Source: a bacterium | GTDB taxonomy: Bacteria > Patescibacteriota > Minisyncoccia > Phycocordibacterales > SBAW01 | Length of the DNA: 64,000 bases | Direction: 5' to 3' | NCBI GenBank assembly: GCA_021839985.1 | Contig: JAKBZO010000001.1 | Span: 676 to 64,675 of the forward strand | In this document: positions 1-64,000 of the stretch, in pieces | How the letters are laid out: each line of letters begins with the position of its first letter | How positions within the stretch are numbered: the first letter of the stretch is position 1 | The notes under the pieces: generated by a model | What the model saw: only the letters and a program-made list of their open reading frames with translations | What the model was told of the DNA's origin: nothing | The model's database searches: none | Program-made: the position numbers and the translations under genes

Positions 1-221
1 GGGCGAACTCTCCTTCTTTACCTGACGCCGGAGGATTAGTGAACGTAAAGGTGCAGTTGCCGGTGAGCGTGAGATTGAAGACGTTGCCTTGCGAGAGGTC
101 GACGGTGTAGGCAGTGCCGGAGTTGGCGGTCACCGTGGTGTAGGAGTAGTTCTTGAGCTCGGCGTTCTGGAGCTGCTCAAGACCGATGTCGACGCGGTTC
201 TTGGAGATCTTGATGACCATG
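1..221 (-). CDS. Hypothetical protein; only the N-terminal part lies in the window and the gene continues past coordinate 1
   Basis: A minus-strand ATG at 219-221 opens a frame reading MVIKISKNRVDIGLEQLQNAELKNYSYTTVTANSGTAYTVDLSQGNVFNLTLTGNCTFTFTNPP... up to the window edge. It is absent from the ORF table because it is truncated. No family was recognised. Confidence 0.3.
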
Positions 222-284
222 GTCTTTCTATCTTATCACGCCGCGGAGGTTGCAAAAGAGCAGGAGCTGCAGCTTCTTCAGTTT

Positions 285-2246
285 TCATTGCCCCACGATC
301 TCCATGCCGCGAGAAAAACCGGGGTCGCTCGAGAGAAGCGTCGTGAGCGGGTCAGCGCTCGCGGTCACTTGCGCTTGCGCGAAACGATCTTGGCCCTGGA
401 ACTGGATCGCACCCGTGAGTGCCGGTGCGGAGCCGACCTGCGAGAGCGAGGGCGTTAGCGATACTTGGAATGACGCCTGTCGTGCAGGAGTGCTGTAGCC
501 GACGCCCGCCTCCACGTCGCCAAGGGTCCAGGTGACCGTGCGCGTGCTGTCGTCGTATGACACTTGTTCGCCACCTGCCGTTCCGGCGCCGATGAACGAA
601 ACGTACGGCGGCAGCACCGTGCTCATGGTCGCGCCGCCGAGCGTGTTGGATGAATTCTTGACGGAGAAAACGATCGCATAGGTGGTGGTCTGCCCTACCC
701 GAGGAGGCAGCGAGCCGCTTTCGCTGAACGGACCCGTGAAATGAAGCGCTTGCGCCGAAGCGGACACCGCCGAGGCAAGCTCGATCTTGGTGCTTGCGAC
801 CGTCGTGATGTCCTCCGGCACGCCGGTGCCCTGACGTGTTCCGTGCACGGTAAGGTTGAGCGTCGCTTCAGGATTGGCGAGCGGCGCGCTGCCGGGCGGC
901 AGCGTCGCGAGGGAGAATTGGAATGAACCGCCAGCACCCGGCGCGACCGACGCGAGCTGTGAATTCTGGTCGCCGCTCCAGGTGATCTGCTGTTTATTGG
1001 AATCATAGAAACCGTTGATCGCGCGCACCGAGGATCCGTCGATCGCAGAGCCGGAAAGCGACAGCGTGAAGGTCACGTTCGATACGGTCTCCGTCAGGTT
1101 GTTCTGCCATGCGATGTTGCCCGAGATCGTCCCGCCGAGCGGCTCCGCGATCGTCGCGCCCGTATTGCCGTCCAGCGAGATCGTCGCGCCGATGAACGGC
1201 TTGCGCACGGTGACCGTCTGCGGGGTCGAGAGAAGCGGGACCGCGAGCGATGTTTCGGTCGGATCGCTTTCGGTACCGGCGAGGAAATGGAAAACGCGCT
1301 CGTCGCCATCTTCGCCGGTGAGCACGCCGGAGATATGAATGGTCTGGCTGCCGCCCGGGTTGAGCGTACCCAAATGCCAGAGCGTATTTCCCGGTGCCGC
1401 CGCCGGCGACACCGAATTCACCGCGAAGCCAAATGGATACTGCACTTCGACCGCCACATTCTGAAGCGGCGAGGTGGCGTTGGATGACACCTCCACGTCC
1501 AGCGAGAACGGCTGACCCGAGATCGCTTCCGTGGGCGATGAAATGGACACGGAGATCGGCGAGGAACCGATCGTGAACATGGTATCGACCTGTTTGACGA
1601 AGACCGAATTGGAGCCGGCGAGTTGGTATTCGAGCGTGACCGATACTTTTTCTTGCGAGCCGCTCGCGCCGAAGAACAGCGCCGAGGATGTCTGTTTGAT
1701 CTGCTGCCCTGGGGCTATCGTGCCAAGCGAGATGCGCTCATTGGGCAGCGCCACCGTGGGATCGTTCTGCGAGCGGGTACCGTCCGGATACGTGACGACC
1801 AGATCGGCCGCAAGAAGGGACGTGTTGTTGCGATTTTGAATGATGTACTGAAGCGTCGCGCCCTTTCCGCTGTCGATAAGCGAAGGCGCAACGATCTGAA
1901 CATCGATGTTCTGCGGAGAGATAGTGTTGAGTCCGCCCCACAGCGCCCACCCCGCAACAGCGGCCGCGATGACGAAGAATATGAATGAGCCCCACAGGAA
2001 GTACCATGCTGCGGTGTGTTTTGATGTGCGTTTTTCCATAAGCGTAAGCGGCGCGACCGGCTTTTCTAGCGCTCCCTCTTCTTTCATGCCATCCCACGAG
2101 CGAGGCGCTTCTTTGCGCGATGAAGAAAGCGGCGAGCGCGCGGTCGGTTCGACCGTGGGCGCCTGCGTGCGCGAATATAATTTGCTTTTGAGCCTTTCGA
2201 CTGGCGGTTCCCGATCGGGCATAGCACTATCATACCGCACGAACAC
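285..2246 (-). CDS. Membrane-anchored surface protein with a short cytoplasmic N-terminus, one TM helix and a long Ser/Thr/Gly-rich extracellular region of repeated beta (Ig-like/DUF11-like) modules; hypothetical
   Basis: 653-aa ORF. The TM segment is AAWYFLWGSFIFFVIAAAVAGWALWGG, followed by about 550 aa of repetitive low-complexity beta-rich sequence. There is no catalytic motif. Confidence 0.5.
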   Translation of the reverse strand: MFVRYDSAMPDREPPVERLKSKLYSRTQAPTVEPTARSPLSSSRKEAPRSWDGMKEEGALEKPVAPLTLMEKRTSKHTAAWYFLWGSFIFFVIAAAVAGWALWGGLNTISPQNIDVQIVAPSLIDSGKGATLQYIIQNRNNTSLLAADLVVTYPDGTRSQNDPTVALPNERISLGTIAPGQQIKQTSSALFFGASGSQEKVSVTLEYQLAGSNSVFVKQVDTMFTIGSSPISVSISSPTEAISGQPFSLDVEVSSNATSPLQNVAVEVQYPFGFAVNSVSPAAAPGNTLWHLGTLNPGGSQTIHISGVLTGEDGDERVFHFLAGTESDPTETSLAVPLLSTPQTVTVRKPFIGATISLDGNTGATIAEPLGGTISGNIAWQNNLTETVSNVTFTLSLSGSAIDGSSVRAINGFYDSNKQQITWSGDQNSQLASVAPGAGGSFQFSLATLPPGSAPLANPEATLNLTVHGTRQGTGVPEDITTVASTKIELASAVSASAQALHFTGPFSESGSLPPRVGQTTTYAIVFSVKNSSNTLGGATMSTVLPPYVSFIGAGTAGGEQVSYDDSTRTVTWTLGDVEAGVGYSTPARQASFQVSLTPSLSQVGSAPALTGAIQFQGQDRFAQAQVTASADPLTTLLSSDPGFSRGMEIVGQ

Positions 2247-2333
2247 AAAAGCTGAATATCGAGGTCAGGTATATCTGTCGCGCCGGCTCGATCTCGGTCT
2301 ATCCGCTTCCAGGCTTCCGCCAAGCGCGCTTGA

Positions 2334-2933
2334 TCACAACCCGGTTGCCATGAGTGATTCGTTGATCGATCGAATGAGCGCGCTGCGCGAGACGGCGGCA
2401 GACGCGGCGAGTTCCATCGACAGAGCGCTGTCGCCGATGAATGGCGCGAGCTCCGGCGTCTTTGGAAGATAGCCGAGATGATGGAGTGTGCGGAGTACCA
2501 GTACCGACTCGATGCCGTCGACTTCTTCGCGCGAACGCGCTGTAAGCAGAAGACCGATGCCCTCCACCACCTGATCATAAAGAGCGGGTGATGCTTCTTC
2601 GCCATGAATGAGGCGGGTGAGAAGCTGCAAGATCTTACCGACCGCATGCCGCGCATCGCGCGAACTTTCCGCGAATTGCGCGCGGTCCTTCTCGTGTTGG
2701 TGACCATTTACGATCTTCCACTCATGCTTGCCGCGCACCAGCGAAAAGCGCGCGATCGAAAGCGGCTCAAGAAAATAGCGCAGCTTCGATCGCGAGAGGC
2801 GGCTGCTTTGCGCTTTAGCATACAGAAGGCCGCGATCGCGCGTGAAGAGTACCGCGAGCGTGTTCGCTTCTCCGACGCCGCGCTTGCCAAGCACGATCCC
2901 CGGAGTAGTAAGAATGGTATGACCGAGGCTCAT
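2334..2933 (-). CDS. recO: DNA repair protein RecO
   Basis: The N-terminal OB-fold signature GIVLGKRGVGEANTLAVLFTRDRGLL and the C-terminal ...LRTLHHLGYLPK pattern are typical of RecO. Its length and its position next to a tRNA-synthetase gene are also compatible. Confidence 0.65.
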   Translation of the reverse strand: MSLGHTILTTPGIVLGKRGVGEANTLAVLFTRDRGLLYAKAQSSRLSRSKLRYFLEPLSIARFSLVRGKHEWKIVNGHQHEKDRAQFAESSRDARHAVGKILQLLTRLIHGEEASPALYDQVVEGIGLLLTARSREEVDGIESVLVLRTLHHLGYLPKTPELAPFIGDSALSMELAASAAVSRSALIRSINESLMATGL

Positions 2934-5900
2934 TGGGTGAGGATGAATCGAACGGGCATATTGAGTGATGGATGGATGGAGAGGTCTGCGGCGCGCATGA
3001 TCTCAAGCGCGCCAAGACCGGTCTGTGCGATGAGGTCATGCTTGTGCGACTCGAAGAACGCTTCCCATTCTTCGTCCACATCGACGCGCAGTGTCGGCCG
3101 GTCATTCACTAAGAGGCCTTCCTTTTTGCGCAGATCTTGGATCATCCGCGCGACGTCGCGCACCAGACCTTCTTCGCGCAGCTCATCCGTGATCGCGATG
3201 TCGAGCCACACGTCCTCTTCCATGTCAGTGTCGGTCTCGATGACCTTCACGTTCACTTCATCGGCGATGATGGCGCGCAGCACTTGATCATCCGGCAGTT
3301 CGCGCACTTTAAGAAGCGCGAGCGGCTGGCGCACCTTTATGCCGGAGGCGTCGCGGCGCTCAAGCGCGCGCGATGCGACGGTACGAATGATCGCCATGTC
3401 CGCGAGGATCTTTTCATCGACCGCGATATTCTCCGGCCAGTTCTCCAAGTGGACGCTCTCCTTTTCTCCACCCGCGCCCCGGTACACGCTCTCTGCAATG
3501 AACGGCATGAGCGGCGCCACGAGTTTTGCGAGCGCGAGCAAGACCTCGCGCTGTGTGGCAAGAGCAAATTGTTTGTCAGTAGCGTCCGCGCCCGTTCGCA
3601 CGCGATCGCGTGAGCGGCGCACATACCAGGTCGAATAATCTTCGATGAACGGGCGTAGTGCTCGCACGGAGCGCGGCATGTCGTAGGACTCCATCGCGTC
3701 GGTCATCTCGCGCACGAGCTCTCCCAAGCGCGAACGGACCCAATGATCAAGCGGATGCGGACTGTTCTCGCTTTCGGTCGCTCCGTCGTATTCCTCTTTA
3801 TAAAGCTCGAAGAATTTGTATGAGTTCCATAAAATGCCGATGACGCGGTTGTGCACCTCGCGCACGTCTTCATCGCGAAACGCGAAGTCCTCCGCCTGCA
3901 TCACCACGCTCCCCATCATATAGAGGCGCAGCGCGTCGGCGCCGTACTTATCGAGCAGCGCGAGCGGATCAGTGTAGTTGCCCTTGCTCTTGCTCATCTT
4001 GGAGCCGTCGGCGGCAAGCACGTTGCCGGTCACAACCGCGGCGCGGAACGACAGGCGATCAAAGAGCGCGACCGCCATCGCATGCATATAGTAAAACCAT
4101 GCGCGCGTCTGCCCGACATACTCGGCCACAAAATCGCCCGGCGCGCGCTTCTCGAATGCTTCGGCGTTCTCGAACGGATAGTGATATTCGGCGAACGGCA
4201 TGACGCCCGACTCCGCCCAACAGTCGATGACTTCCGGTATGCGGGTGTACTCTGCGCCATCGTCTCCGAGGAGCGTGATCGAATCGATATAGGGACGATG
4301 CAGGTCGAGATCGAATTTCGCGTTGAGCGGCAGCGGCTTGAACGGAAGTTCCATCACCTCGCCCGGCGCTGCCGCGAGATTCACTTCGCTCAGGAGATCG
4401 TCGCCGCGCGTGCCATCGAGCACTTCAACGAGCGACTTGAAGCCGACCGCGTGCGACACCATGACCACCGTCTTGTCCGCATACGTCTCCTCGTAGCCGT
4501 AGATCGCTTTGCCGAAACGGATCTTCGCTTCTTCAAAACTTTCGCCGTGATCGGGATGTACGGTGTACCAGTCGGGTCGTGCCAGCGCCTGTATCCACTC
4601 CGATTTCGGTCGGCCGTCATATTCGCCGAAGTTGAATTCTGCGAGCCGCTCATCGACGACGATCGAAGATCCATCAAGACCAAGCTCGCGCGCCATGATC
4701 GTGGCGGTCTCGCGCGCGCGGCGCACCGGCGAGGTCAGAAGCACCAGCGATTTCTCAGGCGTCTGTGCCAAGCTCGCGCGGATGGTGTGCGCCGCGCGCG
4801 CGGCCTGCTCCCGGCCCTTCTGCGTCAGCGGGTAGACGCTCTCTGGGTCGGCGGTGTAAATGCCCTTGCTCATATATTCCGACTCGCCGTGGCGCACGAT
4901 GAAGTATCGATTGCCCGCGGTCTTCGCGCGCTGCTTGAGCTCCTCCAAAGAGCCGACCACCATGTACCGGCCATCTTGTGCTTTCCAGATCGGCAGGGGC
5001 GACGCCCAGAAACGATTGCGCGAAATGGTCCAGTCGGGCGCATTGTCGACGATGTGTTTGAAACGACCATGCTTAAGATGCTCCGGCACCCACGTTATCT
5101 TTTCATTCTCTTCAAGAAGACGCGTCTTGATCTTCTGAATATTGATGAACCACGACGAGACCGCGTTGTAGACGAGCGCCGTCGAACAACGATAGCAGTG
5201 CGGATACGAGTGCGTGTGCTCCGCTTTCGCAAAAAGCAGACCGCGCTTCTCAAGATCTTCGATGATACGCTTGCCGCCCTTTTTGTAATACATGCCGACG
5301 ATGAACTCCGGCGCCATCGAGTTGTAGGAGCCGCTCGCGTCGAGCAGCTGGATCATCGGCAATCCTTCGCGCGCGCCGAGCGCGAAGTCGTCTTCGCCGT
5401 ACATGGGGGCAATGTGCACGATGCCGGTGCCGTCTTCGGTCGTGACGAAGTCGCCGGCATACACGCGATGCGCCACGCCCGACTTCTCCTCGCCTGCGAA
5501 TTCGTAGAGCGGTTCATATTCGAGACCGACCAAGTCTTTGCCCGATCGTTCCCAATCGAGCACATAGAGTATCTGCTTTTGTGCGAAAAAGTTATTCGTG
5601 TCCTGCGAAAGAATATAAAGTTCAGGGCTGTCTGGTTTTTTAGCGAGTTGGTATTTGATATTTTCACCCACCGCCAGCGCCATGTTTCCCGGCAGCGTCC
5701 ACGGCGTGGTAGTCCACGCGAGCAAATACACATCACCCGAAAGTCCGAGAGCGTTCGGGTCTTTGACCTTGAACTTCACCGTCACCGCCGTATCCGTCAC
5801 ATCCTTATAGGTGTTATCCATCGCGATCTCCGCTTTTGCCAGCGGCGTCTCGCAGTGCGGGCAGTACATGAGCACCTTGCGGCCTTCGTAGAGGAGCTCC

Positions 5901-6418
5901 TTCTCATGCAAGCGCTTGAGCGACCACCATACGCTCTCGATGTACGAGTTGTCCATCGTCTTGTACGAATGTTTGAAGTCGACCCATCGTCCGATGCGCT
6001 CGACATATTTCTCCCACTCGCGCTCGAATTCAAGCACGCTGGAGCGCGCCGCTTCGTTGAACGCCGCGATACCTACCTGCTCGATATCTTTTTTTGTCTT
6101 AAGACCGAGCCGTTTCTCAATGAGGCTCTCGATCGGAAGACCGTGGCAATCCCACCCCCACCGGCGGCGCACGCTATACCCGCGCATCGTCTTGTAGCGC
6201 GGCACGACATCCTTCACGATCGACGAGAGCAGCGAACCATAGTGCGGAAGGCCGGTCGCAAATGGCGGGCCATCATAAAATATGAACTCGCCATGTGGCG
6301 CATCTTTCCCTACCGACTTTTCAAAAATTTCGCGCTCTTTCCAAAAAGCGAGCACGCCCTCCTCGCGTTGCGCTATCTCCGTCTTTTCTTGCGTCTTCGC
6401 TTTCTGTTCCTCAGCCAT
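2930..6418 (-). CDS. ileS: Isoleucyl-tRNA synthetase of the type-2 (eukaryote/archaeal-like) class, carrying an inserted histidine-phosphatase domain
   Basis: The HIGH-region is FYDGPPFATGLPHYGS, followed by the CP1 editing domain, the WTISRNRFWASPLPIW motif, DLHRPYID and GSKMSKSKGN (KMSKS). Between the PIW and HRPY motifs sits an extra ~190 aa with a RHGESE...SHAVG histidine-phosphatase signature. Confidence 0.85.
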   Translation of the reverse strand: MAEEQKAKTQEKTEIAQREEGVLAFWKEREIFEKSVGKDAPHGEFIFYDGPPFATGLPHYGSLLSSIVKDVVPRYKTMRGYSVRRRWGWDCHGLPIESLIEKRLGLKTKKDIEQVGIAAFNEAARSSVLEFEREWEKYVERIGRWVDFKHSYKTMDNSYIESVWWSLKRLHEKELLYEGRKVLMYCPHCETPLAKAEIAMDNTYKDVTDTAVTVKFKVKDPNALGLSGDVYLLAWTTTPWTLPGNMALAVGENIKYQLAKKPDSPELYILSQDTNNFFAQKQILYVLDWERSGKDLVGLEYEPLYEFAGEEKSGVAHRVYAGDFVTTEDGTGIVHIAPMYGEDDFALGAREGLPMIQLLDASGSYNSMAPEFIVGMYYKKGGKRIIEDLEKRGLLFAKAEHTHSYPHCYRCSTALVYNAVSSWFINIQKIKTRLLEENEKITWVPEHLKHGRFKHIVDNAPDWTISRNRFWASPLPIWKAQDGRYMVVGSLEELKQRAKTAGNRYFIVRHGESEYMSKGIYTADPESVYPLTQKGREQAARAAHTIRASLAQTPEKSLVLLTSPVRRARETATIMARELGLDGSSIVVDERLAEFNFGEYDGRPKSEWIQALARPDWYTVHPDHGESFEEAKIRFGKAIYGYEETYADKTVVMVSHAVGFKSLVEVLDGTRGDDLLSEVNLAAAPGEVMELPFKPLPLNAKFDLDLHRPYIDSITLLGDDGAEYTRIPEVIDCWAESGVMPFAEYHYPFENAEAFEKRAPGDFVAEYVGQTRAWFYYMHAMAVALFDRLSFRAAVVTGNVLAADGSKMSKSKGNYTDPLALLDKYGADALRLYMMGSVVMQAEDFAFRDEDVREVHNRVIGILWNSYKFFELYKEEYDGATESENSPHPLDHWVRSRLGELVREMTDAMESYDMPRSVRALRPFIEDYSTWYVRRSRDRVRTGADATDKQFALATQREVLLALAKLVAPLMPFIAESVYRGAGGEKESVHLENWPENIAVDEKILADMAIIRTVASRALERRDASGIKVRQPLALLKVRELPDDQVLRAIIADEVNVKVIETDTDMEEDVWLDIAITDELREEGLVRDVARMIQDLRKKEGLLVNDRPTLRVDVDEEWEAFFESHKHDLIAQTGLGALEIMRAADLSIHPSLNMPVRFILTQ
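4350..4900 (-). other. Histidine-phosphatase (PGAM-like) domain inserted in frame within the ileS catalytic core
   Basis: The codons for RHGESEYM lie at 4861-4884 on the minus strand. The second catalytic His sits in VVMVSHAVGF. In Thermus-type IleRS the same motif boundaries are separated by only about 40 aa. Confidence 0.55.
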
Positions 6419-6446
6419 ACATAAGAATATATAGGTATATCACCCA

Positions 6447-6480
6447 AATTAAAAGGCGGTACGTTTCTCAACGTTCCGCC
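6447..6480 (-). terminator. Intrinsic terminator hairpin with U-tract, about 30 nt upstream of the ileS start; the end of a putative regulatory leader
   Basis: The minus strand reads ggcggaacgttgagaaacgtaccgccttttaattt. It lies about 400 nt downstream of the argS stop and directly before the ileS RBS, which suggests an attenuator or T-box-like leader. Confidence 0.5.
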
Positions 6481-6710
6481 TTCTCGATCAGATCGGTCAT
6501 TTTTCGACCTTGAACCTACCAGACATGCCTGCCGTACGAGGTTCCTAAGAGTTCTGACACGGGGTGCCGAATCCCTACCCTTGTGCCGGATGGTATGTCC
6601 GGCCGCTACTTCGCTTTCTGAAGAACATGGCGTCTCCCTGGCCTGATGATCGTGGCGATCACTGAAACTACTGGTAAAAGTAGAGCATGATTGCTGCGAA
6701 AAGTCAAGCT
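6481..6710 (-). promoter_or_regulatory. Putative ileS leader RNA, a possible T-box-like attenuator, with a candidate promoter (TTGACT near 6702-6707)
   Basis: A sigma70-like -35 TTGACT with a weak -10 would give a ~250-nt leader containing AUC(A) triplets, several stems and a terminal terminator. No clean T-box consensus was found. Confidence 0.25.
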
Positions 6711-6852
6711 TTTATTTACAGCGCGAATCCGCTCAAAATCGATGAGATGCGAGGCGTGGGCGAGGAGCGAAGTGAGCCTTACTTGAGCCGTAAGGCGAGT
6801 GAGTACCGAAGTCCACAACGACGCAGGTCGCGGTTTTGAGCGGATCCGAACA

Positions 6853-8532
6853 TTACATTTCCTCGGGTGCTGAAATACCCAAAAGCCACAAGCCGTTTTT
6901 GAGCGTTTGGCGCACGGCACTGACGAGCGCGAGTTTGTCCGCGGCATCTGGCGTGCCAAGGATCCGCTCCTGCGCATACCAGGAGTTGAAGGCGCTTGAA
7001 AGTTCAATGAGATACTGCGCGACGAAGTGAGGTTCGTACTGCACCGCAGCGCGCTCCACCACCTCCGGAAAGCGCGGCAGAAGTCGCTCGATGTCGGGCG
7101 CGATGCCGCCGCGAACATGCGCGGACAACGCGACACTCTCCTCTTCTGCCCTCTTGAGCACGGACACGCAGCGCGTGTGCGCGTACTGGATATACGGACC
7201 GGACTCGCCTTCAAGTGAAAGGGATTTCTCCGGATCGAAAATAATGTTCTTACCCGCGCCCTGCTTGAGCACGGAAAACTTTATCGCGGCAACAGCGATC
7301 TGCCGTGCGACCTCCTCGGGGTTCGCCACACCGCGCTCCCCCATTTTTTCTTTCGCCGCCGTGATCATATCGCCGATGAGCGACTCGCCGGTGATGACGT
7401 TGCCTTTGCGCGACGACATCTTGCCGCTCTGGAGTTGCATCATGCCGTGATGGATGTGCTCGAAGACGCCTTTCCACTCTGGATAGATAAGCTCAAGTGC
7501 TGTGAACACGACGTTGAAGTACGCTTCTTGCTCAAGCGCGGTCACGGTGATCGAGCGATCGAACGCGCAGCGCTCGCGCTTCATCTGCGCAAGGCCGATC
7601 TCTTTCGCTTCGTAGGTCGGCAGTCCTTGCTTGTTGACGAAGACGCGGGTATGGAGCTTCGGGTCATGCTCTTCCCCATGGAACACGATCGCGCCGTCGC
7701 TCTCAACGAATAGCTCCGGATGAGCGTGCACGACCTCAAGGCCTCGCGGTCCGGTCTCGCTTTCGAAGAAGTATTCATCAAAAGATGTTCCAAGAAGCGC
7801 GTAGATATCTTCAAAATGCTTCAGGGTCTCCTCGCGTCCCCAAGCATAGAGCGCGTTGATCTTTTCATCGCTCTTCTCATATACTTTCTTGTTGATCTCT
7901 TCGATCTCACGCTTCGCGTCTGTATTTTCTTCGTAAGCGGCGGCGCCGCGCACATATGCTGCACTGATCTGTGCGACCGTCGACTGTGCGAGACCTTCCT
8001 GCAGGAGCCCCCAGATCGCTTTGGCGACATGCGGGCCGACATCGCCTTGATAGTTGGCGCGGATGACATCGGCGCCCGAGTGCTCAAAGAGCCGCGCCAC
8101 GCTCTCGCCGATAGCATTGCTCATGAGGTGACCGATGTGAAATTCTTTGAACGGATTCGGGTCGGTGTATTCGACCATGATCGTCTTGCCTGACCAAGCG
8201 TCATTGCTTCCCCACCGGTCGCCTTCTTCGCGCGCAGCGACGATCGCCGTGGCGCGCGACTCGCTGGAGAGGAAGATGTTGAGAAAACCCGGACCGGCGA
8301 TCTCGATCTTCTCGACGCCCGAGATATGCGCCTCTTCAAGCGCGGCGTGCATGGCGACGGCGACATCGCGCGGTTTCTGGCCAAGCTGCTTTCCTGCGAC
8401 CAGCGCCGCATTGCAGGCGTAGTCCGCACCGGTCTCCGCCGGCGGATATTCAACGACGAAAGCGGCGTCGGGAGCACCCAACCGCGCGAGAGCGCCGCGC
8501 ACCGCCGCTTCTATCTTTTCTTTCATATTCAC
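6853..8532 (-). CDS. argS: Arginyl-tRNA synthetase
   Basis: 559 aa. The HIGH-class motif is ...FHIGHLMSNAIGESVARL..., and KMSSRKGNVITGESLI is the KMSK-like motif. The N-terminal Arg_tRNA_synt_N-like region and the C-terminal DALR-like helix region are present. Confidence 0.85.
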   Translation of the reverse strand: MNMKEKIEAAVRGALARLGAPDAAFVVEYPPAETGADYACNAALVAGKQLGQKPRDVAVAMHAALEEAHISGVEKIEIAGPGFLNIFLSSESRATAIVAAREEGDRWGSNDAWSGKTIMVEYTDPNPFKEFHIGHLMSNAIGESVARLFEHSGADVIRANYQGDVGPHVAKAIWGLLQEGLAQSTVAQISAAYVRGAAAYEENTDAKREIEEINKKVYEKSDEKINALYAWGREETLKHFEDIYALLGTSFDEYFFESETGPRGLEVVHAHPELFVESDGAIVFHGEEHDPKLHTRVFVNKQGLPTYEAKEIGLAQMKRERCAFDRSITVTALEQEAYFNVVFTALELIYPEWKGVFEHIHHGMMQLQSGKMSSRKGNVITGESLIGDMITAAKEKMGERGVANPEEVARQIAVAAIKFSVLKQGAGKNIIFDPEKSLSLEGESGPYIQYAHTRCVSVLKRAEEESVALSAHVRGGIAPDIERLLPRFPEVVERAAVQYEPHFVAQYLIELSSAFNSWYAQERILGTPDAADKLALVSAVRQTLKNGLWLLGISAPEEM

Positions 8533-8619
8533 AAAGTAGCAGGATTCCGCTCAAATCGCTAGACTCATGCACGCCCTTGAGCTCTATGATACATCATAGA
8601 GAATACCGATCTCTGGAAA

Positions 8620-9723
8620 CTACAGCGTCGTCGATGAAAGCATCGGCGATGTCGTGCTTGGTATGACATCGAATGAGACACGGCCGATGAGCGCGCCGCT
8701 TTCCGTCTCAACGTCGCAGCGCCACTGCCCCGGCGTGATGTTCTGCTTCATGCTGTATCCGCGATAGCCTTCTTCGCGGCCGCCGGAGATCGGAAATTCA
8801 ACGACCGCGACCGTACTCCACACGTTCGCGGTCGCGTCGTAATGTTCCCATCGATGTCGGATCGGGGTGCCGAGTCCGGTCGGCGCGAAGACCGACGACC
8901 AGCAGTAGGCATCGCTCCCCGCCGGGGCGGTGAAGATATCGGAGGTGGTGTGCCAGAATTGCCACGCGGGTGCCGCTTCATATTGCGCGCCATAGGAACC
9001 ATCCGCGTTGTGCACGATGAGATGATAGATGCCGTCATCGCGCAGCGCGAGTGGAACCGGCGGAATGACGTTCGTGAAGTACAAAAGGTTGAACAGCGCG
9101 AGCACGCTCGCGATCATGAGGAGCGCATGCGTGAGATGTCGGCGGCCTTCGCGTCCGCCAAAGATCCGCGTCGCGCCGTGGAGCACGATGATGAAGACAA
9201 GCGCTGCGACCAAGCTGACCGCATTGCTTTCAATGAACGCCGCTTGGCCTATGTCGTGCACGATCCACGTCGGCACCGCAATGACGCAGTAGGTCAGAAG
9301 GAGCACATACCACACGCTCATGTTGAAACGAAGCTGGTCGTATTTGGTCTTGAGAAATTCATTGCCGATGAGCATTGCCGCGAGGACGCCCAAAAAGAGC
9401 AGGCTGCCCGCCGGCGTGCCGCTCTTGCCGTAGAGGATGAGCAGGTTGCTCGCAAGACCGCCGAAGGCGAACTTCATCGAGAGGATCGGCGCGAGTGTGG
9501 TCGCGGGATCTTTTGCCGCGCGCCGCACCGGCCGTGCAAGATACACGATCACGCCGGCGGAGACGAGCAGGTACGAGAGGAGCAGCACATTCACAAAGAC
9601 GCTGTCGGGGCGCTTCGCGATGATGAGATCGAAACAAAAGCCGCCGACCATCGTCGCGACCGACACCGCGCGTTCATAGCGGTTAAGTACTGCAAGTAAG
9701 TGATCGGTTCGTGATCGAGACAT
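8620..9723 (-). CDS. Polytopic integral membrane protein with a C-terminal extracytoplasmic beta domain; hypothetical
   Basis: 367 aa with at least eight hydrophobic helices, followed by a non-membrane tail ...DAYCWSSVFAPTGLGTPIRHRWEHYDATANVW... No catalytic motifs. Confidence 0.45.
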   Translation of the reverse strand: MSRSRTDHLLAVLNRYERAVSVATMVGGFCFDLIIAKRPDSVFVNVLLLSYLLVSAGVIVYLARPVRRAAKDPATTLAPILSMKFAFGGLASNLLILYGKSGTPAGSLLFLGVLAAMLIGNEFLKTKYDQLRFNMSVWYVLLLTYCVIAVPTWIVHDIGQAAFIESNAVSLVAALVFIIVLHGATRIFGGREGRRHLTHALLMIASVLALFNLLYFTNVIPPVPLALRDDGIYHLIVHNADGSYGAQYEAAPAWQFWHTTSDIFTAPAGSDAYCWSSVFAPTGLGTPIRHRWEHYDATANVWSTVAVVEFPISGGREEGYRGYSMKQNITPGQWRCDVETESGALIGRVSFDVIPSTTSPMLSSTTL

Positions 9724-9738
9724 AGAGATCGCGTGGGG

Positions 9739-10608
9739 TCATCCTCTCGTGAGGAAATGACGGTTCGAGAAAACAGCGGAGAGGCCGAATGCAAAGACCA
9801 TGAGCAGACCGCCGAAGACCTTGATCGCGGTCGTCGGTTCAAAAAAGACCGCCCATGCCACCACGCCGCCGACAAGCGGTTCGACCACGCCGTCGTACAG
9901 AGCCGCGATCATTTCATCGGCATACTTGCTTGCCCACTGAATGACCGCGTACGGGAGTGTTGCAAATGCGAATGTCATCCAGGCAAGCGCGAAGAGATCG
10001 TGTGACGGAACGGCGAAGCTCGCTCCGATGAGCAGGCCACTGAGCAAGCTCGCTATCGATATGACGAAGAACTGCTGAACGCACAAAGTGAGAATGTGCG
10101 CGTTGTTCTCTCCATCGAACCGCTCCAGATAGAGAAAATAGAACGCCATGAAGAGTGCCGAGAGAAGCAGGTTGAACTCGCCGAACCCGAAGCCGGACAG
10201 GCCGCCCACGAACAGATACATGCCAGCGATCGCAATGATGAGGGCTGCGTTGTCTTCCCTCGCCACCCGATGCTTGAATATGATCCAGCCTAAATATGGA
10301 ATGAGAAGCATGCCGAGATTCGAGAGGAATGCCGTGCCGGCCGCAGTGCTGAATTTCAGACCGACCGTCTGAAAGATCTCGATACCAGAAAGGAAGACGC
10401 CGAGGATGATACCCTCGCGAAGACGATACAGAATGTTTTGTCTGCGCCAGAGTGCTGCTACCAAGAAGATCAATGCAGAGATCAAGAAATTCCAAAAAGT
10501 GAAATTGATGGCGCCGATCTCCTCGACCAACGGCTTTTGAAAAGCGTAACTTGCACCCCATAAGAGCGCGACGCTGAAATAGCCGAACTTTGACCAATTC
10601 CTTTCCAT
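9739..10608 (-). CDS. EamA/DMT-superfamily transporter
   Basis: 289 aa with ten predicted TM helices in the duplicated EamA-like pattern (WGASYAFQK... repeated halves). Confidence 0.55.
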   Translation of the reverse strand: MERNWSKFGYFSVALLWGASYAFQKPLVEEIGAINFTFWNFLISALIFLVAALWRRQNILYRLREGIILGVFLSGIEIFQTVGLKFSTAAGTAFLSNLGMLLIPYLGWIIFKHRVAREDNAALIIAIAGMYLFVGGLSGFGFGEFNLLLSALFMAFYFLYLERFDGENNAHILTLCVQQFFVISIASLLSGLLIGASFAVPSHDLFALAWMTFAFATLPYAVIQWASKYADEMIAALYDGVVEPLVGGVVAWAVFFEPTTAIKVFGGLLMVFAFGLSAVFSNRHFLTRG

Positions 10609-10802
10609 TGCCTTCAGTATAACGTAAGCGCCGCCATAAAAAGTTTAGGCCGGCTGCATAGGTGTGCGGCCGGCCTCTTGCAGAGCACTGCCTGATAAGA
10701 CAGCGCTATGCAAGTGAAGACACCGCCTGGTTGGGCGATATCTTCGAAAGCGTGCAGCCAATACAGCTGATAACGCTTTGATCTTCTGAGACCACGGTAT
10801 CA

Positions 10803-12068
10803 TTAAATGAACGTCTCGGGAACCGGAAATTTGTTGCACAAAGTTTTTATCTCGACCCTGATCGCGGCGAGTTTCGCCGGCTCGCTGCGGCCTTGCAGCG
10901 CAGCGATCATGAGCTCTGCAACGCGCGCACATTCGGCCTCCTTGAAACCGCGAGTGGTGATCGCCGGCGTTCCGAAGCGGATGCCGGATGGGTCCATCGG
11001 CTTGCGTGGGTCATCGGCGATCATATTCTTATTGAGCGTGATACCAACGGAGTCGAGCACGGTCTCTGCTTCCTGCCCCGAGACGCCGAGCGAGCCCCAC
11101 ACGTCAGCAAGGAGAAGATGATTGTCGGTGCCGCCACCGATGAGCCGCACGCCCGCATCTTTGAATACCGCCTCCATCGCTTTCGCGTTCTTGATGATCT
11201 GCACCGCGTACGTTTTGAATGACGGGTTGAGCGCTTCACCGAAAGCGACCGCCTTCGCCGCGATGTTGTTCATGTGCGGGCCGCCTTGAAGGCCGGGGAA
11301 TACCGTCTTGTCGATCTTCTTCGCGATCTCTTCCGACTCGCACACGAGGATCATGCCGCCGCGCGGTCCGCGCAGTGTTTTGTGCGTCGTTGTGGTCATG
11401 ATGTCGAAACCGTAGTCGAACGGATTTTTTGCCGCACCTCCGGCGATGAGCCCGGCGATATGCGCGATGTCCATCACCGCAAGCGCGCCAACATCGCGCG
11501 CGATCGACACGAATTTCGCGTAATCGAGTTCGCGCGGATACGCCGAGAAGCCGGCAAGGATGATCTTCGGCTTCGTCTCGCGCGCGACGCGCAGCATGTC
11601 GTCGTAATCGATCTCGCCCGTCTCGACGTCCTTCATCTTGTAGCGCACGAAGTTGAAGATCTTGGTGATGTAGGTGACCGGGTGTCCGTGCGTGAGGTGA
11701 CCGCCATGGCTGAGATCCATACCGAGCACGGTGTCGCCCGGCTCAAGGAGAGCGAAGTACATCGCGATGTTGGCATTGGCGCCGCCGAGCGGCTGCACGT
11801 TGGCGAATTTCGCGCCGAAGAGTTTTTTGGCGCGCTCGATAGCGACGCTCTCCACGACATCGGTGAACTGCTGTCCGCCGTAGTAGCGCTTGCCCGGATA
11901 TCCTTCCGAATATTTATTGGTGAGGATCGAACCGTTCGCTTCTCGCACCGCGCGCGACACGTAGTTCTCCGACGGAATGAGCTCAAGCCCCTCCGCCTCT
12001 CTCCCCTCCTCGCCCATGAGCGCGCTGTATATTTCTTCGTCCTGCTGCTGAATAAAAGGGTAGTGCAT
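10803..12068 (-). CDS. glyA: Serine hydroxymethyltransferase
   Basis: 421 aa with LIPSENYVSRAV, YSEGYPGKRYYGG and the PLP-lysine region TTTTHKTLRGPRGG. It is full length. Confidence 0.9.
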   Translation of the reverse strand: MHYPFIQQQDEEIYSALMGEEGREAEGLELIPSENYVSRAVREANGSILTNKYSEGYPGKRYYGGQQFTDVVESVAIERAKKLFGAKFANVQPLGGANANIAMYFALLEPGDTVLGMDLSHGGHLTHGHPVTYITKIFNFVRYKMKDVETGEIDYDDMLRVARETKPKIILAGFSAYPRELDYAKFVSIARDVGALAVMDIAHIAGLIAGGAAKNPFDYGFDIMTTTTHKTLRGPRGGMILVCESEEIAKKIDKTVFPGLQGGPHMNNIAAKAVAFGEALNPSFKTYAVQIIKNAKAMEAVFKDAGVRLIGGGTDNHLLLADVWGSLGVSGQEAETVLDSVGITLNKNMIADDPRKPMDPSGIRFGTPAITTRGFKEAECARVAELMIAALQGRSEPAKLAAIRVEIKTLCNKFPVPETFI

Positions 12069-12123
12069 GATATTAACGTAAAAATCGTAATTCCTATATC
12101 ATACATCAACACCACGACACGAG

Positions 12124-12414
12124 TCATGGACCCTTTTGTTCGACCCTCAACCACAACTTTTCCGCATTGCCATGCCGCATGAGCCCCAGATACGACCGCA
12201 CCACCGCGCCGTCCTCTTCACTCCCCGTAATGTTGCGAAACATGCGCCGCTTCGCCACGGTTCGCAACACACGATGGTCGGGGAAATGCACCCAGCCGAG
12301 GAAGTCGATGCCTGCTGCAACTGTACCAATCGACACCTTGTGTGGATGCAGCGTGAGCCGCAGTTCATCCCATAGAAAATCAGGCTTAAAGAAAAAACCG
12401 CCGCGTGCAAGCAC
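12124..12414 (-). pseudogene. Reverse-transcriptase C-terminal fragment (motif 6/7 plus thumb) with no catalytic N-terminus; a probable DGR-type or group-II-type RT remnant
   Basis: ...LRLTLHPHKVSIGTVAAGIDFLGWVHFPDHRVLRTVAKRRMFRN matches the RT hPxKT...G.DFLG motif and the basic thumb. The frame is closed by a TGA 27 nt upstream, and no YxDD region is present. Confidence 0.35.
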
Positions 12415-12468
12415 GCGGCGAAAAGAAGAGCCCGAGTGTCAAAGTGACACAGGGCAATAGCCCAGGTC

Positions 12469-13083
12469 CTAAGCGGCCGAGATCTGTTGCGCGCCCAGGA
12501 AACCCCAACGGCCGTCCCAGCCGCCCCCCCACCTGTAGAGGCAGAGGTCGCGCTCCGAGCCGTCACCGTCGAGACAGACCACGAACCGGCCGCCGCGCAC
12601 CCGAGCGAAGGAACCGAGCAGAGCAATCGGACGCTTGAGTTGTTCCCTCGGGTACTTGCGAGCGAAGGCGATCCCCGCTTCATGTCGAGCGGGCGGGAAT
12701 CCGTCAGCAATCATCATGTCGCGAACGGCTTCAGCGGATATGGATTTTTTCGGCTCACATAATTTGAAGTGATACGAGCCGACCGCCTTCGGGTTGATCG
12801 GGAAGTTCGAGGCGATGTCCGGATTCACCCGGTTGAATCTAGCACTTGCGATCAATTGCTCGATCGTGACGCCGCTTTCGAGCACCGCCTGAAATTCCTG
12901 CAACGAGAGGCCGAGGAACTTCTGCAGATCGTCGAGCGTTGGCGCGATGCCGTTCTTGACGCTCCGTGCGAGTGCAGAGACGAGAGGGTGCAACGTTTCG
13001 ATTTCGCTGGTCATCAGATCTTGCTCAGTGATGATTTTCAGCAAGTGTGCTGCCTGCGGCAGCGTTCCGAGATCTTTACTCAT
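12469..13083 (-). CDS. Hypothetical protein with an alpha-helical N-domain and a C-type-lectin/FGE-sulfatase-like C-terminal domain; a candidate DGR variable protein
   Basis: The C-terminus is ...LGSFARVRGGRFVVCLDGDGSERDLCLYRWGGGWDGRWGFLGAQQ*. This resembles the RVLRGGSW...IGFR ends of DGR target proteins. It is in the same frame as, and 54 nt upstream of, the RT fragment. Confidence 0.5.
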   Translation of the reverse strand: MSKDLGTLPQAAHLLKIITEQDLMTSEIETLHPLVSALARSVKNGIAPTLDDLQKFLGLSLQEFQAVLESGVTIEQLIASARFNRVNPDIASNFPINPKAVGSYHFKLCEPKKSISAEAVRDMMIADGFPPARHEAGIAFARKYPREQLKRPIALLGSFARVRGGRFVVCLDGDGSERDLCLYRWGGGWDGRWGFLGAQQISAA

Positions 13084-13228
13084 GGAATGTCTCCATCAAG
13101 CACTACCCCTTGCGGGTAGCATTGCTAGAGGGCAACAGGATTGTCGCCATAGCTCGAAAGTGCTGACTTTCCAGCCGCTTCGAGCTATGGCGAACATTGA
13201 TCTCAAAGAGCGGTTTGCAACTTTCTAC

Positions 13229-13256
13229 ATAATACACGAACTTGTACTTCTGTCAA
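13229..13256 (-). promoter_or_regulatory. Near-consensus sigma70 promoter (TTGACA, 16-nt spacer, TATTAT) directing transcription into the 12469-13083 gene
   Basis: The minus strand reads ttgaca-gaagtacaagttcgtg-tattat. It is followed by a ~145-nt 5'UTR holding a 14-bp-stem hairpin (13136-13190). Confidence 0.4.
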
Positions 13257-13283
13257 GACCCCCGCAATGCTCCGACACGAATG

Positions 13284-14246
13284 TTATCCGTGTATCTTTT
13301 TATTGTATCCGCCGGCGACCGTGAGTTCCGCTTTGATGGTCGCGTGCGGATCATAATCATTCAACCGCACGAACTCCGGTTTGAAAGTATCGAGTGAATC
13401 GAGCGACTCCGTGAACGAGATCGTCGGGAACGGCCTTGGTTCACGCGCAAGCTGCTCAAGCGCCTGCTCTTTGTGATTCTCATAGATATGCACGTCGCCG
13501 AACGTGTGCACGAACTCGCCAGGGCTCCGTCCCAAGATCTTGGCGAGCACGATCGTGAGCAGCGCATAGCTTGCGATATTGAACGGCACGCCAAGGAAAA
13601 TGTCGGCGCTGCGCTGGTAGAGCTGGAGGCATACGCGGCCGTGCTTGATGTTGACCTGGTAGAGGTTGTGGCAGATCGGGAATCGCGCCGCTTTGCCCGG
13701 CGCCGCCATGGCATAGAGATATTCCGGATTCCACGAGCTCACGAGGGTGTTGTGAGCGTCCTTGTCATGCCGCAATTCGTCGACCACCCAGCCGAGCTGA
13801 TCGACCTCTCGCCCATCGTGCGCCTGCCACCTGCGCCACATTTCGCCATAGATATGCGGCAGCTCGCCATGAGCCTCTGCAAAGTCATCGTCGGCTTTTA
13901 TGCGCTCGACAAATTCTTCTTTGGTGAGCTCCGGCACCTCGCCGCGTTCCATCTTCTCTTTATAGATCTTGTAGGGATAGTCGTCCCAAATGTGCACTTC
14001 CTGATCGACGAGATACTTGATGTTGCTCTGGCCGGAGAGGAACCAGTAGAGCTCGTGCAAGACGCCCTTCCAGTAGACGCGCTTGGTGGTGAGAAGCGGA
14101 AATCCTTGCGAGAGGTCGAAACGGATCTGACGGCCGAAGAGGCTGTACGTCTTCACACCCGTGCCTGCGTCCACCTGCTCCTCCCCGCTCTCGAGGATCT
14201 CGCGCATAAGATCAAGGTATTGGTACTCAGGATGTCGCTTCTCCAT
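13284..14246 (-). CDS. thyA: Thymidylate synthase (ThyA type, long form)
   Basis: Contains PLLTTKRV, ...CHNLYQVNIK..., LQLYQRSADIFLGVPFNIASYALLT and the catalytic Cys region. Confidence 0.9.
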   Translation of the reverse strand: MEKRHPEYQYLDLMREILESGEEQVDAGTGVKTYSLFGRQIRFDLSQGFPLLTTKRVYWKGVLHELYWFLSGQSNIKYLVDQEVHIWDDYPYKIYKEKMERGEVPELTKEEFVERIKADDDFAEAHGELPHIYGEMWRRWQAHDGREVDQLGWVVDELRHDKDAHNTLVSSWNPEYLYAMAAPGKAARFPICHNLYQVNIKHGRVCLQLYQRSADIFLGVPFNIASYALLTIVLAKILGRSPGEFVHTFGDVHIYENHKEQALEQLAREPRPFPTISFTESLDSLDTFKPEFVRLNDYDPHATIKAELTVAGGYNKKIHG

Positions 14247-14258
14247 GATGGTCGTTTG

Positions 14259-14921
14259 TTATTTTTTCTTCGCGGTCTTCTTTGAAACTTTTTTGGCGGC
14301 CTTCTTCACGGTCGGTTTGGTCTTTGCTGCCTTCTGCTTACTGCCAACCGCCTTCTGATCTCTTGCGGGGACGAAATGGTTCCAGTTGTCCTTCGCGTAG
14401 CGGCCGACATGGCGATAGTTCTGACGCGTCGGCGACGAAAGCTTTGAGAACGTGAGCTGAGCGATCGCCATGCCCGGGCGCAGAATGATCGGCACGTTGG
14501 AGAGATTGCAGAGCTCGAAGGTGATGTTGAGGAAATGGCCCGGATTGATGAGGCCGGCGGTGTTGTGGATCATGAGGCCGACACGTGCAAGCGATGACTT
14601 GCCGCCCACCTGAATGAGGTAGTTGTCGGAGCCAAAATATTCTTTGGAAATGCCGAGTACTGACACGCCGGGATGCAAAATGAATTCGCCATCATCGACG
14701 ACGTTGATCTGACGTGTCTTGGCATAGATCTTTCGAGCCGGATCAACGAAGTTCGTCTGCTCGGGTTCGTTCACCACGAACTGATTGCCGAGAATGATGT
14801 CGTAGCTTGCCGGACTAAGCCGCGACTCGACGAACGGTTCGAGTGTGATCTCGCCGCTTTCAACTCCCTTGATGATATCGATGTCTGAGAGAAACATGAT
14901 GGTTGAATTAGCTCTGCTCAA
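14259..14921 (-). CDS. dcd: dCTP deaminase with a lysine-rich histone-H1-like C-terminal tail
   Basis: The Dcd/dUTPase-fold core ends ...GRYAKDNW. It is followed by AVGSKQKAAKTKPTVKKAAKKVSKKTAKKK. Confidence 0.8.
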   Translation of the reverse strand: MSRANSTIMFLSDIDIIKGVESGEITLEPFVESRLSPASYDIILGNQFVVNEPEQTNFVDPARKIYAKTRQINVVDDGEFILHPGVSVLGISKEYFGSDNYLIQVGGKSSLARVGLMIHNTAGLINPGHFLNITFELCNLSNVPIILRPGMAIAQLTFSKLSSPTRQNYRHVGRYAKDNWNHFVPARDQKAVGSKQKAAKTKPTVKKAAKKVSKKTAKKK

Positions 14922-15059
14922 TAAATATATCGCTGGTAGATCTTTTTAAAAAGCTCTCAGATGCAAGGCGCGGGCGGTGAGTGACGGAGCAATACTGGGT
15001 TGGTATTGCGACGAGCGAACGGGTGCCCGCAACGCGGCAGATGAGGTTTTTGGAAAGAT

Positions 15060-15737
15060 CTACTGGATGGTGAATACCTTGTCAGTCCCATAATACTCCT
15101 CCCAATGTTCATTATAATACTTGAACATGCGCTCAAGCCGGTCCTGCGGCAACTCATCGACGCCGCACTCTTCCATGACCGCGTAGATCTCCGTGCGCGC
15201 CTTCGCGACATCAGCTTCATCGCTCACCATCTTTTCGAACTCGGCGAGCCAGCCGTAGCCCGCGTTGTGATCAAGGCAGACCGTGATGTCGCGGAAAGCA
15301 TACTCCTCGCGCTCGCGCGACCACTTCGCTTGGTAGCGGAAACCGGAACCGAGAATGAGCGCGTCGAGCGCCGCGAGTGGTATCGCAACCTTTTCATCAA
15401 GCTCAATGCGCGCGATGCCGTTCTCGCTCGTCGTGTCATCCACCGACGCTTTAATAACGAGATACACGCCGGTATCTTTCTCGCGCGTACGCACGGAGAA
15501 GGTCTTTGCGCGTTTCGCGAGATCGTCGAACGTGATGCACTTCTCTTCCGAGAGGCATTGGTGCGCGACCGACTGAGCGAGAGCGTCGAGATTGCCGCCC
15601 TCGAAGTAGTGGTTGAGCTGCGCGCTCTTGCCGATCAGGTGCGTGTTCGGATCGAGCTCGGTAAGTTTTGTACGCAGTGCATCTGCTTTTTCTTTCGTTC
15701 CAAGCAGCGACTTCACTTCGACTTCATACGAATGCAT
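15060..15737 (-). CDS. CYTH-domain protein (class IV adenylate cyclase / triphosphatase fold)
   Basis: The N-terminal YEVEVK signature (ExExK) of CYTH domains is present. The likely start is MHSYEVEV at 15737; the ORF table extends it to 15788. Confidence 0.65.
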   Translation of the reverse strand: MHSYEVEVKSLLGTKEKADALRTKLTELDPNTHLIGKSAQLNHYFEGGNLDALAQSVAHQCLSEEKCITFDDLAKRAKTFSVRTREKDTGVYLVIKASVDDTTSENGIARIELDEKVAIPLAALDALILGSGFRYQAKWSREREEYAFRDITVCLDHNAGYGWLAEFEKMVSDEADVAKARTEIYAVMEECGVDELPQDRLERMFKYYNEHWEEYYGTDKVFTIQ

Positions 15738-15811
15738 GAGTGTTATTGTACGTCCTGCGCTGGGGGCACACCATACTGGATTGATCACAGATATGTGGCA
15801 TAGTAGGGTTC

Positions 15812-16312
15812 ATGATCCACATCATCGCCGCCATCGGAAAGAACCGCGAACTCGGCAAAGATAATGCGCTGCTGTGGCAGATCCCGGAGGACCTCCGGCA
15901 CTTCAAAGAGCTCACGCTTGGACATCCGGTCATCATGGGGCGCAAGACATTCGATTCGATCGTTGCTGCACTCGGAGGACCCTTGCCCAGGCGCACCAGT
16001 ATTGTTGTCACGCACACCCACAGAGGGGAACCCTCTGGGACAGAGGGTTCCCCTCTGTGGGTGTGCTCGTTTGAAGACGCGTTAGCGCGAGCACAAAAAA
16101 TTGACCAGGATGTCTTTGTGATCGGTGGGGCGCAGATATACGAACAAGCGCTGCCACACGCTGACGTGCTTCACCTCACACTCATCGATGACTCGCGCGG
16201 TGCTGATTCATTCTTCCCGCCGTATGATCAGCTTTTCAAAGAAGTGGGCGTAAGCGAGTGGCATGAGCATGGCGACACTCGTTACCGCTTCGCGGAATAT
16301 AAAAGGCTTTAG
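15812..16312 (+). CDS. folA: Dihydrofolate reductase
   Basis: IIAAIGKNRELGKDNALLWQIPEDLRHFKELTLGHPVIMGRKTFDSI...VIGGAQIYEQALP matches DHFR throughout. A loop carries an in-frame palindromic insertion. Confidence 0.85.
   Translation: MIHIIAAIGKNRELGKDNALLWQIPEDLRHFKELTLGHPVIMGRKTFDSIVAALGGPLPRRTSIVVTHTHRGEPSGTEGSPLWVCSFEDALARAQKIDQDVFVIGGAQIYEQALPHADVLHLTLIDDSRGADSFFPPYDQLFKEVGVSEWHEHGDTRYRFAEYKRL
16017..16065. repeat. Palindromic MITE-like element cacacccacagaggggaaccctctg-gga-cagagggttcccctctgtgggtgtg inserted in frame in the folA loop (encodes HRGEPSGTEGSPLWV)
   Basis: 25-nt inverted arms with a 3-5-nt centre. The related palindrome ccccagagggttcccctctgggg recurs at 23936-23958. Confidence 0.6.
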
Positions 16313-16346
16313 GAACTAGGCTCTAGGCATTAGGCTCCAGGAACAC

Positions 16347-16396
16347 AAAAAGCGTGAGCTCCGCCAGTTGGCGGAGCTCACGCTTTTTGTGTTTTG
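16347..16396. terminator. Bidirectional intrinsic terminator between the convergent genes folA and rplK
   Basis: aaaaagcgtgagctccgcc-agtt-ggcggagctcacgctttttgtgtttt is flanked by A- and T-runs and by short taggc-type repeats. Confidence 0.6.
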
Positions 16397-16431
16397 AATT
16401 TTCCTAGTGCCTAAGGCCTATCGCCTAGTGC

Positions 16432-16854
16432 CTACTTCACATCCACCCCCATCGAACGCGCGGTGCCGGCGATGACCTTCATCGCTGCTTCCACGTCGTT
16501 GGCATTGAGATCCGGCATCTTCGCCTCAGCAATCTCGCGCAATTGCGTCGAGGAGAGCACGCCGACCTTCGACACGTTCGGCTTCTTCGAGCCGCTGTCC
16601 TTGCCGATCTTCTTGAGGATCATCTTCGATGCCGGCGGCGTCTTGAGGACGAAATCGTACGAACGATCTTCGTACACCGTGATGTTCACTGGAATGATGT
16701 CGCCCATCTTGTCGGCGGTCGCCGCGTTGAATTTCGTGACGAAATCACCGATGTTGATACCGGCCTGACCGAGCGCCGGACCCAGTGGAGGCGCAGGGGT
16801 AGCCTTACCCGCCGGCGCCATGACCTTTATTTTTTTGATGACTTTCTTCGCCAT
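16432..16854 (-). CDS. rplK: 50S ribosomal protein L11
   Basis: [43 protein letters not shown]... is canonical L11. Confidence 0.9.
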
Positions 16855-16881
16855 AATTTTAGAGTGTGGTCAGATACTACC

Positions 16882-17427
16882 TTATATTCGCTTAACCTGC
16901 AAGAAATCGAGCTCGACCGGCGTTTCGCGGCCGAACATCGAGACCAGCACCTTCACCTTGCCGCGCGCCTGATCGACTTCGCCGACCTTACCGTCAAGTT
17001 CCTTGAACGGACCGTCGGTGATGACGACTGTGTCGCCCTTCTGCAGGTCGATCGCGTGTTTGACGCCGGTGTCCTTCATGCGCGAGAGCAGCGCGTCGAC
17101 TTCGGCATCGGCAAGCGGAACCGCTTTAACGCCGGAGCCGACGAAGCCGGTCACGCGCGGCGTGTTGCGCACGACGTTCCATGATTCATCGTCCACGATC
17201 ATGTCGACGAGCACATAGCCCGGATAGATCTTCTCTTCTTCTTCGACGCGCTTGCCGCCCTTGACCTTTACCGTGTGCTCGGTCGGCACGACCACGCTGA
17301 AGATCTTGTCCTGAAGACCGAGTGATTCGATGCGCTGGGTCAGATTGCGCGCAACCGCGTTCTCATAGCCAGCGTAGGTATGGACTGCATACCAATGACG
17401 ACCGGCACTGACATCTTGTTTAGCCAT
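16882..17427 (-). CDS. nusG: Transcription termination/antitermination factor NusG
   Basis: A WYAVHTYAGYENAV NGN domain and a C-terminal KOW domain (KGDTVVITDGPFKELDGKVGEVD). Confidence 0.9.
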   Translation of the reverse strand: MAKQDVSAGRHWYAVHTYAGYENAVARNLTQRIESLGLQDKIFSVVVPTEHTVKVKGGKRVEEEEKIYPGYVLVDMIVDDESWNVVRNTPRVTGFVGSGVKAVPLADAEVDALLSRMKDTGVKHAIDLQKGDTVVITDGPFKELDGKVGEVDQARGKVKVLVSMFGRETPVELDFLQVKRI

Positions 17428-17489
17428 AGATGATGATCGAAAGAAAAGGGTAATAAAAATTCTCGACTCGTTTACAGAACCGGTGGAAC

Positions 17490-17657
17490 TTAAATGATAC
17501 GCTGAATGACCTGAGAGAATCCGTAATCAAGAATGCCAAGATATGCCGCGATGCCGAATGAAACGACAATGACCACAGCGGTGTAGGTGATCGTTTTATT
17601 GCGCGACGGCCACGACACATGTTTCATTTCCGCGCGGACGTTCTGAAGATAGTTCAT
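17490..17657 (-). CDS. secE: Preprotein translocase subunit SecE (55 aa, below the ORF-table cutoff)
   Basis: A hand translation of the minus strand gives MNYLQNVRAEMKHVSWPSRNKTITYTAVVIVVSFGIAAYLGILDYGFSQVIQRII, with one TM helix. The gene order secE-nusG-rplK is conserved. Confidence 0.7.
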   Translation of the reverse strand: MNYLQNVRAEMKHVSWPSRNKTITYTAVVIVVSFGIAAYLGILDYGFSQVIQRII

Positions 17658-17914
17658 AAGGCTTGGTCTAAGTGAATAAGGTATTTTTAAAAGCCCTCGC
17701 GGGCTCTCGTGGCTCTACTGTACCAGTTTATCAGGAAAACGCAAGCAACGCTCAGAGGAGGGAAATGCCCCACGTGGCGGGGCATTGATCGGTCTGGCCG
17801 CCGAAGAGCGAACTATTCTTCAGCGACTATAGTCTCTCAACGGTGCGAACACAAGAGAGCGCGGCTCCGCCGTCTGGCACCGCCGCGCTCTCTTGGTAAA
17901 CCTTCACAAAACGG

Positions 17915-18736
17915 TCACTTGATCTCGTACGTCACCGAGACATCAGACGTCACCTTATTCTGCCCGACGGAGATCTGCGGCGCCGCTGCCTTGGCCGACA
18001 TCACGCCCGCCGCTTCAAAGCCGTACACCGGCTGCGGACCATTGTTCTCAGAGAACGCCACGATGCGCACGAGGGACACGCCGAGCGACTTCGCAAGCTC
18101 TTCTGCCTTGGTCTTAGCATCCATGATCGCCTTGTCGCGCGCCGTCGCCTCCACCGCATTCGGATCTTCGACCGTGAACGAAAGCCCGGACACTTCGGTC
18201 GCGCCGCGGGTCCCGATACCGGCAAGCAGATCGCCCGCCTTCGTCGTATCGCGCACTTTCACCTGCGTACTCTGGCGCACTTCGTATCCCTTGAGCACCT
18301 GCTTGCTGGGCGGACAATAGACCACGCCCGAGGAACCATTCGCCGGCGCCACCTGCGGACACACGGCATTCTGGTAGTCATACTGCGGCGCGATCGAGTA
18401 GTCGGTCGTCTTGATATCTTTCTCATCGACACCGGCCTGCGTCAGGTAACCAGTGATATCATTGGCGACCTTGGTCGCATCAGCCTGCGCTTCTGCCACC
18501 GTCGCCTTGTCCGACACGACCGAGAACGAAAACTCCGCGATGTCCGGCGTAGCATACGCGTCGCCTTCTCCCGACACCGTGATCGTATTGGTTGGTGCAA
18601 TACCCGCGCCGATGTAGCGCAAACCCATGAATGCCTGCACCGCTTCAAGGATCAAGAACAACGCGAGTGCTACCAGCACTGCGAACACCGCACCGCGAAC
18701 CTTCGCACCGCATGTCCCCTCAAAAAGTGAGTCCAT
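17915..18736 (-). CDS. SIMPL-domain (DUF541) periplasmic or membrane-anchored protein
   Basis: An N-terminal TM is followed by ITVSGEGDAYATPDIAEFSFSV... and ...VTYEIK, typical of SIMPL/YggE-like proteins. Confidence 0.6.
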   Translation of the reverse strand: MDSLFEGTCGAKVRGAVFAVLVALALFLILEAVQAFMGLRYIGAGIAPTNTITVSGEGDAYATPDIAEFSFSVVSDKATVAEAQADATKVANDITGYLTQAGVDEKDIKTTDYSIAPQYDYQNAVCPQVAPANGSSGVVYCPPSKQVLKGYEVRQSTQVKVRDTTKAGDLLAGIGTRGATEVSGLSFTVEDPNAVEATARDKAIMDAKTKAEELAKSLGVSLVRIVAFSENNGPQPVYGFEAAGVMSAKAAAPQISVGQNKVTSDVSVTYEIK

Positions 18737-18779
18737 ATATTCGTATGATCAGTGATTGGTTAGTGGATTAATGAGAGAC

Positions 18780-19511
18780 CTACTTCTGCTTTGCAAGAAC
18801 CGACTTCACGATCGACTCGACCTGCGCAAGCGGCAGTGCGCCGGAGAACGACGTGCGCGTGCCATCTTTCCCGACAACCACGATGAACGGCGTGCCGTTG
18901 CCGCCCGCACTTACGCCCTCCGCCTCATCGCTGCTGATATGGCTATCGAATTTCTTGGACGAGGTGCAGTCAGCGAATGCTTTCGGGTCAGCGCCGAGCT
19001 GTGCGGCGATCGTCGTGTAGAGCTGCGCGTTCATATCTTTTTGATCGCCGAAGATCGCGTCGGCGAATTTCCAGAACGCATCGTTGCCGAGCTCGCTTGC
19101 GAGACACTCTGCCGCCTCAGCGGCCGGACGCGCTTCCGGGTGAATAGAGTCGAGCGGAAATTCGCGGTAGACCCACGCCACTTGTCCTTGCATATCGGCG
19201 ACCGCCTGCTTGAGCGTCGGATACACCAAGGAGCAATACGGACATTCGAAATCGGAGTACTCGATGATCGTCACCTTCGCATCAAGCGAGCCGACGATGT
19301 GATCTTGTGCGTCCGGTGCGCGCACGCCGGAGAGCGACGCGCCGCCAGCTGCGGCATCAGCCGCTTGTTGCGTCGGCGCTTGCGTAGTGCCGCCGTGGGT
19401 GAGCAGTATGGCGCACGCGATCAACAGAGAGCCGAACATGATGGCGACCGGAAGGGTCAAAATATTCTTCTTTTCCGATTCGATCGGATGTGTGTGGGTA
19501 GACATATGCAC
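18780..19511 (-). CDS. DsbA-like thiol:disulfide oxidoreductase (thioredoxin fold)
   Basis: A signal/TM segment precedes the ...EYSDFECPYCSLVYP... CxxC active site within a DsbA-type fold. Confidence 0.7.
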   Translation of the reverse strand: MHMSTHTHPIESEKKNILTLPVAIMFGSLLIACAILLTHGGTTQAPTQQAADAAAGGASLSGVRAPDAQDHIVGSLDAKVTIIEYSDFECPYCSLVYPTLKQAVADMQGQVAWVYREFPLDSIHPEARPAAEAAECLASELGNDAFWKFADAIFGDQKDMNAQLYTTIAAQLGADPKAFADCTSSKKFDSHISSDEAEGVSAGGNGTPFIVVVGKDGTRTSFSGALPLAQVESIVKSVLAKQK

Positions 19512-19565
19512 CCATGGTATATCCCGCCAAGCCCTCGCACAAGTCTGCTCGACTTTCTGCAGGAT

Positions 19566-21482
19566 CTACAGCTTTCGGTTCCGCAACAATACCGCATTCA
19601 GCGCGACCGCCACGGTGCTGGCGGACATGAAGACCGCTGCCAGAGCCGGCTGCAAAACGATCCCCCGATACGCGAGCACACCGGCCGCAAGCGGGATCGC
19701 GATCACGTTGTATCCGGTCGCCCACGCGAGATTCTGGATCATTTTGCGATACGTGAGCTGCGAGAGTGTGACGACTTTCGCCACGTCTCGAGGGTCGTTG
19801 CGAACCAGGATGATCCCCGCAGATTCGATAGCGACCGTCGTGCCCGCACCGATCGCGATGCCAACATCCGCCTGCGTGAGTGCGGGCGCATCATTGACAC
19901 CATCACCGACCATCGCCACCTTCTTTCCCTGCGTCTGCAGAAGTTTTATCTTCTGTGCTTTTTCCTCCGGTTGCACTCGAGCGAAATAGTCGGTGATGCC
20001 GAGCTGCTTCGCGACGCTCGCGGCGACCTCGTGCGAATCTCCCGTGATCATCACCACGCCGATCCCGCGCCGCTTCAGAGAGTCGATCGCTTCTTTGGCT
20101 TCCGCGCGGACCCGATCGGCCACGGTGATGCTTCCGATGGCACGGCCATCTGCTTCGACCACCACATCATCGCCGCCGCGTTGGCCGACGAAGATCATCT
20201 TTCCTCCGACCGTCGCCTGCGCGCCGACGCCTCCGACGCGCTCGAAGTCTCGAGCTTCCAGAATAGTGGGGCCGCGTTTCTCTGCCTCCGCGATGATCGC
20301 TTTTGCGATCGGGTGTTCGGAGTGAGTCTCAACAGCAGCCGCAAGCATGAGCGCTTCATCCGAACTCGAAGTCGTGACGGCAAACTCTCCTTCGGTGAGC
20401 GTCCCTGTTTTATCAAAGACGACCGTATCGATCGTGCGCGCCTGCTCAAGCGCCCGACGCTCACGGATAAGAAAACCTTCCTGGGCGGCCATTGCAGTGG
20501 AGATCGCGACCACCAGCGGGATCGCGAGGCCGAGCGCGTGCGGACAGGTGATGACAAGCACCGACACCAAGCGTTCGGTTGCGGCACCGACCCCAGCAGC
20601 CAACGTCCAGGCAACAAACGTTATGACCCCCACCCCGATGGCAATAAGTGTCAGATAAAACGCTGCCTTGTCGGAAAGCATTTGCAGCCGCGACTTCGAC
20701 GCCTGCGCATCAGCGACCAGTCGCATGACGCCGGCAAGAAATGTTCCTTCGCCGACGTCGGTGACCCGCACAGTCAAACTTCCATTGCCATTGAGAGAGC
20801 CTGCAATAACCTTCATGCCTGCCGACTTGGGAACCGGCCGTGACTCGCCGGTAATGATCGATTCGTTCAACTCCGAGGAGCCTTCGATGATCGCACTGTC
20901 GGCCGGGACCTGTGCGCCCGGCCTCACCAGGACGATGTCTCCGACCTTAAGGTCGCCACGTGAGATGGTCTGCGCCACTCCATTCTTGATCACCTCAGCC
21001 CGGTCCGGCAGAAGTTTGGCCAGTTCCCGGAGCGCGCCTTGTGCGCCTTCAACCGAGCGCATTTCGATCCAGTGCCCGAGCAGCATAATGGCGATAAGCG
21101 AGGCGAGTTCAAACAAAAGATCATGCCCCGTTCCGAGGATGACCGAGACGAAACTGTAGGTATAGGCCGCCGTGATCGCGAGCGCGATGAGCGTCATCAT
21201 GCCCGGCTGCCGGTCTCGGAGCTCGGTGTACGCACCTCTCAGAAATATTGAGCCGCAATAGAAAAATGCCGCCGAGCCTAAGATGAGATCAAGGCAGTAT
21301 GACCCGGTGAATTGAGGTCCTTGAATGCCGAAGACGGACCGCGCCATTTCGGAGTAGAAAAATATCGGCACGCACAGAGCGACTGCGATCCAGAATTTTC
21401 TCAAGAGAGCCTCCGTATGATGACCTGCACGCTTGGCATGATTGCCATGGTCCATGTCCATATCCAAAGTATATCCCCACAT
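19566..21482 (-). CDS. Heavy-metal-translocating P1B-type ATPase
   Basis: A His-rich N-terminus ([17 protein letters not shown]), the CPH(A) motif in TM6 ([12 protein letters not shown]), DKTGTLT and [12 protein letters not shown]. Confidence 0.85.
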
Positions 21483-21539
21483 TTCGACGCAAGACTACCG
21501 AGAATCGGTCACGAGTTTCTAAGCATCCACCTCGCTCCA

Positions 21540-22253
21540 CTTGGCTAGCAACCTAAATTCTTTAAATCAGATACAATTAAAATATGTTTAAGAAAATATT
21601 CCTTTGGGCTTTTGATCTATACAAAAAACACAACATGGAACAGTACTACCTCCAAGGCAAAGCTTGGGGGCGTAAGGACCATAACGAGGATATTGTTCGG
21701 GCAATGGACCTGGTCTCTGACCGGCATTACAGACGATGTCTGGATGTAGGCGCCGGGTTGGGACACTACAGCGAGTATGCAGCAAAAATATGCGATGAGG
21801 TGGTTGCGACGGATATTTCAAGCGTAGCGATAGGATGGGCACAAAACCGTCTCCGCCACTTTAAAAACATACGATTTGAAGTAAAAAATCTTAGAGACGC
21901 TAGTGCTTCATGGGGGGGGTTCGATCTTATAATTTTAGCTGAAGTTCTCTATTATCTCGGCGACGAGCGATTCCCGGTTGACTTCAAGAAATTGCTTCGA
22001 CGGATAACCGATCTGGTACAAGAGAAAGGCCGCATTTTGCTCGTCAATTACGTATCGCCGGGACGGAATGAAGAACAACTCCGATCGTACGTAAATGATT
22101 TTGTCAAAATGGGCCTTTCTCTTGAAAAGAACGAGACGATCAAGGTTGGCCAAAAAACATTTCTTGCCGCAGTGTTGCGGAAATAATGTTATTCGCCGAC
22201 CTCGAACAGATTATATTAATGATCACTTTGGGGCGACTACAGGGATCGGTCAC
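21540..22253. mobile_element. AT-rich islet carrying the methyltransferase gene, bounded by atcggtcac repeats and ending at a degenerate copy of the tRNA-His 3' end
   Basis: atcggtcac occurs at 21505-21513 and 22245-22253. The sequence tggggcgactacaggga at 22229-22245 copies the tRNA-His 3' end at 22438-22455 (16 of 17 nt). Confidence 0.35.
21584..22186 (+). CDS. Class I SAM-dependent methyltransferase, located in an AT-rich islet
   Basis: The motif I LDVGAGLGHYS sits within a Rossmann fold. Local composition is markedly AT-richer than the flanking sequence. Confidence 0.6.
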   Translation: MFKKIFLWAFDLYKKHNMEQYYLQGKAWGRKDHNEDIVRAMDLVSDRHYRRCLDVGAGLGHYSEYAAKICDEVVATDISSVAIGWAQNRLRHFKNIRFEVKNLRDASASWGGFDLIILAEVLYYLGDERFPVDFKKLLRRITDLVQEKGRILLVNYVSPGRNEEQLRSYVNDFVKMGLSLEKNETIKVGQKTFLAAVLRK

Positions 22254-22437
22254 TCTCGTGGGTTTTTGCTTTGCTCTGCGAGCTCACAAAAACCTCACTC
22301 GCTCGACCCCCACCCGCCGCCTCCGCTCATTCGCTTCGCTCATGAACGGGCTTCGCGGCGGCTTGGTTCGATTCCCTGTAGTCGGCCCAGGAATATATCC
22401 TCGGCGCTCCGCACCTACGTCTTATTCTGGGCGACTA

Positions 22438-22512
22438 CAGGGAATCGAACCCTGATTGCGAGTTCCACAAACTCGAGTGTTAACCGTTACACCATAGTCG
22501 CCATACTACACA
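22438..22512 (-). tRNA. tRNA-His (anticodon GTG) with G-1
   Basis: The reverse complement folds as a cloverleaf with the anticodon loop tt-GTG-ga and the T-loop ggttcgattcc. The 3' end is ...tagtcgccca. Confidence 0.8.
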
Positions 22513-22518
22513 GGAAGC

Positions 22519-22555
22519 CGGAAGCCTCGTGCTTCCGGCTTCCTGTGTCTTGTGC
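22519..22555. terminator. Hairpin between tRNA-Leu and tRNA-His
   Basis: acaggaagccggaagcctcgtgcttccggcttcctgt is a perfect 15-bp stem. Confidence 0.45.
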
Positions 22556-22563
22556 CCAGGAGA

Positions 22564-22647
22564 GGATTCGAACCTCCATAGGATTGCTCCCGCTACCACC
22601 TCAAGGTAGTGCGTCTAGCCAATTTCGCCACCTGGGCAACTGTTGTT
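22564..22647 (-). tRNA. tRNA-Leu (anticodon GAG), long variable arm
   Basis: The reverse complement reads gcccaggtggcgaaattggctagacgcactacc-ttGAGgt-ggtagcgggagcaatcctatggaggttcgaatcctctcctgggca. Confidence 0.8.
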
Positions 22648-23367
22648 CAAACCTGCCATCCTCAAGACACGGTCGACCTTCATTCGCTTACGTGACAGGC
22701 AGATAGCACTATTACCATAATATATTGAGGGCAATAACTCAAGGGATTCATGCTTCGCGTATTTCAACTGAAAGACCGTCCTATTTGCATTTTGTGTAAT
22801 ATGGCCATTAATGCCTAGTCGGCGCTTGATCTCCGTTCTTAGCCAGGAGATATGCTTTTTACTTGCGGAGGCAAAAACTGTATAGAACATAAAACTAGCT
22901 TCCCATCGCGAATCCATGTATGAGTAAAAACTGCCATCCCCGTCGAATGACCCTCGCAAGAAATCAAAGAAATATCTGTTGGGAATCTTTACTGCGCCAA
23001 TGGTCTTCGACTTTGCACCAGATATGCCGATTGAACATAAAAAATTATGGAACAAGGTATCGCTGAACTGAACGTGTCCGCACAGGTCGCCATTCCCATT
23101 GCTTTTGGTGCTTAACTTTACTTGTATATTCAGGCAGCGGCAAAAATTATCAAGCTGTTCTTCATCTTTTGAAGTCAATGTTACATGCCGGCCATCGACA
23201 GACACATAACCGTCTGTTGCCAACAACCCAAGAGCGTAGGCAAAATTAGCAGACCACTTGATCTCCACTTTTCCTTTCGGTTTCGGACCACGCTTCCCTA
23301 TAAACAAATAGTAGCACGGCTCAAGGTAATAGCGTCTACCAATTTGTGGTATTAAAAAGACCGGCAT
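22615..23367 (-). CDS. LAGLIDADG homing endonuclease (double-motif, free-standing) in an AT-rich islet
   Basis: Two LAGLIDADG motifs are present: FAYALGLLATDGYV and FLRGSFDGDGSF. The ORF's last ~33 nt overlap the 5' part of tRNA-Leu. Low GC. Confidence 0.75.
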   Translation of the reverse strand: MPVFLIPQIGRRYYLEPCYYLFIGKRGPKPKGKVEIKWSANFAYALGLLATDGYVSVDGRHVTLTSKDEEQLDNFCRCLNIQVKLSTKSNGNGDLCGHVQFSDTLFHNFLCSIGISGAKSKTIGAVKIPNRYFFDFLRGSFDGDGSFYSYMDSRWEASFMFYTVFASASKKHISWLRTEIKRRLGINGHITQNANRTVFQLKYAKHESLELLPSIYYGNSAICLSRKRMKVDRVLRMAGLNNSCPGGEIG

Positions 23368-23381
23368 GTGCCGGTCTTTTT
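23355..23381. terminator. Intrinsic terminator downstream of rplS
   Basis: aaaagaccggcatgtgccggtcttttt is a hairpin with flanking A/T runs. Confidence 0.6.
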
Positions 23382-23400
23382 GTTGTAGTTGTGTTTGAAA

Positions 23401-23850
23401 TTATTCCTGCGCTGCCGTTTCTGCGACCGCCTCCGGTGCGGATACTTCCGCGACCTCTGCCGCTTCTTCGCTTGCGGTTGCCGAAGGAGAGAAAGCGCGT
23501 GCGCGGCGCATCTGGCGCTTCACGTCGCGCGCTGCTTTGGTGCGGATGAAATAGAGCTTCGCGCGGCGAACACGAGCGCGCTTGAGGATCTCGACCGAGT
23601 CGATGACCGGCGAGTAGAGCGGGAAGACCTTCTCGACGCCAACGCCGCTTGCCACCTTGCGCACCGTGAAGGTAGCGCCGGCTTCAGTGCCATGCTTGAC
23701 CGCGAGCACCAAACCTTCGAACGCCTGCTTGCGCGTCTTGCCTTTTTCGACGATCTTCTGCCACACGCGGACCGTATCGCCAGCGGCAATGCCGAGCGCC
23801 TGGCGCTCTTTCATGTCGACCGGTGAGATCTTTATTGCACTTTTTTGCAT
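23401..23850 (-). CDS. rplS: 50S ribosomal protein L19 with an Ala/Glu-rich C-terminal tail
   Basis: MQKSAIKISPVDMKERQALGIAAGDTVRVWQKIVEKGKTRKQAFEGLVLAVKHG... The start is at the internal Met (23850), and the ORF table's upstream extension is not coding. Confidence 0.85.
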   Translation of the reverse strand: MQKSAIKISPVDMKERQALGIAAGDTVRVWQKIVEKGKTRKQAFEGLVLAVKHGTEAGATFTVRKVASGVGVEKVFPLYSPVIDSVEILKRARVRRAKLYFIRTKAARDVKRQMRRARAFSPSATASEEAAEVAEVSAPEAVAETAAQE

Positions 23851-23935
23851 GATCGTGAGTATAGCACGGAAGCCTCGATTTGCAAATTGTTGCTTACGGG
23901 TGTCCGTCCAACCACCGTTCCCTAACGGCCAACTC

Positions 23936-23958
23936 ACCCCAGAGGGTTCCCCTCTGGG
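23936..23958. repeat. Palindrome ccccagagggttcccctctgggg, related to the folA insertion
   Basis: It shares the core agagggttcccctctg with 16017-16065. It sits just upstream of rplS. Confidence 0.55.
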
Positions 23959-24054
23959 GGCTACTATAACAAAAGGGTCCTTTTCCACTCCGCAAAAATT
24001 CTTGCAAAGTTTCAAAGGACCCAAGGTTCAAAATCGAACCAAAGTGTTGAAGGA

Positions 24055-24672
24055 TCAGCGAGAAACCACCTGGTCGTCGGCATCCCACCTGTCCGGGAGC
24101 GTCACCGAGTCGGCTTCGACGTACCAGCCGCTGTCGTCGGCGCCCCAGTACGCGTGCACGGCCCAGACGGTTCCCTTTGCATCGGCGATGTAGAAGATGA
24201 ACCACTTGGAGTGGTAGGCGGTCTTCAAGAATTCGAAGACATGCGCGAAGTACACGCGGGCTCTTTTCACCTTCGGGAAGTCCTTGTCGCCGAGCGCCAC
24301 GAGGATGTTCTCGTCCGACGATGAGTTAAGCAGTTTGCGCTGCTTCACTGTCATGGCGGGGACATTCTCTTCGATGAGGTCGCCGAAGTTTGCCATAAGG
24401 TTTTCGCCGAGGTTCCAGATCGGCAGCTCGCCGTTCACGTCCACCTTGAGCTTGTCGCGAGCAACGAAGCGTTTGACGGACGAGAATCTGATCGGCTCGC
24501 CTACTTCTTCGAGGAGACCCGCGAGGATCTTCTTGCTCGCCACCGACTCGACTTTCAATGTTTTCTCCCCACGCAAAATCGCGCGGGCTCCTTCTGCGCC
24601 GCCAACCATCTTGATGATGGCGTTAGTTTCGCCGCCCGTAAGGTCGGCCATTGCGAAACGATCATGAGACAT
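24055..24672 (-). CDS. Hypothetical protein
   Basis: A 205-aa ORF with no recognised motifs. Confidence 0.45.
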   Translation of the reverse strand: MSHDRFAMADLTGGETNAIIKMVGGAEGARAILRGEKTLKVESVASKKILAGLLEEVGEPIRFSSVKRFVARDKLKVDVNGELPIWNLGENLMANFGDLIEENVPAMTVKQRKLLNSSSDENILVALGDKDFPKVKRARVYFAHVFEFLKTAYHSKWFIFYIADAKGTVWAVHAYWGADDSGWYVEADSVTLPDRWDADDQVVSR

Positions 24673-24741
24673 AGTGCTCTCCTTTGGGCTTAGTTGCCCT
24701 TCAGATGTTTCCTCTCACCCGAGGCAGGCGCTATCGCGTGT

Positions 24742-24799
24742 CATTCGCCACAGCAGAGAATGGCCTAATGAATAAGCCGTTTTCTGCTGTGGCGAATGC
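24742..24799. promoter_or_regulatory. 15-bp perfect inverted repeat (cattcgccacagcag ... ctgctgtggcgaatg) with a 27-nt loop, between the RluA-family gene and the 24055-24672 gene
   Basis: A perfect inverted repeat with no U-tract after it; an operator-like or RNA stem-loop. Confidence 0.3.
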
Positions 24800-24849
24800 T
24801 GATCCGCTATCAAAGAACGATTAACGCAATTGAAGCATGTTTATATAGT

Positions 24850-25599
24850 TTAGTCAAGTTTTTGTTCTGCGTCATGTATCTGTCGCTCTGCTTCCTGGAA
24901 ATCAGCTGGGAGCTGGGCTTCAAAAGACACCTGCTGACCGGTTGTCGGGTGAATAAAGGTGAGCGAGAGTGCGTGGAGCGCCAGGCGGTCGAAACCGAAA
25001 AGTGATTGTTTGCCGCGGCCGTAGAGCGGATCGCAGACGATCGGATGCTGGATGGCAGAGAGATGCACGCGGATCTGATGCGTGCGGCCGGTCGTCGGAA
25101 AGACCTCAAGATAGCTGGCGCCATCATTGCCCTTCCCCCATCGCGCCATCGTGCGGAATGTCGTCTGCGCTTCGCGAAGCGCGCCGTGGGTATCACGCAC
25201 GCCGCGGTGCGAGCCTGAACCGCGCGTGCGGCCGATCGGTTTGTTGATGATGCCGCGATCGTCCGCGATCACACCGTAGACGAACGCGCGATAAATTTTA
25301 CGTACTTCGTGTTCTGAAAACTGTCCGCGCAAACTCTCAAATGCTTCATGCGTCAGTGCCGCGACCATGATGCCGGAGGTGTCGCGGTCCAATCGATGCA
25401 CAATGCCGGGGCGGATCACTTCCGTGCCATCACCCTGCACTTCTTTCTCCCCCACCTCAGCGATCTGCGGAAACTTCTGCACGAGCCACGCCGCGAGCGT
25501 TCCTTCGTGCGGCACATGAGCCGCCGCATGCACCGGCATGCCAGTCGGTTTGTTGATGACGATGATCTGGTCGTCTTGGTAGAGAATAGTTGGTTCCAT
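24850..25599 (-). CDS. RluA-family 23S rRNA/tRNA pseudouridine synthase
   Basis: The catalytic motif HRLDRDTSGIMV and the RluA-family core are present. The likely start is MEPTILYQDD at 25599. Confidence 0.8.
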   Translation of the reverse strand: MEPTILYQDDQIIVINKPTGMPVHAAAHVPHEGTLAAWLVQKFPQIAEVGEKEVQGDGTEVIRPGIVHRLDRDTSGIMVAALTHEAFESLRGQFSEHEVRKIYRAFVYGVIADDRGIINKPIGRTRGSGSHRGVRDTHGALREAQTTFRTMARWGKGNDGASYLEVFPTTGRTHQIRVHLSAIQHPIVCDPLYGRGKQSLFGFDRLALHALSLTFIHPTTGQQVSFEAQLPADFQEAERQIHDAEQKLD

Positions 25600-25760
25600 G
25601 GTGCCATTGTCGCTAAAGAAACGAATTGCGCAAGCCCTCGCAAGATCTTGGATGCAGCACGAGGCGCGCAAGCAAGGCGGCGCGAGGCGTACTTGCTTGG
25701 TACGGTGAGTGCCGTTTTGCGAAGCGCAACGCAGTGATGCGCCAAGATCTTGCGAGAGCC

Positions 25761-27599
25761 TTACACGGTAATGATCTGATGCTCAACGAGGCGGCGGTAT
25801 GGTTCGCAGGTTTCCACGAGCTCTGCGTGCTTGCCCACGCCGACCATGCGGCCGCCATCCATCACGATGATCCGGTCCGCGTCACGCACGGTCGAAAGGC
25901 GGTGCGCGATGATAATGCCGGTGCGACCCTTGAGCGCTTCTCCCATCGCTTCGTGGATGATCGCTTCATTCTCGGCGTCAAGGTTGGAAGTGGCTTCGTC
26001 GAAGATGAGAATGTCGGGCTCCTGCAGAAGCGCTCGCGCGATGCCGACACGCTGGCGTTCGCCGCCGGAAAGCTTTACGCCGTTCTCGCCGATCAGCACG
26101 TCGAATCTTTTCTCACCGAGGCGATCATAGAATTGGTCGACGCGCGCCTTGCGCGAAACGTCATCAAGCTGCGCATCGGTGATCGTCTCAGGGTGCGCCG
26201 CAGCGAAGGTCATATTGTAGCGCAGCGCATTGTCGAACAGCTCGACTTGCTGCGGCACATAACCGACACGGCGCAGGAAACTCTGCTGGCTCACGTCGCG
26301 CAGATCATGCCCATCAACGAGAACACTGCCCTGATCCGGATCATACCCGCGCAACAGCAGGTGGACGATCGTGGTCTTGCCCGCACCGGAGTGCCCAACG
26401 ATCGCGGCGGTCTCCCCCGCCTCGATCGTGAACGACACATCGCGCAGGATCTCTTTGGACACGTCATCCTCTTCATTCCCCTCGCCAGCCGTTTCATCGT
26501 CGTCAGACGATACTTCTGGCGTGGCTTCGGCAGGCGCGATCGGATACGCGAACGAGACGTTGCGAAATTCGATGCGGCCGCTGATGCTTCCGAGCTCTAC
26601 CGCGCCAGCCTTGTCCTTCACCGCCGGCTCGCGATCAAGCGCATCGTGATAGATCTGAATATCAGAAAACTGCGTGATCATCTGCCGCTGCGCCCAGCCA
26701 AGATTGCCGACATTACCGAACACGCTCCCCATCCAGCCGATGAGCATCACGATCGAGCCGGGCGACTGCGCGCCGATCGAGACCAGATACACGCCGACCA
26801 TGAGCGCGAACACCTGTCCGAAGTAGATGAGCGTCGTGCGCCAGTAGTACGATGACAGATAATCGAACCAGATCGCCCGAGACGTTTGCGCCTTATCTTC
26901 GTACAACGTGTCATATTCGCGAACGATGGCGTCTTCTTTTGCCGAGAGTTTGATGACTTTTACATTGCGTAGCGCCTCGTTGAAATATTTCGACTGATCG
27001 TTCCATCGTTTGCGATTTTCTTTCATGGTCGGTAAGAACGTCGTGTTGTAGCGATACTGTGCCGCTACGTATATCAATGAGAAGAAGAGCACAACGCCGC
27101 CGAGTAAAGGACTTACGAATGTGATCGCAGCTGTCGCCAGAATGATCTGGAGCAAGAATGGCAGGAGCGAGTACACGCTCGTGTTGATGAATGCTATGAG
27201 CGCGTCACTGCCCTTATTCACCACCGAGAGGCGGAGGCCCGAATGTTCATTGATGTGTTGCCCAAGAGAAAAACGAAACACACGCTCCAGCGTGTGCGTC
27301 GCTATGAATTGCGGCATGCCGTAATCAAGATGCGCTTGCTCATATCGTTCGCGTAGGTAGTTGAGAATGTTGGCAACGAGATAGACGCCAAGGATGATGC
27401 CGCCGAGCATGAACGAATGTGAAAGCGGCGCGTGCGTGGCGAGATCGTCAATGATCTTACCCTGCAGATATGGAAGGAACAGAAAGAGCACTTGACCGCC
27501 GACCAGGAGCACGAACAAGATCGTGAGTATGCCGAAAAACGGCCGGTACAGCGTACGCAGCATGGCGAGCGGTTTGGTTTTTGGTGTTGTTTCAGTCAT
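25761..27599 (-). CDS. ABC transporter of the fused permease + ATPase (exporter type, MsbA/ABCB-like) kind
   Basis: A six-TM domain followed by Walker A GHSGAGKTT, the signature LSGGERQRVGIARAL and Walker B ILIFDEATSNLD. An acidic insert EATPEVSSDDDETAGEGNEEDD is present. Confidence 0.85.
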   Translation of the reverse strand: MTETTPKTKPLAMLRTLYRPFFGILTILFVLLVGGQVLFLFLPYLQGKIIDDLATHAPLSHSFMLGGIILGVYLVANILNYLRERYEQAHLDYGMPQFIATHTLERVFRFSLGQHINEHSGLRLSVVNKGSDALIAFINTSVYSLLPFLLQIILATAAITFVSPLLGGVVLFFSLIYVAAQYRYNTTFLPTMKENRKRWNDQSKYFNEALRNVKVIKLSAKEDAIVREYDTLYEDKAQTSRAIWFDYLSSYYWRTTLIYFGQVFALMVGVYLVSIGAQSPGSIVMLIGWMGSVFGNVGNLGWAQRQMITQFSDIQIYHDALDREPAVKDKAGAVELGSISGRIEFRNVSFAYPIAPAEATPEVSSDDDETAGEGNEEDDVSKEILRDVSFTIEAGETAAIVGHSGAGKTTIVHLLLRGYDPDQGSVLVDGHDLRDVSQQSFLRRVGYVPQQVELFDNALRYNMTFAAAHPETITDAQLDDVSRKARVDQFYDRLGEKRFDVLIGENGVKLSGGERQRVGIARALLQEPDILIFDEATSNLDAENEAIIHEAMGEALKGRTGIIIAHRLSTVRDADRIIVMDGGRMVGVGKHAELVETCEPYRRLVEHQIITV

Positions 27600-27637
27600 A
27601 AATCATGAGTGGGGGTGCACGCTGTAGGACTCGGCCA

Positions 27638-27726
27638 AGCGCTCGCTCGTCGCCGTCGCTCCTCGCTCCGCTCGGCCCTGCTCGCGCGACCCAGTCTGCT
27701 GACTGGGTGCCCGCGCTCGCTTTCGA
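27638..27726. repeat. Copy 1 of a ~90-nt structured repeat (CGCTC-rich arm plus a hairpin with covarying stem)
   Basis: aagcgctcgctcgtcgccgtcgctcctcgctccgctcggccctgctcgcgcgaccc-agtctgctgactgg-gtgcccgcgctcgctttcg. The second copy at 32739-32837 differs mainly by compensatory changes in the inner stem. Confidence 0.6.
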
Positions 27727-27800
27727 GCCCCTCAGGGTGCACAAAATTAAGCTCCGATACGCTCACGCGTATCGGAGCTTAATTTTGTGCACCCTGAGGG
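27724..27800. repeat. Long palindrome (~37-bp arms) made of the tRNA-Val 3' end plus a trailer and their inverted copy
   Basis: gagcccctcagggtgcacaaaattaagctccgatacg-ctcacg-cgtatcggagcttaattttgtgcaccctgaggggctc. Confidence 0.6.
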
Positions 27801-27860
27801 GCTCGAACCCCCGACCTTCTCAGTGTAAATGAGTTGCTCTACCAACTGAGCTAAGGGTGC
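27788..27860 (-). tRNA. tRNA-Val (anticodon TAC)
   Basis: The reverse complement reads gcacccttagctcagttggtagagcaactca-ttTACac-tgagaaggtcgggggttcgagcccctcagggtgca. Confidence 0.8.
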
Positions 27861-28065
27861 AAAAACATACCGCGAACACCGCTAAATTTACAATAAAAAC
27901 TTGTGTTGAGCAATGTTTTTCGTTCGTTTGTGCCCTCGGGAGGGATGATCCCGCAGTTACTAACTCGCTTGTTCGTGCTGCGCACTCCAAGCCCGTAAGT
28001 ACTGCTGGACGCGGCTCGCTATTTTGCTCGCCGAGGGCGCTCGCAAAATATGCTCCGCCGGTTCG

Positions 28066-28092
28066 ATTCCTCCCGCACGCAAAGCAGTTTGC
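28066..28092. repeat. Hairpin gcacgcaaa-gcagt-tttgcgtgc; the same stem with an inverted loop recurs at 33604-33631
   Basis: Both copies are followed by ctccg(g/a)g. Both lie about 40-70 nt 3' of a minus-strand tRNA-Arg gene. Confidence 0.5.
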
Positions 28093-28127
28093 GTGCTCCG
28101 GGGGCACACACTCACTACGTTCGTTTG

Positions 28128-28199
28128 TGCCCCCACGAGGAATCGAACCTCGATCAGCGGCTTAGAAGTCCGCAGTTTTATCCATTAAACTACAGGGGC
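28128..28199 (-). tRNA. tRNA-Arg (anticodon TCT)
   Basis: The reverse complement reads gcccctgtagtttaatggataaaactgcgga-ctTCTaa-gccgctgatcgaggttcgattcctcgtgggggca, with one A-G mismatch at the base of the anticodon stem. Confidence 0.7.
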
Positions 28200-28503
28200 T
28201 TTTAGTCTTTCCAAAACATCCTAATTGTATATAGGTCTTTCTTCTGTGACAATTTGCGCACCTTACCTCACATTTTTCCGTCTCCGCCAAAACGGATCCC
28301 CAGGAATAATGTCCTGACAGCATTTGTGATGCTTTCTTAAATTTTACGGAGGGGACCACGTGGTCAAAGTCTAACACGATAGGATCACTCTCCCCACAAT
28401 CAACACATTTTTTTGTAGAAAGCAGGGCCAACAACTTTTCTCTGACACGTATGCGGTGTCTTTTTTGAGCGGCGTATAAATCCTCTTTCTTTTTATAGGG
28501 CAC
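28162..28503 (-). CDS. Small HNH endonuclease in an AT-rich islet; its 3' end overlaps the tRNA-Arg(TCT) 5' half
   Basis: The HNH motif is CVDCGESDPIVLDFDHVVP...CANCHRRKT. The segment 28200-28500 is low in GC. Confidence 0.7.
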   Translation of the reverse strand: MPYKKKEDLYAAQKRHRIRVREKLLALLSTKKCVDCGESDPIVLDFDHVVPSVKFKKASQMLSGHYSWGSVLAETEKCEVRCANCHRRKTYIQLGCFGKTKSPCSLMDKTADF

Positions 28504-28545
28504 CTAGGGATCATAGCAAATGATTCTAACCCTGCCAAGCACCAC

Positions 28546-28875
28546 CTATCTCGACGGATCAGGAACGGAAACTGTCGATGTTGCCAGGAGCTGCACATGC
28601 TCTGCACTCAGGCCGCTGGCATGGGAGAGTGCCTCGTCGAGCTGCGCCACACTCGGGCCGCGCAGGTTCGCAACCGCCGTCCCGTCTGTTGTAGGATTTT
28701 CAATGATCGATACATACATCCACAGATCGAAGACCCCGAATAAAAAGAGTATCGACAATGACGCCACCGCGATGATAAGCCAGTCGCGATGCGGATGAGC
28801 AAGCGAGCCGCAGCAGCGCTGTGCATCTGCGTGCTTTGGAGTCAGTATGGCGATGAGTGATCGAAGTGTCGGCAT
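28546..28875 (-). CDS. Small single-TM membrane protein at the distal end of the pilMNO operon; hypothetical
   Basis: The TM segment is WLIIAVASLSILFLFGVFDLWMY. The likely start is MPTLRSL (28875), and the ORF-table start overlaps pilO. Confidence 0.4.
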   Translation of the reverse strand: MPTLRSLIAILTPKHADAQRCCGSLAHPHRDWLIIAVASLSILFLFGVFDLWMYVSIIENPTTDGTAVANLRGPSVAQLDEALSHASGLSAEHVQLLATSTVSVPDPSR

Positions 28876-28888
28876 AGTGTTGTAATCG

Positions 28889-29590
28889 TTATGGCGTCTC
28901 GAACGAAACAGCAGAGAGGTTGAACGAGCCGCTCCACGTGCCGGCACCTGTCCCCGTCGCTCCAGCTGCACCGACGGCGCCTGTTTCCAGACCTAGGTTA
29001 AGCGATGACAGCACGATCCCCTGAGAGAGGGTCTCAACGAGGCGGATGAATCGCTCGCATGAAGAAAAGCTTCCGGAGATCCGCACGGTCATAGTGAATG
29101 ATCCTGGAGCGTTTCCGTGCGGCGGAACGACCCCGACATTGGAGACTGTCGTGTCCACGCCGGCCGTTTTCCCGAGACCCTCGATCCCGCCAATGAAATC
29201 TGCACCGCCTCCTTGAGGAATGGGGAGCGTCTGCAACTCAGCGCGTTCTTTCTTGGTCAAGTCCAGCAGCCGCATCGCGGAAGAAAGCATCTGTTGCTCC
29301 TGCATTTTATCTCCCAGCGTCTGTGCTGCCGTTTGTGCTCCGTTGCTCGCCGTGTAGACGCCATACCATATGGCACCAAAGAGCGTCGCGGAAAGCGCGA
29401 AGAGTACGCCCGCTGTCGCAAGATGCACGACCGAGGCTACCCTCTCGCCTCCCTGGCTAGAGGGGAGCGCCGGGCTGAGACTCCTCGCGTCAGAAAAATG
29501 ATCGATGTTTTGCTCTCCACCAGCACCACGCGCGCTCGCGAGAGTGCCACTATTGACGCGCTGAGTATGTGTACGAAAAGGCCAGGTCAT
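28889..29590 (-). CDS. pilO: PilO-like type IV pilus assembly protein
   Basis: A TM helix, a coiled-coil and a C-terminal PilO-type domain. Its position follows pilM-pilN. The start was taken at MTWPF (29590). Confidence 0.5.
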   Translation of the reverse strand: MTWPFRTHTQRVNSGTLASARGAGGEQNIDHFSDARSLSPALPSSQGGERVASVVHLATAGVLFALSATLFGAIWYGVYTASNGAQTAAQTLGDKMQEQQMLSSAMRLLDLTKKERAELQTLPIPQGGGADFIGGIEGLGKTAGVDTTVSNVGVVPPHGNAPGSFTMTVRISGSFSSCERFIRLVETLSQGIVLSSLNLGLETGAVGAAGATGTGAGTWSGSFNLSAVSFETP

Positions 29591-29603
29591 AGGTATAACA
29601 ACA

Positions 29604-30149
29604 TTACGACTGCGGAAGCGTGTACGTGACCGTAATGACGAAAGGTGTCTGATCCGCAACCGCCAACGCCTCCGGCGGTAAGACCACGCCGCTTACATTC
29701 GGCACCTGCATGAGACGCTGCTTGAATGCGAGCATGTCATCGCGCGTGTCGGCGACGCCAGAAAGATCCACGGTCGCAGAAGAAGCGGTGGCGGTGAGAT
29801 CGATCCTTTGGATCTTTATCGTCGTATCCCGCACCCCAAGCAAAGAATCTATGACCGTCGATGGTCGCGGGATCGCGGCGCTGTCATGAAGCGCTTTGTA
29901 GATCGCGAGCGCTGACGAACCGTTCTTTGAAGCAGCGACGAGGTTTGGTTGAGAGATGGATAGGTCGGTGACCGACGCTTGTAGGAGCAGGCTATTTTGC
30001 GCCACGCCAGCGCGGAAGTATGCCGGCGCGAGCAAGCCCCCGGCAATGACCAGTACCGCCGCTCCAGCAAGAAGCGAGACCGCGGCAAAACGCATGCGGT
30101 AGTCCGCTCGCAGGCGCTCTCTAGTATCATGTGGCAGAAGATTGATCAT
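29604..30149 (-). CDS. pilN: Type IV pilus assembly protein PilN
   Basis: The MINLLPHDTRERL start is typical of PilN. A single TM segment is followed by a periplasmic domain. Confidence 0.65.
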   Translation of the reverse strand: MINLLPHDTRERLRADYRMRFAAVSLLAGAAVLVIAGGLLAPAYFRAGVAQNSLLLQASVTDLSISQPNLVAASKNGSSALAIYKALHDSAAIPRPSTVIDSLLGVRDTTIKIQRIDLTATASSATVDLSGVADTRDDMLAFKQRLMQVPNVSGVVLPPEALAVADQTPFVITVTYTLPQS

Positions 30150-31252
30150 AGTGAATTGTGTGCTGCGGCACGCAGGGCAAGACCGATGACCGTCGCATAG
30201 CGCAGGGAATCATTCTTGTGGATCGGCGGTATGATCCCTCCTCCGCCGAGCGCCGGATGGAGGTCGGCGACGCGGCACGGCACATGCATCGAACGCGCCA
30301 CATGTTCAACAAAACCGCGCATGAGTGCGTTGCCGCCATAGAGCACGATCGATGAGATCGGCAGGAGCGGATCCCCGTGCGCGATGCGTAATTGCCAATA
30401 CACCGACACGCGATCAAGCACCGCGGTCACACCCTTCGCATACCCGAGGCATGGGTGCACGATAGAGCTGTCTTCTGCGAGTCCTTCTTCGTATTTGAGA
30501 CGCGACAGCTCGGCGCTTATCCATGCAGCATCTCCCCTACCCTCTTCTTTGCCTTTGAGAGAATCAAACAAAGCATTGTCGAGCGTTTCACTTCCAGCGA
30601 TCGACGTGGTAAAGCGCACTGCATCATTTTGAACGACGGAGAGCGTCGTCGCGGAAAGTCCCAGATCGACGATGATGCATGCGCCGCGCATGGTCCGAGG
30701 AAGGATCGCTCGCAGCGCTGCCTGCGGTTCAAGTTCGAATGACAACGGAGAGAAGCCTGCACCGCGCAGCGCATCCGTATACTGCTGTGCGATAGTCTCC
30801 GGGAAAGCGGTGACCACGACGGAGCGCGTCGTGGCACCAGACTCAGCGGAGACGACTTCGCAATCAAACACGACTTCAGCGGGCGCCAGCGGCACCTGTT
30901 CGGAAAGCGCCACCTCGACCGAGCGCGAAAGAGGCACTGACGGGTCCACCGTGGAGACCGTGTCAAACAAATATCCCTTTTGTTCGGGAAGCGACGCGTA
31001 GGTAAAAGTGAACCCGCAGCGCTCGCGCACTTGCGAAAGCGCGCGCACCAGCGCTTCTTTATTGCGAATATCGCCGTCGACGACCGCACCCGAGGGCAGC
31101 GGCACTTCACCGAAGCGGGCCACTTCACGCCGCTTCGTAAGCACATCGAATGAAAAGTATTTGATCGTGTGTTCGGAGATGTCTATCCCGCCGCCGTCCA
31201 TGGCGAGCAAACGCGGAACCGGAAAGAGGCGCGGCAAAAGGTGCGAGGACAT
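30146..31252 (-). CDS. pilM: Type IV pilus assembly protein PilM (actin-like ATPase fold)
   Basis: 368 aa. The N-terminal ...GIDISEHTIKYFSFDV..., the central ...IVDLGLSATTLSVV... and the C-terminal ...LYGGNALMRGFVEHVA... regions are arranged as in PilM/FtsA-like proteins. Confidence 0.75.
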   Translation of the reverse strand: MSSHLLPRLFPVPRLLAMDGGGIDISEHTIKYFSFDVLTKRREVARFGEVPLPSGAVVDGDIRNKEALVRALSQVRERCGFTFTYASLPEQKGYLFDTVSTVDPSVPLSRSVEVALSEQVPLAPAEVVFDCEVVSAESGATTRSVVVTAFPETIAQQYTDALRGAGFSPLSFELEPQAALRAILPRTMRGACIIVDLGLSATTLSVVQNDAVRFTTSIAGSETLDNALFDSLKGKEEGRGDAAWISAELSRLKYEEGLAEDSSIVHPCLGYAKGVTAVLDRVSVYWQLRIAHGDPLLPISSIVLYGGNALMRGFVEHVARSMHVPCRVADLHPALGGGGIIPPIHKNDSLRYATVIGLALRAAAHNSL

Positions 31253-31285
31253 ATCATATTCATTATAGCAGGTATCGATCGCCCG

Positions 31286-31879
31286 CTATCTCATGATCAC
31301 TCTCAATACCGCCCAAACGATCACGAGACCGATGACCAGTGCGAATGCTCCGAAGTAGCGGCGCATGCCTTCAAAGGTTTTCTCCCCGAAGTGCTCCACG
31401 ACGTACGCGACGAGGAAGACGCGACCGATGCGACCGGCGCCGAAGCCGACAATGAAGGGAAGAAATGGTATGTGCAGAAAACCGGAGAGGATCACGAATA
31501 CTTTGTCCGGCACCGGCGCGAACATGAGGAACATCATGACGAGTAAGATATTCCCCGCCAAAAAAGCGTGCGCGGTGCGGAATGAACGGTGAAGATCGAA
31601 GTAGCGGACCGCGGGCGCGCCGAACCAATGGAACAGCGCCACACCGATGAGGTAGCCTACGATAGCGCCCGCGATCGACGCGGCGGCAGTGATAGCGGCA
31701 TAGCGTTTCCAGCGAGAACGGTCGGCAAGCGTAAAGGCCACCATGACACTCTCCGGCCACAGCGGCAGAAAGATCGGTTCAAGGAATGCGAATAGCGCCA
31801 ACCACCACGAACTGTGCGGTGAGCGCAGATGATCGACGAACCACTGCCATCGATGCGGCTGTTGCGATCCGGTATTCAT
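31286..31879 (-). CDS. DedA/YqaA-family membrane protein
   Basis: 197 aa with four or five TM helices. WWLALFAFLEPIFLPLWPESVMVAFTLA resembles the DedA-family re-entrant motif. Confidence 0.5.
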   Translation of the reverse strand: MNTGSQQPHRWQWFVDHLRSPHSSWWLALFAFLEPIFLPLWPESVMVAFTLADRSRWKRYAAITAAASIAGAIVGYLIGVALFHWFGAPAVRYFDLHRSFRTAHAFLAGNILLVMMFLMFAPVPDKVFVILSGFLHIPFLPFIVGFGAGRIGRVFLVAYVVEHFGEKTFEGMRRYFGAFALVIGLVIVWAVLRVIMR

Positions 31880-31903
31880 ATATTAGAAGCAGTTTCTTGG
31901 GTA

Positions 31904-32269
31904 TCAACCAACCCGGGCTCCTGCAGGCGCTGCTGGCGCTTCAAGGAGAGCAAAGGCTCCCTCCTCATTGCTTGCTGCCAAGATCATGCCCTGGCTCTCA
32001 AGACCCATGAGCGTGCGCGGCTTGAGGTTGTACACGAACGCGACGCGCTTACCGACAAGCACCGCATGGTCGGGAAAATAACGCGCGATGCCGGAGAGGA
32101 TCTGCCGCACTTCTCCAGCGCCGAAGGACACCATGAGCCGTAGCAGTTTGTCCGAGCCTTCGATAGGTTCGACCGAAATGATCTCGCCAATGCGAATATC
32201 GGTACGATGGAATTCATCGATCGAGATCGATGCAACTTCTTCGTTGATAGTGAAGTCATTCATGTTCAT
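31904..32269 (-). CDS. tRNA-binding domain protein (CsaA/Trbp111/EMAP-like, OB fold)
   Basis: DIRIGEIISVEPIEGSDKLLRLMVSFGAGEVRQILSGIARYFP...VAFVYNLKPRTLMGLESQGMILAA matches the Myf/tRNA-binding domain. Confidence 0.75.
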   Translation of the reverse strand: MNMNDFTINEEVASISIDEFHRTDIRIGEIISVEPIEGSDKLLRLMVSFGAGEVRQILSGIARYFPDHAVLVGKRVAFVYNLKPRTLMGLESQGMILAASNEEGAFALLEAPAAPAGARVG

Positions 32270-32706
32270 TCGTGCGCTCCGGTCGAGTTCATTCTATCAA
32301 GGAAGCTCTGCAATATCACGGCTGCGGCTGACGCGTCGAGTTTTTCTTGAGCGGATGCTCCCTGCTTGCGAGCGTTGCGCGGATGTTCTCCTCGCCCGAC
32401 ACGCGAAGCCTGCGCGCTTGTCATGAACTCTGGCTCGAAGATGATCGGGGTGCCTGCCGCTCGGCCAAGTGCGTCAGCGAACGAGCGGACCCGCGCCATG
32501 ACCGGATTGTCGCGGCCGGAGAGATCTTTCGATTCGCCGATCACGAACGCTTTCGCCTCTCGCTCGCGCGCGAGCGCCGATGCACGTGCAAGCGCATCTT
32601 TCTCACTGGCCACTTCAAGCGGAAATGCGACGCGGTCTCCCTCGTCGGACACGGCGAGTCCTACACGCTTGGTTCCATAATCGATACCGATATACATATG
32701 ATTCAT
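32266..32706 (-). CDS. ruvX: Holliday-junction resolvase-like protein RuvX/YqgF
   Basis: YIGIDYGTKRVGLAVSD is the YqgF N-terminal signature. The true start is probably MYIGID (32697). Confidence 0.85.
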   Translation of the reverse strand: MNHMYIGIDYGTKRVGLAVSDEGDRVAFPLEVASEKDALARASALAREREAKAFVIGESKDLSGRDNPVMARVRSFADALGRAAGTPIIFEPEFMTSAQASRVGRGEHPRNARKQGASAQEKLDASAAAVILQSFLDRMNSTGAHE

Positions 32707-32738
32707 TCCCAGAAATGCGGATGGGGTGAGATTCGGCT

Positions 32739-32837
32739 AAGCGCTCGCTCGTCGCCGTCGCTCCTCGCTCCGCTCAGCCCTACTCGCGCGACCCGCCGTG
32801 CTCGGCGGGTGCCCGCGCTCGCCTTCGGATCTCACCC
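32739..32837. repeat. Copy 2 of the ~90-nt structured repeat, preceded at 32716-32736 by a 20-nt direct copy of the tRNA-Ser 3' end
   Basis: Identical to copy 1 over aagcgctcgctcgtcgccgtcgctcctcgctccgctc and ctcgcgcgaccc...gtgcccgcgctcgc. The inner stem is gccgtgctcggcgg here versus agtctgctgactgg in copy 1. The sequence tgcggatggggtgagattcg is repeated at 32716 and 32892. Confidence 0.6.
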
Positions 32838-32891
32838 AATCGCGCAATGGCAATCTTCAAATAGTCGCGGGGACTGTTTGAACGAGCCACC

Positions 32892-32979
32892 TGCGGATGG
32901 GGTGAGATTCGAACTCACGACACCTTGCGGTGTGGCGGTTTTCAAGACCGCTGCCTTAGACCACTCGGCCACCCATCCA
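32892..32979 (-). tRNA. tRNA-Ser (anticodon TGA), long variable arm
   Basis: The reverse complement reads ggatgggtggccgagtggtctaaggcagcggt-ctTGAaa-accgccacaccgcaaggtgtcgtgagttcgaatctcaccccatccgca. Confidence 0.8.
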
Positions 32980-33102
32980 GTACCATACAACTTACAACAA
33001 AAGTGGCCTTGTTGGAAGCGACACGCATCTTCCCATGAAGAAGGTGCGACATTCTTCGTGCTCGATCACACTGCTTAAGATTTTGTTTGATATACTTAAC
33101 GC

Positions 33103-33597
33103 ATGGATCCTGTTCTTAATGAGCACGCCGACCAGGTGCAGGCTATTCATTGGCGCACACCGACGCACGTTCACACCGCGCGCTCCGTCGACTGGTTCTG
33201 GGCGCTCGGCATCATAGCGATCTGCGGTGCCATCATCGCGGCTTGGCTCGGCGACGCACTCTTCGGCGTCATCATCGTGGTCGCCGCCGCGGTCATCGGC
33301 ATGATCTCAGCGCGGGAGCCGCGCGAACACGATGTCACCCTTCAAGAAACGGGCGTCGTGGTCGATCACGAGCTATATCCTTTTCATGCTATTCGTTCAT
33401 TCTGGATAGAATACGAAGGAATGCCTCTGCCTAAAATGTATCTTTCTACGAACGCGCTTATCCATCCGCATGTGATCGTCTTGCTTCCGTCTGAAGATTA
33501 TGTCGACGAAGTGCGCGACTTTCTTGAAATGTACGATGTGAAAGAAGAAGCTCAGCACTCTGCGGGGACCATGCTCGCGCGCATCTTCGGGTGGTGA
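33103..33597 (+). CDS. Hypothetical two-TM membrane protein
   Basis: 164-aa ORF. The TM helices are WFWALGIIAICGAIIAAWLG and VIIVVAAAVIGMI, followed by a soluble C-terminal domain. Confidence 0.45.
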   Translation: MDPVLNEHADQVQAIHWRTPTHVHTARSVDWFWALGIIAICGAIIAAWLGDALFGVIIVVAAAVIGMISAREPREHDVTLQETGVVVDHELYPFHAIRSFWIEYEGMPLPKMYLSTNALIHPHVIVLLPSEDYVDEVRDFLEMYDVKEEAQHSAGTMLARIFGW

Positions 33598-33677
33598 TCT
33601 GGAGCGCACGCAAACTGCTTTGCGTGCTCCGAGAGGGTAAGCGAAAAAAGCGCTCGTTGCGCTCTTTTTCGTACTTG

Positions 33678-33749
33678 TCCTCTCGGTAGGAATCGAACCT
33701 ACATTACAAGCTCCGCAAGCTTGCGTTCTATCCATTGAACTACGAGAGG
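33678..33749 (-). tRNA. tRNA-Arg (anticodon GCG)
   Basis: The reverse complement reads cctctcgtagttcaatggatagaacgcaagc-ttGCGga-gcttgtaatgtaggttcgattcctaccgagagg. It is followed on the minus strand by the hairpin terminator agcgaaaaaagcgctcgttgcgctctttttcg (33640-33672). Confidence 0.8.
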
Positions 33750-33901
33750 ATGTGTCCTCACACTACACCATAATGACAAAAATTCAAATGGACCTTATGG
33801 AGTGCCATTCTTAGCCTCTTGGTGCTATACTTTTCCCAGAAAGTTCTCGATCTGCTTGTAACGAGCAGATCTTCACGATCGACTCACCATAGGGAGGCAT
33901 C

Positions 33902-35068
33902 ATGAGCATTAGGAGCCAACAAGCAGTCTGCCTCCGCATCTCTGGCGGGCGCGAGCTTGGAAAGCTGATCGAGCACGTATCCACTTCAAGCCGCACAATA
34001 GTCGGCGCTGATCGGGTCACCTTCTGGATGTTGGGAAAGGATCAGAGAACACTGGTCTCGCTTCCAAGCAGCGAAGGAGGGCGTATCTTTCGGCTTCCAT
34101 TCGGAAGAGGGTTGGTGGGCGCCTGCGCACAGATGAAGCAAGTCATTATCACCGCCGATGCCTACCGTGATCCGCTCTTCGACCAGCGAGACGACAAGCG
34201 GCGCAGCTATCATACCGTATCGGAATTATGTCTGCCGATATTGCACGATAATGAGCTCATTGGCGTCGTGCAAGCGAGCAATCGCTTGCGATCGGATGGA
34301 GTAAGCGTCCGCATTCCGCTCAGAAAAGGCACGATCGTGGTCGGCGAATTTGCCGGTGATGATGTTGCCCGCCTGCGAGAAGTCGCCAACCTTGCATGCG
34401 CCGCGTTTGAAAATGCTCGGCACTTGCAAGCACACCGCCTCCTCATCGACGAGCTGAGCTTCACTTTGGCGGACGCCATCAGCGTGCGCGATACAACGAC
34501 CGGCAAGCATATCAAGCTGGTCACCGTGATCGCCGTTGGGGTGGCGCGAGAGATGGGGTTGTCGGAAGATGCGGTGCAAGAGATCAAGATAGCGGCCGCA
34601 CTGCACGACATCGGCAAGATCGGCATACGGGATCACATCTTGCTCAAGCCGGTGAAGTTCACGCAGAAGGACTACCGCGCCATGAAGACCCATGCGCACA
34701 AGGGGCGGCGGATCCTGCGCAAGATCGACTGGCCGAAAGGGCTCGAAGCGGTGCCCTACCTGGTTGGTTCGCATCACGAGCTATGTGACGGCAGCGGCTA
34801 CCCCGCCGGCCTCACGAAGGACGAGATCTCCCTGTCGGCGCGCATCATCACCGCTTCAGATATCTTTGCCGCTATCGCGCAGAAGCGTCCGTATAAAAAA
34901 GCGTACGGACCGCACTACGCCTTGAAGCTCTGCCGACATGAAGCACGGAATGGCAAACTTGATCCGAAGGTGGTGCGGGCGCTCGCGCGAGTCATCGAAC
35001 ACTACGGCTTCGAGGCACTCGAGCGTCGATCGTCAAAAAGCCGCGCCGGTTCGTTCTTAAGCAGTTAG
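33902..35068 (+). CDS. GAF-domain / HD-GYP-domain signalling protein (probable c-di-GMP phosphodiesterase)
   Basis: An N-terminal GAF-like region is followed by the HD domain HDIGKIGIRDHIL... and the HHELCDGSGYP motif diagnostic of HD-GYP. Confidence 0.8.
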   Translation: MSIRSQQAVCLRISGGRELGKLIEHVSTSSRTIVGADRVTFWMLGKDQRTLVSLPSSEGGRIFRLPFGRGLVGACAQMKQVIITADAYRDPLFDQRDDKRRSYHTVSELCLPILHDNELIGVVQASNRLRSDGVSVRIPLRKGTIVVGEFAGDDVARLREVANLACAAFENARHLQAHRLLIDELSFTLADAISVRDTTTGKHIKLVTVIAVGVAREMGLSEDAVQEIKIAAALHDIGKIGIRDHILLKPVKFTQKDYRAMKTHAHKGRRILRKIDWPKGLEAVPYLVGSHHELCDGSGYPAGLTKDEISLSARIITASDIFAAIAQKRPYKKAYGPHYALKLCRHEARNGKLDPKVVRALARVIEHYGFEALERRSSKSRAGSFLSS

Positions 35069-35225
35069 GAGTCATGCAACAGCGCAGACACCCCCGAGGT
35101 GCGCCAGCATTATTGGCACGCCTCGGGGTTTATTTTTGCCTCACAGGGTTTCATATCTATATGGACCTGGGACAAGAGTGGGCGTAAACTTGCACCGGCG
35201 TCAAGAAACCGTACAGTGAACAGAC

Positions 35226-35298
35226 GTCCTCGTAGTTCAATGGATAGAATATCTCCCTCCGAAGGAGGTGATGTGAGTTCGATTCTCGCCGAGGACAC
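35226..35298 (+). tRNA. tRNA-Arg (anticodon CCG)
   Basis: gtcctcgtagttcaatggatagaatatctcc-ctCCGaa-ggaggtgatgtgagttcgattctcgccgaggaca. It is followed by the terminator hairpin aaagaaagggcgccgcttcgcggcgccctttcttt (35322-35357). Confidence 0.8.
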
Positions 35299-35383
35299 AA
35301 AACGAACGCAGTATCACACAAAGAAAGGGCGCCGCTTCGCGGCGCCCTTTCTTTGTGTTCTGCTTTGTGTTCTGTATAAAAAA

Positions 35384-35641
35384 TCACTTGGTCTTTGCTG
35401 CCATACGCGCAACCTGAGACTTCTTGCGAGCGGCGGTATTCTTTTTGATGATGCCGCGCTTTGCCGCTTTGTCGATCGCCTTATAGGCTGCCGCGACCGC
35501 CTCGACGCCCGCCTTGCCATCCTTTGCTCCGGTGCGAACATCCTTCACAGAGTCGCGCATATCGCGCAGGCGCGACACGTTCATGACGCGGCGGCGCTTG
35601 GTCTGGCGCAAAGCTTTTTTCGCTGATTTCGTGATTGCCAT
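35384..35641 (-). CDS. rpsT: 30S ribosomal protein S20
   Basis: MAITKSAKKALRQTKRRRVMNVSRLRDMRDSVKDVR... is canonical S20. Confidence 0.9.
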   Translation of the reverse strand: MAITKSAKKALRQTKRRRVMNVSRLRDMRDSVKDVRTGAKDGKAGVEAVAAAYKAIDKAAKRGIIKKNTAARKKSQVARMAAKTK

Positions 35642-35724
35642 GCGAGCATCGTACTACATAAGTGTGCTTTGTGCAACAAAAGAAAAGGGGCGCCGCAAGG
35701 GGCGCCCATTCAGGAAGAACTGCT

Positions 35725-36354
35725 TCAGCTGATGATGTTGTCCAACTTCGTGACCGCATCCAGCCATACCCGGCGCAGAGCGCGCGCTTCAAAAGGAGTC
35801 TCGCCGCCCTTGAACACCTTTACCAGCTCGGTCGTCCGACGAAACGCTTCGAGTTTCTCCCCATCGAGCGATGGAAAGAATCGCTCTGCCTCATGACCGC
35901 GTTGCAAGTATGCGTCATCGTTGCCGACGATGTCGGCAACGAGCCCGTAAAGGAAGTAGACCTGCGCCTTCCGAGACACCCCCCATATCTCACCGTAGTC
36001 ACGCCTCGGGTCAGCGATCCATGCCATCATGCGCGCACGCGCGCATGCGTCGACGGTCCTATCACGCCACGCTTGTTTTTGCTGCAACGGTATCTCGACG
36101 ATCGGTCCAAGCAACCGGCCGACGCCATTCACGCCAAGCGTCTCGATGATCACGTTGACTGACATATCGTCAGAAGACGCCGCGCCGCCGCACGCATCGA
36201 TCAGACGATCGAACAGATAGGCAATGACGACCGGCTGCGTCGCCAACAATTTCCCGACGCCAGCTAACGAAGCATTCTCGTATTCCAGAGTGTTCCACAA
36301 GACGCTGCGAAAGCCGGCCGTGAAATAAACATTTCCAACCTTGTTCGTATGCAT
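35725..36354 (-). CDS. Hypothetical protein
   Basis: The ORF-table entry is 277 aa, but its hydrophobic N-terminal part overlaps the ruvA promoter region. The start was taken at MHTNKVGNVYF (36354). No motifs were recognised. Confidence 0.4.
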   Translation of the reverse strand: MHTNKVGNVYFTAGFRSVLWNTLEYENASLAGVGKLLATQPVVIAYLFDRLIDACGGAASSDDMSVNVIIETLGVNGVGRLLGPIVEIPLQQKQAWRDRTVDACARARMMAWIADPRRDYGEIWGVSRKAQVYFLYGLVADIVGNDDAYLQRGHEAERFFPSLDGEKLEAFRRTTELVKVFKGGETPFEARALRRVWLDAVTKLDNIIS

Positions 36355-36466
36355 GACGATTCCTTTCGTCAAAGAATTTCGAAAAACTACCTGAAGTAAC
36401 GATACCATATAAAATATAAAAAGCAAGAGAGCGGACAAAAGCCGCCAGAGGATATAAGCTGTAAGA

Positions 36467-37057
36467 ATGATCGGAAAACTTACGGGAACGTTTGGCGGCA
36501 GCACAGACGAGAACTCCATACTCATAGATGTACGTGGTGTCGGGTACGTCGTGCACACACCATTGCAAGAAATGCTGCCGCCCGAAGGCGAGCCGCTTGA
36601 ACTCTACATCCATACGGCCGTGCGCGAAGACGCGATCGACCTCTACGGCTTCCCCACGAAGAGTGCTTTGTCGTTCTTCAAACTGCTCATGAGCGTCTCC
36701 GGCGTCGGCCCCAAGACCGCGCTCTCTATTATGTCGGGTGCTGATATTCCGTCGCTGCGAAATGCGATCGCGCGCGGCGATCTCGCCATGCTTACCAAGA
36801 TGTATGGCATCGGCAAGAAGAGCGCCGAGCGGTTGGTGGTGGAGCTTAAAGATAAGATCACTAAGCAGGATCTCTCCGAAGGACGCACCGCGACCCCGCG
36901 CGACCATTCAAGCGACACCGACCTGCTTGAAGCGCTTGAGGCGCTCGGGTACAGCACGGCAGAGTCGCGGCGCGCGCTCCAGAGCACACCAGACACCGGA
37001 GGCGACATGCGGCAGCGGCTTGCGGCGATACTCAAACAACTCGGCACGCCTCGATAA
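36467..37057 (+). CDS. ruvA: Holliday junction branch-migration protein RuvA
   Basis: MIGKLTGTF...ILIDVRGVGYVVH... is followed by two HhH motifs (VSGVGPKTALSI and MYGIGKKSAERLV) and the C-terminal domain III. Confidence 0.9.
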   Translation: MIGKLTGTFGGSTDENSILIDVRGVGYVVHTPLQEMLPPEGEPLELYIHTAVREDAIDLYGFPTKSALSFFKLLMSVSGVGPKTALSIMSGADIPSLRNAIARGDLAMLTKMYGIGKKSAERLVVELKDKITKQDLSEGRTATPRDHSSDTDLLEALEALGYSTAESRRALQSTPDTGGDMRQRLAAILKQLGTPR

Positions 37058-37060
37058 TAT

Positions 37061-38335
37061 ATGAAGGAACACATAAAAAAGATCCTGCGCGTACTCCTTC
37101 CTCGTTCGCTCTATAAAAAACTCCTCGGCGCATACCACCTCGCGCTCGCCTATCTCGGCGCGCTTATCTATCGCTTCCCTTCCCGCAAGCTCACCGTGAT
37201 CGCGGTGACCGGCACCAAAGGCAAGTCGTCGACCGCGGAGCTCATCTACGCGATACTCATGGAGGCCGGGCACAAAACCGCGCTCGCTGGAACGATCCGT
37301 TTTTGCGTCGGAGATGACTGCCAGCCGAACCTCTACAAAATGACGATGGTCGGGCGCTTCTTCTTGCAGCGTTTTTTGCGCAGAGCCGTGAATGCTGGTT
37401 GCACGCACGCCGTGGTCGAGATGACCTCTGAAGGCGCGCTGCAGTACCGACACAAGGGCGTCGACCTTGATGCGCTCGTCTTCACCAATATCGCTCCAGA
37501 GCATCTTGAGCGCCACGGCGGTATGGAGCAGTACGTTGCCGCAAAACTCTCGCTTGCAGATCACCTCTCACGCTCGCCGAAGCGCCCGCGTATCATGGTC
37601 GCGAATGCCGACGATGACTACGGCGAGCGATTTCTCGCCACCACGGCCGACATCCGCGTGCCATTCTTTTTGCGCGACGCAGAGCCCTACACGGCGAACG
37701 ATCGCGGCATCGACTTTATGTGGCGCGGCGAGCACTTCCACTCCCCACTTCCAGGCGAGTTCAATCTCAAGAATATTCTCGCGGCGCTCACGCTCTGCGA
37801 CGCGCTCGGCCTTCCCCGCGACGCGCTCGCGCGCGCGGTCGCGAAACTCTCGTCGATCGCCGGCCGCGGAGAACGCGTCGAATGCGGACAAGATTTTTCG
37901 GTCATCATCGATTATGCGCACACGCCTGACTCTCTGAAAGAGCTTTACGATGCTTTCGATATGGTCGCGGGCAAACGCATCTGCGTGCTCGGTTCAACCG
38001 GCGGCGGGCGCGACACCTGGAAGCGTCCGGCGATGGGCAAGGTCGCCGACCAGCACTGCGATATCGCGATCCTCACCGACGAAGATCCGTATGACGAGAG
38101 CCCGCAGCAGATCGTGAATGCGATCGCACAAGGATTCACGCGCACCCGACCGCAGGTCATTCTTGCCCGCCGCGACGCGATCCGTGCCGCGCTCTCGCAA
38201 GCGCGCGAGGGCGATGCCGTACTCATTTCCGGCAAAGGCACCGACCCTTACATCATGCGAGCGCGCGGCGCGCGCGAACCATGGAGCGATAAAAAAGTCG
38301 CCGAAGAAGAGCTGTGCAAGATCGTCGGCAAGTAG
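37061..38335 (+). CDS. Mur-ligase-family protein with an N-terminal membrane anchor (MurT/CapB-like amide ligase)
   Basis: A Mur-ligase P-loop VTGTKGKSSTAELIY and the central and C-terminal Mur-ligase domains. The N-terminal hydrophobic helix is LLGAYHLALAYLGALIY. Confidence 0.6.
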   Translation: MKEHIKKILRVLLPRSLYKKLLGAYHLALAYLGALIYRFPSRKLTVIAVTGTKGKSSTAELIYAILMEAGHKTALAGTIRFCVGDDCQPNLYKMTMVGRFFLQRFLRRAVNAGCTHAVVEMTSEGALQYRHKGVDLDALVFTNIAPEHLERHGGMEQYVAAKLSLADHLSRSPKRPRIMVANADDDYGERFLATTADIRVPFFLRDAEPYTANDRGIDFMWRGEHFHSPLPGEFNLKNILAALTLCDALGLPRDALARAVAKLSSIAGRGERVECGQDFSVIIDYAHTPDSLKELYDAFDMVAGKRICVLGSTGGGRDTWKRPAMGKVADQHCDIAILTDEDPYDESPQQIVNAIAQGFTRTRPQVILARRDAIRAALSQAREGDAVLISGKGTDPYIMRARGAREPWSDKKVAEEELCKIVGK

Positions 38336-38389
38336 CGGGGCGGTCCACCACTACTTACTAGCTTCTTTTAACTGGTCTATACTATCTTC

Positions 38390-39316
38390 ATGGCAGAAGA
38401 AAAAAAGAAGGAAGGGGGTGGAGGCAGCGCAGGAGGAGACATGATCGTCTTTCTCGGCCTTATTGGTCTTCTGGTGCTTTTCTGGTTCGCCAACGGCGGG
38501 AAGGTCTCGATCAAGAACATGGCGGGGCAGCATTTCACGGTGCAGTCACCGCTCTCAAGCACTACACCGCGCAATTGGCTTCCCTTCCTTACCCCGACAT
38601 CGCAAGGAGGAAGGGGGGTCGGGTCTGCAGGCGCCGGTTCGTCACAAACTACAGGTAACACGAGCGGAGAACTCATAAGCATCTCTGCCGACGGCGTGCA
38701 CGCAAGTGATCCATCGCAAGAATACATCACACTCTATGCCAGCGGAACCAACATCAGTCCGATCATGATCAGCGGCATGCAGCTCCATAGCGCACGGACC
38801 GGCAATTCGGTGACGATCGGCGAGGGCACGACCTACGCACAGACCGGCCAAGCAGCGAGCCAAGGTCCGATCTCTCTTGCCCCCGGACAAAGCGCGATCA
38901 TTACGACCGGACGCTCGCCGATCGGCGTCTCGTTCCGAGAAAATAAATGCTCGGCGTATCTTGCGCAGTTCCAAACATTCACTCCGTCGCTCTCGCAGAA
39001 TTGTCCACTGCCGCAGCAAGAGCTCGCATCACAGCCATCGCTTGCGGGAAACTCTCAGTGTTCGTATGCCGTCTCTCAGATCGCGCCATGCCAAAGCGTT
39101 ATATCAGTACCGAACGCTCCTGCCGGCTGTTCGCAGTTCATCACACAGCGCTTCACCTACAACGGCTGCGTTTCCGCACACCAGTCCGACTCCAACTTCC
39201 TCAGCTCGCAGTGGCGCGTTTATCTCGGCCTGTCGCAGGAACTTTGGAACAACGCCGGAGACTCGATCATTCTCACCGACTCTTCAGGCAAAGTGATCAC
39301 GGGAGTGAATTATTAG
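38390..39316 (+). CDS. Secreted or membrane-anchored protein with a lamin-tail-like (LTD) domain; hypothetical
   Basis: An N-terminal TM (MIVFLGLIGLLVLFWF), then EYITLYASGTNISPIMISGMQLHSARTGNSVTIGEG, which resembles the LTD signature, and a Cys-containing C-terminus. Confidence 0.45.
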   Translation: MAEEKKKEGGGGSAGGDMIVFLGLIGLLVLFWFANGGKVSIKNMAGQHFTVQSPLSSTTPRNWLPFLTPTSQGGRGVGSAGAGSSQTTGNTSGELISISADGVHASDPSQEYITLYASGTNISPIMISGMQLHSARTGNSVTIGEGTTYAQTGQAASQGPISLAPGQSAIITTGRSPIGVSFRENKCSAYLAQFQTFTPSLSQNCPLPQQELASQPSLAGNSQCSYAVSQIAPCQSVISVPNAPAGCSQFITQRFTYNGCVSAHQSDSNFLSSQWRVYLGLSQELWNNAGDSIILTDSSGKVITGVNY

Positions 39317-39334
39317 ATAGATCAACAAAACACC

Positions 39335-39736
39335 ATGCATCCACTGGCTGACCTTCCTCAATTGTTCTCGTATACATTCTTTGTGCCGACGCTTCTGCGC
39401 GTGGCAGCCGCATTCGTGTTCGGAGGCATCGCAAAAACTCAGTGGCGCGCTCGCGCGGAGAATCATGCCTTGCTTGCGCCACTTCTCGGTACGCTCTCGC
39501 GCTCAGCACTGACGCTGCTTGTTACCGTTGAATATGCTGTTGCGATCGCCCTGCTGGTCGGCTGGCACACGCAGATCGCCGCGATCGTTGGCGCGATCCT
39601 CGTGCTGAAATACCTTTTCGTGCGACCGCACTCCCTCTCGCCGCTTAGCTCAACCGCCAAATGGCTCTTGCTCGTGATCTGCCTCTCGCTCATTGCCCTT
39701 GGTGGAGGTGCCCTTGCGCTTGATATTCATTTATAG
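39335..39736 (+). CDS. DoxX-family membrane protein
   Basis: 133 aa with three or four TM helices, in the size and pattern of DoxX proteins. Confidence 0.65.
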   Translation: MHPLADLPQLFSYTFFVPTLLRVAAAFVFGGIAKTQWRARAENHALLAPLLGTLSRSALTLLVTVEYAVAIALLVGWHTQIAAIVGAILVLKYLFVRPHSLSPLSSTAKWLLLVICLSLIALGGGALALDIHL

Positions 39737-39739
39737 AAT

Positions 39740-39779
39740 AAAAGTTCGAAGCGGGGCGCTTCGAACTTCTTTGTTTTTG
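39740..39779. terminator. Bidirectional terminator between doxX and tRNA-Lys
   Basis: aaagttcgaagcggggcgcttcgaacttctttgtttttgt. Confidence 0.6.
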
Positions 39780-39852
39780 TCCGCCCAGTAGGATTCGAAC
39801 CTACGACCGTCTCCTTAAAAGGGAGCTGCTCTACCGACTGAGCTATGGGCGG
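39780..39852 (-). tRNA. tRNA-Lys (anticodon TTT)
   Basis: The reverse complement reads ccgcccatagctcagtcggtagagcagctcc-ctTTTaa-ggagacggtcgtaggttcgaatcctactgggcgga. Confidence 0.8.
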
Positions 39853-39911
39853 AAACTAAAACTTACACTTTCAGACAATACCAGATGAAAGTTTGAGTGT
39901 CGAGATGACAC

Positions 39912-40604
39912 TCACATCCCCAGTGCAAATTTTTCAAGAAGAAGTGCGAGATCACCGGCGCCGCGGTGGGAGTCGTGATACATGGTCACGAGCGAAAGCG
40001 AGAGGGCATGGTAGCGCGCACGCTCGGTGGGCGTGCGCGCCCCCGCGAGCATCGTGCGCGCTTTCCACGCCAAGATGCCGGCGATATTCTCCGGCGCGAT
40101 CCCTTGCGCAAGCGCTTGCATAAGGAGCAGCCACATCTTTTTCTTGTCGGCTTGCGCCATGACATCGGCGAGCGCGAACACATTGAACGCTTCTTTCTTC
40201 TCTGCTTTTTCAAATGAGGCGACGTTCGCTCCAGCCTTCGTCAGTTTCGCTATCTTGCTCGCGAGCATCTTCTCTTCTTCAACAATGAATATGTGCGGCG
40301 ACTCGACCAGCCCTTGCGCGACATCAAGAAGATCGGTGCTTTCTTCTTGATCTTTGATCTTTGATCCTTGATCCTCCTCCCTCTCCTCCTCTTCACCACC
40401 AGAAGAGACTTTCGACGAACCAAATACGCCACGCAACAGATACGCCTGCGCACCGCCCCAGAGAGCCGGCGTGCCCGCAAGCGCGGCGAGCTCGCCCACA
40501 CTGGCGCGATCAGCCTCAAGTTCTTCGAGCGCGACCTTGCCCGCCACCTTGTGGCGCGCCGTGAGTCGTTCGTCTGATGTTCCGCCGATGATGACCGTAA
40601 GCAT
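39912..40604 (-). CDS. holA: DNA polymerase III delta subunit (HolA-like, short) with an acidic low-complexity insert
   Basis: The MLTVIIGGTSDERL start is typical of delta, and a C-terminal helical domain is present. The insert GGEEEEREEDQGSKIKDQEES is encoded by gatcttt/gatcctt tandem repeats (about 40340-40390). Confidence 0.55.
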   Translation of the reverse strand: MLTVIIGGTSDERLTARHKVAGKVALEELEADRASVGELAALAGTPALWGGAQAYLLRGVFGSSKVSSGGEEEEREEDQGSKIKDQEESTDLLDVAQGLVESPHIFIVEEEKMLASKIAKLTKAGANVASFEKAEKKEAFNVFALADVMAQADKKKMWLLLMQALAQGIAPENIAGILAWKARTMLAGARTPTERARYHALSLSLVTMYHDSHRGAGDLALLLEKFALGM

Positions 40605-40624
40605 TGGTTCCTACTTTATGAACT

Positions 40625-43021
40625 TTATAAACTTTCCAACTCGCTCATTTCGCCCCAGTTCTTGCCCACCTTCCCATTCGCCACGATCGGCACGCCGCGC
40701 CGCCTTTCCTCCGGCACGACACCTTCCATGATCGCGAGGATCTTGGGCGCCAGCGTATGCACCATACCTTCATGGATCTCGAAGAGAAGTTCGTCGTGAA
40801 CTTGCAGCAGCATGTACGCACTTTCGCGCACGCCTTCGATCTCGAAAAGTTCGTCGATGCGGATCATCGCGAGCTTGATGATGTCTGCCTGCGTTCCTTG
40901 AAGCGGCGCGTTGACCGCCATGCGCTCCGCCGCCGCGCGCACATATTGGATCGGCGAGCGAATGCCTTCGAAGTAGCGGCGACGGCCGAACATGGTCGTC
41001 GTGTAGCCGACGCGCGCCGCATCCGCCTTCGTCTCTTCTATATACTGCGCCAGCCGCGGGAACGCATTGAAGTAATGATCATAGAATTCCTGCGCTTCTT
41101 TGCGCGACGTGCCGAGTCCTTCACGCAGTGCGTTGATGCCCATGCCGTAGAGAATGCCGAAGTTGATGACCTTCGCGCGGCGGCGCTGTTCATGCGTCAC
41201 CTCCGACGGGTCGACGCCGAAGATGCGCGACGCCACCGCCGCATGCACGTCGCCGCCCTCTTTGAAGATACCGCTAAGCGTCTCATCGCCGGAGAGTATC
41301 GCCGCGAGGCGCAGCTCGATCTGCGAGTAGTCGAACGACACGAGCGTGAAGCCCTCCGTGGCGGTGAACGCGCCGCGGATCACGCGGCCGAGATCGCTCT
41401 TGATCGGAATGTTCTGGAGATTCGGTTCCTGCGACGCGAGACGTCCGGTCGTCGTGCCGGCCTGCACGAAGGTCGTGTGCAAACGATCGTGTTCATCAAG
41501 CAGCGTCGGAATGTTGTCGATGTAGGTCGAGAGAAGTTTTTGAAGCTCCCGATACGCGAGCACTTCCAGAATGATCGGGTGGAGGTCGCGCATCTTTTCC
41601 AATTCCGACTCGCGGGTGGAGCGGGCGCCGCCGGTCGTCTTCTTGAGATTCTTTGCGGTGAGACCGAGCGCATCGAACAAAACTTCGCCAAGCTGGCGCG
41701 GCGAATTGATATTGAACTCCGAGCCCGCATATCCGTAAATGCGCCTTGCGATGCCATCAAGTCTTTTGTGATAGTCGGCGCTGAGCTTCGCCAAGAACGC
41801 GCGATCGACCAGCATGCCGCGTTCCTCCATGCGCCGCAGCACAGGCATGACCGGCAGCTCGATATGCTCGTACACGAATAACAGATCGTTCTGCGCGATC
41901 TTTGCGAGAAGGTTCTTCTTTGCGACGGCAAAATTCTTCGAACCGCCGGCGCGATAGATATCGTCGAGCGTCGGCTGCGTGACGCTCGAATCAAGGACCC
42001 ACACCGCAAGCGCGGCCTTGTGCCGATCTTCATCGGAGATCGCTTCGGCCTCCTGTTCTTCTTCTTTGAGTTCCGCCGCCGCTGTCTCTTCGCCGCCGAA
42101 CACCGCTTTGATGCGCGGTATGAGTGAGCGAAAATCCAGCTCACCGGCAAGCGCCACCATGCGATCCCTGTTCGCGGCGGTCTTCCAGCCCTCCTTCGGA
42201 AGAGCGAAGTCGATCGGCACATCGCGGCGGATGTCCGCGAGCATCTTCGAGAAGCGCGCTTCTTCTTCCTGCTCCTTTAATTTTTCGATCATGCCCGCTT
42301 TGATACCGACATCGAGCAGTTTCTGCTGATCTTTCTTCAGAACCTTATACAAATTATCGATCGTGCCGAACTCTGCAATGAGCGCGGTTGCCGTCTTCTC
42401 GCCCACACCCGCGACGCCCGGAATGTTGTCGGACGGATCGCCGCGCAAACCCTTGTAGTCGGCGATGAGCTCGGGCGCAAAACCGTAGCGCTCCTTGACC
42501 GCCTTCTCGTCGTAGAGGATCGTGTCGTTGATTCCCTTCTTGAGCGTGTAGACCTTCACGCGTGCATCGTCGATGAGCTGCATCGTGTCCATGTCGCCGG
42601 AAGCGATGATGATCTCCAGACCTTTCTCTTTCTTGAGTTTTTCGACGATCGTGCCGATGACATCGTCGGCTTCGAAGCCTTCGTGCTGATAGGCCGGGAC
42701 GCCGAATGCCGCGATGACGTCGCGCGAGCGGATGATCTGCGCCACGAGATCGTCCTCAGCTTTTTTGCGCCCGGCTTTGTATCCTTCGAACGCCGCATGA
42801 CGATAGGTCGGCTTCGGAAGATCGAAGGTCGCGACAACATAGTCGGGCTTGAGGTCGCCAAGAATACGCACGAGCATGGAGGTGAGCCCGTAAAGCGCGC
42901 CGGTCGGTTCGCCCTTGCTCGAGGCAAAATCAGGCAGCGCATGGTACGCGCGATGCAGGATCGCATGCGTATCGAGGATCACTAGGCGCTTTTTCTCCTT
43001 TGCTGCCATTCGTCTCATCAT
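40625..43021 (-). CDS. polA: DNA polymerase I (5'-3' exonuclease plus polymerase domains, reduced 3'-5' exonuclease region)
   Basis: An N-terminal FEN-like domain, then the polymerase motifs DYSQIELR, ...KVINFGILYG... and QVHDELLFE. 798 aa. Confidence 0.9.
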   Translation of the reverse strand: MMRRMAAKEKKRLVILDTHAILHRAYHALPDFASSKGEPTGALYGLTSMLVRILGDLKPDYVVATFDLPKPTYRHAAFEGYKAGRKKAEDDLVAQIIRSRDVIAAFGVPAYQHEGFEADDVIGTIVEKLKKEKGLEIIIASGDMDTMQLIDDARVKVYTLKKGINDTILYDEKAVKERYGFAPELIADYKGLRGDPSDNIPGVAGVGEKTATALIAEFGTIDNLYKVLKKDQQKLLDVGIKAGMIEKLKEQEEEARFSKMLADIRRDVPIDFALPKEGWKTAANRDRMVALAGELDFRSLIPRIKAVFGGEETAAAELKEEEQEAEAISDEDRHKAALAVWVLDSSVTQPTLDDIYRAGGSKNFAVAKKNLLAKIAQNDLLFVYEHIELPVMPVLRRMEERGMLVDRAFLAKLSADYHKRLDGIARRIYGYAGSEFNINSPRQLGEVLFDALGLTAKNLKKTTGGARSTRESELEKMRDLHPIILEVLAYRELQKLLSTYIDNIPTLLDEHDRLHTTFVQAGTTTGRLASQEPNLQNIPIKSDLGRVIRGAFTATEGFTLVSFDYSQIELRLAAILSGDETLSGIFKEGGDVHAAVASRIFGVDPSEVTHEQRRRAKVINFGILYGMGINALREGLGTSRKEAQEFYDHYFNAFPRLAQYIEETKADAARVGYTTTMFGRRRYFEGIRSPIQYVRAAAERMAVNAPLQGTQADIIKLAMIRIDELFEIEGVRESAYMLLQVHDELLFEIHEGMVHTLAPKILAIMEGVVPEERRRGVPIVANGKVGKNWGEMSELESL

Positions 43022-43115
43022 ATCATGTTCGTTCGTTGAAGCTTGACTGGGCGGCTCGCTGTGTGGTATATCTCAACTTAGAATCGTCCCTAACACCCAC
43101 AAAGGAGGGAGCCTC

Positions 43116-43526
43116 ATGGCTGATCACAAAGTCTCTGCACGCGTCAAAAAGGATATTGCTGCTTGCACCGATCCGGCTGTCGCCTATCGGAAGTTCAACG
43201 AAGTCCCGAGCGGCCACGAAGAGGAGGAGCGGCTCCGATACGTCCGTTGGATCGAGTTGATGGACATCGACGCAAGGACGAATGCCGCTTCTTGCACCGA
43301 CGTCGCGATCGCTCGCCAAAAGTACAAGGAGTCGCTGAGTGGGTCCGAAGCGGAACGGATCTGGTACGCGCGCTGGGTCGAACTGGCGGACGCTGACGCG
43401 AAAGCGAACGCCGCTTCTTGCACCGACGTTGCGGTCACTCGCCAGAAATGCCGCGAGGCACCGAAGGATGGCATAGCCAAGCCGACCTGGGAATTGCGGT
43501 GGGCCGAACTCATCTATTCGGCATGA
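43116..43526 (+). CDS. Small protein built of three tandem ~42-aa repeats; hypothetical
   Basis: The repeats are AACTDPAVAYRKFNEV...RLRYVRWIELMDIDARTNA, then ASCTDVAIARQKYKES...RIWYARWVELADADAKANA, then ASCTDVAVTRQKCREA...TWELRWAELIYSA. A hairpin terminator cccactgcatattgcggtggg follows. Confidence 0.5.
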   Translation: MADHKVSARVKKDIAACTDPAVAYRKFNEVPSGHEEEERLRYVRWIELMDIDARTNAASCTDVAIARQKYKESLSGSEAERIWYARWVELADADAKANAASCTDVAVTRQKCREAPKDGIAKPTWELRWAELIYSA

Positions 43527-43697
43527 TCGTTGTTCGACCCTAGACCATAGCCCACTGCATATTGCGGTGGGCTAATTCTTTGCCAGCGCACCTGTAAGCA
43601 CTGCGCCCGCGCTGAACAGCTTGACGCAGCAGCTTTGATGTGCTAGTCTGCATCCAGCGAAAGTCCTTCGGGCGCAAGCCCATAACTTTATAGTGAG

Positions 43698-44150
43698 GTG
43701 CAGACTATGTTTCCTACCACAACCAATCCCGGCGATGCTTTCATCATGATCGGCGGCGGAATCATACTCACGATCGGTGTCATGATGTTCTCCTCCCAAA
43801 TGGCGCTTTGGCAGAGACTCCTGAAGAGTGCCGTGGCGATCGCGGGGAGCTGCTTACTGTTCCTGCCGACCTTAACCGCCGCGACAAAAACGGTGAGCGC
43901 CGCAACCAATACCGTTCAGACACTGGTTTCGGTTTCCACGCTGGAACAAGGCGTCCCCTACGAGACGGTCTGCTCGGCAACTTGGAACGGCGTCGTCTAC
44001 ACGGTCGCCGATCCTGGCAGGATCGGCCTTCCGGTCGTCATGACCACGTCCTTGAGTAAGCAACCTCCGCCGTTCTTCATGCTCGACAACAAGAACCAGG
44101 TGGTGCCTCTCGCTCTCTCGTTACCTGTCGGCCCCGAGTCGGGTCGGTGA
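43698..44150 (+). CDS. Hypothetical membrane-anchored protein
   Basis: 150 aa with the TM segment FIMIGGGIILTIGVMMF. A TTGACG-17-TAGTCT promoter-like sequence lies at about 43640-43670. Confidence 0.4.
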   Translation: MQTMFPTTTNPGDAFIMIGGGIILTIGVMMFSSQMALWQRLLKSAVAIAGSCLLFLPTLTAATKTVSAATNTVQTLVSVSTLEQGVPYETVCSATWNGVVYTVADPGRIGLPVVMTTSLSKQPPPFFMLDNKNQVVPLALSLPVGPESGR

Positions 44151-44196
44151 CAGCACAGCAGATGTGCGAAACCGCAGGCATGCCTGCGGTTTTTTC

Positions 44197-44628
44197 TTAT
44201 TCAAAAATAACTTCGCGCTCATTCTCCTTTTCACCGTGCGCGAAGGTAAGCGCGATGTCGGGTTTGGGCAGCGCCCCTTCCACCCGCTCCGGCCACTCAA
44301 CACACACGATCACCCCCGGGTCCTGCAAAAATTCCTCCGGATGAAGCGCCGCGAACTGCGCCGCGCCGTCGAGACGATACGCGTCGATATGCACGAAGCT
44401 CATGAACTCGCCGAATTCGATCGGATATTTTTTCATCAGCGTGAACGTTGGACTTTTGATCGGCACTCCCGCGCCAAGCTCGCGCGCGAGCGCCTGCACG
44501 AAGGTCGTCTTCCCCGCGCCAAGCTCGCCGCGGAGCGTGACGAGAAACGCCATGCCGTCTTTTTTCACGGCGATGCGCGACGCGACATCGTGCGCAAAAC
44601 TCTGCAATTGGTCGAGTGCAATCTTCAT
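44197..44628 (-). CDS. tsaE: tRNA t6A biosynthesis ATPase TsaE (YjeE)
   Basis: Walker A GELGAGKTTF. The size and conserved residues are typical of TsaE. Confidence 0.8.
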   Translation of the reverse strand: MKIALDQLQSFAHDVASRIAVKKDGMAFLVTLRGELGAGKTTFVQALARELGAGVPIKSPTFTLMKKYPIEFGEFMSFVHIDAYRLDGAAQFAALHPEEFLQDPGVIVCVEWPERVEGALPKPDIALTFAHGEKENEREVIFE

Positions 44629-44700
44629 ACGCTTACTATAGCAGCGAGTTGTTCCGGTTTAAAGCTAGAAGCTGCAAGCCAAAAGCGGTAAGCTGTAGAT

Positions 44701-46383
44701 ATGCCGCAATTCGCCGATAGCGAAGAACTCAAGCGCCTGCAAGTACTACGCGACCGCGAGGCTGAAGAGCTCGCGCTCATTCTCTCGCAGAAGTATGGCG
44801 TCGACTACATCGATCTCTCGCTCGTGCCAACCAACACCGATGCACTGCGCCTCATTCCGGAGGAAGAAGCGCGCGACGCGAAGATCGCCGCATATGGCCG
44901 CGTCGGCAAACGCATCTCGGTCGCCGCGCATGAGCCGGAGAGCGCCAAGACGAAACTCGCGGTGCAAAAACTGCAAGACGCCGGCTACACCGTCACTCTC
45001 TTTATATGTTCTGAAGCCAGCCTCAAGCGCGCGTGGGATCATTATGCCGATCTCTCCTATGCGGTCGAGAGTCATGCCGGCATCTTCGATATCACCGGTG
45101 GCGACTTCGAACTGCTGCTCACGCAAGCAACCAGCACCGCGCGTATCGCAAGTCTCATGTCGGAAGCGATCTCGCTCAACCGCGCCTATCGCGTGACACG
45201 CCTTCTGCAGATCATGCTCGCCGGCGCGCTCACGATCAACGCATCCGACATCCACCTTGAGCCGGAGGAGAAAGCGGTGCGCCTGCGCTACCGCCTCGAC
45301 GGCGTCCTCGTCGACATTCTGCAGATCGATCCTGAAACATTCCATCTCATGCTTTCGCGTCTCAAGCTTCTCTCCGGTCTCAAGCTCAACGTCACGAACG
45401 CCGCGCAGGACGGCCGCTTCAGCATCAAAGTAAGCGACGAAGAGATCGAGATCCGCTCATCCGTGCTGCCCGGTTCCTACGGCGAGACCATGGTGATGCG
45501 CTTGCTCAATCCTAAGTCGATCAAAGTACCGCTTGAAAGCCTCGGCATGGAAGAAAAGTATCGCCTGCGCATCGAACACGAGATCGCAAAACCAAACGGC
45601 ATGATCCTCACGACCGGCCCGACAGGATCAGGCAAAACGACGACGCTCTATGCATTCTTGCGCAAGGTCAATAATCCCGAGTCGAAGATCATCACGATCG
45701 AAGACCCGATCGAATACCACCTCGAAGGCATCGTGCAGACGCAGGTCGAGACGGAGAAAGGCTACACTTTCGCGGCAGGTCTGCGCTCGGCACTGCGCCA
45801 AGACCCCGACATCATCATGGTCGGTGAAATTCGCGACGATGAAGTGGCAACGACCGCGATCAACGCCGCGCTCACGGGACACCTCGTCTTCTCGACACTT
45901 CACACCAACGATGCCGCCGGCGCGTTCCCTCGCCTCATCGATCTTGGTGTCAGTGAAAAGGTCTTGTCGTCATCAATAAACGTCGCGATGGCGCAGCGTC
46001 TCGTGCGCAAACTCTGCCCCGAGTGCCGCGTGCAGCGCCCCGCCACGGTGGATGAGCAGCGGCTGATCGATCGCACGCTCGCTGGCATCGTCGACCGCGC
46101 GCTCATCCCGCAGAATAAAACGCTCGTCTCCGACGCGCGCGAAGGCGGCTGCGAGAAATGCAACGGCCGCGGCTATAAAGGACGCCTCGGCATCTTCGAA
46201 GCGATCTTTATGGACCGCGCGATCGAAGACGTTCTCATCACCAAACCATCAGCGCGCGAGCTCTTCGACGCGGCGCGCCCGCAGGGCATGCCGTCCATGA
46301 CCGAAGACGGCATCCTCAAAGTTCTGCGCGGCATCACCTCGCTCGCCGAGCTCGGCCGCGTGGTCGACCTGCAAGCGCAGTAA
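44701..46383 (+). CDS. pilB: Type IV pilus assembly ATPase PilB / GspE-family secretion ATPase
   Basis: An N-terminal T2SSE_N domain, Walker A GPTGSGKTTT, Asp and His boxes, and the tetracysteine Zn motif CPECR...CEKCNGRGYKGRLGIFE. Confidence 0.85.
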   Translation: MPQFADSEELKRLQVLRDREAEELALILSQKYGVDYIDLSLVPTNTDALRLIPEEEARDAKIAAYGRVGKRISVAAHEPESAKTKLAVQKLQDAGYTVTLFICSEASLKRAWDHYADLSYAVESHAGIFDITGGDFELLLTQATSTARIASLMSEAISLNRAYRVTRLLQIMLAGALTINASDIHLEPEEKAVRLRYRLDGVLVDILQIDPETFHLMLSRLKLLSGLKLNVTNAAQDGRFSIKVSDEEIEIRSSVLPGSYGETMVMRLLNPKSIKVPLESLGMEEKYRLRIEHEIAKPNGMILTTGPTGSGKTTTLYAFLRKVNNPESKIITIEDPIEYHLEGIVQTQVETEKGYTFAAGLRSALRQDPDIIMVGEIRDDEVATTAINAALTGHLVFSTLHTNDAAGAFPRLIDLGVSEKVLSSSINVAMAQRLVRKLCPECRVQRPATVDEQRLIDRTLAGIVDRALIPQNKTLVSDAREGGCEKCNGRGYKGRLGIFEAIFMDRAIEDVLITKPSARELFDAARPQGMPSMTEDGILKVLRGITSLAELGRVVDLQAQ

Positions 46384-46522
46384 GTTCTAGGGTCACCTCA
46401 TGGAGCTCCGCACGCCTCCGCTCCGTTGACTCTCTCTCTTCTTTCCTCTACTGTATGCCGCAGATGTCTCGGTGGCTTCTTTTTTATGAAGCCGAGTTCT
46501 TCACAAACCAAGAGGAAAGATC

Positions 46523-47515
46523 ATGCTCACACTTTGCGGCGAGAAATACGGTTCGGCGTTCTGCGCCACCGGCGCGCGGGGCTTCTATGGCGAAGGATAC
46601 CCATTCCATCGCTATTGGAAACATCTCGGCATGGACTGGCACGGCACCAGCTTTTCGGGCAAGACGCTCACGCTCTTGCCGCGCCGCGGCCAAGAGTTCA
46701 AAGAAGAAGGTAACATGCCTCTTCGGGACGATGGCACCACGCCTAAGGAATTCGCGCCTAAGTGTATCTGGGTCGACTTCATGCGCGGCGAGATGGCGAA
46801 TGCCGTCGGCTTGTCCAACTTCGGAGCGGCGTTCTATCTCCAAAGCGGCGCGTACCACCGTATCACCCGGCCGTTCTTCATATCGTTCATGGCGGTAGCC
46901 GGCGACGTAAGCGGTCGCGAAGCAGAGCTGCGTGATTTTTGCAAGCTGCTCCGGCGGTATTTGCCTTTCCGTGCGTCGGTTGCGCTTCAGATGAACTACG
47001 GCTGTCCCAACAGCGGTCACGATCTCGGTGAATTCAAAGACGAGATCTGCACGCAGACGGAAACCGCCAAGTCGATGCTCGGCATACCGGTCGTCATCAA
47101 CTGCAATGCACTGATGCCGACTTCGATTCTCGTTGAGGTGTCGCGTGTTGCCGACGGCCTATGGGTGGGTAACACAATTCCGTTCTTCGGCACCGACCAG
47201 ATCGATTGGTCGCCGTACGGGAAAGTGTCGCCGATCAGACGACGCGGCATCGCGGCAGATGGAGGTCTTTCGAGCCCGACATGTCTTCCATTGACGATCT
47301 TGAAGGTGTGGGAGCTGCGCGAAAGCGGCGTTTCCATTCCGATCGTTGCCGGCAATGGCATTCGTACCGAAGCAGACATCGACGCATTATCGCTCGCGGA
47401 TGCTGTATTCATCGGTTCGCTTGCTGTGGTGCGACCGCATCACATGCAACGCGTCATCGATCACGCCAATCACATTCACCTGAGGAGCATGCGCAATGGA
47501 TACGACCTGTATTAA
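46523..47515 (+). CDS. Dihydroorotate dehydrogenase-family TIM-barrel flavoprotein (DHOD/DHPD-like)
   Basis: NYGCPN matches N-x-S-CPN, and ...[26 protein letters not shown] is the FMN-binding C-terminus. Adjacent to pyrC. Confidence 0.6.
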
Positions 47516-48569
47516 CCGCATCACCATCACCCGCCCGGACGACTGGCATCTGCATCTGCGCGACGGAGCTGCAATGAAAGATGTTGTGGCCCACAGCGCG
47601 GAGCGGTTCGGCAGGGCGCTGGTCATGCCGAATCTCAAGCCGCCAGTCGTGAGCGTCGGCCAAGCGTGGTCGTATCGAGAGCGGATCCTTGCGGCATTGC
47701 CGGATGATCCGCGCTTCGATCCGTACATGGCACTCTATCTCACCGACACTACGCCGGTGGACGAGATCAGGCGGGCAGCCATGGGGCCGCACATTCTCTC
47801 GTTCAAGCTTTACCCGGCAGGCGCAACCACCAACTCGGACGCTGGCGTGACCAACATCAACAAGATGCACGACCGGTTCGAGGCAATGGAGCGGTGGGAA
47901 GTGCCGCTGTGCGTGCACGGCGAAGTGACCGACCCATCAGTCGATATCTTCGATCGTGAGCTGGTGTTCATCGAGCGTGTCTTGGTGCCGCTCCGCAAGG
48001 AGCACCCGGCACTCAAGATCGTGCTTGAACACGTCACCACCAAGGATGGCGTCAATTTCGTCATCGACGAAGAGCGCCATCGCCATCCGACCGCAGCGAC
48101 GATCACAGCGCATAATCTGCTTCTCAATCGCAATGCGATCTTCCAGGGCGGCGTTCGCCCGCATCACTACTGCCTGCCAGTCCTCAAGCGCGAAGCTCAT
48201 CGTCAAGCGCTCCTGTGGGCAGCGACCCATGGCGGACCGCGGTTCTTCCTCGGCACCGACTCGGCGCCGCATGCGAAGAGTGCCAAGGAAGCGGCGTGCG
48301 GCTGCGCCGGATGTTTTACGGCGCACGCTGGCATCGAACTCTATGCGGAAGCATTCGCGCAAGTGAATGCGCTCGACAAGCTTGAAGCCTTCGCCTCCTT
48401 TCATGGCGCTGACTTCTATGGCCTTTCGCGCAATACGGGAACCATGACGCTTGTCCGAAAGCCATGGCTTGTGCCACCGTCCCATGAGTACGGAGAGAGT
48501 GAGGTGGTCGTCCCGCTCCGCGCCGGCGAATACATCTCTTGGTCGCTCGAAAGTCGCATGCATCCCTGA
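47496..48569 (+). CDS. pyrC: Dihydroorotase (type II, E. coli PyrC-like)
   Basis: [14 protein letters not shown] matches the PyrC N-terminal metal-binding motif. 357 aa. Confidence 0.85.
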
Positions 48570-48662
48570 TCCGCACGCAACAACTCGCGCTTCGCCCATA
48601 CGGCGGACCGCGAGTTTTTCTTTGCTAACCTGACTTGGTATTTTCGAGTTACAATTTGCGAT

Positions 48663-49154
48663 ATGACTTTTTCCGCTCATGCTGTAGCCGGTGGCGCACT
48701 TGCGCTCGCCATGCCGCATCATCCCGCGCTCGCTTTCGTGGCGGGAGCTGCTAGTCATTTTGCGCTTGATGCAACGCCGCATTGGAACTACCATCCACGC
48801 TCAGCTTCGATCGATCCCGAAGGAGCGGGTGTTGGGAAACCGGTCGTTTACGATCGCGACCTTGCGATAGACCTCTCGGTCATCGCGTTTGATGGAGTCC
48901 TCGGCCTCGTGCTCGCTTTTATCTTTTTTGCGACGCCTGCGACCTGGTTCGCGGTGATGTGCGGCGCTGTCGGCGGTATCGCGCCCGATGCATTACACCT
49001 TCTCTACTCCCGATGGCCGCATGAACCGATCGCGTTGATCAACAAATTGCATTGCCGCATGCAGTGGGACATCTTCGAACACAATACGATCGCCGGTATT
49101 TTTTCTCAGATCGCCATCATTACACTCGTCTTCGTCATCGCAAAGATGATCTGA
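48663..49154 (+). CDS. Hypothetical membrane protein
   Basis: 163 aa with two or three TM helices and a His-rich N-terminus. A terminator aaaagccgcgtaatgcggctttt follows at 49164-49186. Confidence 0.4.
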   Translation: MTFSAHAVAGGALALAMPHHPALAFVAGAASHFALDATPHWNYHPRSASIDPEGAGVGKPVVYDRDLAIDLSVIAFDGVLGLVLAFIFFATPATWFAVMCGAVGGIAPDALHLLYSRWPHEPIALINKLHCRMQWDIFEHNTIAGIFSQIAIITLVFVIAKMI

Positions 49155-49299
49155 TGGCAAAACAAAAGCCGCGTAATGCGGCTTTTGTTAGAACATGGCT
49201 CTAAGTTGGGTCAATATTGAATCACGAAGCCAAAAGAGTACAGTTATGGAAGTTATGTTTTCTTGCATGTTGTTCTTTGCGACTCGTTGATTCGAGACC

Positions 49300-49450
49300 G
49301 CATACCTCTAAGCAATACTCATTTCGATAAATCGAAAGTGGAAGACGGTTCTGAGGATAGCCCCCGCGGGAACAGTATAAAAACTGCTGCCGAAGCGTCC
49401 TTAAATCGGTCCCAAAACCAGGGTTGGCCGTATTGCTTAGAGATATGCTC
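49300..49450. ncRNA. Candidate structured ncRNA in an AT-rich intergenic region (13-bp closing helix ctctaagcaatac / gtattgcttagag around several internal hairpins)
   Basis: Internal hairpins are ttcgat-aa-atcgaa and cagt-ataaaa-actg, and GC-rich stems are present. No convincing ORF. About 80-220 nt upstream of ruvB. No match to RNase P, tmRNA or SRP cores was recognised. Confidence 0.2.
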
Positions 49451-49524
49451 CCTCGAACATTGAGTGCGATCTCCGTGAGTGAGTGTCGTAAGAACTGCTT
49501 AAAGGTTAGCATACTAAACAATCT

Positions 49525-50583
49525 ATGTCAAGCTCTTCACAAGACGGATTCGATGATGCGGAAAATATCGTTGTGCCACAAGGAGAAGCGGCGACTCCCT
49601 CCCCATCGCTCGACGCCACGCTGCGCCCTGCGGCATGGGACGAATACATCGGGCAAGAAAGCATCAAAAACAATTTGCATGTGCTCATCACCGCCGCGCG
49701 CGAGCGCCAGGTTCCGCCCGAACACGTCCTTTTTTATGGCCCGCCCGGCCTCGGCAAGACCACGCTCGCTCACCTCATCGCACACGAGCTCGACGGCAAC
49801 CTTCGCACCACCTCCGGACCTGCAATAGAGCGCGTCGGCGACTTGGCCGCGCTTCTCACCAACCTCTCGCCGCGCGATATTCTTTTCATCGACGAGATCC
49901 ATCGTCTGCCCCGAACGATAGAAGAGGTGCTCTACCCCGCGATGGAGTCGGGAGTGCTCAATATCATCATCGGAAAAGGGCCGAGCGCGCGTACGATCGA
50001 GCTGCCGCTGCCGCCGTTCACACTCATCGCCGCGACCACGCGCGTCGCCGACCTCTCCGCACCGCTTCGTTCTCGATTCTCCGGCGGCAGTTTCCGTTTG
50101 GAGTTCTATAGCGAAGACGACATCGCCGCGATCGTGCGGCGATCGGCGGCGATCCTTGGTGTTGAAATTGAAGAGGAGGCCGTCCGCGAGATCGCGCGGC
50201 GCGCGCGCTTCACCCCGCGTACCGCAAACTACTTGCTCAAGCGCGCGCGCGATTTCGCCCAGCTTAAACGCTCGCCGATCACGAAGCGGGTCGCCGCCGA
50301 GGCGCTCGGCATGCTTGAGGTGGATGAGCTCGGCCTCACTCCCACCGATCGCCGGCTTCTGGAAGTACTCATCGAGCGATTCGGCGGCGGCCCTGCGGGC
50401 GTTAGCGCGGTCGCCGCGGCGCTTGCTGAAGAGCCGAACACGCTTTCCGATGTCCACGAACCGTACCTGCTGCAGCTCGGTCTCATTGAGCGCACGCCAC
50501 GCGGGCGCGTCGCCACACAAAAAGCCTATGCCCATCTCGGCTTCGACACACCTGACGATCTCCAGGACAAACTGATCGGCTAG
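49525..50583 (+). CDS. ruvB: Holliday junction helicase RuvB
   Basis: An AAA+ domain with Walker A GPPGLGKTTLAHLIAHEL, sensor motifs, and a C-terminal winged helix. Confidence 0.9.
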   Translation: MSSSSQDGFDDAENIVVPQGEAATPSPSLDATLRPAAWDEYIGQESIKNNLHVLITAARERQVPPEHVLFYGPPGLGKTTLAHLIAHELDGNLRTTSGPAIERVGDLAALLTNLSPRDILFIDEIHRLPRTIEEVLYPAMESGVLNIIIGKGPSARTIELPLPPFTLIAATTRVADLSAPLRSRFSGGSFRLEFYSEDDIAAIVRRSAAILGVEIEEEAVREIARRARFTPRTANYLLKRARDFAQLKRSPITKRVAAEALGMLEVDELGLTPTDRRLLEVLIERFGGGPAGVSAVAAALAEEPNTLSDVHEPYLLQLGLIERTPRGRVATQKAYAHLGFDTPDDLQDKLIG

Positions 50584-50640
50584 AAGACAAAAAGAAAAAG
50601 CGCGGGTCTCTCCGCGCTTTTTGTCAGCTTTGCTGGCGGT

Positions 50641-50934
50641 CTAGTTGAATCTGCACTTTTTGCGAAGCGTGACCTCATTGACCATTCCCGCGACACGATC
50701 TTCAGCCTTCGGCGTGATCTCAACGACGATGTAGGGATACTCATGCTGAGCTTCCTCGTCCGCCACTTCGACCTCTTGTCCGACGGCGTTGATCAAGCCG
50801 CTTTTCAGCCAATCATCATCGCTAAGAACACAATGGAACGCCCTGCCTGTCTCATCCTGGAACGTCACGAGTGTTTGCATCTCTGCTCCCGTGGTTATGG
50901 TCTGCCCTGAATGAAATAGCAAAATGACACCCAT
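50641..50934 (-). CDS. Hypothetical small protein
   Basis: 97-aa ORF with no motifs recognised. Confidence 0.35.
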   Translation of the reverse strand: MGVILLFHSGQTITTGAEMQTLVTFQDETGRAFHCVLSDDDWLKSGLINAVGQEVEVADEEAQHEYPYIVVEITPKAEDRVAGMVNEVTLRKKCRFN

Positions 50935-51024
50935 GTCAAATGCATAGAAAAAAGTTTCGCGCTACAATGGATTTATCATATTTGGTTTCCTACCCCCTAC
51001 CAGCTAATACCTACCACCTAATTT

Positions 51025-51555
51025 ATGGCCGGTCATTCCAAGTGGGCAAAGCTCAAACATCAAAAAGCGATCACCGATGTTCGCAAGGCGAAGATCTTTT
51101 CTAAACTCTTGCGTGTGATATCGGTCGAAGCGAAGAAGGCGAAAGGTGACCGCACCGCGCCAAGTCTTCGCGCCGCCATCGACAAGGCGCGCGCTGCCAA
51201 CGTCCCCTCTGACAACATCGATCGCGCTGTCGATAAGGCGTCGGCAGCAGGCGGCGCGGAGCTCGAGCCCGTGCTCTACGAAGCGTACGGTCCTGCCGGC
51301 GTTGCGATCATCATCGAAGGCTACACCGACAACCGCAATCGCACGGTACAAGAACTCAAACATCTGCTTTCAAAGAATAATGGCGCACTTGCCAACCCGG
51401 GCGCCGCGATCTGGGCATTCACCAAGACCGATGAGGGGTATGAGGCAACCACGACCGTTGAACTCTCCGATGAGGATGGGGAGAAGCTTTCAAATTTGGT
51501 CGACGCGCTGGACGATCATGATGATGTCAGTGAGGTGTATACCAATGCGGCATAA
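51025..51555 (+). CDS. YebC/PmpR-family transcriptional regulator (short form)
   Basis: MAGHSKWAKLKHQKA is the family start motif. At 176 aa it is shorter than typical YebC proteins. Confidence 0.7.
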   Translation: MAGHSKWAKLKHQKAITDVRKAKIFSKLLRVISVEAKKAKGDRTAPSLRAAIDKARAANVPSDNIDRAVDKASAAGGAELEPVLYEAYGPAGVAIIIEGYTDNRNRTVQELKHLLSKNNGALANPGAAIWAFTKTDEGYEATTTVELSDEDGEKLSNLVDALDDHDDVSEVYTNAA

Positions 51556-51614
51556 TAATGTTGAACCACGCACATGCCGCATCTTTTCGAGATCTAAACA
51601 TTTTGTGGTGACCT

Positions 51615-52085
51615 ATGAAGATCCTTGCTTTCGATCCTGGCTTTGAGCGACTCGGTATTGCAGTGGTGGAGCGCGTAGGCGGTAAGGACGTGCTCATTCA
51701 TTCAGCATGCGTACAGACGCCGAAAGATATTCCCTTCCATGAGCGTCTGCGCATGCTCGGCACTGAGGTTGAGGCGGCTATCGCGCGATTCTCTCCGGAT
51801 GCGGTAGCGCTTGAGAATGTCTACTTCGAAAAGAATGCGAAGACTGCGATCAACGTTGCAGCGGTGCGAGGCGTCCTTGCCTACATAGCAGCCGTACACG
51901 ATCTGCCGCTCTATGAGTACACGCCGCTGCAGGTAAAGGTAGCGGTCACCGGTTATGGTAAGAGCGACAAGGCAGCGGTCGCCGCGATGGTGCCGCGGCT
52001 CGTGGCGCTCCCTGCGCGCAAGCGGCTTGACGACGAGTTCGACGCGATCGCGGTGGGGCTCACCTGCCTGGCGTCCGTTCGCTGA
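51615..52085 (+). CDS. ruvC: Holliday junction resolvase RuvC
   Basis: MKILAFDPGFERLGIAVV is followed by the catalytic acidic residues of the RNase H fold. Confidence 0.9.
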   Translation: MKILAFDPGFERLGIAVVERVGGKDVLIHSACVQTPKDIPFHERLRMLGTEVEAAIARFSPDAVALENVYFEKNAKTAINVAAVRGVLAYIAAVHDLPLYEYTPLQVKVAVTGYGKSDKAAVAAMVPRLVALPARKRLDDEFDAIAVGLTCLASVR

Positions 52086-52198
52086 ATTGCGCCGCCCGTG
52101 CATATCCACAGCCGGCGTTTCTGCGAGAGTTGCAAACTTTTTTTGGTTTGGTACAACAGTTGATGTACGTAAATTAAAAAGTTAATTGTTGTAGCGTT

Positions 52199-52366
52199 TA
52201 TGCGTGACGAGTTGGAAGAGGAACTTGAAGAGGGTGAATTCCCCAAGCATGGGCTTGCCGATGATGGCGACGATGCCGACTGGGACGATGGCGAGCTTGA
52301 TGACGAAAGCGAAGACCCGGTCCCCGGGGGCGAGGCGGAAGAGGAAGACGCGGACGAATTCATATA
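52199..52366 (+). CDS. Highly acidic 55-aa peptide (MRDELEEELEEGEFPKHGLADDGDDADWDDGELDDESEDPVPGGEAEEEDADEFI); hypothetical
   Basis: A hand-translated ORF followed immediately by the terminator hairpin aaaccgccggcgatatgccggcggtttt (52369-52396). It may be a real small protein or may be non-coding. Confidence 0.25.
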
Positions 52367-52454
52367 AGAAACCGCCGGCGATATGCCGGCGGTTTTGTTT
52401 TGGCAAAAGAAACGCCGCCGGGATCGCCGGCGGCGTTTGGTGCACACATCCGTT

Positions 52455-53273
52455 TCAGTCGCGCAGCAGTTCGTTGATGCCGGTCTTGCTGCGAGTCCGC
52501 TCGTCGACCGTCTTCACGATCACGGCGCAGGAGAGGCCGTGCGATCCATCCTTGGCGGGCAGACTGCCGGGGACGACCACCGAATAGGCCGGCACGCGGC
52601 CGTAGGTGATCTCACCTGTGGCACGATTGAGGATCTTGGTACTCTGGCTCAAGAAGACGCCCATGCTGAGGACCGCGCCCTTCTCGACGATGACGCCTTC
52701 CACGACTTCGCAGCGAGCGCTGATGAAGCAGCCGTCTTCGATGATGGTCGGATTGGCTTGGACCGGCTCGAGAACGCCACCGATGCCGACACCGCCGGCG
52801 AGGTGCACGTTCTTGCCGATCTGCGCACAAGAACCGACCGTCGCCCAGGTATCGACCATCGTGCCCTCGTCGACGTAGGCGCCGATGTTGACGTAGCTCG
52901 GCATCAGGATGACGTTCTTGCCGATGAAAGCGCCGTGGCGTGCAACGGCCGGCGGCACCACACGGAAGCCACCCTTCTGGAAGCTGTGCGTGTCGTACTT
53001 GGCGAACTTGGTTTGCACCTTGTCGAAATAGCGCATCGAGCCGCCGTCCATGAGGCAGTTGTCCTCGAGCCGGAACGACAGCAGTACGGCCTTCTTGATC
53101 CATTGGTGGGTGACCCATTCGCCGGCCATCTTATCCGCGACGCGCAGCGCGCCGGCGTCGAGGAGGTTGAGGGCCTCGTTTACCGCTTGCGTGAGTTGCG
53201 CCGGCGCGTGGCCGGGCTTGAGCTCCGCACGGATTTCCCAGGCTTCGTCAATGATGTGTTGCAGTTCTTGCAT
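52455..53273 (-). CDS. dapD: 2,3,4,5-tetrahydropyridine-2,6-dicarboxylate N-succinyltransferase
   Basis: Left-handed beta-helix hexapeptide repeats and a DapD N-terminal domain; [19 protein letters not shown] lies in the hexapeptide-repeat region. The terminator aaacgccgccgggatcgccggcggcgttt lies downstream. Confidence 0.85.
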
Positions 53274-53285
53274 GCTGTTCTCCTT

Positions 53286-53702
53286 TCAGGAGATTGTGGC
53301 CGCCGTGTTGGCCGGCTTGAGGATGAGGAGTACTGCGACATGTTTGCCCGAAAGCAGCGAGCGCACTGTCGTGTGTTTCGTTTCAGCCTTCTCGGCGTCA
53401 TTGCAGATGGTATCGCCGAAGTACATGCGGGTGATTCCCCGCATCTTGTCGGTCACAGGGAACGGCGCGCGCTTGTTCTGTGTGTCGCAACCGTGCACGG
53501 CGTACGCCAGATACTGTAACAGGAGAGCGGACTTGTATTTACCCTCTCCTACATCGGTGCTACAAACGGCGCCGTCGGTCGAGATCGTGAAGCGGGCAAC
53601 CGGAACATCGGACTCGCGCGCGAGGCCGAAATACTCGACCAACTTCGCCGCATTCCCGGCAAGATCGTTCGCAACGAACACGCATGCCTTTTCTTCGTGC
53701 AT
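53286..53702 (-). CDS. Hypothetical protein (about 138 aa)
   Basis: The start was taken at MHEEKACVFVANDLAG. No confident family assignment. Confidence 0.4.
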   Translation of the reverse strand: MHEEKACVFVANDLAGNAAKLVEYFGLARESDVPVARFTISTDGAVCSTDVGEGKYKSALLLQYLAYAVHGCDTQNKRAPFPVTDKMRGITRMYFGDTICNDAEKAETKHTTVRSLLSGKHVAVLLILKPANTAATIS

Positions 53703-53828
53703 CAACTTCTCCTTCCTTGATGAGATGGGTGGTTTTGAAACGGATTGTGGTGAACAGATCCACACACACCATACGCCAAACCGCCTGCTGGCGCAAGCGA
53801 TTTCGTATCAGAAACCCATAGCTCGAGT

Positions 53829-55025
53829 TTATTTCACCACCACGTTGAGGAAGCGGTGTTTGCCGATGCGGATGGTTGCGGACTGCGTGATCGTGTCGTC
53901 GATCGTTTCGAAGGTACGGCCGCCAACCTCAGAGACAGCGCGCGCGTCGACAAGGCGGCGCAGTTCGCTCATGGAGCCCGCGACATCTTTGAGCACGTCG
54001 CGCAGAGTGGCGCCGCTTGCAACCTCAACGGTCGGCGCGCCCTCCGGCACGCCGCCTTCGCTGAAGGTCGTCGCCCATGACTCCTCCGCACTCTGCGCCT
54101 CGGCTGCGCCATGGTAGATGGTGACGATCTCGCGCGCGAGGCGCATCTTGGCATCTTTGGGGTGGAGCGCGCCGCCCTCAAGCGTCTGTTCGATCTCGTG
54201 AACGTCGGTCATGGGGACGCGCGTGCAAAGTTCAAAGTAGCGCACGATGAATTCGTCGCGCATGCTCATGATCTTGCCGTACATGTCCGAAGGCGTCATG
54301 GCGAAGGTGATCGTGTTGCCCCAGCTTGAACTCATCTTGCGACCGTCAGTGCCTTCAAGCAGCGGCCCCATCACGATGTTCTGCGGGGCCTGGCCATACT
54401 TCTCCTGGAGGGCGCGGCCGGCAAGTAAATTGAATTTCTGATCGGTACCGCCGAGCTCGACGTCGGAGCGCACGGCCACACTATCGTAACCTTGCATGAG
54501 AGGATAGAGCACTTCGCGCAGCGAAACGCGCTTCCCCGCCTCAAGCCGTCGTGCGATATTGTCGCGCGCAATGAAGTCGGCGACAGAAAACGCGTCCGCT
54601 TGCTCGCCTATTTCGGCATATGTGAGCGCACCGAGCCACTCGCTGTTATGGTGAAATTCCGCCGCCGAGAGCTCGATGAGCTTGCCCGCCTGTTCCTTGT
54701 ATGTCGCCTCATTGTGCGCGACCGCTTCGCGCGTTAGCATCGGGCGCTCGGCCTCCTTGTCCGACGTGTCGCCTATGACCGCGGTGAAATCGCCGACGAT
54801 GAACACGGCTTGGTGCCCCAACTCTTGGAGGTCGCGCATTTTAAGAAGCGCTACGGCGCGCCCAAGGTGTAGGTCGGGCGATGTCGGGTCGATGCCAAGC
54901 TTGATGCGCAAGCGCTCGCCAGAGAGCAGCTTCTTGCGCAGATCGTCTTTCACGATGACCTCGGTCACGCCGCGCGAGAGTACTTCGTCGATCTTCTGTT
55001 CATCGGTCGAAACAGGCCTGTTCAT
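53829..55025 (-). CDS. tyrS: Tyrosyl-tRNA synthetase
   Basis: The HIGH-region is ...DPTSPDLHLGRAV, and KMSSSWGN is a KMSKS variant. A C-terminal S4-like domain is present. The start was taken at MNRPVSTDEQ (55025). Confidence 0.85.
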   Translation of the reverse strand: MNRPVSTDEQKIDEVLSRGVTEVIVKDDLRKKLLSGERLRIKLGIDPTSPDLHLGRAVALLKMRDLQELGHQAVFIVGDFTAVIGDTSDKEAERPMLTREAVAHNEATYKEQAGKLIELSAAEFHHNSEWLGALTYAEIGEQADAFSVADFIARDNIARRLEAGKRVSLREVLYPLMQGYDSVAVRSDVELGGTDQKFNLLAGRALQEKYGQAPQNIVMGPLLEGTDGRKMSSSWGNTITFAMTPSDMYGKIMSMRDEFIVRYFELCTRVPMTDVHEIEQTLEGGALHPKDAKMRLAREIVTIYHGAAEAQSAEESWATTFSEGGVPEGAPTVEVASGATLRDVLKDVAGSMSELRRLVDARAVSEVGGRTFETIDDTITQSATIRIGKHRFLNVVVK

Positions 55026-55082
55026 GGAAACACTATACCACGCAAGGGCGCAGGGCGCAGGACGCATGGTATAATCCATGCA

Positions 55083-57302
55083 ATGACAGCTCCTCACCGC
55101 AGGTTTTCGTTCATTCGCCGACATTGGCGCGCCTTGATCATGTGGGTCCTCGGCGCTTTCTTTGCGATAAGCGGCGCCTTACTTGTTTGGACCGCCACGC
55201 TCAAGATCCCCGACCTATCGTCGATCGAGAACCGCAAGATCGAGCAGTCGCTGAAGATCTATGATCGCACCGGTACCGTGCTTCTCTACGACGTCAACAA
55301 GAACATCGATCGCACGATCGTCCCTCTCTCAAGCGTTTCGCCGGACATTCAGCATGCGACGATCGCGATGGAGGATCCGACCTTCTACTCCAATATCGGC
55401 ATTGAGCCTTTGGCGATCCTTCGTGCCGGCCTCGTTGATATTCTGACACTCAACAAATCTCAAGGCGGCTCGACGCTCACGCAACAGGTGGTGCGACAAA
55501 CCATTCTCTCGACCGACAAGACCTTCACACGCAAACTCAAAGAACTCGTGCTGTCGCTTAAACTCACGCGCGTACTGCCGAAGGATCAGATCCTTGAGAT
55601 CTATCTCAACCAGGCGCCTTACGGCGGCGCCATCTACGGCGTGCAGGAAGCGAGCGAACAATTCTTCGGTGTCCCCGCAAGCGATGTGACGTTGCCGGAA
55701 GCCGCCTATCTTGCTGCGATTCTCCCCGCCCCCACCTACTACTCGCCGTATGGCAATCATAAAGATACGCTCGACGCGCTCAAGAATGTCGTGCTCGATA
55801 AGATGTTCGAGCAAGGATACATAACCGCCGCACAGCGTGATGACGCCAAGGCGGCGGTCGTCCATTTCCAGCCGCAAAAAGCAACGGCGATCCAAGCACC
55901 GCACTTCGTCTTTTATGTCGAACAATATCTTGAGCAGAAATACGGCGCGGATGCGCTTGACCAGAACGGCTGGACGGTCATCTCGACGCTCGACGCCGAC
56001 CTGCAGGCGCACGCCGAAGCGATCGTGCAAAAAGACATGCCGGCCATCGAGAAGAATTACAACGCGTCCAACACCGGCTTCATTGCACTCGACCCCACCA
56101 ATGGCCAGATCTTGGTGATGGTGGGATCACGCAACTACTTCGACACACAGATCGACGGCAACTTCAATGTCACCGTCTCGAAAAACCGCCAACCAGGTTC
56201 GACCTTTAAGCCATTCGCGTATTCGGTCGCATTCCAAAAAGGCTACACGCCGGACACCGTTCTCTTCGATGTGCCGACCCAGTTCTCGACCAATTGCAAA
56301 CCGGACGACCTCACTATGGGCGGAGTGAACAAGTGCTACTCGCCAGGCGACTTCGATGGGAAGTGGCGCGGACCGATGTCGCTGCGTGATGCGCTTGCGC
56401 AATCGATCAACGTGCCATCGGTCGAGGTGCTCTACCTTGCCGGCATCAACGATACGTTCGAACTAGCGCGCGCGATGGGGATTTCATCGCTCGGCGATCC
56501 TAATCAGTACGGTCTTACGCTGGTGCTCGGCGGCGGTGAAGTGTCGCTCCTTGAAATGACGAGCGCCTACGGCACGTTCGCAACGAACGGTACGCACTTC
56601 GCTCCGGTCAGTGTATTACAGATCAAAGACGCCAATGGGAACATCGTTGAGGACAACACGCAGCCGGTCGGGACGCAGATACTCACGCCGCAAGTGACCG
56701 GCGAGATCAATGACGTTCTTTCTGATAATGTGGCGCGCATGCCAGAGTTCGGCGCAGATTCCGCGCTCTACTTCCCCGGTCATGACGTAGCGGTGAAGAC
56801 CGGTACGACCAACGACTACCGCGATGCGTGGGTCATCGGCTACACGCCGAATGTCGTCGTGGGTTCGTGGGCTGGTAATAATGACAACACACCGATGACG
56901 AAGAATATCGCTGGTTTCATTTTGGCGCCCATGTGGCATGAAGTGATGGATTATGTCATTTCCAAAGAACCGAACTCGACATTCCAGCGCAGCGAGGTGC
57001 CGCTTATCTCTGGCAAGCCGGTCTTACAGGGTGTGTGGCAGGGTGGCGACGCCACGATCGTGGGCGGCATCGAGCAGGTGCCGTGCAACGTGCACAACAT
57101 CCTGTACTGGATAAATAAAGATGACCCGACTGGCGCCGCTCCGCGCGATCAAAGCCAGGACCCACAGTATCCATATTGGGAGGCGGCGGTGCAGCGCTGG
57201 ATCTCCACCTCAGGACAGTCATGCACGCCCGGCTCAACGATCACCGTCGGGCCCGCGCCACTCATCACACCGCTCTCAACGAGCACCCCTGCAGCGCTGT
57301 AG
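55083..57302 (+). CDS. Bifunctional class A penicillin-binding protein (glycosyltransferase GT51 plus transpeptidase)
   Basis: An N-terminal TM, the GT51 motifs (EDPTFYSNIGIEP, RQTILS) and a transpeptidase domain with STFKPF (SxxK) and KTGT. Confidence 0.85.
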   Translation: MTAPHRRFSFIRRHWRALIMWVLGAFFAISGALLVWTATLKIPDLSSIENRKIEQSLKIYDRTGTVLLYDVNKNIDRTIVPLSSVSPDIQHATIAMEDPTFYSNIGIEPLAILRAGLVDILTLNKSQGGSTLTQQVVRQTILSTDKTFTRKLKELVLSLKLTRVLPKDQILEIYLNQAPYGGAIYGVQEASEQFFGVPASDVTLPEAAYLAAILPAPTYYSPYGNHKDTLDALKNVVLDKMFEQGYITAAQRDDAKAAVVHFQPQKATAIQAPHFVFYVEQYLEQKYGADALDQNGWTVISTLDADLQAHAEAIVQKDMPAIEKNYNASNTGFIALDPTNGQILVMVGSRNYFDTQIDGNFNVTVSKNRQPGSTFKPFAYSVAFQKGYTPDTVLFDVPTQFSTNCKPDDLTMGGVNKCYSPGDFDGKWRGPMSLRDALAQSINVPSVEVLYLAGINDTFELARAMGISSLGDPNQYGLTLVLGGGEVSLLEMTSAYGTFATNGTHFAPVSVLQIKDANGNIVEDNTQPVGTQILTPQVTGEINDVLSDNVARMPEFGADSALYFPGHDVAVKTGTTNDYRDAWVIGYTPNVVVGSWAGNNDNTPMTKNIAGFILAPMWHEVMDYVISKEPNSTFQRSEVPLISGKPVLQGVWQGGDATIVGGIEQVPCNVHNILYWINKDDPTGAAPRDQSQDPQYPYWEAAVQRWISTSGQSCTPGSTITVGPAPLITPLSTSTPAAL

Positions 57303-57309
57303 GGGCCCG

Positions 57310-57564
57310 TCACTGTATATCCTTGAACCCGTCGCCAACCACGGCGCGGACCGCGGAGACGATCTCCTGCTTATGAAGAAGTATTTCTGTTTTCTGTGCG
57401 CCACCCTGTGCTATATGCGCGATGCCGTGCAAATAGCGGATGCTGCGCTCCGGCACGTCGATGCTGAATTTTTCTTTCAAGATCCCCCGCACCGCTCGCA
57501 CCACCGCCAAAGACGGCGGGGTGAAGTCCTTAAAACGAGAGAGTAATGATGAGATGGTTTTCAT
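57310..57564 (-). CDS. Small hypothetical protein downstream of dnaN (possibly DUF721/DciA-like)
   Basis: 84 aa. The position after dnaN is suggestive only. Confidence 0.35.
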   Translation of the reverse strand: MKTISSLLSRFKDFTPPSLAVVRAVRGILKEKFSIDVPERSIRYLHGIAHIAQGGAQKTEILLHKQEIVSAVRAVVGDGFKDIQ

Positions 57565-57568
57565 CTAA

Positions 57569-57635
57569 AAGCTTTTAGCTTTTAGCTTTTAGCTTTTCGG
57601 GTCAGACCTAACGCCTACAAGCTACAAGCTACCAG
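57569..57635. repeat. Tandem heptamer repeats (agctttt x4, then acaagct x3) in the dnaN-proximal intergenic spacer
   Basis: aaaagcttttagcttttagcttttagcttttcggg...ctacaagctacaagctaccagctt. Confidence 0.5.
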
Positions 57636-57640
57636 CTTCA

Positions 57641-58738
57641 TTATCTATTCATCGGCATTGCGAGATAGAAAAACGAATCATCAGCCACATCTTGGATGAG
57701 CGCTGGTCTTCCGGCGCCATTGAGACGAATACGAACACTCTCCCCCGCAAGCGGCGTCAGACCATCAGCAAGATACTTGCTATTGAACGTCATCGTGATC
57801 TGCTCGCCGGAAACCGCCGCCTTCAGCACGCACTCTTCTTCTCCAACATCAGCATTACGAGATGAAAGATGCACGGTCTTTTCTTTTGGCTGAACCACGA
57901 ACACCACCTGCAAGAATTTATCATTGAACACGGAGAGCCCTTTGAGTGCTTGAGAGAGATCCTCACGCAGCAACACCACCTCGGTGTTGAAGGTCTTCGG
58001 CACGATCTGCGTGTAGTTCGGATAGGTTCCATCGAGGAGGCGGCTCGTGTAGTACACTCCTTCTAGTTGTATCGAAAATTGATTGTCGTTGTAGTACACC
58101 TCAACATCACCCTTCACTCCTTCAAGGATACGCACCAACTCGCCCACATTACGCGCTGGCATAAGAAGGTTCGGTACCGACCCTGGGCTTTTAAGCGCTG
58201 CTTGTTTTTCTGCGAGACGGAACGAGTCGGTCGCAACAAAATACAATTTCCCCACATCGCCGTACACTAGTACGCTCTGGAGTTCTGGTTTTACGTTCGA
58301 CACCGAGGCGCAGTTGAGTACCGATCTGATACCTTTAGCGAGATCTTGTGCTTTTACCACAAAGGAATGCTCTGCCGGTATGCGCGGAAGGATCGGGAAA
58401 TCATCATGGGGAATGGTTTTTATAGTTGCTGATGTTCTCTCGGTTTTTAACTTCATAACTCCACCATCGACCGTACATTCGATCGAATGCCCGTGACTAT
58501 TTGAAAGGAAACCTATCAAAGTCGCGCTGGAAATAGCTGTCGCACCCGAGGAAAGAACTCGCGCCGGCACCACCACCTCAACGCCATATTCAAGATTGGT
58601 TGCTCGAAGCACTACCGAGTCGCCGTTCGTCTCAAGATAGATCGAATTTAAAGTCGGCATGGTCCCGCCGCGCTGTACGAACCGCGCCGCGATCGATGCT
58701 GCCTCAACCAAGTTTTCCACCGTACATTCGAATTTCAT
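57641..58738 (-). CDS. dnaN: DNA polymerase III beta sliding clamp
   Basis: 365 aa in a three-domain clamp. It is adjacent to dnaA, and the N-terminal MKFECTVENLVEAASIA is typical. Confidence 0.9.
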   Translation of the reverse strand: MKFECTVENLVEAASIAARFVQRGGTMPTLNSIYLETNGDSVVLRATNLEYGVEVVVPARVLSSGATAISSATLIGFLSNSHGHSIECTVDGGVMKLKTERTSATIKTIPHDDFPILPRIPAEHSFVVKAQDLAKGIRSVLNCASVSNVKPELQSVLVYGDVGKLYFVATDSFRLAEKQAALKSPGSVPNLLMPARNVGELVRILEGVKGDVEVYYNDNQFSIQLEGVYYTSRLLDGTYPNYTQIVPKTFNTEVVLLREDLSQALKGLSVFNDKFLQVVFVVQPKEKTVHLSSRNADVGEEECVLKAAVSGEQITMTFNSKYLADGLTPLAGESVRIRLNGAGRPALIQDVADDSFFYLAMPMNR

Positions 58739-58970
58739 AGTATTTGTTTTTAAATTAAATAAATCTCAAAATGAAGTAAGAAGGGGGTGTGGATAGTGGA
58801 TAGTAAAGAAGAGTGGTGTGGAATAAGTATTTTTTGTTTAGTTGGGAGTCTTGTTAGTTGTGGATTGTTCGGTGGGGTTGTGGATGGCTGCTGCGGTTCC
58901 CTTATTGCTCAGTTTTTACGAACGTCCTGTCCGTATCTTATCCACATCATCTCAACATGTTCCGTATCTG
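58739..58970. other. Candidate oriC segment: the AT-rich dnaA-dnaN spacer with clustered DnaA-box-like 9-mers
   Basis: tgtggatag and gtggatagt at about 58788-58805, tgtggaata at about 58815, tgtggattg at about 58862, tgtggatgg at about 58884, and a perfect ttatccaca at 58957-58965. Confidence 0.55.
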
Positions 58971-60281
58971 CTGAAGTTCTTGTAATAATTCACTATTGGT
59001 CTGGGTGTCCTTTTTGACTTTCTCGCACGAGTGAATGACAGTTGTGTGGTCGCGACCACCGAGCTTCTCGCCGATCGTTGGGAATGAGATCTTGAAATCC
59101 TCGCGCAGGATATACATAACGACCTGGCGCGGGTGGACCACCTCTTTTCGGCGCGTCTTTTCGTAAATATCGTTCTCTTCGATGTTATAGAATTCAGCGA
59201 TAATTTTAACGATCTCAGGGATGGAGATCGACTTCTTCGGCGCCGCGGCAGCGCGCAGGAGCTCTTTTACATCAATCAGCGAGAGTGGGCCATCGCGCAT
59301 TTCCAGCGAGAGAAGAAGAGTGTTGATCGCGCCTTCAAGCTCGCGCACGTTGCCGTTCACGGTCGATGCGACATAGTCGGAGATCTCGTCCGGCAGTACG
59401 CTGCCGCGCGAGGCGGCTTTTGCACGCACGATCGCCACGCGGCTCTCATGATCGGGCGGCGTGATCGACACCACCATGCCTTGGCTGAAGCGCGACTTAA
59501 GGCGATCAACGAGTTTTTGGATCAGATTAGGGTGCTGGTCTGACGAGAACACGAGCTGACGGTTCTTGTCGAAGAGCGCGTTGAATAGGTGGAAGAGCTC
59601 TTCCTGCGTACCGCTTTTTCCGGAGAGGAATTGGATGTCATCCATGACAAGCAGGTCGTACTCGCGGTACTTTTCTTTGAACGCAGGGATGCGGCTCGAT
59701 TGCATCGCGGCGACGTACTCCAGATAGAACTTCTCTGACGTGATGTAGTAGATCTTCCGCTCCGGCGCTTGTGCGCGGAAACTATTCCCTATCGCTTGAA
59801 TAAGATGCGTCTTACCAAGACCCGGTTCGCCGTACACAAAGAGCGGGTTGTAGGCAATGCCCGGCTTCTTGGAGACCGCCTGAGCGGCGGCGTGTGCGAG
59901 TTCATTGAATGGACCCACGATGAACGAGTTGAAGGTGTAGCGCGGATTGAGGTTGGTCTGAGAATGGACATTCTCAAGCGGCAGCTCGCCAAGCGACGTC
60001 GCAGGGCGAACCTCCTCCGCGCTTTTTTTCGGATGTTTCGAGATGATGTATTCGACCGAACGAACATTCTCCGAAAGACGGCGCAGAGAAGCGAGAATGA
60101 GTTTGTGATATTTGGTCGCGAACCAGTCGCGGATGAATTGGCTCGGAACGCCGACGAATACGACGCCGTCGTCGACGCGGACGATGTGGGTGTCGCGGAA
60201 CCAGGTATTAAAGGCGGCTTTCGGGATGGTGAGTTCGAGATCGGTAAGGGCGTTCTCCCAGAGTTCGCGCGTGGTGGTCAT
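58947..60281 (-). CDS. dnaA: Chromosomal replication initiator DnaA
   Basis: An AAA+ domain with Walker A GEPGLGKTHL, a DnaA box-binding C-terminal domain, and a perfect DnaA box tgtggataa upstream at 60347-60355. Confidence 0.9.
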   Translation of the reverse strand: MTTTRELWENALTDLELTIPKAAFNTWFRDTHIVRVDDGVVFVGVPSQFIRDWFATKYHKLILASLRRLSENVRSVEYIISKHPKKSAEEVRPATSLGELPLENVHSQTNLNPRYTFNSFIVGPFNELAHAAAQAVSKKPGIAYNPLFVYGEPGLGKTHLIQAIGNSFRAQAPERKIYYITSEKFYLEYVAAMQSSRIPAFKEKYREYDLLVMDDIQFLSGKSGTQEELFHLFNALFDKNRQLVFSSDQHPNLIQKLVDRLKSRFSQGMVVSITPPDHESRVAIVRAKAASRGSVLPDEISDYVASTVNGNVRELEGAINTLLLSLEMRDGPLSLIDVKELLRAAAAPKKSISIPEIVKIIAEFYNIEENDIYEKTRRKEVVHPRQVVMYILREDFKISFPTIGEKLGGRDHTTVIHSCEKVKKDTQTNSELLQELQQIRNMLR

Positions 60282-60501
60282 GGGGGCATTATAGCGGCAC
60301 AGCCTCTTTCGCGGAATACCCTCTCTGCCGCACTAAAATCGAACATGTGGATAACCTGGGGAAAACTAGCATGACGAGGAAAGAAAATGTACGAAGTTGT
60401 TGGGGGCACGCTATGCCAACATAAGGCGCCTGCAAACTCATGCGAGCAGACCGCCGGGTAGTTTGTTGATTAAATCTTATACTTGCGGTATAGTGCCTTT
60501 T

Positions 60502-60651
60502 ATGAAACGAACGTATCAGCCGAAAAAGCGCAAGCGCGCTCGAACGCACGGCTTTTTGGCGAAGACCGCCACGGCTGCTGGCCGTAAAGTGCTCGCCCGC
60601 CGCCGACAAAAAGGACGCGCACGCATAGCGATCAACACAACTGTAAAGTAA
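60502..60651 (+). CDS. rpmH: 50S ribosomal protein L34
   Basis: [49 protein letters not shown]. Confidence 0.85.
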
Positions 60652-60692
60652 AACAACCCCGATCCGGGGCTGTTTTAGTTAGTGGTGTTGGT

Positions 60693-61067
60693 ATGACGTG
60701 CTGGGGTATAGTTAGTCTACTCATGCTTCCCTATCCACGACGACTACGGACCGCCGAAGTTTCCGAGGTCATGCGCCGCGGATCTTTTGTGCGCGGCCGC
60801 TTCATGACGGCGCGGGTGCTTCGCGCGGCGGCGGAGAAGTCTGTGGGTGGAGATGATACAATACGAGCAGCGGCGGTCGTTTCCAAGAAAGTCGCCAAGA
60901 CCGCGGTAGTGCGTAATCGCGCGCGTCGGGCATTGTACAGCGCGGTCGCGTCGATCGGAACACCAACGCCGCTGCGTATCGTGTTCGTCGTGAACACGCT
61001 CCCCAACGAAGCATACGAACGCGCATTTGCCGCCGACGCGGCTTCCATTATTTCCGCATTAACATAA
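60693..61067 (+). CDS. rnpA: RNase P protein component
   Basis: Its position after rpmH, its basic composition and the RnpA-like central region (RNRARRALY) support this. The start may be the internal Met at 60723. Confidence 0.7.
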   Translation: MTCWGIVSLLMLPYPRRLRTAEVSEVMRRGSFVRGRFMTARVLRAAAEKSVGGDDTIRAAAVVSKKVAKTAVVRNRARRALYSAVASIGTPTPLRIVFVVNTLPNEAYERAFAADAASIISALT

Positions 61068-61077
61068 TCTCTTTGGC

Positions 61078-61791
61078 ATGTTTACGACCTATTTAGTGCA
61101 GCCGATCTACAACGCCTTTATTTTTACCCTCGGGCTTATGCCGGGCGGTGATGTTGGCATGGCGATCATTGTGATCACTCTGCTCATCCGCTTCATCTTT
61201 TTCCCCATGTTCGCCTCCGCCATCCGCACGCAGATGGCGCTTCAGGTGGTGCAGCCGGAGCTCGCCGACATCAACGAGCGATACAAGGAAGACCCGATGG
61301 AACGCTCCCGCAGAACAGCAGAGCTTTTCGATCGGCACAAGATACGGCCGTTCACCATGCTCTTTTCGACCGTTGTGCAGGTGGCGGTGTTCATCGCCCT
61401 CTCATATGTTTTCTTTCGTCTCGGTCTCGCCAAGATCCATACCGAGCTTTTGTATTCGTTCGTACATGCGCCGGGCGTGATAAGCGAGCGCCTCTTCGGC
61501 ATAGTCGATCTCACCGGAACGCGCAGCATCGTGATCACGGTGCTGGTCGTGGCCGCGCAGTATTACGCGATGCGGCTTACTCTCGCGCGTACCGCAGCTG
61601 CCGCTTCGGCCACGATGAAACCGGCACAGAAGCAGATGCAGGAAATGCAGCGCACCATGATGCTCTACTTTTTCCCCGCTATGATGGCGTTCGTCGGCTA
61701 CACCTTTCCGGCGGCTGTCGGCGTCTATGTGATCACCACGAGCGTTGTTTCCATCGCGCAGGAACTGTACTTTAAACACCGACCGCTCTAG
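61078..61791 (+). CDS. yidC: Membrane protein insertase YidC (short form)
   Basis: 237 aa with five TM helices, in the conserved position rpmH-rnpA-yidC-jag. Confidence 0.8.
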   Translation: MFTTYLVQPIYNAFIFTLGLMPGGDVGMAIIVITLLIRFIFFPMFASAIRTQMALQVVQPELADINERYKEDPMERSRRTAELFDRHKIRPFTMLFSTVVQVAVFIALSYVFFRLGLAKIHTELLYSFVHAPGVISERLFGIVDLTGTRSIVITVLVVAAQYYAMRLTLARTAAAASATMKPAQKQMQEMQRTMMLYFFPAMMAFVGYTFPAAVGVYVITTSVVSIAQELYFKHRPL

Positions 61792-61886
61792 GTAGTCGGC
61801 AGAATGCAGTCGGCAGTTACATTGCAACCTGCGTACTGCGTCCTGCCAACTTGAGTTATAGGGTTCTTTGCGGTAAGGTGTCTGAT

Positions 61887-62336
61887 ATGGATGCCGACGC
61901 ACTCAAGCAACTGGTTGGAGATATGCTCAGCGCGCTTTGCGTGTCGGTCGACACGATCGAGGTCTCAAGCGGGGGGCGGACAGTCGTGGCGGTCTCGACG
62001 CCTGACTCCAGCCTCGTGATCGGCGAGAGAGGAGAAACGCTGCAGGCGCTCAACACACTAGCTCGCCGCATCGCGGAGAAGCGATCGGGAAGAGAAGCAG
62101 CGAGTTTTCTTATCGACGTGAATGGATATCATGAAGGTCGTCTGCAGGAGATGCGCGACAAGGTCAAACTTCTTGCTGAACGCGCGCGAACTTTCAACCA
62201 TGAGGTTGAGCTCGAACCGATGAGTTCCTATGAGCGGCTCGTTGTCCACGAGATGTTCGCAGAAGATCCGAACATCGAGACCGAATCTCGCGGCGAAGGC
62301 AAGATACGGCACATCGTTTTGAAGTGCAAGAAATAG
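61887..62336 (+). CDS. jag: Jag/SpoIIIJ-associated RNA-binding protein (KH + R3H domains)
   Basis: A KH-like motif VIGERGETLQALNTLA and a C-terminal R3H motif ...YERLVVHEMF... The Shine-Dalgarno sequence aaggtg lies before the ATG at 61887. A terminator follows at 62372-62410. Confidence 0.75.
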   Translation: MDADALKQLVGDMLSALCVSVDTIEVSSGGRTVVAVSTPDSSLVIGERGETLQALNTLARRIAEKRSGREAASFLIDVNGYHEGRLQEMRDKVKLLAERARTFNHEVELEPMSSYERLVVHEMFAEDPNIETESRGEGKIRHIVLKCKK

Positions 62337-62448
62337 CCGGCAGCTATCAGCTAAAAGGTTTCAGAATAAACCATGAGCCCCGGAGAAGCGAAGCTTCTCC
62401 GGGGCTCATTCTGTTACCTGACAGCTGATAGTTGACACCTACTACCTG

Positions 62449-63708
62449 TTACCTATTCAGTCTCACGCCCCACAGCGAGCCGTCATCTTTGGCGATGAAG
62501 GAGAGATACTGCCCGCTCTGCGAGAGCGCAAGATCGACCATGTCGGACGGCTCGCCACCATCGCGAGAGCCTGGTGTTGCCAAAGGAAGAGAGAGCCCGG
62601 TGCCGCCGTCGAGCGACACGAGCGCGCTGGGGAAGCTCGCTTCACCGCTGTGCCAGAGGTCGAGATAATTCGCTGGGGCCGATGAAGAGGGGGCGGCACA
62701 ATAGGCGCGGGTGGTGGACGCTGTGCTCCATACGCAGGTCTCCGGTATAGGAGCTTCAAGGGAAGAAGCCGCGGGTGCGGAATAGACGACACCCCCCGTC
62801 TTGAGATCTTCTATAAAAAGAGTTGAACGCGGGCCTGAGTCGATGCGGTGAACAAGTGATGCAAATGATGGGTCGGCGCTCGCGGTAATGCCTGCGCCGG
62901 AGAGGAGGGGTGCGATCGCTCCGGTCGTCGCATCCAGCGAGAAGACGATGCCCCCAACACCAGAGGCGCTGTTGGTGTAGAACATGAGCGTGGTTTTCGA
63001 CGGCCAAGCGAGCTGGATATGCGAAAGAGGTGTGGTGGCGAGCGCTTTGGCGCCGCTGCCGTCCGCCGCGGCGGTATAGAGCGTAAGGCCGGCGTTCCCC
63101 GCCGAGAGTGCGTATGCGATCGAAGTGCCGCTTGGCGCCGCGGCGAGCGCCATGATGTTGTCCGGTAGAAAGCGCACGGTCACACCGGCGGCCGGCGTTG
63201 TTGTGCCGGCGGCGGGCAGCGAAAGATGCGCGCTCTTGATAGTGCCGCCCTGGAGGTATTGAACGATAACGCCGTGCCCCGCTTCGGTGAAGAGCGCATG
63301 GAGCACTCCCGGTATGGTCGTGTTCGATACGGTTCGCGGTGCGGCGCCCGGCACATCAAGCGGCAGGTCGATCACGTGTCCATCAAGACCGGTGATGTAG
63401 CGCGCGCTGGTCGTGGTCGGCGCGCCGCCCTCGATGAGGGTGGCGGCGACGATCGGGCCGCCGGCGATCTTGAAGATCGGCGGTCCGGCATAGGTGCTCG
63501 TTCCGGTCGCGAACGAGGGCAAGGAAACGCCGCCACTTATCCCGCCGGACGTGGCCAGCCCCCCGACTGTCGAGGAGGTGCCGAACCCCCCGCCACCCTG
63601 CGGCGTCGCCGCCGGTTTGCCGAAGAACGAAATGACGAGCAGAACCAGCGCCACGATCGCAATAAGACCGCTGAGCGCTAGCACGATATTTTTCCAATTG
63701 ATCTTCAT
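62449..63708 (-). CDS. Secreted or membrane-anchored protein with Gly/Ser/Thr-rich beta-repeats and a TolB-like beta-propeller-type C-terminus; hypothetical
   Basis: The N-terminal TM is MKINWKNIVLALSGLIAIVALVLLV. The C-terminus reads ...LSQSGQYLSFIAKDDGSLWGVRL. Confidence 0.45.
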   Translation of the reverse strand: MKINWKNIVLALSGLIAIVALVLLVISFFGKPAATPQGGGGFGTSSTVGGLATSGGISGGVSLPSFATGTSTYAGPPIFKIAGGPIVAATLIEGGAPTTTSARYITGLDGHVIDLPLDVPGAAPRTVSNTTIPGVLHALFTEAGHGVIVQYLQGGTIKSAHLSLPAAGTTTPAAGVTVRFLPDNIMALAAAPSGTSIAYALSAGNAGLTLYTAAADGSGAKALATTPLSHIQLAWPSKTTLMFYTNSASGVGGIVFSLDATTGAIAPLLSGAGITASADPSFASLVHRIDSGPRSTLFIEDLKTGGVVYSAPAASSLEAPIPETCVWSTASTTRAYCAAPSSSAPANYLDLWHSGEASFPSALVSLDGGTGLSLPLATPGSRDGGEPSDMVDLALSQSGQYLSFIAKDDGSLWGVRLNR

Positions 63709-63740
63709 GAGAAGGATGTTCGACCGCGGCCACCGCACGA

Positions 63741-63974
63741 TCACGGCTGCTGCCCGTAGCCTTGCGCATCTTGGAGCGGAGCAGCCGATGAAGAGTTATT
63801 TGAAGAATCCGAACCAGAGGAGCCTGACACGACTGAATTGGTGCCGGTCTGCTGGAGATTGAGTCGGCTGCCAAGATTTGAGAGGTCGGCAAAATTCGTA
63901 AGATTCGGATTGATGGTAGTGAGAATGGTGACCGAGCCGAGCAGAAGGATGAGGCCCCAGACAGACTTCTTCAT
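63741..63974 (-). CDS. Small secreted Ser/Gly-rich protein; hypothetical
   Basis: The signal peptide MKKSVWGLILLLGSVTILTT is followed by low-complexity Ser/Asn-rich sequence. Confidence 0.35.
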   Translation of the reverse strand: MKKSVWGLILLLGSVTILTTINPNLTNFADLSNLGSRLNLQQTGTNSVVSGSSGSDSSNNSSSAAPLQDAQGYGQQP

Positions 63975-64000
63975 GCGGGTGGCGGCGCGCGACTTGTCGC

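Follow-up and report, generated by a model that had tools for sequence, protein, structure and literature searches.

A histidine phosphatase domain within the isoleucyl-tRNA synthetase of Patescibacteria, most likely captured from a neighbouring gene

Introduction

The window, that is the whole 64,000-nt stretch of bacterial DNA analysed here, encodes a type-2 isoleucyl-tRNA synthetase (IleRS) that carries within its chain a histidine phosphatase domain, apparently active to judge from its sequence. The embedded phosphatase is a common, lineage-wide trait of Patescibacteria/Paceibacteria IleRS. Its probable origin from an operon neighbour of the synthetase gene is newly described here, and no published description of a phosphatase-bearing IleRS was found in the literature on IleRS and other aminoacyl-tRNA synthetases, on domain insertions or on CPR bacteria; a preprint of 2026 on the evolution of IleRS domains is silent on the embedded phosphatase. 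Few enzymes are as conserved as the aminoacyl-tRNA synthetases and, to our knowledge, extra catalytic domains are rare in those of bacteria, editing domains aside.

The host synthetase and its locus

The gene ileS (1162 aa; 2930..6418, on the minus strand like all the features below) was recognized as an open reading frame and by TIGR00392, against which the whole protein scores 833.7 bits for an equivalog cutoff of 621.4. The first-pass annotation had proposed a PGAM-like histidine phosphatase inside the type-2 IleRS of a CPR bacterium, and both halves of this proposal are borne out, the host by TIGR00392 and the guest by PF00300 (E = 9.3e-28). The nearest solved structures are 8C8U and 1ILE (E ~1e-206 to 1e-209, ~690-700 bits), the type-1 enzyme 1FFY scoring ~296 bits. 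An AlphaFold model of the full protein (pLDDT 90.5, pTM 0.85) was aligned by Foldseek with type-2 IleRS at TM-scores, normalised to the target, of 0.82-0.93, with IleRS2 ranked first.

The stretch ahead of the insert, residues 1-498 (4925..6418), covers the opening half of the HUP core, the editing domain of CP1 and that portion of CP2 which precedes the insertion; Pfam tRNA-synt_1 spans residues 22-499 and residues 11-478 of 8C8U align there. Residues 703-1162 (2930..4312), which align with 8C8U from its residue 485, start with HRPYID and contain the remainder of the HUP core, followed by the anticodon-binding and type-2 C-terminal domains (Pfam Anticodon_1, 891-1034; DUF5915, 1070-1132). The KMSKS motif is found at residue 807 (3986-4000). 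The CP1 editing-site motif WTTTPWTLPGN (residues 235-245; 5684..5716) is intact and occurs in exactly this form in 68 of the 81 family members, including the window protein. The second CP1 editing motif, of the GTG-x-V-H...D type, is present as GTGIVHIAPMYGEDD, and the protein matches 1WK8-type editing domains. Judged by these motifs and domains, the host appears to be a complete type-2 IleRS.

KMSKS, the CP1 editing motifs and the C-terminal domains are shared with the type-2 enzymes of Priestia megaterium (8C8U/8C8V) and Thermus thermophilus (1ILE), from which the window protein differs at three places. The HIGH signature (6233..6244) is H-Y-G-S instead of HxGH, with Ser for the fourth His, a variant also found in the nearest orthologue, L004. 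Across the family, the motif reads A/GxHH in 37 members, HxGH in 19 and HxG(S/N/T) in 18, the HxGS form accounting for 15 of 74. The A/GxHH variant is known from IleRS2, where it is tied to mupirocin hyper-resistance (PMC10485003), and is also present in part of the insert-bearing family. The second difference concerns zinc: the first Zn site is intact, whereas the cysteines of the second Zn-knuckle, around the insertion point, are missing in the clade of the window protein. The third is the CP2 loop, where the other type-2 enzymes have ~6 residues and the window protein has an independent catalytic-type domain of ~200 residues.

Upstream of ileS lies argS (559 aa; 6853..8532; Pfam Arg_tRNA_synt_N, tRNA-synt_1d and DALR_1), and downstream, overlapping the ileS stop, a recO-like gene (199 aa; 2334..2933; Pfam RecO_N, E = 2.4e-10). 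These flanks correspond to a conserved argS-(phosphatase)-ileS-recO block. The 434-bp spacer between argS and ileS (6419..6852) is the slot that a stand-alone phosphatase and a small membrane ORF occupy in related genomes. In the window, this spacer yielded no phosphatase remnant by tblastn with the stand-alone proteins (best E = 1.0), no homologue of the small membrane ORF and no Rfam match, and no further His_Phos gene was found within the window. The tRNA genes of the window do not encode CCA, so that maintenance of the 3′ end is required here anyway.

Position and integrity of the insert

The inserted segment (residues ~499-702; 4313..4924) consists of a linker, KTAGN, the histidine phosphatase and a second linker, ...ELPFKPLPLNAKF. 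The Pfam run that the first-pass annotation had suggested for this segment returned the expected His_Phos_1 (PF00300) over residues 506-670 (4409..4903), with 97.6 bits for a gathering cutoff of 21.7 bits. The boundaries follow from the alignment with 8C8U, in which residue 498 corresponds to chain residue 478 and residue 703 to chain residue 485, and from the insert-free IleRS of syntenic CPR genomes, in which both flanks are joined directly. The insert thus measures ~200 aa with its linkers and replaces the ~6-residue CP2 loop; an earlier estimate of ~190 aa at 4350-4900 was essentially right. Its placement between the WxISRxR/PIW and HRPY motifs also stands, the motifs being located at residues 465 (ISRNRFW), 474 (PLPIW), 509 (RHGES, 4894-4880), 562 (TSPVRRA), 654 (VSHAVGF) and 707 (HRPYID).

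The insert had further been described as lying within the catalytic core. This is correct insofar as the tRNA-synt_1 match is split in two, with the His_Phos_1 match in the gap, but the loop concerned belongs to CP2 and not to a strand or helix of the core. In P. megaterium IleRS2, the HUP core was assigned to residues 40-168 and 513-632 (PMC10485003). By comparison with these ranges, the insertion point maps to CP2, just ahead of the point where the catalytic core resumes and outside the strands and helices of that core.

The reading frame is uninterrupted across the insert in all 80 species-representative loci, and the GC3 of the insert (0.77) matches that of the host gene (0.72). No Hint or intein match was found in Pfam, and the junctions (...KTAG|NRYF... 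and ...PLN|AKF...) show no intein junction residues, in agreement with the first-pass view of an in-frame, non-intein element. An intein, an assembly chimera and a recent horizontal transfer were rejected on these three grounds. The linkers are strongly conserved, N503 being present in 81 of 81 orthologues and P697 and N699 in at least 78 of 81. Because they are both short and conserved, they suggest a fixed orientation of the domain rather than a floppy tether.

Family, fold and active site of the phosphatase

The insert belongs to branch 1 of PF00300: it scores above the gathering threshold and contains the RHG motif together with the second Arg, the second His and the acidic donor. It has an alpha/beta phosphoglycerate-mutase-like fold, predicted with a pLDDT of 90, and the structures closest to it are those of ordinary, capped phosphatases of small molecules, branch-1 enzymes of broad specificity. 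Among these, PhoE (1H2E), the metal-independent phosphoserine phosphatase PspA (4IJ5), the glucosyl-3-phosphoglycerate phosphatase (6S2Q) and CobC (6E4B) are 23-27% identical to the insert; they are free-standing, whereas the window domain is embedded in another enzyme. With such relatives, and with the CP1 editing motifs of the host intact, an editing or proofreading role, once considered for the extra domain, finds no support.

All curated NCBIfam models score below their thresholds, for the insert and for its stand-alone relatives alike. The best of these models is the short archaeal-type dPGM (NF038349 dPGM_arch), to which the insert scores 78.4 and the stand-alone proteins 98-123 for a cutoff of 225. 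TIGR01258 (pgm_1) gives 35.1 bits for a cutoff of 81.7. Scores to the other named branch-1 models are likewise under their cutoffs: 47.9 against 350 for PspA (NF045917), 63.3 against 162.9 for CobC (TIGR03162), 33.6 against 74.5 for SixA (TIGR00249) and 81.2 against 326 for the RNase H/acid phosphatase (NF005567). As no curated threshold is reached, the domain may be a mutase instead of a phosphatase.

Histidine phosphatases are also found fused to other enzymes, as in the RNase H/acid phosphatase of the Rv2228c type (NF005567), the MutT1 Nudix plus His_Phos protein and PFK-2/FBPase-2. These are end-to-end fusions with other partner enzymes, while that of the window is an insertion into an internal loop and scores far under the family cutoffs. 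A P-loop domain, as expected for a kinase-phosphatase of the PFK-2/FBPase-2 or Pnkp type, was not found in the window protein with Pfam. A precedent for an IleRS with an extra catalytic-type domain is NF040702 (‘isoleucine--tRNA ligase, N-acetyltransferase domain-containing’), although its guest is a GNAT and not a phosphatase, and the window protein matches its IleRS part only (320 bits for a cutoff of 1999). No literature on IleRS of the NF040702 type was found.

The two hallmarks noticed at first, the RHG and SH motifs, turned out to be part of a complete catalytic set. H510, in the RHG motif R509-H510-G511 (4886..4894), is the predicted phospho-accepting nucleophile. R567, in S-P-x-x-R-(A/T)-x-E-T (4718..4720), would be the second arginine of the phosphate pocket, E594, in R-L-x-E-x-x-F-G (4637..4639), is the predicted general acid and H656, in V-(S/T)-H (4451..4453), the putative second catalytic histidine. 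By analogy with the superfamily, R509, R567 and H656 would grip the phosphate, H510 would attack it to form a phospho-histidine, and E594 would give a proton to the leaving group and then activate a water molecule. The substrate is most likely a small phosphorylated metabolite or nucleotide, since the domain folds like the capped small-molecule phosphatases.

The five residues R509, H510, R567, E594 and H656 are unchanged in 81 of 81 orthologues. In 41 diverse representatives, 33-51% identical to the window protein, four of the five (R509, H510, R567 and H656) never vary, and E594 is kept in at least 90%. The full pattern R-H-N-R-E-E-H (residues 509/510/516/567/594/626/656) is found in 111 of 139 copies at the usual site (site A) and in 7 of 7 copies at sites B-D. 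The insert is under purifying selection: relative to the 90%-identical orthologue L004, dN/dS is 0.196 in the insert and 0.159 in the N-terminal core. The insert shows a mean pairwise identity of 0.40, compared with 0.56-0.59 in the segments of the catalytic core; CP1 and the anticodon-binding domain reach 0.49, the C-terminal domain 0.38.

These data bear on the idea, raised in the first-pass annotation, that the domain is an inactivated relic, and on its variant that it is a structural or regulatory module, either a stabiliser in place of the lost Zn-knuckle or an allosteric phosphate sensor lacking turnover. The loss of the second Zn-knuckle cysteines near the insertion point in the clade of the window, and the faster evolution of the insert relative to the catalytic core, are consistent with such a role. 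However, the five catalytic residues are invariant and are also retained in every complete extra copy, and a dN/dS of 0.20 is that of a constrained sequence; the invariant set and this ratio together make the idea hardly credible. Nor is the insert a replacement for the knuckle, since members of the wider family have the knuckle cysteines as well as the insert.

Distribution and variants

The insertion had been thought very unusual. It is in fact widespread in the IleRS of CPR bacteria: at least 80 species genomes of Patescibacteria encode it, and of the 150 best clusters formed at 50% identity, ~130 cover both junctions. In metagenomes, 49 of 80 loci have the embedded form. A word-indexed protein search had returned only ~8 short fragments, from frameshift-ridden assemblies, and the impression of a rare fusion was dispelled by exhaustive searches. 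The possibility had also been raised that the segment is a common lineage-specific linker devoid of the His/Arg constellation; common it is, but the constellation is fully conserved.

Some IleRS contain two to four phosphatase copies, or copies at other sites, with three or four sites in all. In one cluster (P0158), a P-loop domain is added next to the phosphatase, with matches to AAA_18/AAA_33 at about the Pfam cutoffs. Its assignment to a specific kinase was tried and rejected, the matches being generic and non-significant (APS kinase, shikimate kinase and Pnkp1, E ~0.02-0.05). Among the top 120 profile matches, no other synthetase or architecture with this domain clade was found, IleRS fragments aside. 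RNase H fusions from actinobacteria lie further away from this phosphatase clade.

Stand-alone relatives and origin of the domain

The best matches to a profile of the embedded copies are stand-alone proteins of ~190 aa, and the argS/ileS block was found in each of the seven stand-alone contexts examined (7/7). In metagenomes, ileS starts directly downstream of the stand-alone gene and on the same strand in 23 of the 28 informative loci. The distance between the two genes lies within -36 to +36 nt in 21 of these 23 cases, and is 121 and 316 nt in the other two. The gene directly upstream of the phosphatase is argS in 15 of these loci. In all 16 measurable cases, the ileS gene downstream of the stand-alone phosphatase is insert-free. 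None of the 49 embedded metagenome loci has a stand-alone copy within 8 kb, and a stand-alone His_Phos gene is located near an insert-bearing ileS in 1 of 80 genome loci; some genomes retain the phosphatase in both forms, stand-alone and embedded.

By sequence, the embedded domain is closest to the stand-alone CPR phosphatases encoded between argS and ileS, such as P0261, P0263, P0265 and P0279. P0261 is paired with an insert-free IleRS of 947 aa. The stand-alone proteins have the same catalytic residues and occupy the same genomic block, are almost mutually exclusive with the insert, and differ from it in being separate chains of ~190 aa, ~28-33% identical to the window insert. In a neighbour-joining tree with modest support (bootstrap F1 mean of 0.72), 39 of the 49 embedded copies form one clade, P0261 included, which is sister to the syntenic stand-alone genes.

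Because the stand-alone relatives adjoin insert-free ileS genes while insert-bearing loci are devoid of that gene, capture of an operon neighbour is the most likely origin of the insert. Its source would have been a ~190-aa gene of the same clade, such as the one that abuts or overlaps insert-free ileS from upstream, usually after argS, in sister CPR lineages. The resulting branch-1 histidine phosphatase would then have been grafted, through short conserved linkers, into the surface loop of CP2, the former Zn-knuckle.

Function of the embedded phosphatase

The explanation that we favour, with somewhat better than even confidence, is that of a two-enzyme chain in which an active phosphatase, captured from the upstream neighbour, works with IleRS. 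A history that runs from operon neighbour to fusion suggests a partnership, and with a separate phosphatase gene directly upstream of ileS in related bacteria, the two enzymes probably work together. This partnership could consist in membership of the same complex, in co-regulation or in a shared nucleotide or tRNA-linked substrate. The insert is not required for aminoacylation as such, since many CPR IleRS function without it.

The adjacency of the stand-alone gene and ileS could also be inherited synteny without functional meaning, and a donor gene located next door provides a neutral reason for ileS to be the recipient of copies. On this basis, it is conceivable, although less likely in our view, that the domain is a housekeeping enzyme (PhoE-like, a phosphoserine phosphatase or a short dPGM-type mutase) with no mechanistic tie to isoleucine charging, which landed in ileS only through the proximity of its donor and was kept there by a permissive loop and guaranteed expression. 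The nearest structural relatives are generic small-molecule phosphatases and mutases, the short dPGM type is the best NCBIfam model and stand-alone forms suffice in many lineages. Moreover, the insert sits in a loop that is peripheral by the published ranges (PMC10485003), and the proximity of the donor accounts for repeated arrivals in ileS. However, the phosphatase and ileS genes abut or overlap in 21 of the 28 informative loci, from diverse CPR lineages, which exceeds loose synteny. Short conserved linkers are also unexpected for a mere lodger, and the spread of copies over three or four insertion sites, with as many as four on one chain and the catalytic residues kept, is hard to reconcile with the dosage of a housekeeping enzyme.

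A more specific form of the two-enzyme chain, rather unlikely in our view, would make the phosphatase a dedicated partner of IleRS, encoded apart from it in some CPR lineages and incorporated into it in others, a second, non-editing site acting on a tRNA 3′-end adduct, a nucleotide by-product or a phosphorylated toxin or inhibitor directed at IleRS. If so, the capture at multiple sites, the expansion of copies and the pairing with a P-loop domain would reflect selection on the activity, possibly driven by conflict, and an auxiliary aminoacyl-tRNA synthetase activity not known before would be at hand.

Processing of tRNA or nucleotide ends in cis was also considered and appears improbable. Here, the substrate would be a phosphorylated adenosine located in the IleRS active site or close to it: the domain would strip a 2′/3′-phosphate or pyrophosphate off the tRNA 3′ end, or hydrolyse AMP, an NDP or some other by-product or inhibitor that is a phosphorylated nucleotide, so that tRNA(Ile) stays chargeable or the reaction is pulled forward. 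It is a tRNA synthetase that is involved in the operon-to-fusion history, and the absence of encoded CCA from the tRNA genes would fit such a role. The pairing of a kinase fold with the phosphatase in P0158 recalls end-healing enzymes, although the kinase matches are weak, non-significant and confined to that one cluster. Against it also stands the capped PhoE/PspA-like architecture, which is typical of small-molecule enzymes and unlike the macromolecule-directed SixA, and it leaves unexplained why IleRS alone among synthetases would need such an activity.

Significance

Because the family includes HIGH-motif variants tied to mupirocin hyper-resistance, these IleRS are of interest for questions on antibiotic targets. 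The link to a tightly coupled gene upstream of ileS makes the embedded domain more than a curiosity, namely a testable partnership. If IleRS needs phosphatase activity in these organisms, this would be new synthetase biology. Alternatively, the family would provide a clear natural case in which an essential enzyme has domesticated a neighbouring gene as one of its internal domains, which informs protein evolution and marks loops that tolerate insertions, useful for engineering.

A histidine phosphatase domain within CP2 of a type-2 IleRS

The ileS ORF, called at window 2930-6418 on the minus strand, encodes a 1162-aa protein, which scores 833.7 bits against the NCBIfam model TIGR00392 (ileS; cutoff 621.4) and in which Pfam detects tRNA-synt_1 in two halves, Anticodon_1 and DUF5915. 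Between the tRNA-synt_1 halves, residues 506-670 match His_Phos_1 (PF00300, E = 9.3e-28). The nearest solved structures are the type-2 IleRSs of P. megaterium (8C8U) and T. thermophilus (1ILE), with E ~1e-206 to 1e-209. In the alignment to 8C8U, query residues 498 and 703 correspond to chain residues 478 and 485, hence a ~6-residue loop is replaced by about 200 residues; the flanks of the insertion point are contiguous in insert-free IleRSs of related CPR genomes. Because the HUP catalytic core of the P. megaterium enzyme comprises residues 40-168 and 513-632, with the connective peptides CP1 and CP2 in between (PMC10485003), the insertion point lies within CP2, just before the second half of the core. 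Judged by sequence, the protein is a member of the type-2 IleRSs and the insert a member of PF00300. The phosphatase insert proposed in the first-pass annotation is thus borne out by Pfam, TIGR00392 and the 8C8U alignment, with every cited motif at its given position and coordinates refined to 4313-4924, minus strand.

The insertion point is flanked by the position of the second Zn-knuckle (residues 478-486 and 714-726; about window 4241-4279 and 4961-4987, minus strand). Its CxxC...CxxC motif belongs to the wider family consensus and is cysteine-free in the window protein and its 80 closest species, while the first Zn site (CPHC...CYRC) is retained.

The class I HIGH signature of the window IleRS reads HYGS (residues 59-62; window 6233-6244, minus strand), its fourth residue being changed from His to Ser. 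Among the 74 family members, out of the window and the compared loci L004-L083, that align at this position, the motif is A/GxHH in 37, HxGH in 19 and HxG(S/N/T) in 18. The swapped A/GxHH motif in IleRS2 has been tied to mupirocin hyper-resistance (PMC10485003); HxGS-type IleRSs appear to be undescribed so far.

Integrity and selection of the insert

A genome scan in which each species was represented once, and a match was required across the whole insert and both junctions, gave at least 80 genomes, all of them Patescibacteria/Paceibacteria-type MAGs, the closest being L004 (90% identity). The fusion is a single unbroken ORF in all 80 matched species loci. R509, H510, R567, E594 and H656 are invariant in the 81-sequence alignment; a set of 41 far more divergent full-length representatives shows no variation at R509, H510, G535, S563, R567, E626 and H656, and at least 90% conservation of E594. 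Mean pairwise identity in the 81-sequence alignment is 0.40 for the insert, below the catalytic-core segments (0.56-0.59) and on par with the C-terminal domain of IleRS (0.38); for CP1 and for the anticodon-binding domain it is 0.49. Comparison with L004 gives dN/dS values of 0.196 (insert) and 0.159 (N-terminal core), and the GC3 of the insert (0.77) agrees with that of the host gene (0.72).

Intact ORFs, residue conservation and host-like composition rule out an artefact, and an intein is likewise rejected, since neither Pfam nor the junction residues reveal intein features in the window IleRS. The "inactivated relic" entertained in the first-pass annotation is contradicted by the invariant catalytic residues and the dN/dS of the insert, which leave an inactive or purely structural insert extremely improbable.

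An AlphaFold2 model of the window IleRS, built with the 41 diverse fusions, reached a pLDDT of 90.5 and a pTM of 0.85; the insert lies at about 82-96, apart from a flexible stretch at 675-680, and the core superposes on type-2 IleRSs with TM-scores (normalised to target) of 0.82-0.93. Alignments and the predicted fold together show one chain to combine an intact type-2 IleRS with an intact, selected and, in the model, correctly folded histidine phosphatase module.

Distribution and multi-copy variants

Of the best 150 clusters (at 50% identity) in an exhaustive search across 1.84 billion representatives, about 130 span both junctions and the phosphatase domain. Some CPR IleRSs carry 2-4 phosphatase domains on one chain (P0131, P0187, P0191, P0207, P0214, P0223, P0239 and P0244). 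Numbered by window residues, the copies are in tandem at site A, the CP2 site (P0207, P0214, P0239), or occupy site B at ~752-758 (P0187, P0244), site C at ~877-885, ahead of the anticodon-binding domain (P0187, P0191, P0223, P0244 and the fragment P0032), and a possible site D at ~424-432 (P0131, a four-copy protein). Copies share ~35-40% identity. At sites B-D, 7/7 copies show the full conserved pattern, as do 111 of 139 at site A; in multi-copy proteins, the five catalytic residues are kept in every complete copy, one of which has N516 changed to Ala.

In one IleRS cluster, P0158, site B is occupied beside the site-A phosphatase by a P-loop NTPase/kinase-fold domain (AAA_18/AAA_33, at about Pfam cutoffs; residues ~733-904, GACGAGKTT, between the HYPFEN-equivalent and FPADFI), which has no significant similarity to APS kinase, shikimate kinase or Pnkp1. 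In P0241 (422 aa) and P0256 (363 aa), no IleRS part was detected; each protein is a tandem pair of histidine phosphatase domains, both with full catalytic sets.

Public databases already contained fusion sequences annotated with both Pfam domains. In three public fusion contigs (L001-L003), nearly all genes are fragmented (ArgRS in 3-4 pieces, SHMT in 2), consistent with indel-rich long-read assemblies; hence the fusion appeared as short, rare fragments in protein databases.

Stand-alone relatives and origin of the fusion

When a profile of the embedded copies was run against 5.8 billion proteins, the top matches were stand-alone histidine phosphatases of ~186-200 aa, several of them labelled Patescibacteria, and no other synthetase architecture was among the top 120. 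The stand-alone gene lies inside an argS/ileS block in all seven contexts inspected. The order is argS, a 47-51-aa ORF, phosphatase, ileS and recO in L084, L089 and L090, with insert-free IleRSs of 947-980 aa; in L085/L086 and L092 the phosphatase precedes an ileS that itself bears the insert, and in L087/L088 it follows argS. The small ORF, conserved between argS and the stand-alone phosphatase (L084 5844-5993, L087 5841-5996, L090 5769-5912, L091 85-240), encodes a K/R-rich N-terminus, a WDEE motif and one predicted hydrophobic helix; weak matches lie downstream of ileS in L027, L040 and L071.

A metagenome scan of 80 loci yielded 49 embedded and 31 stand-alone forms. In 23 of 28 informative stand-alone loci, a co-oriented ileS starts directly downstream, with gaps of -36 to +36 nt in 21 (121 and 316 nt in the other two), and argS is directly upstream in 15. 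The insert is missing from the downstream ileS in all 16 measurable stand-alone loci, and none of the 49 embedded loci has a stand-alone copy within 8 kb; among 80 genome loci, only one has such a copy near ileS. The window order (DUF2914, argS, ileS, recO, DUF11 protein) has flanks matching those of related loci, and its 434-bp argS-ileS spacer contains no phosphatase relic and no relic or homologue of the small ORF. In a crude neighbour-joining tree of modest support, 39 of 49 embedded copies fall, together with the stand-alone P0261, into one clade, whose sister group is formed by the other syntenic stand-alone genes. Most simply, the gene directly upstream of ileS would have been copied into a permissive CP2 loop and the separate gene lost afterwards.

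The tight operon pairing and its replacement by fusion suggest a partnership between phosphatase and IleRS. A pure passenger, which could include a housekeeping mutase or phosphoserine phosphatase, is a less probable though serious alternative. Two points counsel restraint about the coupling: the insert is missing from many CPR IleRSs, and adjacency of the donor gene offers a neutral reason for ileS as recipient.

In L062 (1-4671), an ArgRS 50% identical to that of the window (residues 115-526) runs in-frame into IleRS with no stop between, which either a natural ArgRS-IleRS fusion or an error in the sequence could explain.

Other genes in the window

Eight tRNA genes (His, Leu, Val, Arg x3, Ser, Lys) lie at 22429-39852. 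None encodes its 3′ CCA end, hence CCA must be added post-transcriptionally. At 57641-60281 on the minus strand, 365-aa and 444-aa ORFs resemble dnaN and dnaA in their N-terminal sequences and are followed by small rnpA/yidC-like ORFs, so the window may include the chromosomal origin region.

Possible function and novelty

The best curated NCBIfam model for the insert is the short archaeal-type dPGM (78 bits, cutoff 225), and by curated thresholds the insert falls outside each family tested (dPGM, PspA, CobC, SixA and RNase H/acid phosphatase); a mutase activity is conceivable. By superfamily chemistry, H510 would take the phosphoryl group, which R509, R567 and H656 would hold, with E594 as putative general acid/base; genomic context suggests IleRS as the partner. 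We hold it reasonably probable that the insert is an active captured neighbour acting on a small phospho-substrate, with a likely IleRS partnership. That the domain works directly on tRNA ends or adenylate-related nucleotides seems unlikely.

End-to-end fusions of His_Phos domains are known from RNase H/acid phosphatase, MutT1 and PFK-2/FBPase-2. A further case of an IleRS with an added enzymatic domain (GNAT) is recorded by NCBI as NF040702 ('isoleucine--tRNA ligase, N-acetyltransferase domain-containing'), on which no literature was found, nor was any description of a histidine phosphatase within an aminoacyl-tRNA synthetase. A phosphatase inside IleRS is surprising for synthetase specialists and directly testable.

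Follow-up and report, generated by a model that had tools for sequence, protein, structure and literature searches.

The interval between thyA and glyA in the 64-kb stretch of DNA analysed here (the window) very probably holds a decayed diversity-generating retroelement (DGR) of the Patescibacteria type, in which the gene for a lectin-fold target protein has been kept and the reverse transcriptase (RT) has been reduced to a stump. A preliminary description of the same DNA had proposed a target gene with an RT remnant, and our analysis bears this out. Judging from its relatives, the window probably derives from a CPR/Patescibacteria organism. Both ends of the locus are homologous to intact DGRs, the target protein has a C-type-lectin fold, its C-terminal part is in register with the variable regions (VRs) of its relatives and carries a footprint of mutagenesis, and the locus is base-identical in six assemblies. 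The components of a functional DGR, namely a catalytic RT, a template repeat (TR) and avd, are absent from the window, and there is no sign of ongoing hypervariation of the VR among the six assemblies. The native promoter and leader presumably still drive expression of the target, as a fixed binding protein that no longer diversifies.

Layout of the locus and the reverse-transcriptase remnant

All features of interest lie on the minus strand (Table 1), where a promoter-like site, a box, a large and a small hairpin and a GGAG motif are followed in this order by a 204-aa open reading frame (ORF), a terminator-like hairpin and a 96-aa ORF. Both ORFs lie where the preliminary description had placed them, and the peptides quoted there are correct; their strand had been left unstated. 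The near-consensus promoter that it had reported is likewise present, with a TG two bases upstream of the -10 element (tgTATTAT), and its -35 element aligns with that of L092, the closest intact relative obtained (related loci are cited here by L numbers). The box downstream of it is the local form of a conserved 'GTTCTTTGAtA ... CTTGCGA' box. The small hairpin is near-identical in L092 and was otherwise seen only in copies of the window locus. Terminator-like hairpins with T-runs are the rule in intact relatives, where they lie 55-85 nt past the VR (L001, L006, L010, L011, L053 and others), and the one in L006 has the same CTTG loop as that in the window.

Table 1. Features of the DGR-derived locus and of the second target gene in the window
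Feature	Position	Strand	Description
thyA	13284-14246	minus	flanks DGR-derived locus
Promoter-like site of target gene	13229..13256	minus	TTGACA, 16-nt spacer, TATTAT; 11/12 consensus matches
Leader box CGCTCTTTGAGATCAATG	13195..13212	minus	between promoter and hairpin; from upstream sequences of 30 related loci and L092 alignment
Leader hairpin UUCGCCAUAGC...GCUAUGGCGAC	13143..13194	minus	~21 base pairs, predicted 5'UTR of target gene
Second small hairpin GCUACCCGCAAGGGGUAGUGC	13100..13120	minus	predicted fold; just upstream of GGAG
GGAG ribosome-binding site of target gene	13091-13094	minus	
Target (variable-protein) gene, 204 aa	12469..13083	minus	homology to bona fide DGR targets
Former variable region (VR), residues 157-200	12484..12615	minus	codon-threaded alignment to VR/TR pairs of L006, L053, L001
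Intrinsic-terminator-like hairpin of target gene	12388..12421	minus	CGCCGCGUG-CUUG-CACGCGGCG, then U-run
96-aa ORF	12124..12414	minus	putative GTG start
RT remnant inside 96-aa ORF	12154..12378	minus	end of palm + thumb; reference RT residues ~222-295
glyA/SHMT	10803-12068	minus	flanks DGR-derived locus
Second leader hairpin copy	24744..24796	minus	covariance model 59.4 bits, E = 2e-11
Second RT-less DGR-type target gene, 205 aa (...WAVHAYWGADDSGWYVEADSVTLPDRWDADDQVVSR)	24055..24672	minus	VR equivalent ~24057-24170

The 96-aa ORF had been described as a C-terminal RT fragment that had lost its finger and palm regions (YxDD) by deletion. It matches residues 230-286 of PDB 8ub7_A, 'Reverse transcriptase' (E = 0.012), and 88 other database proteins (1e-30 to 4e-10); many of the longer relatives bear PF00078 together with LGNLTSQ and YADDF, motifs that are typical of DGR reverse transcriptases. 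We take 8ub7 (chain of 328 aa, nine entries) to be the Bordetella bRT. Both the chain size and the number of entries fit the cryo-EM series of bRT-Avd-RNA in bioRxiv 10.1101/2023.10.23.563531. By tblastn, RT homology is limited to the remnant listed in Table 1, which comprises residues ~12-87 of the ORF and has 65% identity to residues 222-295 of the reference RT. Compared with residues 246-321 of the intact L092 RT, the remnant is 74% identical in both amino acids and DNA, and its identity to the RTs of the Patescibacteria DGR group ranges from 58 to 74%. The truncation is thus as had been supposed and most of the ORF is RT-derived; its first 11 codons (MLARGGFFFKP), in turn, are encoded by the terminator stem and T-run.

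A comparison of the ORF with PF00078 (RVT_1), which the preliminary description had suggested, found nothing: no Pfam or NCBIfam family matches it. This is because the RVT_1 model, which spans residues 74-275 of the L092 RT, ends at residue 275, within the range that corresponds to the remnant. That the ORF belongs to the RT superfamily is therefore concluded from its homology to full-length RTs. Since the 204-aa ORF has no Pfam or NCBIfam match either, one might think of a group II intron or retron RT fragment that lies beside an unrelated small protein, or of an assembly chimera. An origin of this kind is hardly credible. Among full-length proteins, the nearest relatives are RTs of DGRs, with bAvd and adenine-biased TR/VR pairs beside them, and their match to 8ub7_A is better by about 30 orders of magnitude than that of intron or retron RTs (1.9e-47 for the intact L092 RT, as against ~1e-17 for retron-type and group II intron RTs). 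The same junction is moreover present in six independent assemblies (NCBI, ENA, Logan).

The 96-aa ORF runs uninterrupted as far as the native stop codon of the RT, and all the nearly invariant residues of the family are kept in it. It also shares the frame of the target gene, from which it is separated by 54 nt as had been noted, and a first database search returned only relatives of 64-168 aa. These observations would suit a functional small protein, such as an RT thumb that stands alone, or expression of the ORF by readthrough from the target. However, the target gene ends in TAG and an in-frame TGA follows nine codons on, before the 96-aa ORF, so that the shared frame is coincidental and without functional meaning; a readthrough fusion was rejected on this ground. 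The list of exclusively short relatives arose artificially, from word-based candidate retrieval and from fragments on short contigs. When one genome per species was scanned, more than 590 related RT loci were found, and tblastn with a full-length RT showed complete RTs (~297 aa, 58-67% identity) in about 70 of 80 retrieved loci, on account of which we rejected both a family of stand-alone thumb proteins and a systematically split RT. Other truncated copies have their breakpoints elsewhere (at reference residues 217, 199 and ~179-195, compared with 222 in the window). Finally, the putative GTG start falls within the stem of the terminator and is not preceded by any visible GGAGG-like ribosome-binding site. 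A function for the product is therefore very unlikely. The 96-aa ORF is probably not a real gene, and we regard it as a presumably non-functional stump behind the terminator.

RT codon 211 is TGA in L001, L003-5 and L045. A recoded or programmed stop at this codon was not accepted, since only 30 of the 87 sequences aligned have Trp at this position. Of the three loci, moreover, two are wrecks in other respects, and two had been retrieved because of their short ORFs. We treat it as a curiosity and not as a mechanism.

Intact relatives, the deletion and the former variable region

Intact relatives have a common layout, in which a promoter and leader hairpin precede a target of ~200 aa with a C-terminal VR, followed by a terminator hairpin, the TR, an opposite-strand avd and the RT. 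L001 is a textbook DGR: the last 128 nt of a 200-aa ORF are repeated 467 nt downstream at 83% identity, all mismatches in the core of the repeat fall at adenines of the downstream copy, and an opposite-strand bAvd gene and then the RT lie beyond it. Repeat pairs with at least 80% of their mismatches at adenines of one copy were found in 56 of 85 loci, with the VR at the 3' end of an ORF (median 215 aa), the TR ~450 nt downstream and the RT ~500 nt further on.

DNA homology between the window and the L092 DGR is confined to two segments, one covering the leader and the first ~60 codons of the target (13193-12907, 73%) and one covering the 3' end of the RT (12371-12154, 74%). From the target stop to the point where RT homology resumes, L092 has ~1.6 kb that includes the TR (2693-2814) and the 5' part of the RT and that has no counterpart in the window, where the matching interval is 90 nt long and consists mostly of terminator. 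In the intact L001 and in a P0003 contig, avd lies inside this interval; it was not called in L092. RT residues ~1-221 and with them the LGNLTSQ/YADDF catalytic palm are absent from the window locus. Searches of the 64-kb window by tblastn gave no second RT and no avd (L001 bAvd as query, best E = 3.1), and a search for the template repeat, which the preliminary description had proposed, gave no repeat of the VR region (12415-12700) beyond chance. The simplest history of the locus is a single deletion of ~1.5 kb that extended from just past the target terminator to about RT codon 221-245 and removed the TR, avd, the RT fingers and the catalytic palm.

Several other loci are wrecks as well, with the differing RT breakpoints given above. 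The TR is fused directly to RT motif 5 in L003-5, and microhomology at the deletion junction is plausible in L003, where the TR runs into motif 5 at ATGCTGAT. L002 retains a target and an RT stump, and L045 is a lone, frameshifted RT stump.

In the 204-aa target protein, residues 1-57 form a helical N-terminal part and residues ~60-204 a domain with a C-type-lectin fold. The preliminary description had called it a candidate variable protein of the C-type-lectin or formylglycine-enzyme (CLec/FGE) kind. The VR-bearing domain does adopt a C-type-lectin fold and the VR is in register; on the other hand, no FGE-sulfatase (PF03781) match was obtained, nor one to DUF1566 or any other Pfam or NCBIfam family, even at E <= 10. 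Blastp of the protein against bona fide DGR targets gave alignments that span both the core and the VR (L006 1e-22, L063 3e-14, L053 2e-13, L001 2e-10). A profile search for relatives found 84 close members, and the family as a whole is large, Pfam-less and unannotated, with 7047 clusters (50% identity) at E <= 1e-3.

When codons are threaded through the protein alignment, window residues 157-200 fall in register with the VRs of the relatives. The VR equivalent is thereby placed at 12484-12615, in place of the 12472-12600 for which the preliminary description had expected a near-repeat. It belongs to the motif class R-x-V-x-x-L...R-x-L-x-L...W...F, which may be one of the CPR classes that Wu et al. 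left ungrouped or named 'UVR'. Ten columns of the alignment are AAC or AAT in the TR of at least one relative, and the window codons in these columns are GGC, TTC, GAC, GAC, GAC, TGC, TAC, GGC, GAC and CGT. All ten are thus NNC or NNT, the signature expected from adenine mutagenesis of AAY codons. The nearest homologue of the protein, P0002, is 54% identical overall and 51% outside the VR. Within the VR, scaffold positions are 85% identical (22/26), the TR-adenine columns 33% and the core AAY columns 1/8 (Fisher p = 0.001 for scaffold positions against all 18 TR-adenine columns). This concentration of differences at TR-adenine columns indicates that diversification acted in the ancestry of the target gene. 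As judged from codon comparison, the VR therefore bears the footprint of past adenine mutagenesis.

The exact 204-aa protein occurs on 10 contigs, and its cluster at 90% identity has a single member sequence. Target and RT stump are base-identical in the six assemblies retrieved from NCBI, ENA and Logan, with no SNPs in the VR; three of the six do have SNPs in the neighbouring glyA. The hypervariability among strain variants for which the preliminary description had proposed to look was thus not seen, in a limited comparison that is biased by exact-match look-up and is supportive, not decisive. The locus looks frozen, and the VR is apparently fixed.

The leader hairpin and targets without a reverse transcriptase

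The large 5'UTR hairpin reported for the target gene folds with z = -5.3 and proved to be conserved and covarying. Its alignment with the hairpin of L092 shows compensatory changes, and it scores 68.9 bits (E = 1e-13) with a covariance model built from seven copies. A search of 651 kb with this model gave 32 sites, one per locus except for two in the window. At the 30 related loci, the next long ORF downstream of the hairpin begins after 3-85 nt and is VR-bearing wherever a VR was detected, and each of the two copies in the window precedes a target gene by ~60-70 nt. At 30 of the 32 sites, the model gives the higher score on the strand of the target gene. When 27 copies are aligned by MAFFT without regard to structure, 94.7% of cells form pairs, compared with 79.3% after shuffling and at most 49% with a slid partner; compensatory changes occur in 13 of the 21 pairs, and two are conserved G-U pairs. 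The degree of pairing, the compensatory changes and the conserved G-U pairs together favour an RNA hairpin over a DNA palindrome. On the basis of these alignments, the "5'UTR hairpin" is a predicted leader RNA that is conserved and covaries among CPR DGR targets. Most intact relatives have a TTGACA-17-TGTATAAT promoter and a GTTCTTTGA box upstream of it.

No Rfam family matches the leader hairpin. The only sub-threshold Rfam matches, to anti-hemB (23 bits, gathering threshold 49.5) and suhB, overlie the terminator hairpin and were taken as chance. The words "promoter" and "stem-loop" are absent from the main text of Wu et al. (PMC5758913), and Paul et al. 2017 lies outside this comparison. We put the chances at roughly even that the hairpin represents a new cis-regulatory RNA class that is specific to CPR DGR targets, functional and undescribed.

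The second copy of the hairpin, ~11.5 kb from the first and 96% identical to the hairpin of L046, precedes a 205-aa ORF that matches bona fide targets by blastp (L066 4e-27, L065 2e-22, L072 2e-21; range to 3e-15). The DNA of this ORF is homologous to the VRs of bona fide targets, of a class other than that of the 204-aa target, and no TR-like repeat, avd or RT was found near it. To survey such genes without selecting on the RT, a 22-base version of the hairpin was used in a metagenome scan that returned 76 loci, 27 of them with enough downstream sequence. A full-length RT is encoded in 10 of these 27, nine of which have a TR/VR pair, and 17 have no RT anywhere in the locus. In nearly all of the RT-less loci (15/17) an ORF shows homology to bona fide targets, with E values of 4e-19 or better in 13. 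Targets without an RT are thus frequent in CPR, and the state of the window locus is not unusual.

It is conceivable that the RT-less, hairpin-led genes form a dispersed family that is serviced in trans by CPR DGRs, with the leader as an undescribed control or marking element. We think this improbable, and consider the cis-regulatory class described above considerably more likely.

For the 204-aa target itself, the corresponding proposal is that it is a remote target, which an intact DGR at another place in the genome still diversifies in trans, with the RT stump being irrelevant. DGR components are able to work in trans, and targets that are not adjacent are known in other lineages (PMC5758913). 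The target keeps its promoter, leader and 3' hairpin, and genes of the same make-up are frequent, as the hairpin-selected metagenome loci and the second gene in the window illustrate. However, the locus clearly once had its own RT, and CPR DGRs have been reported with a single adjacent target, remote targets being confined to another lineage (PMC5758913). No similarity was detectable between the VR classes of the two orphan targets in the window, so that one TR could not serve both, and no TR was found within 64 kb. The lack of variation in the six assemblies and the single-membered 90% cluster likewise speak against current diversification. Continued service in trans is unlikely, and we favour a decayed DGR with a target that has become fixed.

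Significance and comparison with known systems

DGRs abound in CPR bacteria, and to find a broken one is no surprise. The locus nevertheless offers a clean, well-bounded case in which a DGR died by a single deletion while the variable protein was kept with a frozen binding surface and its expression signals. It bears on how often the "hypothetical" proteins of ~200 aa in CPR (~7000 clusters, no Pfam) are former or current DGR targets, and the conserved leader hairpin with its near-consensus promoter marks CPR DGR target genes. As most of the assessable hairpin-selected loci are RT-less, it may be asked whether surveys of CPR DGRs that start from the RT miss most targets. What interest remains attaches mainly to the conserved leader RNA and to the large number of targets without an RT.

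The DGR of Bordetella phage BPP-1 (Mtd, Avd, TR, bRT) is an element of the same kind with a VR in a C-type-lectin fold, and its adenine-specific differences between TR and VR are also seen in the relatives of the window locus. In contrast to the phage element, the window locus is chromosomal and non-functional, with a small target and no recognisable tail-fibre context; the intact CPR relatives also differ from BPP-1 in that their avd is inverted. No sequence similarity was detectable to the solved CLec variable proteins TvpA (2y3c), archaeal AvpA (PMC5006420) and Thermus TaqVP (PMC6328139), and the VR motif of the window target is of a different class. The locus belongs with the DGRs of Patescibacteria/CPR, described as 'DGR clade 2' by Roux et al. 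2021 (PMC8144416) and as the 'B3 architecture' by Wu et al. 2018 (PMC5758913), whose targets are reported to have no recognisable domains and to be probable new C-Lec variants (PMC8144416, PMC5758913). It resembles them in its Pfam-less target of ~200 aa, in the C-terminal position of the VR and in the order of promoter, leader hairpin, target and terminator, and differs in being without a TR, avd, RT residues ~1-221 and signs of current diversification. The locus is a decayed DGR of a known type and is ordinary for its group.

Leader hairpin and orphan target genes

Target genes of diversity-generating retroelements (DGRs) in CPR bacteria are preceded by a conserved promoter, a 'GTTCTTTGA' box and a covarying RNA hairpin of ~50 nt, which has no match in Rfam and is not mentioned in a DGR survey (PMC5758913). 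Thirty related loci carry this hairpin, and in the window a hairpin of the type that leads the first target also leads a second DGR-type gene, whose variable region (VR) is of another class. No template repeat (TR), accessory gene (avd) or reverse transcriptase (RT) was found near this second target in the window, and an rplS-like gene (ribosomal protein L19) lies directly downstream. The GC-rich palindrome downstream of the second target has a near-identical copy ~8 kb away, and the pair may be either a common terminator or a small repeated element.

Among 27 assessable metagenome loci chosen by the hairpin (from L093-L168), the RT was absent from 17, the hairpin being followed by an ORF of ~200 aa that was homologous to DGR targets in 15 of them. 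Three RT-less loci (L093, L142 and L156) kept an adenine-biased TR/VR pair, L156 together with avd.

Over its first ~60 residues, the window's first target shares 67% identity with the N-terminus of a target in an intact DGR (P0003 / L092), whereas the C-terminal lectin/VR domains belong to different classes. Such like N-termini joined to unlike C-termini indicate, at the sequence level, that VR domains are exchanged modularly behind a common leader and N-terminal helix bundle.

Features of the window and of related loci
Feature	Position	Strand	Remark
Second target with leader hairpin	24055-24796	minus	205 aa
Leader hairpins, window	13143-13194; 24744-24796		
Leader hairpins, related loci	e.g. 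L018:1702-1753; L092:1587-1638		
Target in an intact DGR (P0003 / L092)	L092:1698-2354		
Palindrome	23937-23959		CCCCAGAGGG-GAA-CCCTCTGGGG
Palindrome copy	16017-16061		
TR/RT junction region	L003:5854-6000		
42-nt direct repeats	L002:4975-5016; 6399-6440		
RT codon-211 TGA	L001:5998-6000; L003:~5977-5979; L045 ~3.97 kb, within 3920-4216		L004 and L005 as L003
Post-TR hairpin	e.g. L016, L017, L037, L064		CTCTCCC...GGGAGAG+TTTTGTTTTG
Post-TR hairpin	e.g. L007, L013, L060		ACCCCGC...GCGGGGT+yGAGTTTTG

Broken loci and a recurrent RT stop codon

In the related locus L003 the TR directly abuts RT motif 5 (...GRWN/ADDFVVFSRDKV, then a stop). Since this junction sits at a shared ATGCTGAT, its sequence suggests that a microhomology-mediated deletion removed avd and the N-terminal two thirds of the RT and spared the TR. 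In L002, direct repeats of 90% identity enclose a module consisting of a 184-aa target-like gene and an RT stump; these repeats could be cassette boundaries or the result of a duplication.

Three independent loci carry TGA at the identical RT codon, residue 211 of the full-length reference, where Trp or Tyr is usual. Apart from this codon the DGR of L001 appears intact, with a clean TR/VR pair. The shared TGA could be a coincident nonsense mutation; alternatively, it could reflect regulation through a leaky stop.

Hairpin 3' of the template repeat

In intact loci, a G/C-rich hairpin followed by a U-rich tail recurs 10-30 nt past the TR. Its possible roles in this clade are termination or structuring of the TR RNA, by analogy with the spacer region in the RNA of the Bordetella DGR.

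Follow-up and report, generated by a model that had tools for sequence, protein, structure and literature searches.

A 55-nt palindrome lying in frame within the dihydrofolate reductase gene (folA) of a CPR/Patescibacteria genome is, with a probability that we put at roughly 70%, a REPIN (i.e., an inverted REP doublet) of a repeat family cognate to a RAYT-like Y1/HUH transposase. We read it in this way because its 17-nt core is dispersed among related genomes, inverted copies of that core flank a Y1/HUH transposase gene, the product of that gene has a RAYT-like predicted fold, and homologues of the enzyme are accompanied by hairpins. The evidence comes from the window (i.e., the whole 64,000-nt stretch of DNA analyzed here) and from loci in related genomes.

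The folA gene (15812–16312, + strand) encodes 166 aa with an intact frame (Pfam DHFR_1, E = 1.4e-44, residues 1–165), and the palindrome (16012–16066, not assigned to a strand) falls at codons 67–85, where it is read as T67-HTHRGEPSGTEGSPLWVC85. A repeat search delimits two arms (16012–16037 and 16041–16066) of 26 nt each that are 100% complementary across a 3-nt spacer, GGA (16038–16040); the first-pass annotation had described a near-perfect 25-nt inverted repeat, of which the palindrome itself stands while each arm proves one base longer and the pairing perfect. Each arm is also a small hairpin in its own right with a 17-nt core. REP unit A (core CAGAGGG-GAA-CCCTCTG, 16021–16037, translated as ..H-R-G-E-P-S-G) is the same in all three palindrome-bearing folA orthologues, and REP unit B (core CAGAGGG-TTC-CCCTCTG, 16041–16057, translated as T-E-G-S-P-L) is identical to the 17-mer that flanks the RAYT-like gene. 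Enclosing both is a 9-bp outer stem, formed by GCACACCCA (16012–16020; the third base of T67, H68, T69 and the first two bases of H70) and its partner TGGGTGTGC (16058–16066; codons W83, V84 and C85), the latter encoding DHFR strand βD. Folding joins the doublet (16021–16057, 3-nt spacer) into one 26-bp hairpin, an inverted pair of the REPIN/BIME type, and for the 55-nt region as RNA (−59.8 kcal/mol, z = −9.0) and as DNA (−35.2, z = −10.7) none of 200 shuffles folded as well. As independent assemblies (GCA_027346695.1, ERZ27237541 and ERZ27237587) carry an identical folA sequence and the same palindrome is present in folA orthologues of two other lineages, it is no assembly artefact; the palindrome is genuine and beyond chance.

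At the protein level, the element substitutes for native sequence rather than adding to it. The window's DHFR, aligned with homologues (23 invariant columns across 45 sequences), has a loop about five residues longer than that of E. coli, as had been claimed, but this comparison misleads, since Paceibacteria DHFRs without the motif (P0006 and P0007) have loops equal in length to the window's and P0004, the closest orthologue that lacks the palindrome, is shorter by just 1 aa. The picture of a simple loop insertion of about five residues thus gives way to one in which the 55 nt cover 18 codons, strand βD among them, and replace a native loop and strand of nearly equal length, leaving the protein no longer than before. 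The AF2 model (mean pLDDT 93) has a normal DHFR fold with strand E82-84 inside the segment encoded by the right outer stem, and its only stretch of low confidence (61) is at residues 71–80; with a confident fold outside those residues, the model suggests that the in-frame insert is tolerated. The further claim that a palindromic repeat of a mobile type was tolerated in frame in a DHFR loop is supported, as the core is dispersed in relatives and flanks a transposase gene and the insert is lineage-specific.

The third core copy in the window (23940–23956) lies within a single intergenic REP hairpin, CCCCAGAGGGTTCCCCTCTGGGG (i.e., CCC-CAGAGGGTTCCCCTCTG-GGG; 23937–23959, not assigned to a strand), with a 10-bp stem and the loop TTC. 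This copy, too, had been noticed upstream of rplS, with coordinates (23936–23958) one base off. It sits 87 nt upstream of the ATG of rplS (23401–23850, − strand; Pfam Ribosomal_L19, 1.1e-31), beyond a promoter-like site at 23886–23858 (− strand), and 96 nt downstream of the ORF at 24055–24672 (− strand). The 15-mer AGAGGGTTCCCCTCT, allowing up to two mismatches, has three matches in the 64-kb window vs 0.04 expected (100 shuffles), and a search for degenerate copies with up to three stem substitutions yielded no further genuine ones in the window or related loci, matches with three mismatches being at or below the shuffle expectation (4.5 per 64 kb). Neither 16012–16066 nor 23937–23959 has a T-tract or a terminator-like score, whereas a folA/rplK terminator was called at 16344–16391; we therefore rejected a terminator role, and the earlier idea of a bidirectional hairpin is not supported.

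Beyond the window, an exact scan for the 17-mer core over 596 Gb of sequence recovered 12 copies in MAG WY3.bin123, 8 and 2 in the Vogelbacteria MAGs JACRKE01 and PCYI01, respectively, and a single one in a Paceibacterota MAG, those in the first three, related MAGs being spread over multiple contigs; unrelated taxa gave 22 single matches, and about 69 chance matches were calculated for a search of this size. The identical 17-nt core is found at over 25 loci spread across four genomes or more, all genuine copies are exact (17/17, none with one or two mismatches), and the core is kept exactly across genomes of 44% to 57% GC. The copy numbers observed are tens at most, which is low for a REP family. 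Most copies are intergenic, upstream or downstream of genes and in either orientation. The core is, then, a dispersed repeat family of the Paceibacteria/Vogelbacteria (CPR) clade. A metagenome scan for doublets returned only two contigs, both with the loop variant TAA/TTA, which were the source of the RAYT lead, and no additional doublets of the folA type; further doublets are present in loci L045 and L046. The 17-mer had no match in IMG/VR, and a viral origin of the core was rejected on that ground.

Copies within coding sequence occur in four genes (folA, dnaG, ychF and tatD), all in a single frame that reads TEGSPL[Y/W], with doublets reading HRGEPS..TEGSPL. Inverted pairs stand in folA and dnaG with their units 3 or 6 nt apart, the 6-nt spacer being that of the dnaG doublets. 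The 64-kb window contains no dnaG, ychF or tatD orthologue, and the dnaG comparison below used genes recovered from other contigs. In ychF, the product at locus L030 is 15 aa longer in the element region than the 46%-identical YchF of L017, with ambiguous gap placement; the length difference is consistent with, but not decisive for, a 13-codon insertion.

The link to a transposase comes from a Vogelbacteria MAG (locus L006), in which core copies at 802–818 (+) and 1591–1607 (−) flank an ORF at 851–1540. Its product, P0121, carries HUH (NHFHLLL) and Y (YIHLNP) motifs, with H80, H82 and Y140 invariant in 40 homologues; it matches Pfam Y1_Tnp (PF01797) at 32.3 bits against a GA of 23, and its sole NCBIfam match is REP_Tyr_transpos (NF047646; 33.1 bits, E = 4.4e-8), far below the equivalog cutoff of 80. 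Sequence searches from the transposase to solved RAYT structures never reached 4ER8 (phmmer returned nothing relevant, and the hmmsearch profile only ISDra2 TnpA, E = 0.07, around the HUH motif), and the RAYT link therefore needed a comparison of folds. With the AF2 model (pLDDT 88), the first Foldseek match in the PDB was 4er8_A, the E. coli RAYT with its REP hairpin (E = 1.3e-5, TM 0.45/0.59), at only about 14% identity, and IS608 and ISDra2 TnpA came behind it at E of 4e-4 or weaker; the predicted fold thus appears nearer to RAYT than to IS200/IS605 TnpA, by a modest margin. The Vogelbacteria copies of the core have tails (TTATCCACA/TGTGGATAA) that raised the idea of a DnaA box, and Bac_DnaA_C-type domains are described on some TnpA_REP-like proteins (PMC6006769); the C-terminal helical extension of P0121 (about 80 aa) is without a Pfam match, its last 84 aa giving none with the cutoff relaxed to E ≤ 10.

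Homologues of P0121 are likewise associated with hairpins. The closest (L050, 75% identity) has the same element with loop TTA 11 nt upstream, L046 has doublets of the same stem inside and near a transposase homologue, and the more distant homologues at L059, L060/61 and L054 have hairpins or doublets of their own on their flanks; no tnpB-like neighbour occurs among the called genes of L051–L054, L059 and L060, which are short contigs. Searches for a RAYT-like gene came up empty in the 64-kb window (tblastn with the L046 protein as query, best E = 0.23), across roughly 60 kb of loci from WY3.bin123 and across roughly 30 kb of further contigs of the window's probable species, and P0130 and P0143, looked up as candidates for the lineage's own RAYT, belong to other organisms. 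The cognate enzyme is therefore documented in more distant relatives (JACRKE01 and L050) only, and we infer that the window's own lineage has, or once had, a RAYT-like enzyme.

Comparison of orthologues, the check suggested in the first-pass annotation, indicates that the folA element is lineage-specific. The palindrome is present in three orthologues (the window's, L042 and L025) and absent from the syntenic, 72%-identical L043, while the gene order CYTH-folA-rplK-nusG is common to the window and the orthologues. The folA and dnaG elements are both present in the window's lineage and in WY3.bin123, and both are absent from an outgroup MAG (GCA_036392075.1) with the same synteny, whose folA loop is a slippage product, (CAAGAAT)x4. 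In L042 and L025 the palindrome is conserved with 25-nt arms, and its divergence follows a distinct pattern. Between the window and L025, folA differs at 13.5% of positions outside the palindrome and at none of the 34 core nt (P = 0.007). The six differences within the palindrome comprise a covarying pair (16014, A in the window and G in L042 and L025, with 16064, T in the window and C there), a flipped spacer (TCC in L025, the reverse complement of GGA; the L042 spacer is TTC) and one change that extends the stem. In dnaG, at 87% gene identity, both 3-nt loops are flipped while stems and spacer are unchanged, and for the two genes combined the absence of any stem change has P of about 8e-5. 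The loop flips alter the peptide (E>F and S>N in DnaG, GT>VP in DHFR), as does the covarying stem pair (H/C to R/R), and the DNA stems stay perfect. Because stems are unsubstituted, a pair covaries and loop flips change amino acids, these patterns argue for a constraint on the nucleic acid and not on the peptide. We found no target-site duplication or direct repeats at the borders of the folA, dnaG or intergenic copies, no transposition intermediate and no pair of empty and filled sites with clean boundaries; moreover, native codons have given way to the element in folA and dnaG alike, and simple insertion would not account for this.

Taken as a REPIN, the folA palindrome would have the following history. 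By analogy with known RAYTs, a RAYT-like enzyme would recognize the hairpin on single-stranded DNA, cut and rejoin it, and spread copies in trans, and one doublet would have entered folA, at the surface loop between βC and βD, in an ancestor common to the window's species, WY3.bin123 and the organism of L042. The doublet would have survived there because it was in frame, and the frame used would give a flexible loop rich in Gly, Pro and Ser, then a hydrophobic LWV, which has become strand βD. Since then, the palindrome would have been kept perfect at the DNA level with the encoded peptide free to change, and its upkeep may have come about by hairpin-templated correction or inversion between the arms, by constraint from the recognizing protein, or by both. 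Mobilization of the copies by a RAYT-like enzyme is probable on this evidence, and the element is probably of no benefit to DHFR.

Several other readings share parts of this evidence. An unlikely one is that the hairpin is not selfish but a cis-acting element selected by the host, for example an mRNA structure adjusting the expression of folA, dnaG and rplS (e.g., an RNase III site, a translational pause or a stabilizer) or a site for a host protein; the hairpin would then lie within genes because it works there. Perfectly conserved stems with one covarying pair amid a changing peptide, an exact core across genomes of differing GC, and a very stable RNA hairpin with 26 continuous bp all accord with such a role, and 26 bp are in principle long enough for RNase III. 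RNA-level roles have also been proposed for many REPs (PMC3733652). However, the core recurs in unrelated contexts (intergenic in either orientation as well as in four coding genes) and as an inverted pair around a transposase gene, the outgroup's folA and dnaG orthologues function without it, and hairpin-templated DNA events predict flips and covariation equally well without selection. Selection by the host is compatible with the REPIN reading, as domesticated REPs can acquire such roles. The single frame shared by the DHFR, DnaG, YchF and TatD copies would suit a peptide module, HRGEPS..TEGSPL, acquired by housekeeping proteins as an interaction or modification motif, but selection of this kind at the protein level is highly improbable: most copies are intergenic, flips and covariation change the peptide while the DNA stems stay perfect, and the segment is the only low-confidence loop of the DHFR model. 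A better explanation of the common frame is that selection acts against the alternatives, which give QRVPLC or RGFPS or, with the Vogelbacteria tail, a stop codon.

A local origin in folA, through replication errors of the template-switching or snap-back kind and with the other copies due to convergence or gene conversion, would account for a native loop that is replaced and not lengthened, for an outer stem of 8–9 bp that is specific to the folA copy and includes DHFR codons (R68, W83-V84), for loop flips, which are events of the template-switch type occurring at this very site, and for slippage in the corresponding loop of the outgroup. Such errors cannot place one identical core at all of its loci in at least four genomes and on both sides of a transposase gene, and for the core the 596-Gb scan largely refutes this very unlikely reading; local processes plausibly explain the outer-stem extension and the upkeep only, and not the origin of the core. 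As for the first-pass label of MITE-like, the element is indeed a short, repeated palindrome that by itself encodes nothing. That it is a MITE, i.e., a deletion derivative of an IS with terminal inverted repeats and moved by a DDE transposase, is nevertheless hardly credible, since at 17–55 nt it is well under the 70–300 bp of MITEs (PMC3733652), it has neither the terminal inverted repeats of an IS nor target-site duplications at its copies in folA, in dnaG and between genes, no IS that could be its parent was found, and the only adjacent transposase is a Y1/HUH enzyme in a REP-gene-REP arrangement.

The closest likeness of the family is to the REP/REPIN–RAYT systems of E. coli, Pseudomonas and Stenotrophomonas, which share with it a dispersed short palindrome and inverted units that form a longer hairpin. 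As in REPtrons, a Y1/HUH gene lies between inverted copies (in L006, L059 and L060), differing transposase homologues have differing hairpins, and the best structural match is a RAYT (4ER8). Unlike the classical systems, the host here belongs to the CPR/Patescibacteria, the doublets are very short (37–55 nt) and all cores are exact; among the literature searched, we found no paper linking RAYTs to CPR. Canonical REPs have a conserved 5' GT[AG]G (or CGTC) tag at the foot of the hairpin (PMC6006769, PMC3733652). That 5' tag is absent here: copies read C[CT]AC-AGAGGG..CCCTCT-GT[AG]G, with GT[AG]G only at the 3' foot, where it overlaps the stem, and the 23937–23959 copy has CTCTGGGG instead; the family is therefore a non-canonical REP class. 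The folA copy is also not extragenic as REPs are by definition, although most other copies are intergenic and intragenic REPs are a documented minority (PMC3733652).

REPs residing in frame within genes have in fact been published; they are for the most part dimers and frequently lie in genes of replication or repair. Di Nocera et al. (2013; PMC3733652) describe intragenic REPs in Opitutus terrae, Thauera, Thioalkalivibrio and Rickettsia conorii, and Quentin et al. (2018; PMC6006769) in-frame REPs inside tnpA_REP genes of subclass 2.4. As in those cases, monomers and dimers lie here within ORFs without breaking the frame; the genes here are dnaG, tatD, ychF and folA, and in L046 a RAYT-like gene itself contains a doublet. 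The phylum is another one, as is the family of REP sequences. Codon replacement, stem covariation and loop flips are additions to what the parts of these two accounts drawn on here report. Palindromic repeats in frame within genes are known as well from the Rickettsia palindromic elements (RPEs; Ogata et al., 2000, cited in PMC3733652). These are probably unrelated in sequence to the folA element, for which, moreover, a candidate enzyme is identified in relatives. RPEs occupy a reduced-genome host, yield on translation surface segments with which the protein can still function, and are longer than the folA element (RPE-1 about 100–150 bp), and we know of no mobilizing enzyme established for them. 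The likeness is limited to behavior, i.e., in-frame intragenic residence, as size (55 nt here) and host differ. The flips have their own parallel in the minute inversions associated with hairpins in chloroplast non-coding DNA and in Ripley-type template switching at quasi-palindromes. There, too, a loop is reverse-complemented with the stem unchanged and coupled changes in the two arms keep the palindrome, but here the events fall within coding sequences of essential genes and the protein is changed.

The folA element is a clear new example of known REP elements, in-frame intragenic ones included, and not a new kind of element. To our knowledge, REP/RAYT systems have been studied mostly in Proteobacteria, with no settled benefit to the host. 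CPR genomes are very small and gene-dense with little intergenic space, and a REP/RAYT-type system in them is a test bed for the persistence of such elements, the in-frame copies in essential folA and dnaG being a natural test of how they persist. One outgroup that lacks the element and two lineages that carry it, the latter differing in the element only by the covarying stem pair and loop flips, make constraint on DNA or RNA structure separable from constraint on the protein. One could go further and suppose a large, unrecognized clade of CPR RAYT-like enzymes (more than 7,900 proteins, all annotated only as “transposase”) whose REPINs routinely reside inside essential genes and are actively maintained, with loop inversions that toggle surface-loop peptides or mRNA structure, but we regard this as a distinctly doubtful extension. 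For annotation, RAYT-like transposases of the CPR currently carry a generic label, and perfect palindromes within CPR genes are not to be written off as assembly errors.

Positions 16012-16066 of the window form a perfect palindrome of two 26-nt arms, GCACACCCACAGAGGGGAACCCTCTG and CAGAGGGTTCCCCTCTGTGGGTGTGC (100% complementary), around a GGA spacer, and lie in frame within a 166-aa ORF (15812-16312, + strand) with an end-to-end Pfam DHFR_1 match (E=1.4e-44). Each arm itself holds a small hairpin (CAGAGGG-GAA-CCCTCTG on the left, CAGAGGG-TTC-CCCTCTG on the right). The first-pass annotation had described a related palindrome upstream of rplS (23401-23850, - strand), and this is borne out: a third, TTC-form copy with a 10-bp stem occupies 23937-23959, 87 nt before the start codon of rplS. 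The window contains three matches to the 15-nt core, against 0.04 expected from shuffling, and the folA palindrome region folds far better than shuffled sequence, both as RNA (-59.8 kcal/mol; z=-9) and as DNA (-35.2; z=-10.7). As several independent assemblies carry the identical gene sequence, the palindrome is not an assembly artefact. No terminator-like features were found for the folA hairpin. The rplS frame is stop-free for 58 codons upstream of its ATG (window 23401-24024, - strand) and crosses the repeat, which reads PRGEPSG there, in the frame of folA unit A; we treated this extension as non-coding because its residues are not protein-like and a promoter-like site intervenes.

The core belongs to a REP-type family of short repeated hairpins with REPIN-type inverted doublets. 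In an exact scan for its 17 nt across GTDB (one genome per species, 596 Gb), 12 copies occur in the related MAG WY3.bin123 (JAKAHS01), eight and two in the Vogelbacteria JACRKE01 and PCYI01, and one in a Paceibacterota MAG; a further 22 single matches are spread across unrelated taxa. With ~69 chance matches calculated for 596 Gb, the single matches are noise, unlike the CPR clusters. The 17-mer is absent from IMG/VR. Genuine copies are exact at 17/17 positions, and a fuzzy search of the window and related loci returned none with one or two mismatches. Flanks differ by lineage: CCC-core-GGG or the folA-specific outer stem in the window, mostly cTA-core-TAg/a in WY3.bin123, and a 39-47-nt palindrome, TTATCCACATA-core-TATGTGGATAA, in Vogelbacteria. 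Two WY3.bin123 copies (L022 ~6440-6510 and L037 ~110-180) are identical for a further ~40 nt outside the core (gccctaCORE-taaacgaaaatcagtttgattggatggcgg), so the hairpin there belongs to a longer duplicated segment.

Examination of each copy for ORFs and Pfam domains identified five coding cases, all of them in frame (5/5) and using the frame that yields EG[SN]PL and RGEPS; the remaining copies lie between genes or just outside their starts. Besides the folA doublet, these comprise a doublet in the DnaG primase of WY3.bin123 (read HRGEPSVNTEGSPLY, in the DNAG_N domain between GR and KYVNSPET), single units in the YchF GTPase of PCYI01 and the TatD hydrolase of JACRKE01 (the same peptide, TYPHTEGSPLYVDK), and a doublet of its own REP family in a RAYT-like gene, i.e., one for a REP-associated tyrosine transposase, on metagenome contig L046 (gene 3-686; ..SRAEGNPLQNRRGLPSV.., after the N-terminal YHILNRG motif and before the HUH motif). 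A 13-codon insertion would fit the comparison with a distant YchF, which is not decisive. A second L046 doublet, of two direct units (2279-2318), closely precedes a UvrA-like ORF.

Residence in folA and dnaG is both in frame and lineage-specific. The two closest DHFRs, P0002 (85% identity) and P0003 (WY3.bin123, 84%), have the palindrome at identical codon positions, while P0004 (72%), from outgroup MAG GCA_036392075.1, does not, though its contig keeps the same CYTH-folA-rplK-nusG synteny; the orthologue alignment proposed in the first-pass annotation thus shows the insert to be lineage-specific. The P0004 loop is 1 aa shorter than the window's (other motif-free Paceibacteria DHFRs equal the window's length) and nucleotide homology between the two genes ends at codon 68 and restarts at codon 86; the 55 nt thus took the place of the native βC-βD loop and strand βD without a net gain in length. 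The window's DHFR, modelled with AF2 (pLDDT 93), has its strand βD (residues 82-84, LWV) encoded by the palindrome's right outer arm, and the sole low-confidence block is residues 71-80 (61). The corresponding loop in the P0004 gene (L043 2637-3134) is made of four tandem 7-nt units, (CAAGAAT)x4, that encode QESRIKNQES—what looks like an independent, slippage-type remodelling, which makes the βC-βD loop a turnover hot spot in both lineages. In dnaG, the 44-nt element brought a net gain of 30 nt (18 residues in REPIN-bearing genes versus eight native residues in the same outgroup MAG). A further in-frame DnaG insert of ~40 aa (PIVGTPGQ...RVGLPC), with no REP core inside, lies between the Toprim VKVP and KDPADL motifs of P0242 (L055 ~5250-5390) and is absent from WY3.bin123 and all other aligned orthologues.

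Once resident, the palindromes are conserved at the nucleic-acid level. Between the window's folA and the palindrome-bearing orthologue at L025, 60 of 446 positions differ outside the palindrome (13.5%) and none of 34 core positions does (P=0.007). Six differences fall within the palindrome: a compensatory pair (16014, A versus G; 16064, T versus C) that turns R68/R85 into H68/C85, a spacer that is GGA in the window and its exact reverse complement, TCC, in L025, and a change at 16066 that gives the window a 26-bp rather than a 25-bp stem. We also compared dnaG of WY3.bin123 with that of P0242, which probably comes from the window's species, as its source samples also contain the window's DHFR. 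Here, each 3-nt hairpin loop is the reverse complement of its counterpart (GAA<->TTC; residues E>F and S>N), while stems, feet and spacer are identical in genes that are 87% identical overall. At the background rate, the joint probability of no change in the folA and dnaG stem positions is ~8e-5. Unchanged stems, the compensatory pair and flipped loops together argue that conservation acts on the structure of the DNA or RNA and not on the peptide. Hairpin-mediated template switching and inter-arm recombination are known to invert loops while leaving stems intact and to change both arms together. The changes seen here are compatible with such processes, and also with the continuing action of a hairpin-recognising enzyme.

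A candidate enzyme emerged from relatives. A doublet scan of metagenomes yielded a loop variant of the same stem on two low-GC contigs, one doublet being that within the Pfam Y1_Tnp ORF of L046. This ORF, used in tblastn against all retrieved loci, matched L006, a 3.7-kb Vogelbacteria contig (E=2e-40), whose gene (851-1540) sits exactly between the contig's two exact cores (802-818, +; 1591-1607, -), which are inverted relative to each other and have their GGATAA tails towards the gene. The L006 protein has HUH (NHFHLLL) and Tyr (YIHLNP) motifs and exceeds the Pfam Y1_Tnp threshold (32 bits; GA 23); its sole NCBIfam match, REP_Tyr_transpos, is at 33 bits, far under the equivalog cutoff of 80. 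Sequence searches with it did not reach solved RAYT structures; its AF2 model (pLDDT 88) best matches 4ER8, the E. coli RAYT in complex with a REP hairpin (E=1.3e-5), with IS608/ISDra2 TnpA ranking lower. The family exceeds 7,900 members in the protein collection, and its top matches are all Patescibacteria labelled only "transposase". The closest relative (L050, 75% identity to the L006 protein, the reference for the identities that follow) has its gene preceded, at a distance of 11 nt, by the same element in a TTA-loop form with a 22-bp stem. Others carry different hairpins: inverted doublets of ACACAGG-GTAGT-CCTGTGT on both sides (L059, 61%), another hairpin upstream with an inverted partial copy downstream (L060/L061, 58%), or three copies of yet another (L054, 58%); L051 (52%) and L052/L053 (60%) have no clear flanking hairpin. 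These flanks match the REPtron pattern, in which each RAYT has one cognate REP type (PMC6006769), and show that relatives have the REP-gene-REP arrangement around a gene for a RAYT-like enzyme. No RAYT gene was found in the window's own lineage, either in the window (tblastn) or in the other contigs examined.

In Vogelbacteria-type copies (L002, L004, L008, L012, L018, L019, L030, L050), the TTATCCACATA and TATGTGGATAA extensions form an inverted pair of perfect DnaA-box consensus (TTATCCACA) around the hairpin, the 5' partner being less constant than the 3' tail. DnaA_C-like domains are mentioned on some TnpA_REP-like proteins (PMC6006769); the C-terminus of the L006 protein has no Pfam match.

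The window's longest inverted repeat (27722-27807; perfect 41-nt arms, 4-nt spacer) has a right arm overlapping the 3' end of a tRNA gene (27788-27860, -), so the left arm duplicates that 3' end, with 21 nt of flank, in inverted form; a remnant of an integration site or a further duplication mediated by a hairpin could explain it. A 23-nt inverted repeat (22365-22451, 96% complementary) duplicates the 3' end of tRNA 22430-22501, beside which an ORF (22615-23367, -) with a homing-endonuclease-type LAGLIDADG_3 match (7.6e-10) overlaps tRNA 22553-22637 by 23 nt at its 5' end. The folA/rplK intergenic region (16305-16440) contains a perfect palindrome (16342-16393, 25-nt arms) with repeated ctaggc/ctagtgcc-like motifs on either side. 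On the + strand it is scored as a terminator, and its A-rich/T-rich flanks make it probably bidirectional. Comparable perfect terminator-like palindromes lie at 35316-35358 and 22508-22548; unusually perfect long hairpins are thus favoured in the window's genome.

By analogy with the proposed action of RAYTs (PMC6006769, PMC5581495), a RAYT-like enzyme would act in trans on single-stranded DNA to mobilise the repeats; in-frame copies that yield a flexible hydrophilic loop would survive selection, and the palindrome would maintain itself. This kind of system is already known. In-frame intragenic REPs, mostly dimers and often in replication/repair genes, are described from several phyla. Published cases further include REPs in frame within RAYT genes, and Rickettsia RPEs are the classic analogue (PMC3733652, PMC6006769). 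Within the limited literature collection searched, we found no paper linking REP/RAYT systems to CPR/Patescibacteria. Unlike canonical REPs, the folA-type element lacks the 5' GT[AG]G tag, is very short, is associated with a protein of a distant branch and, in the folA copy, is intragenic. The abundance of the L006-type transposase clade in CPR genomes merits survey, and the folA and dnaG orthologue series is a neat case of structure-level constraint within coding sequence.
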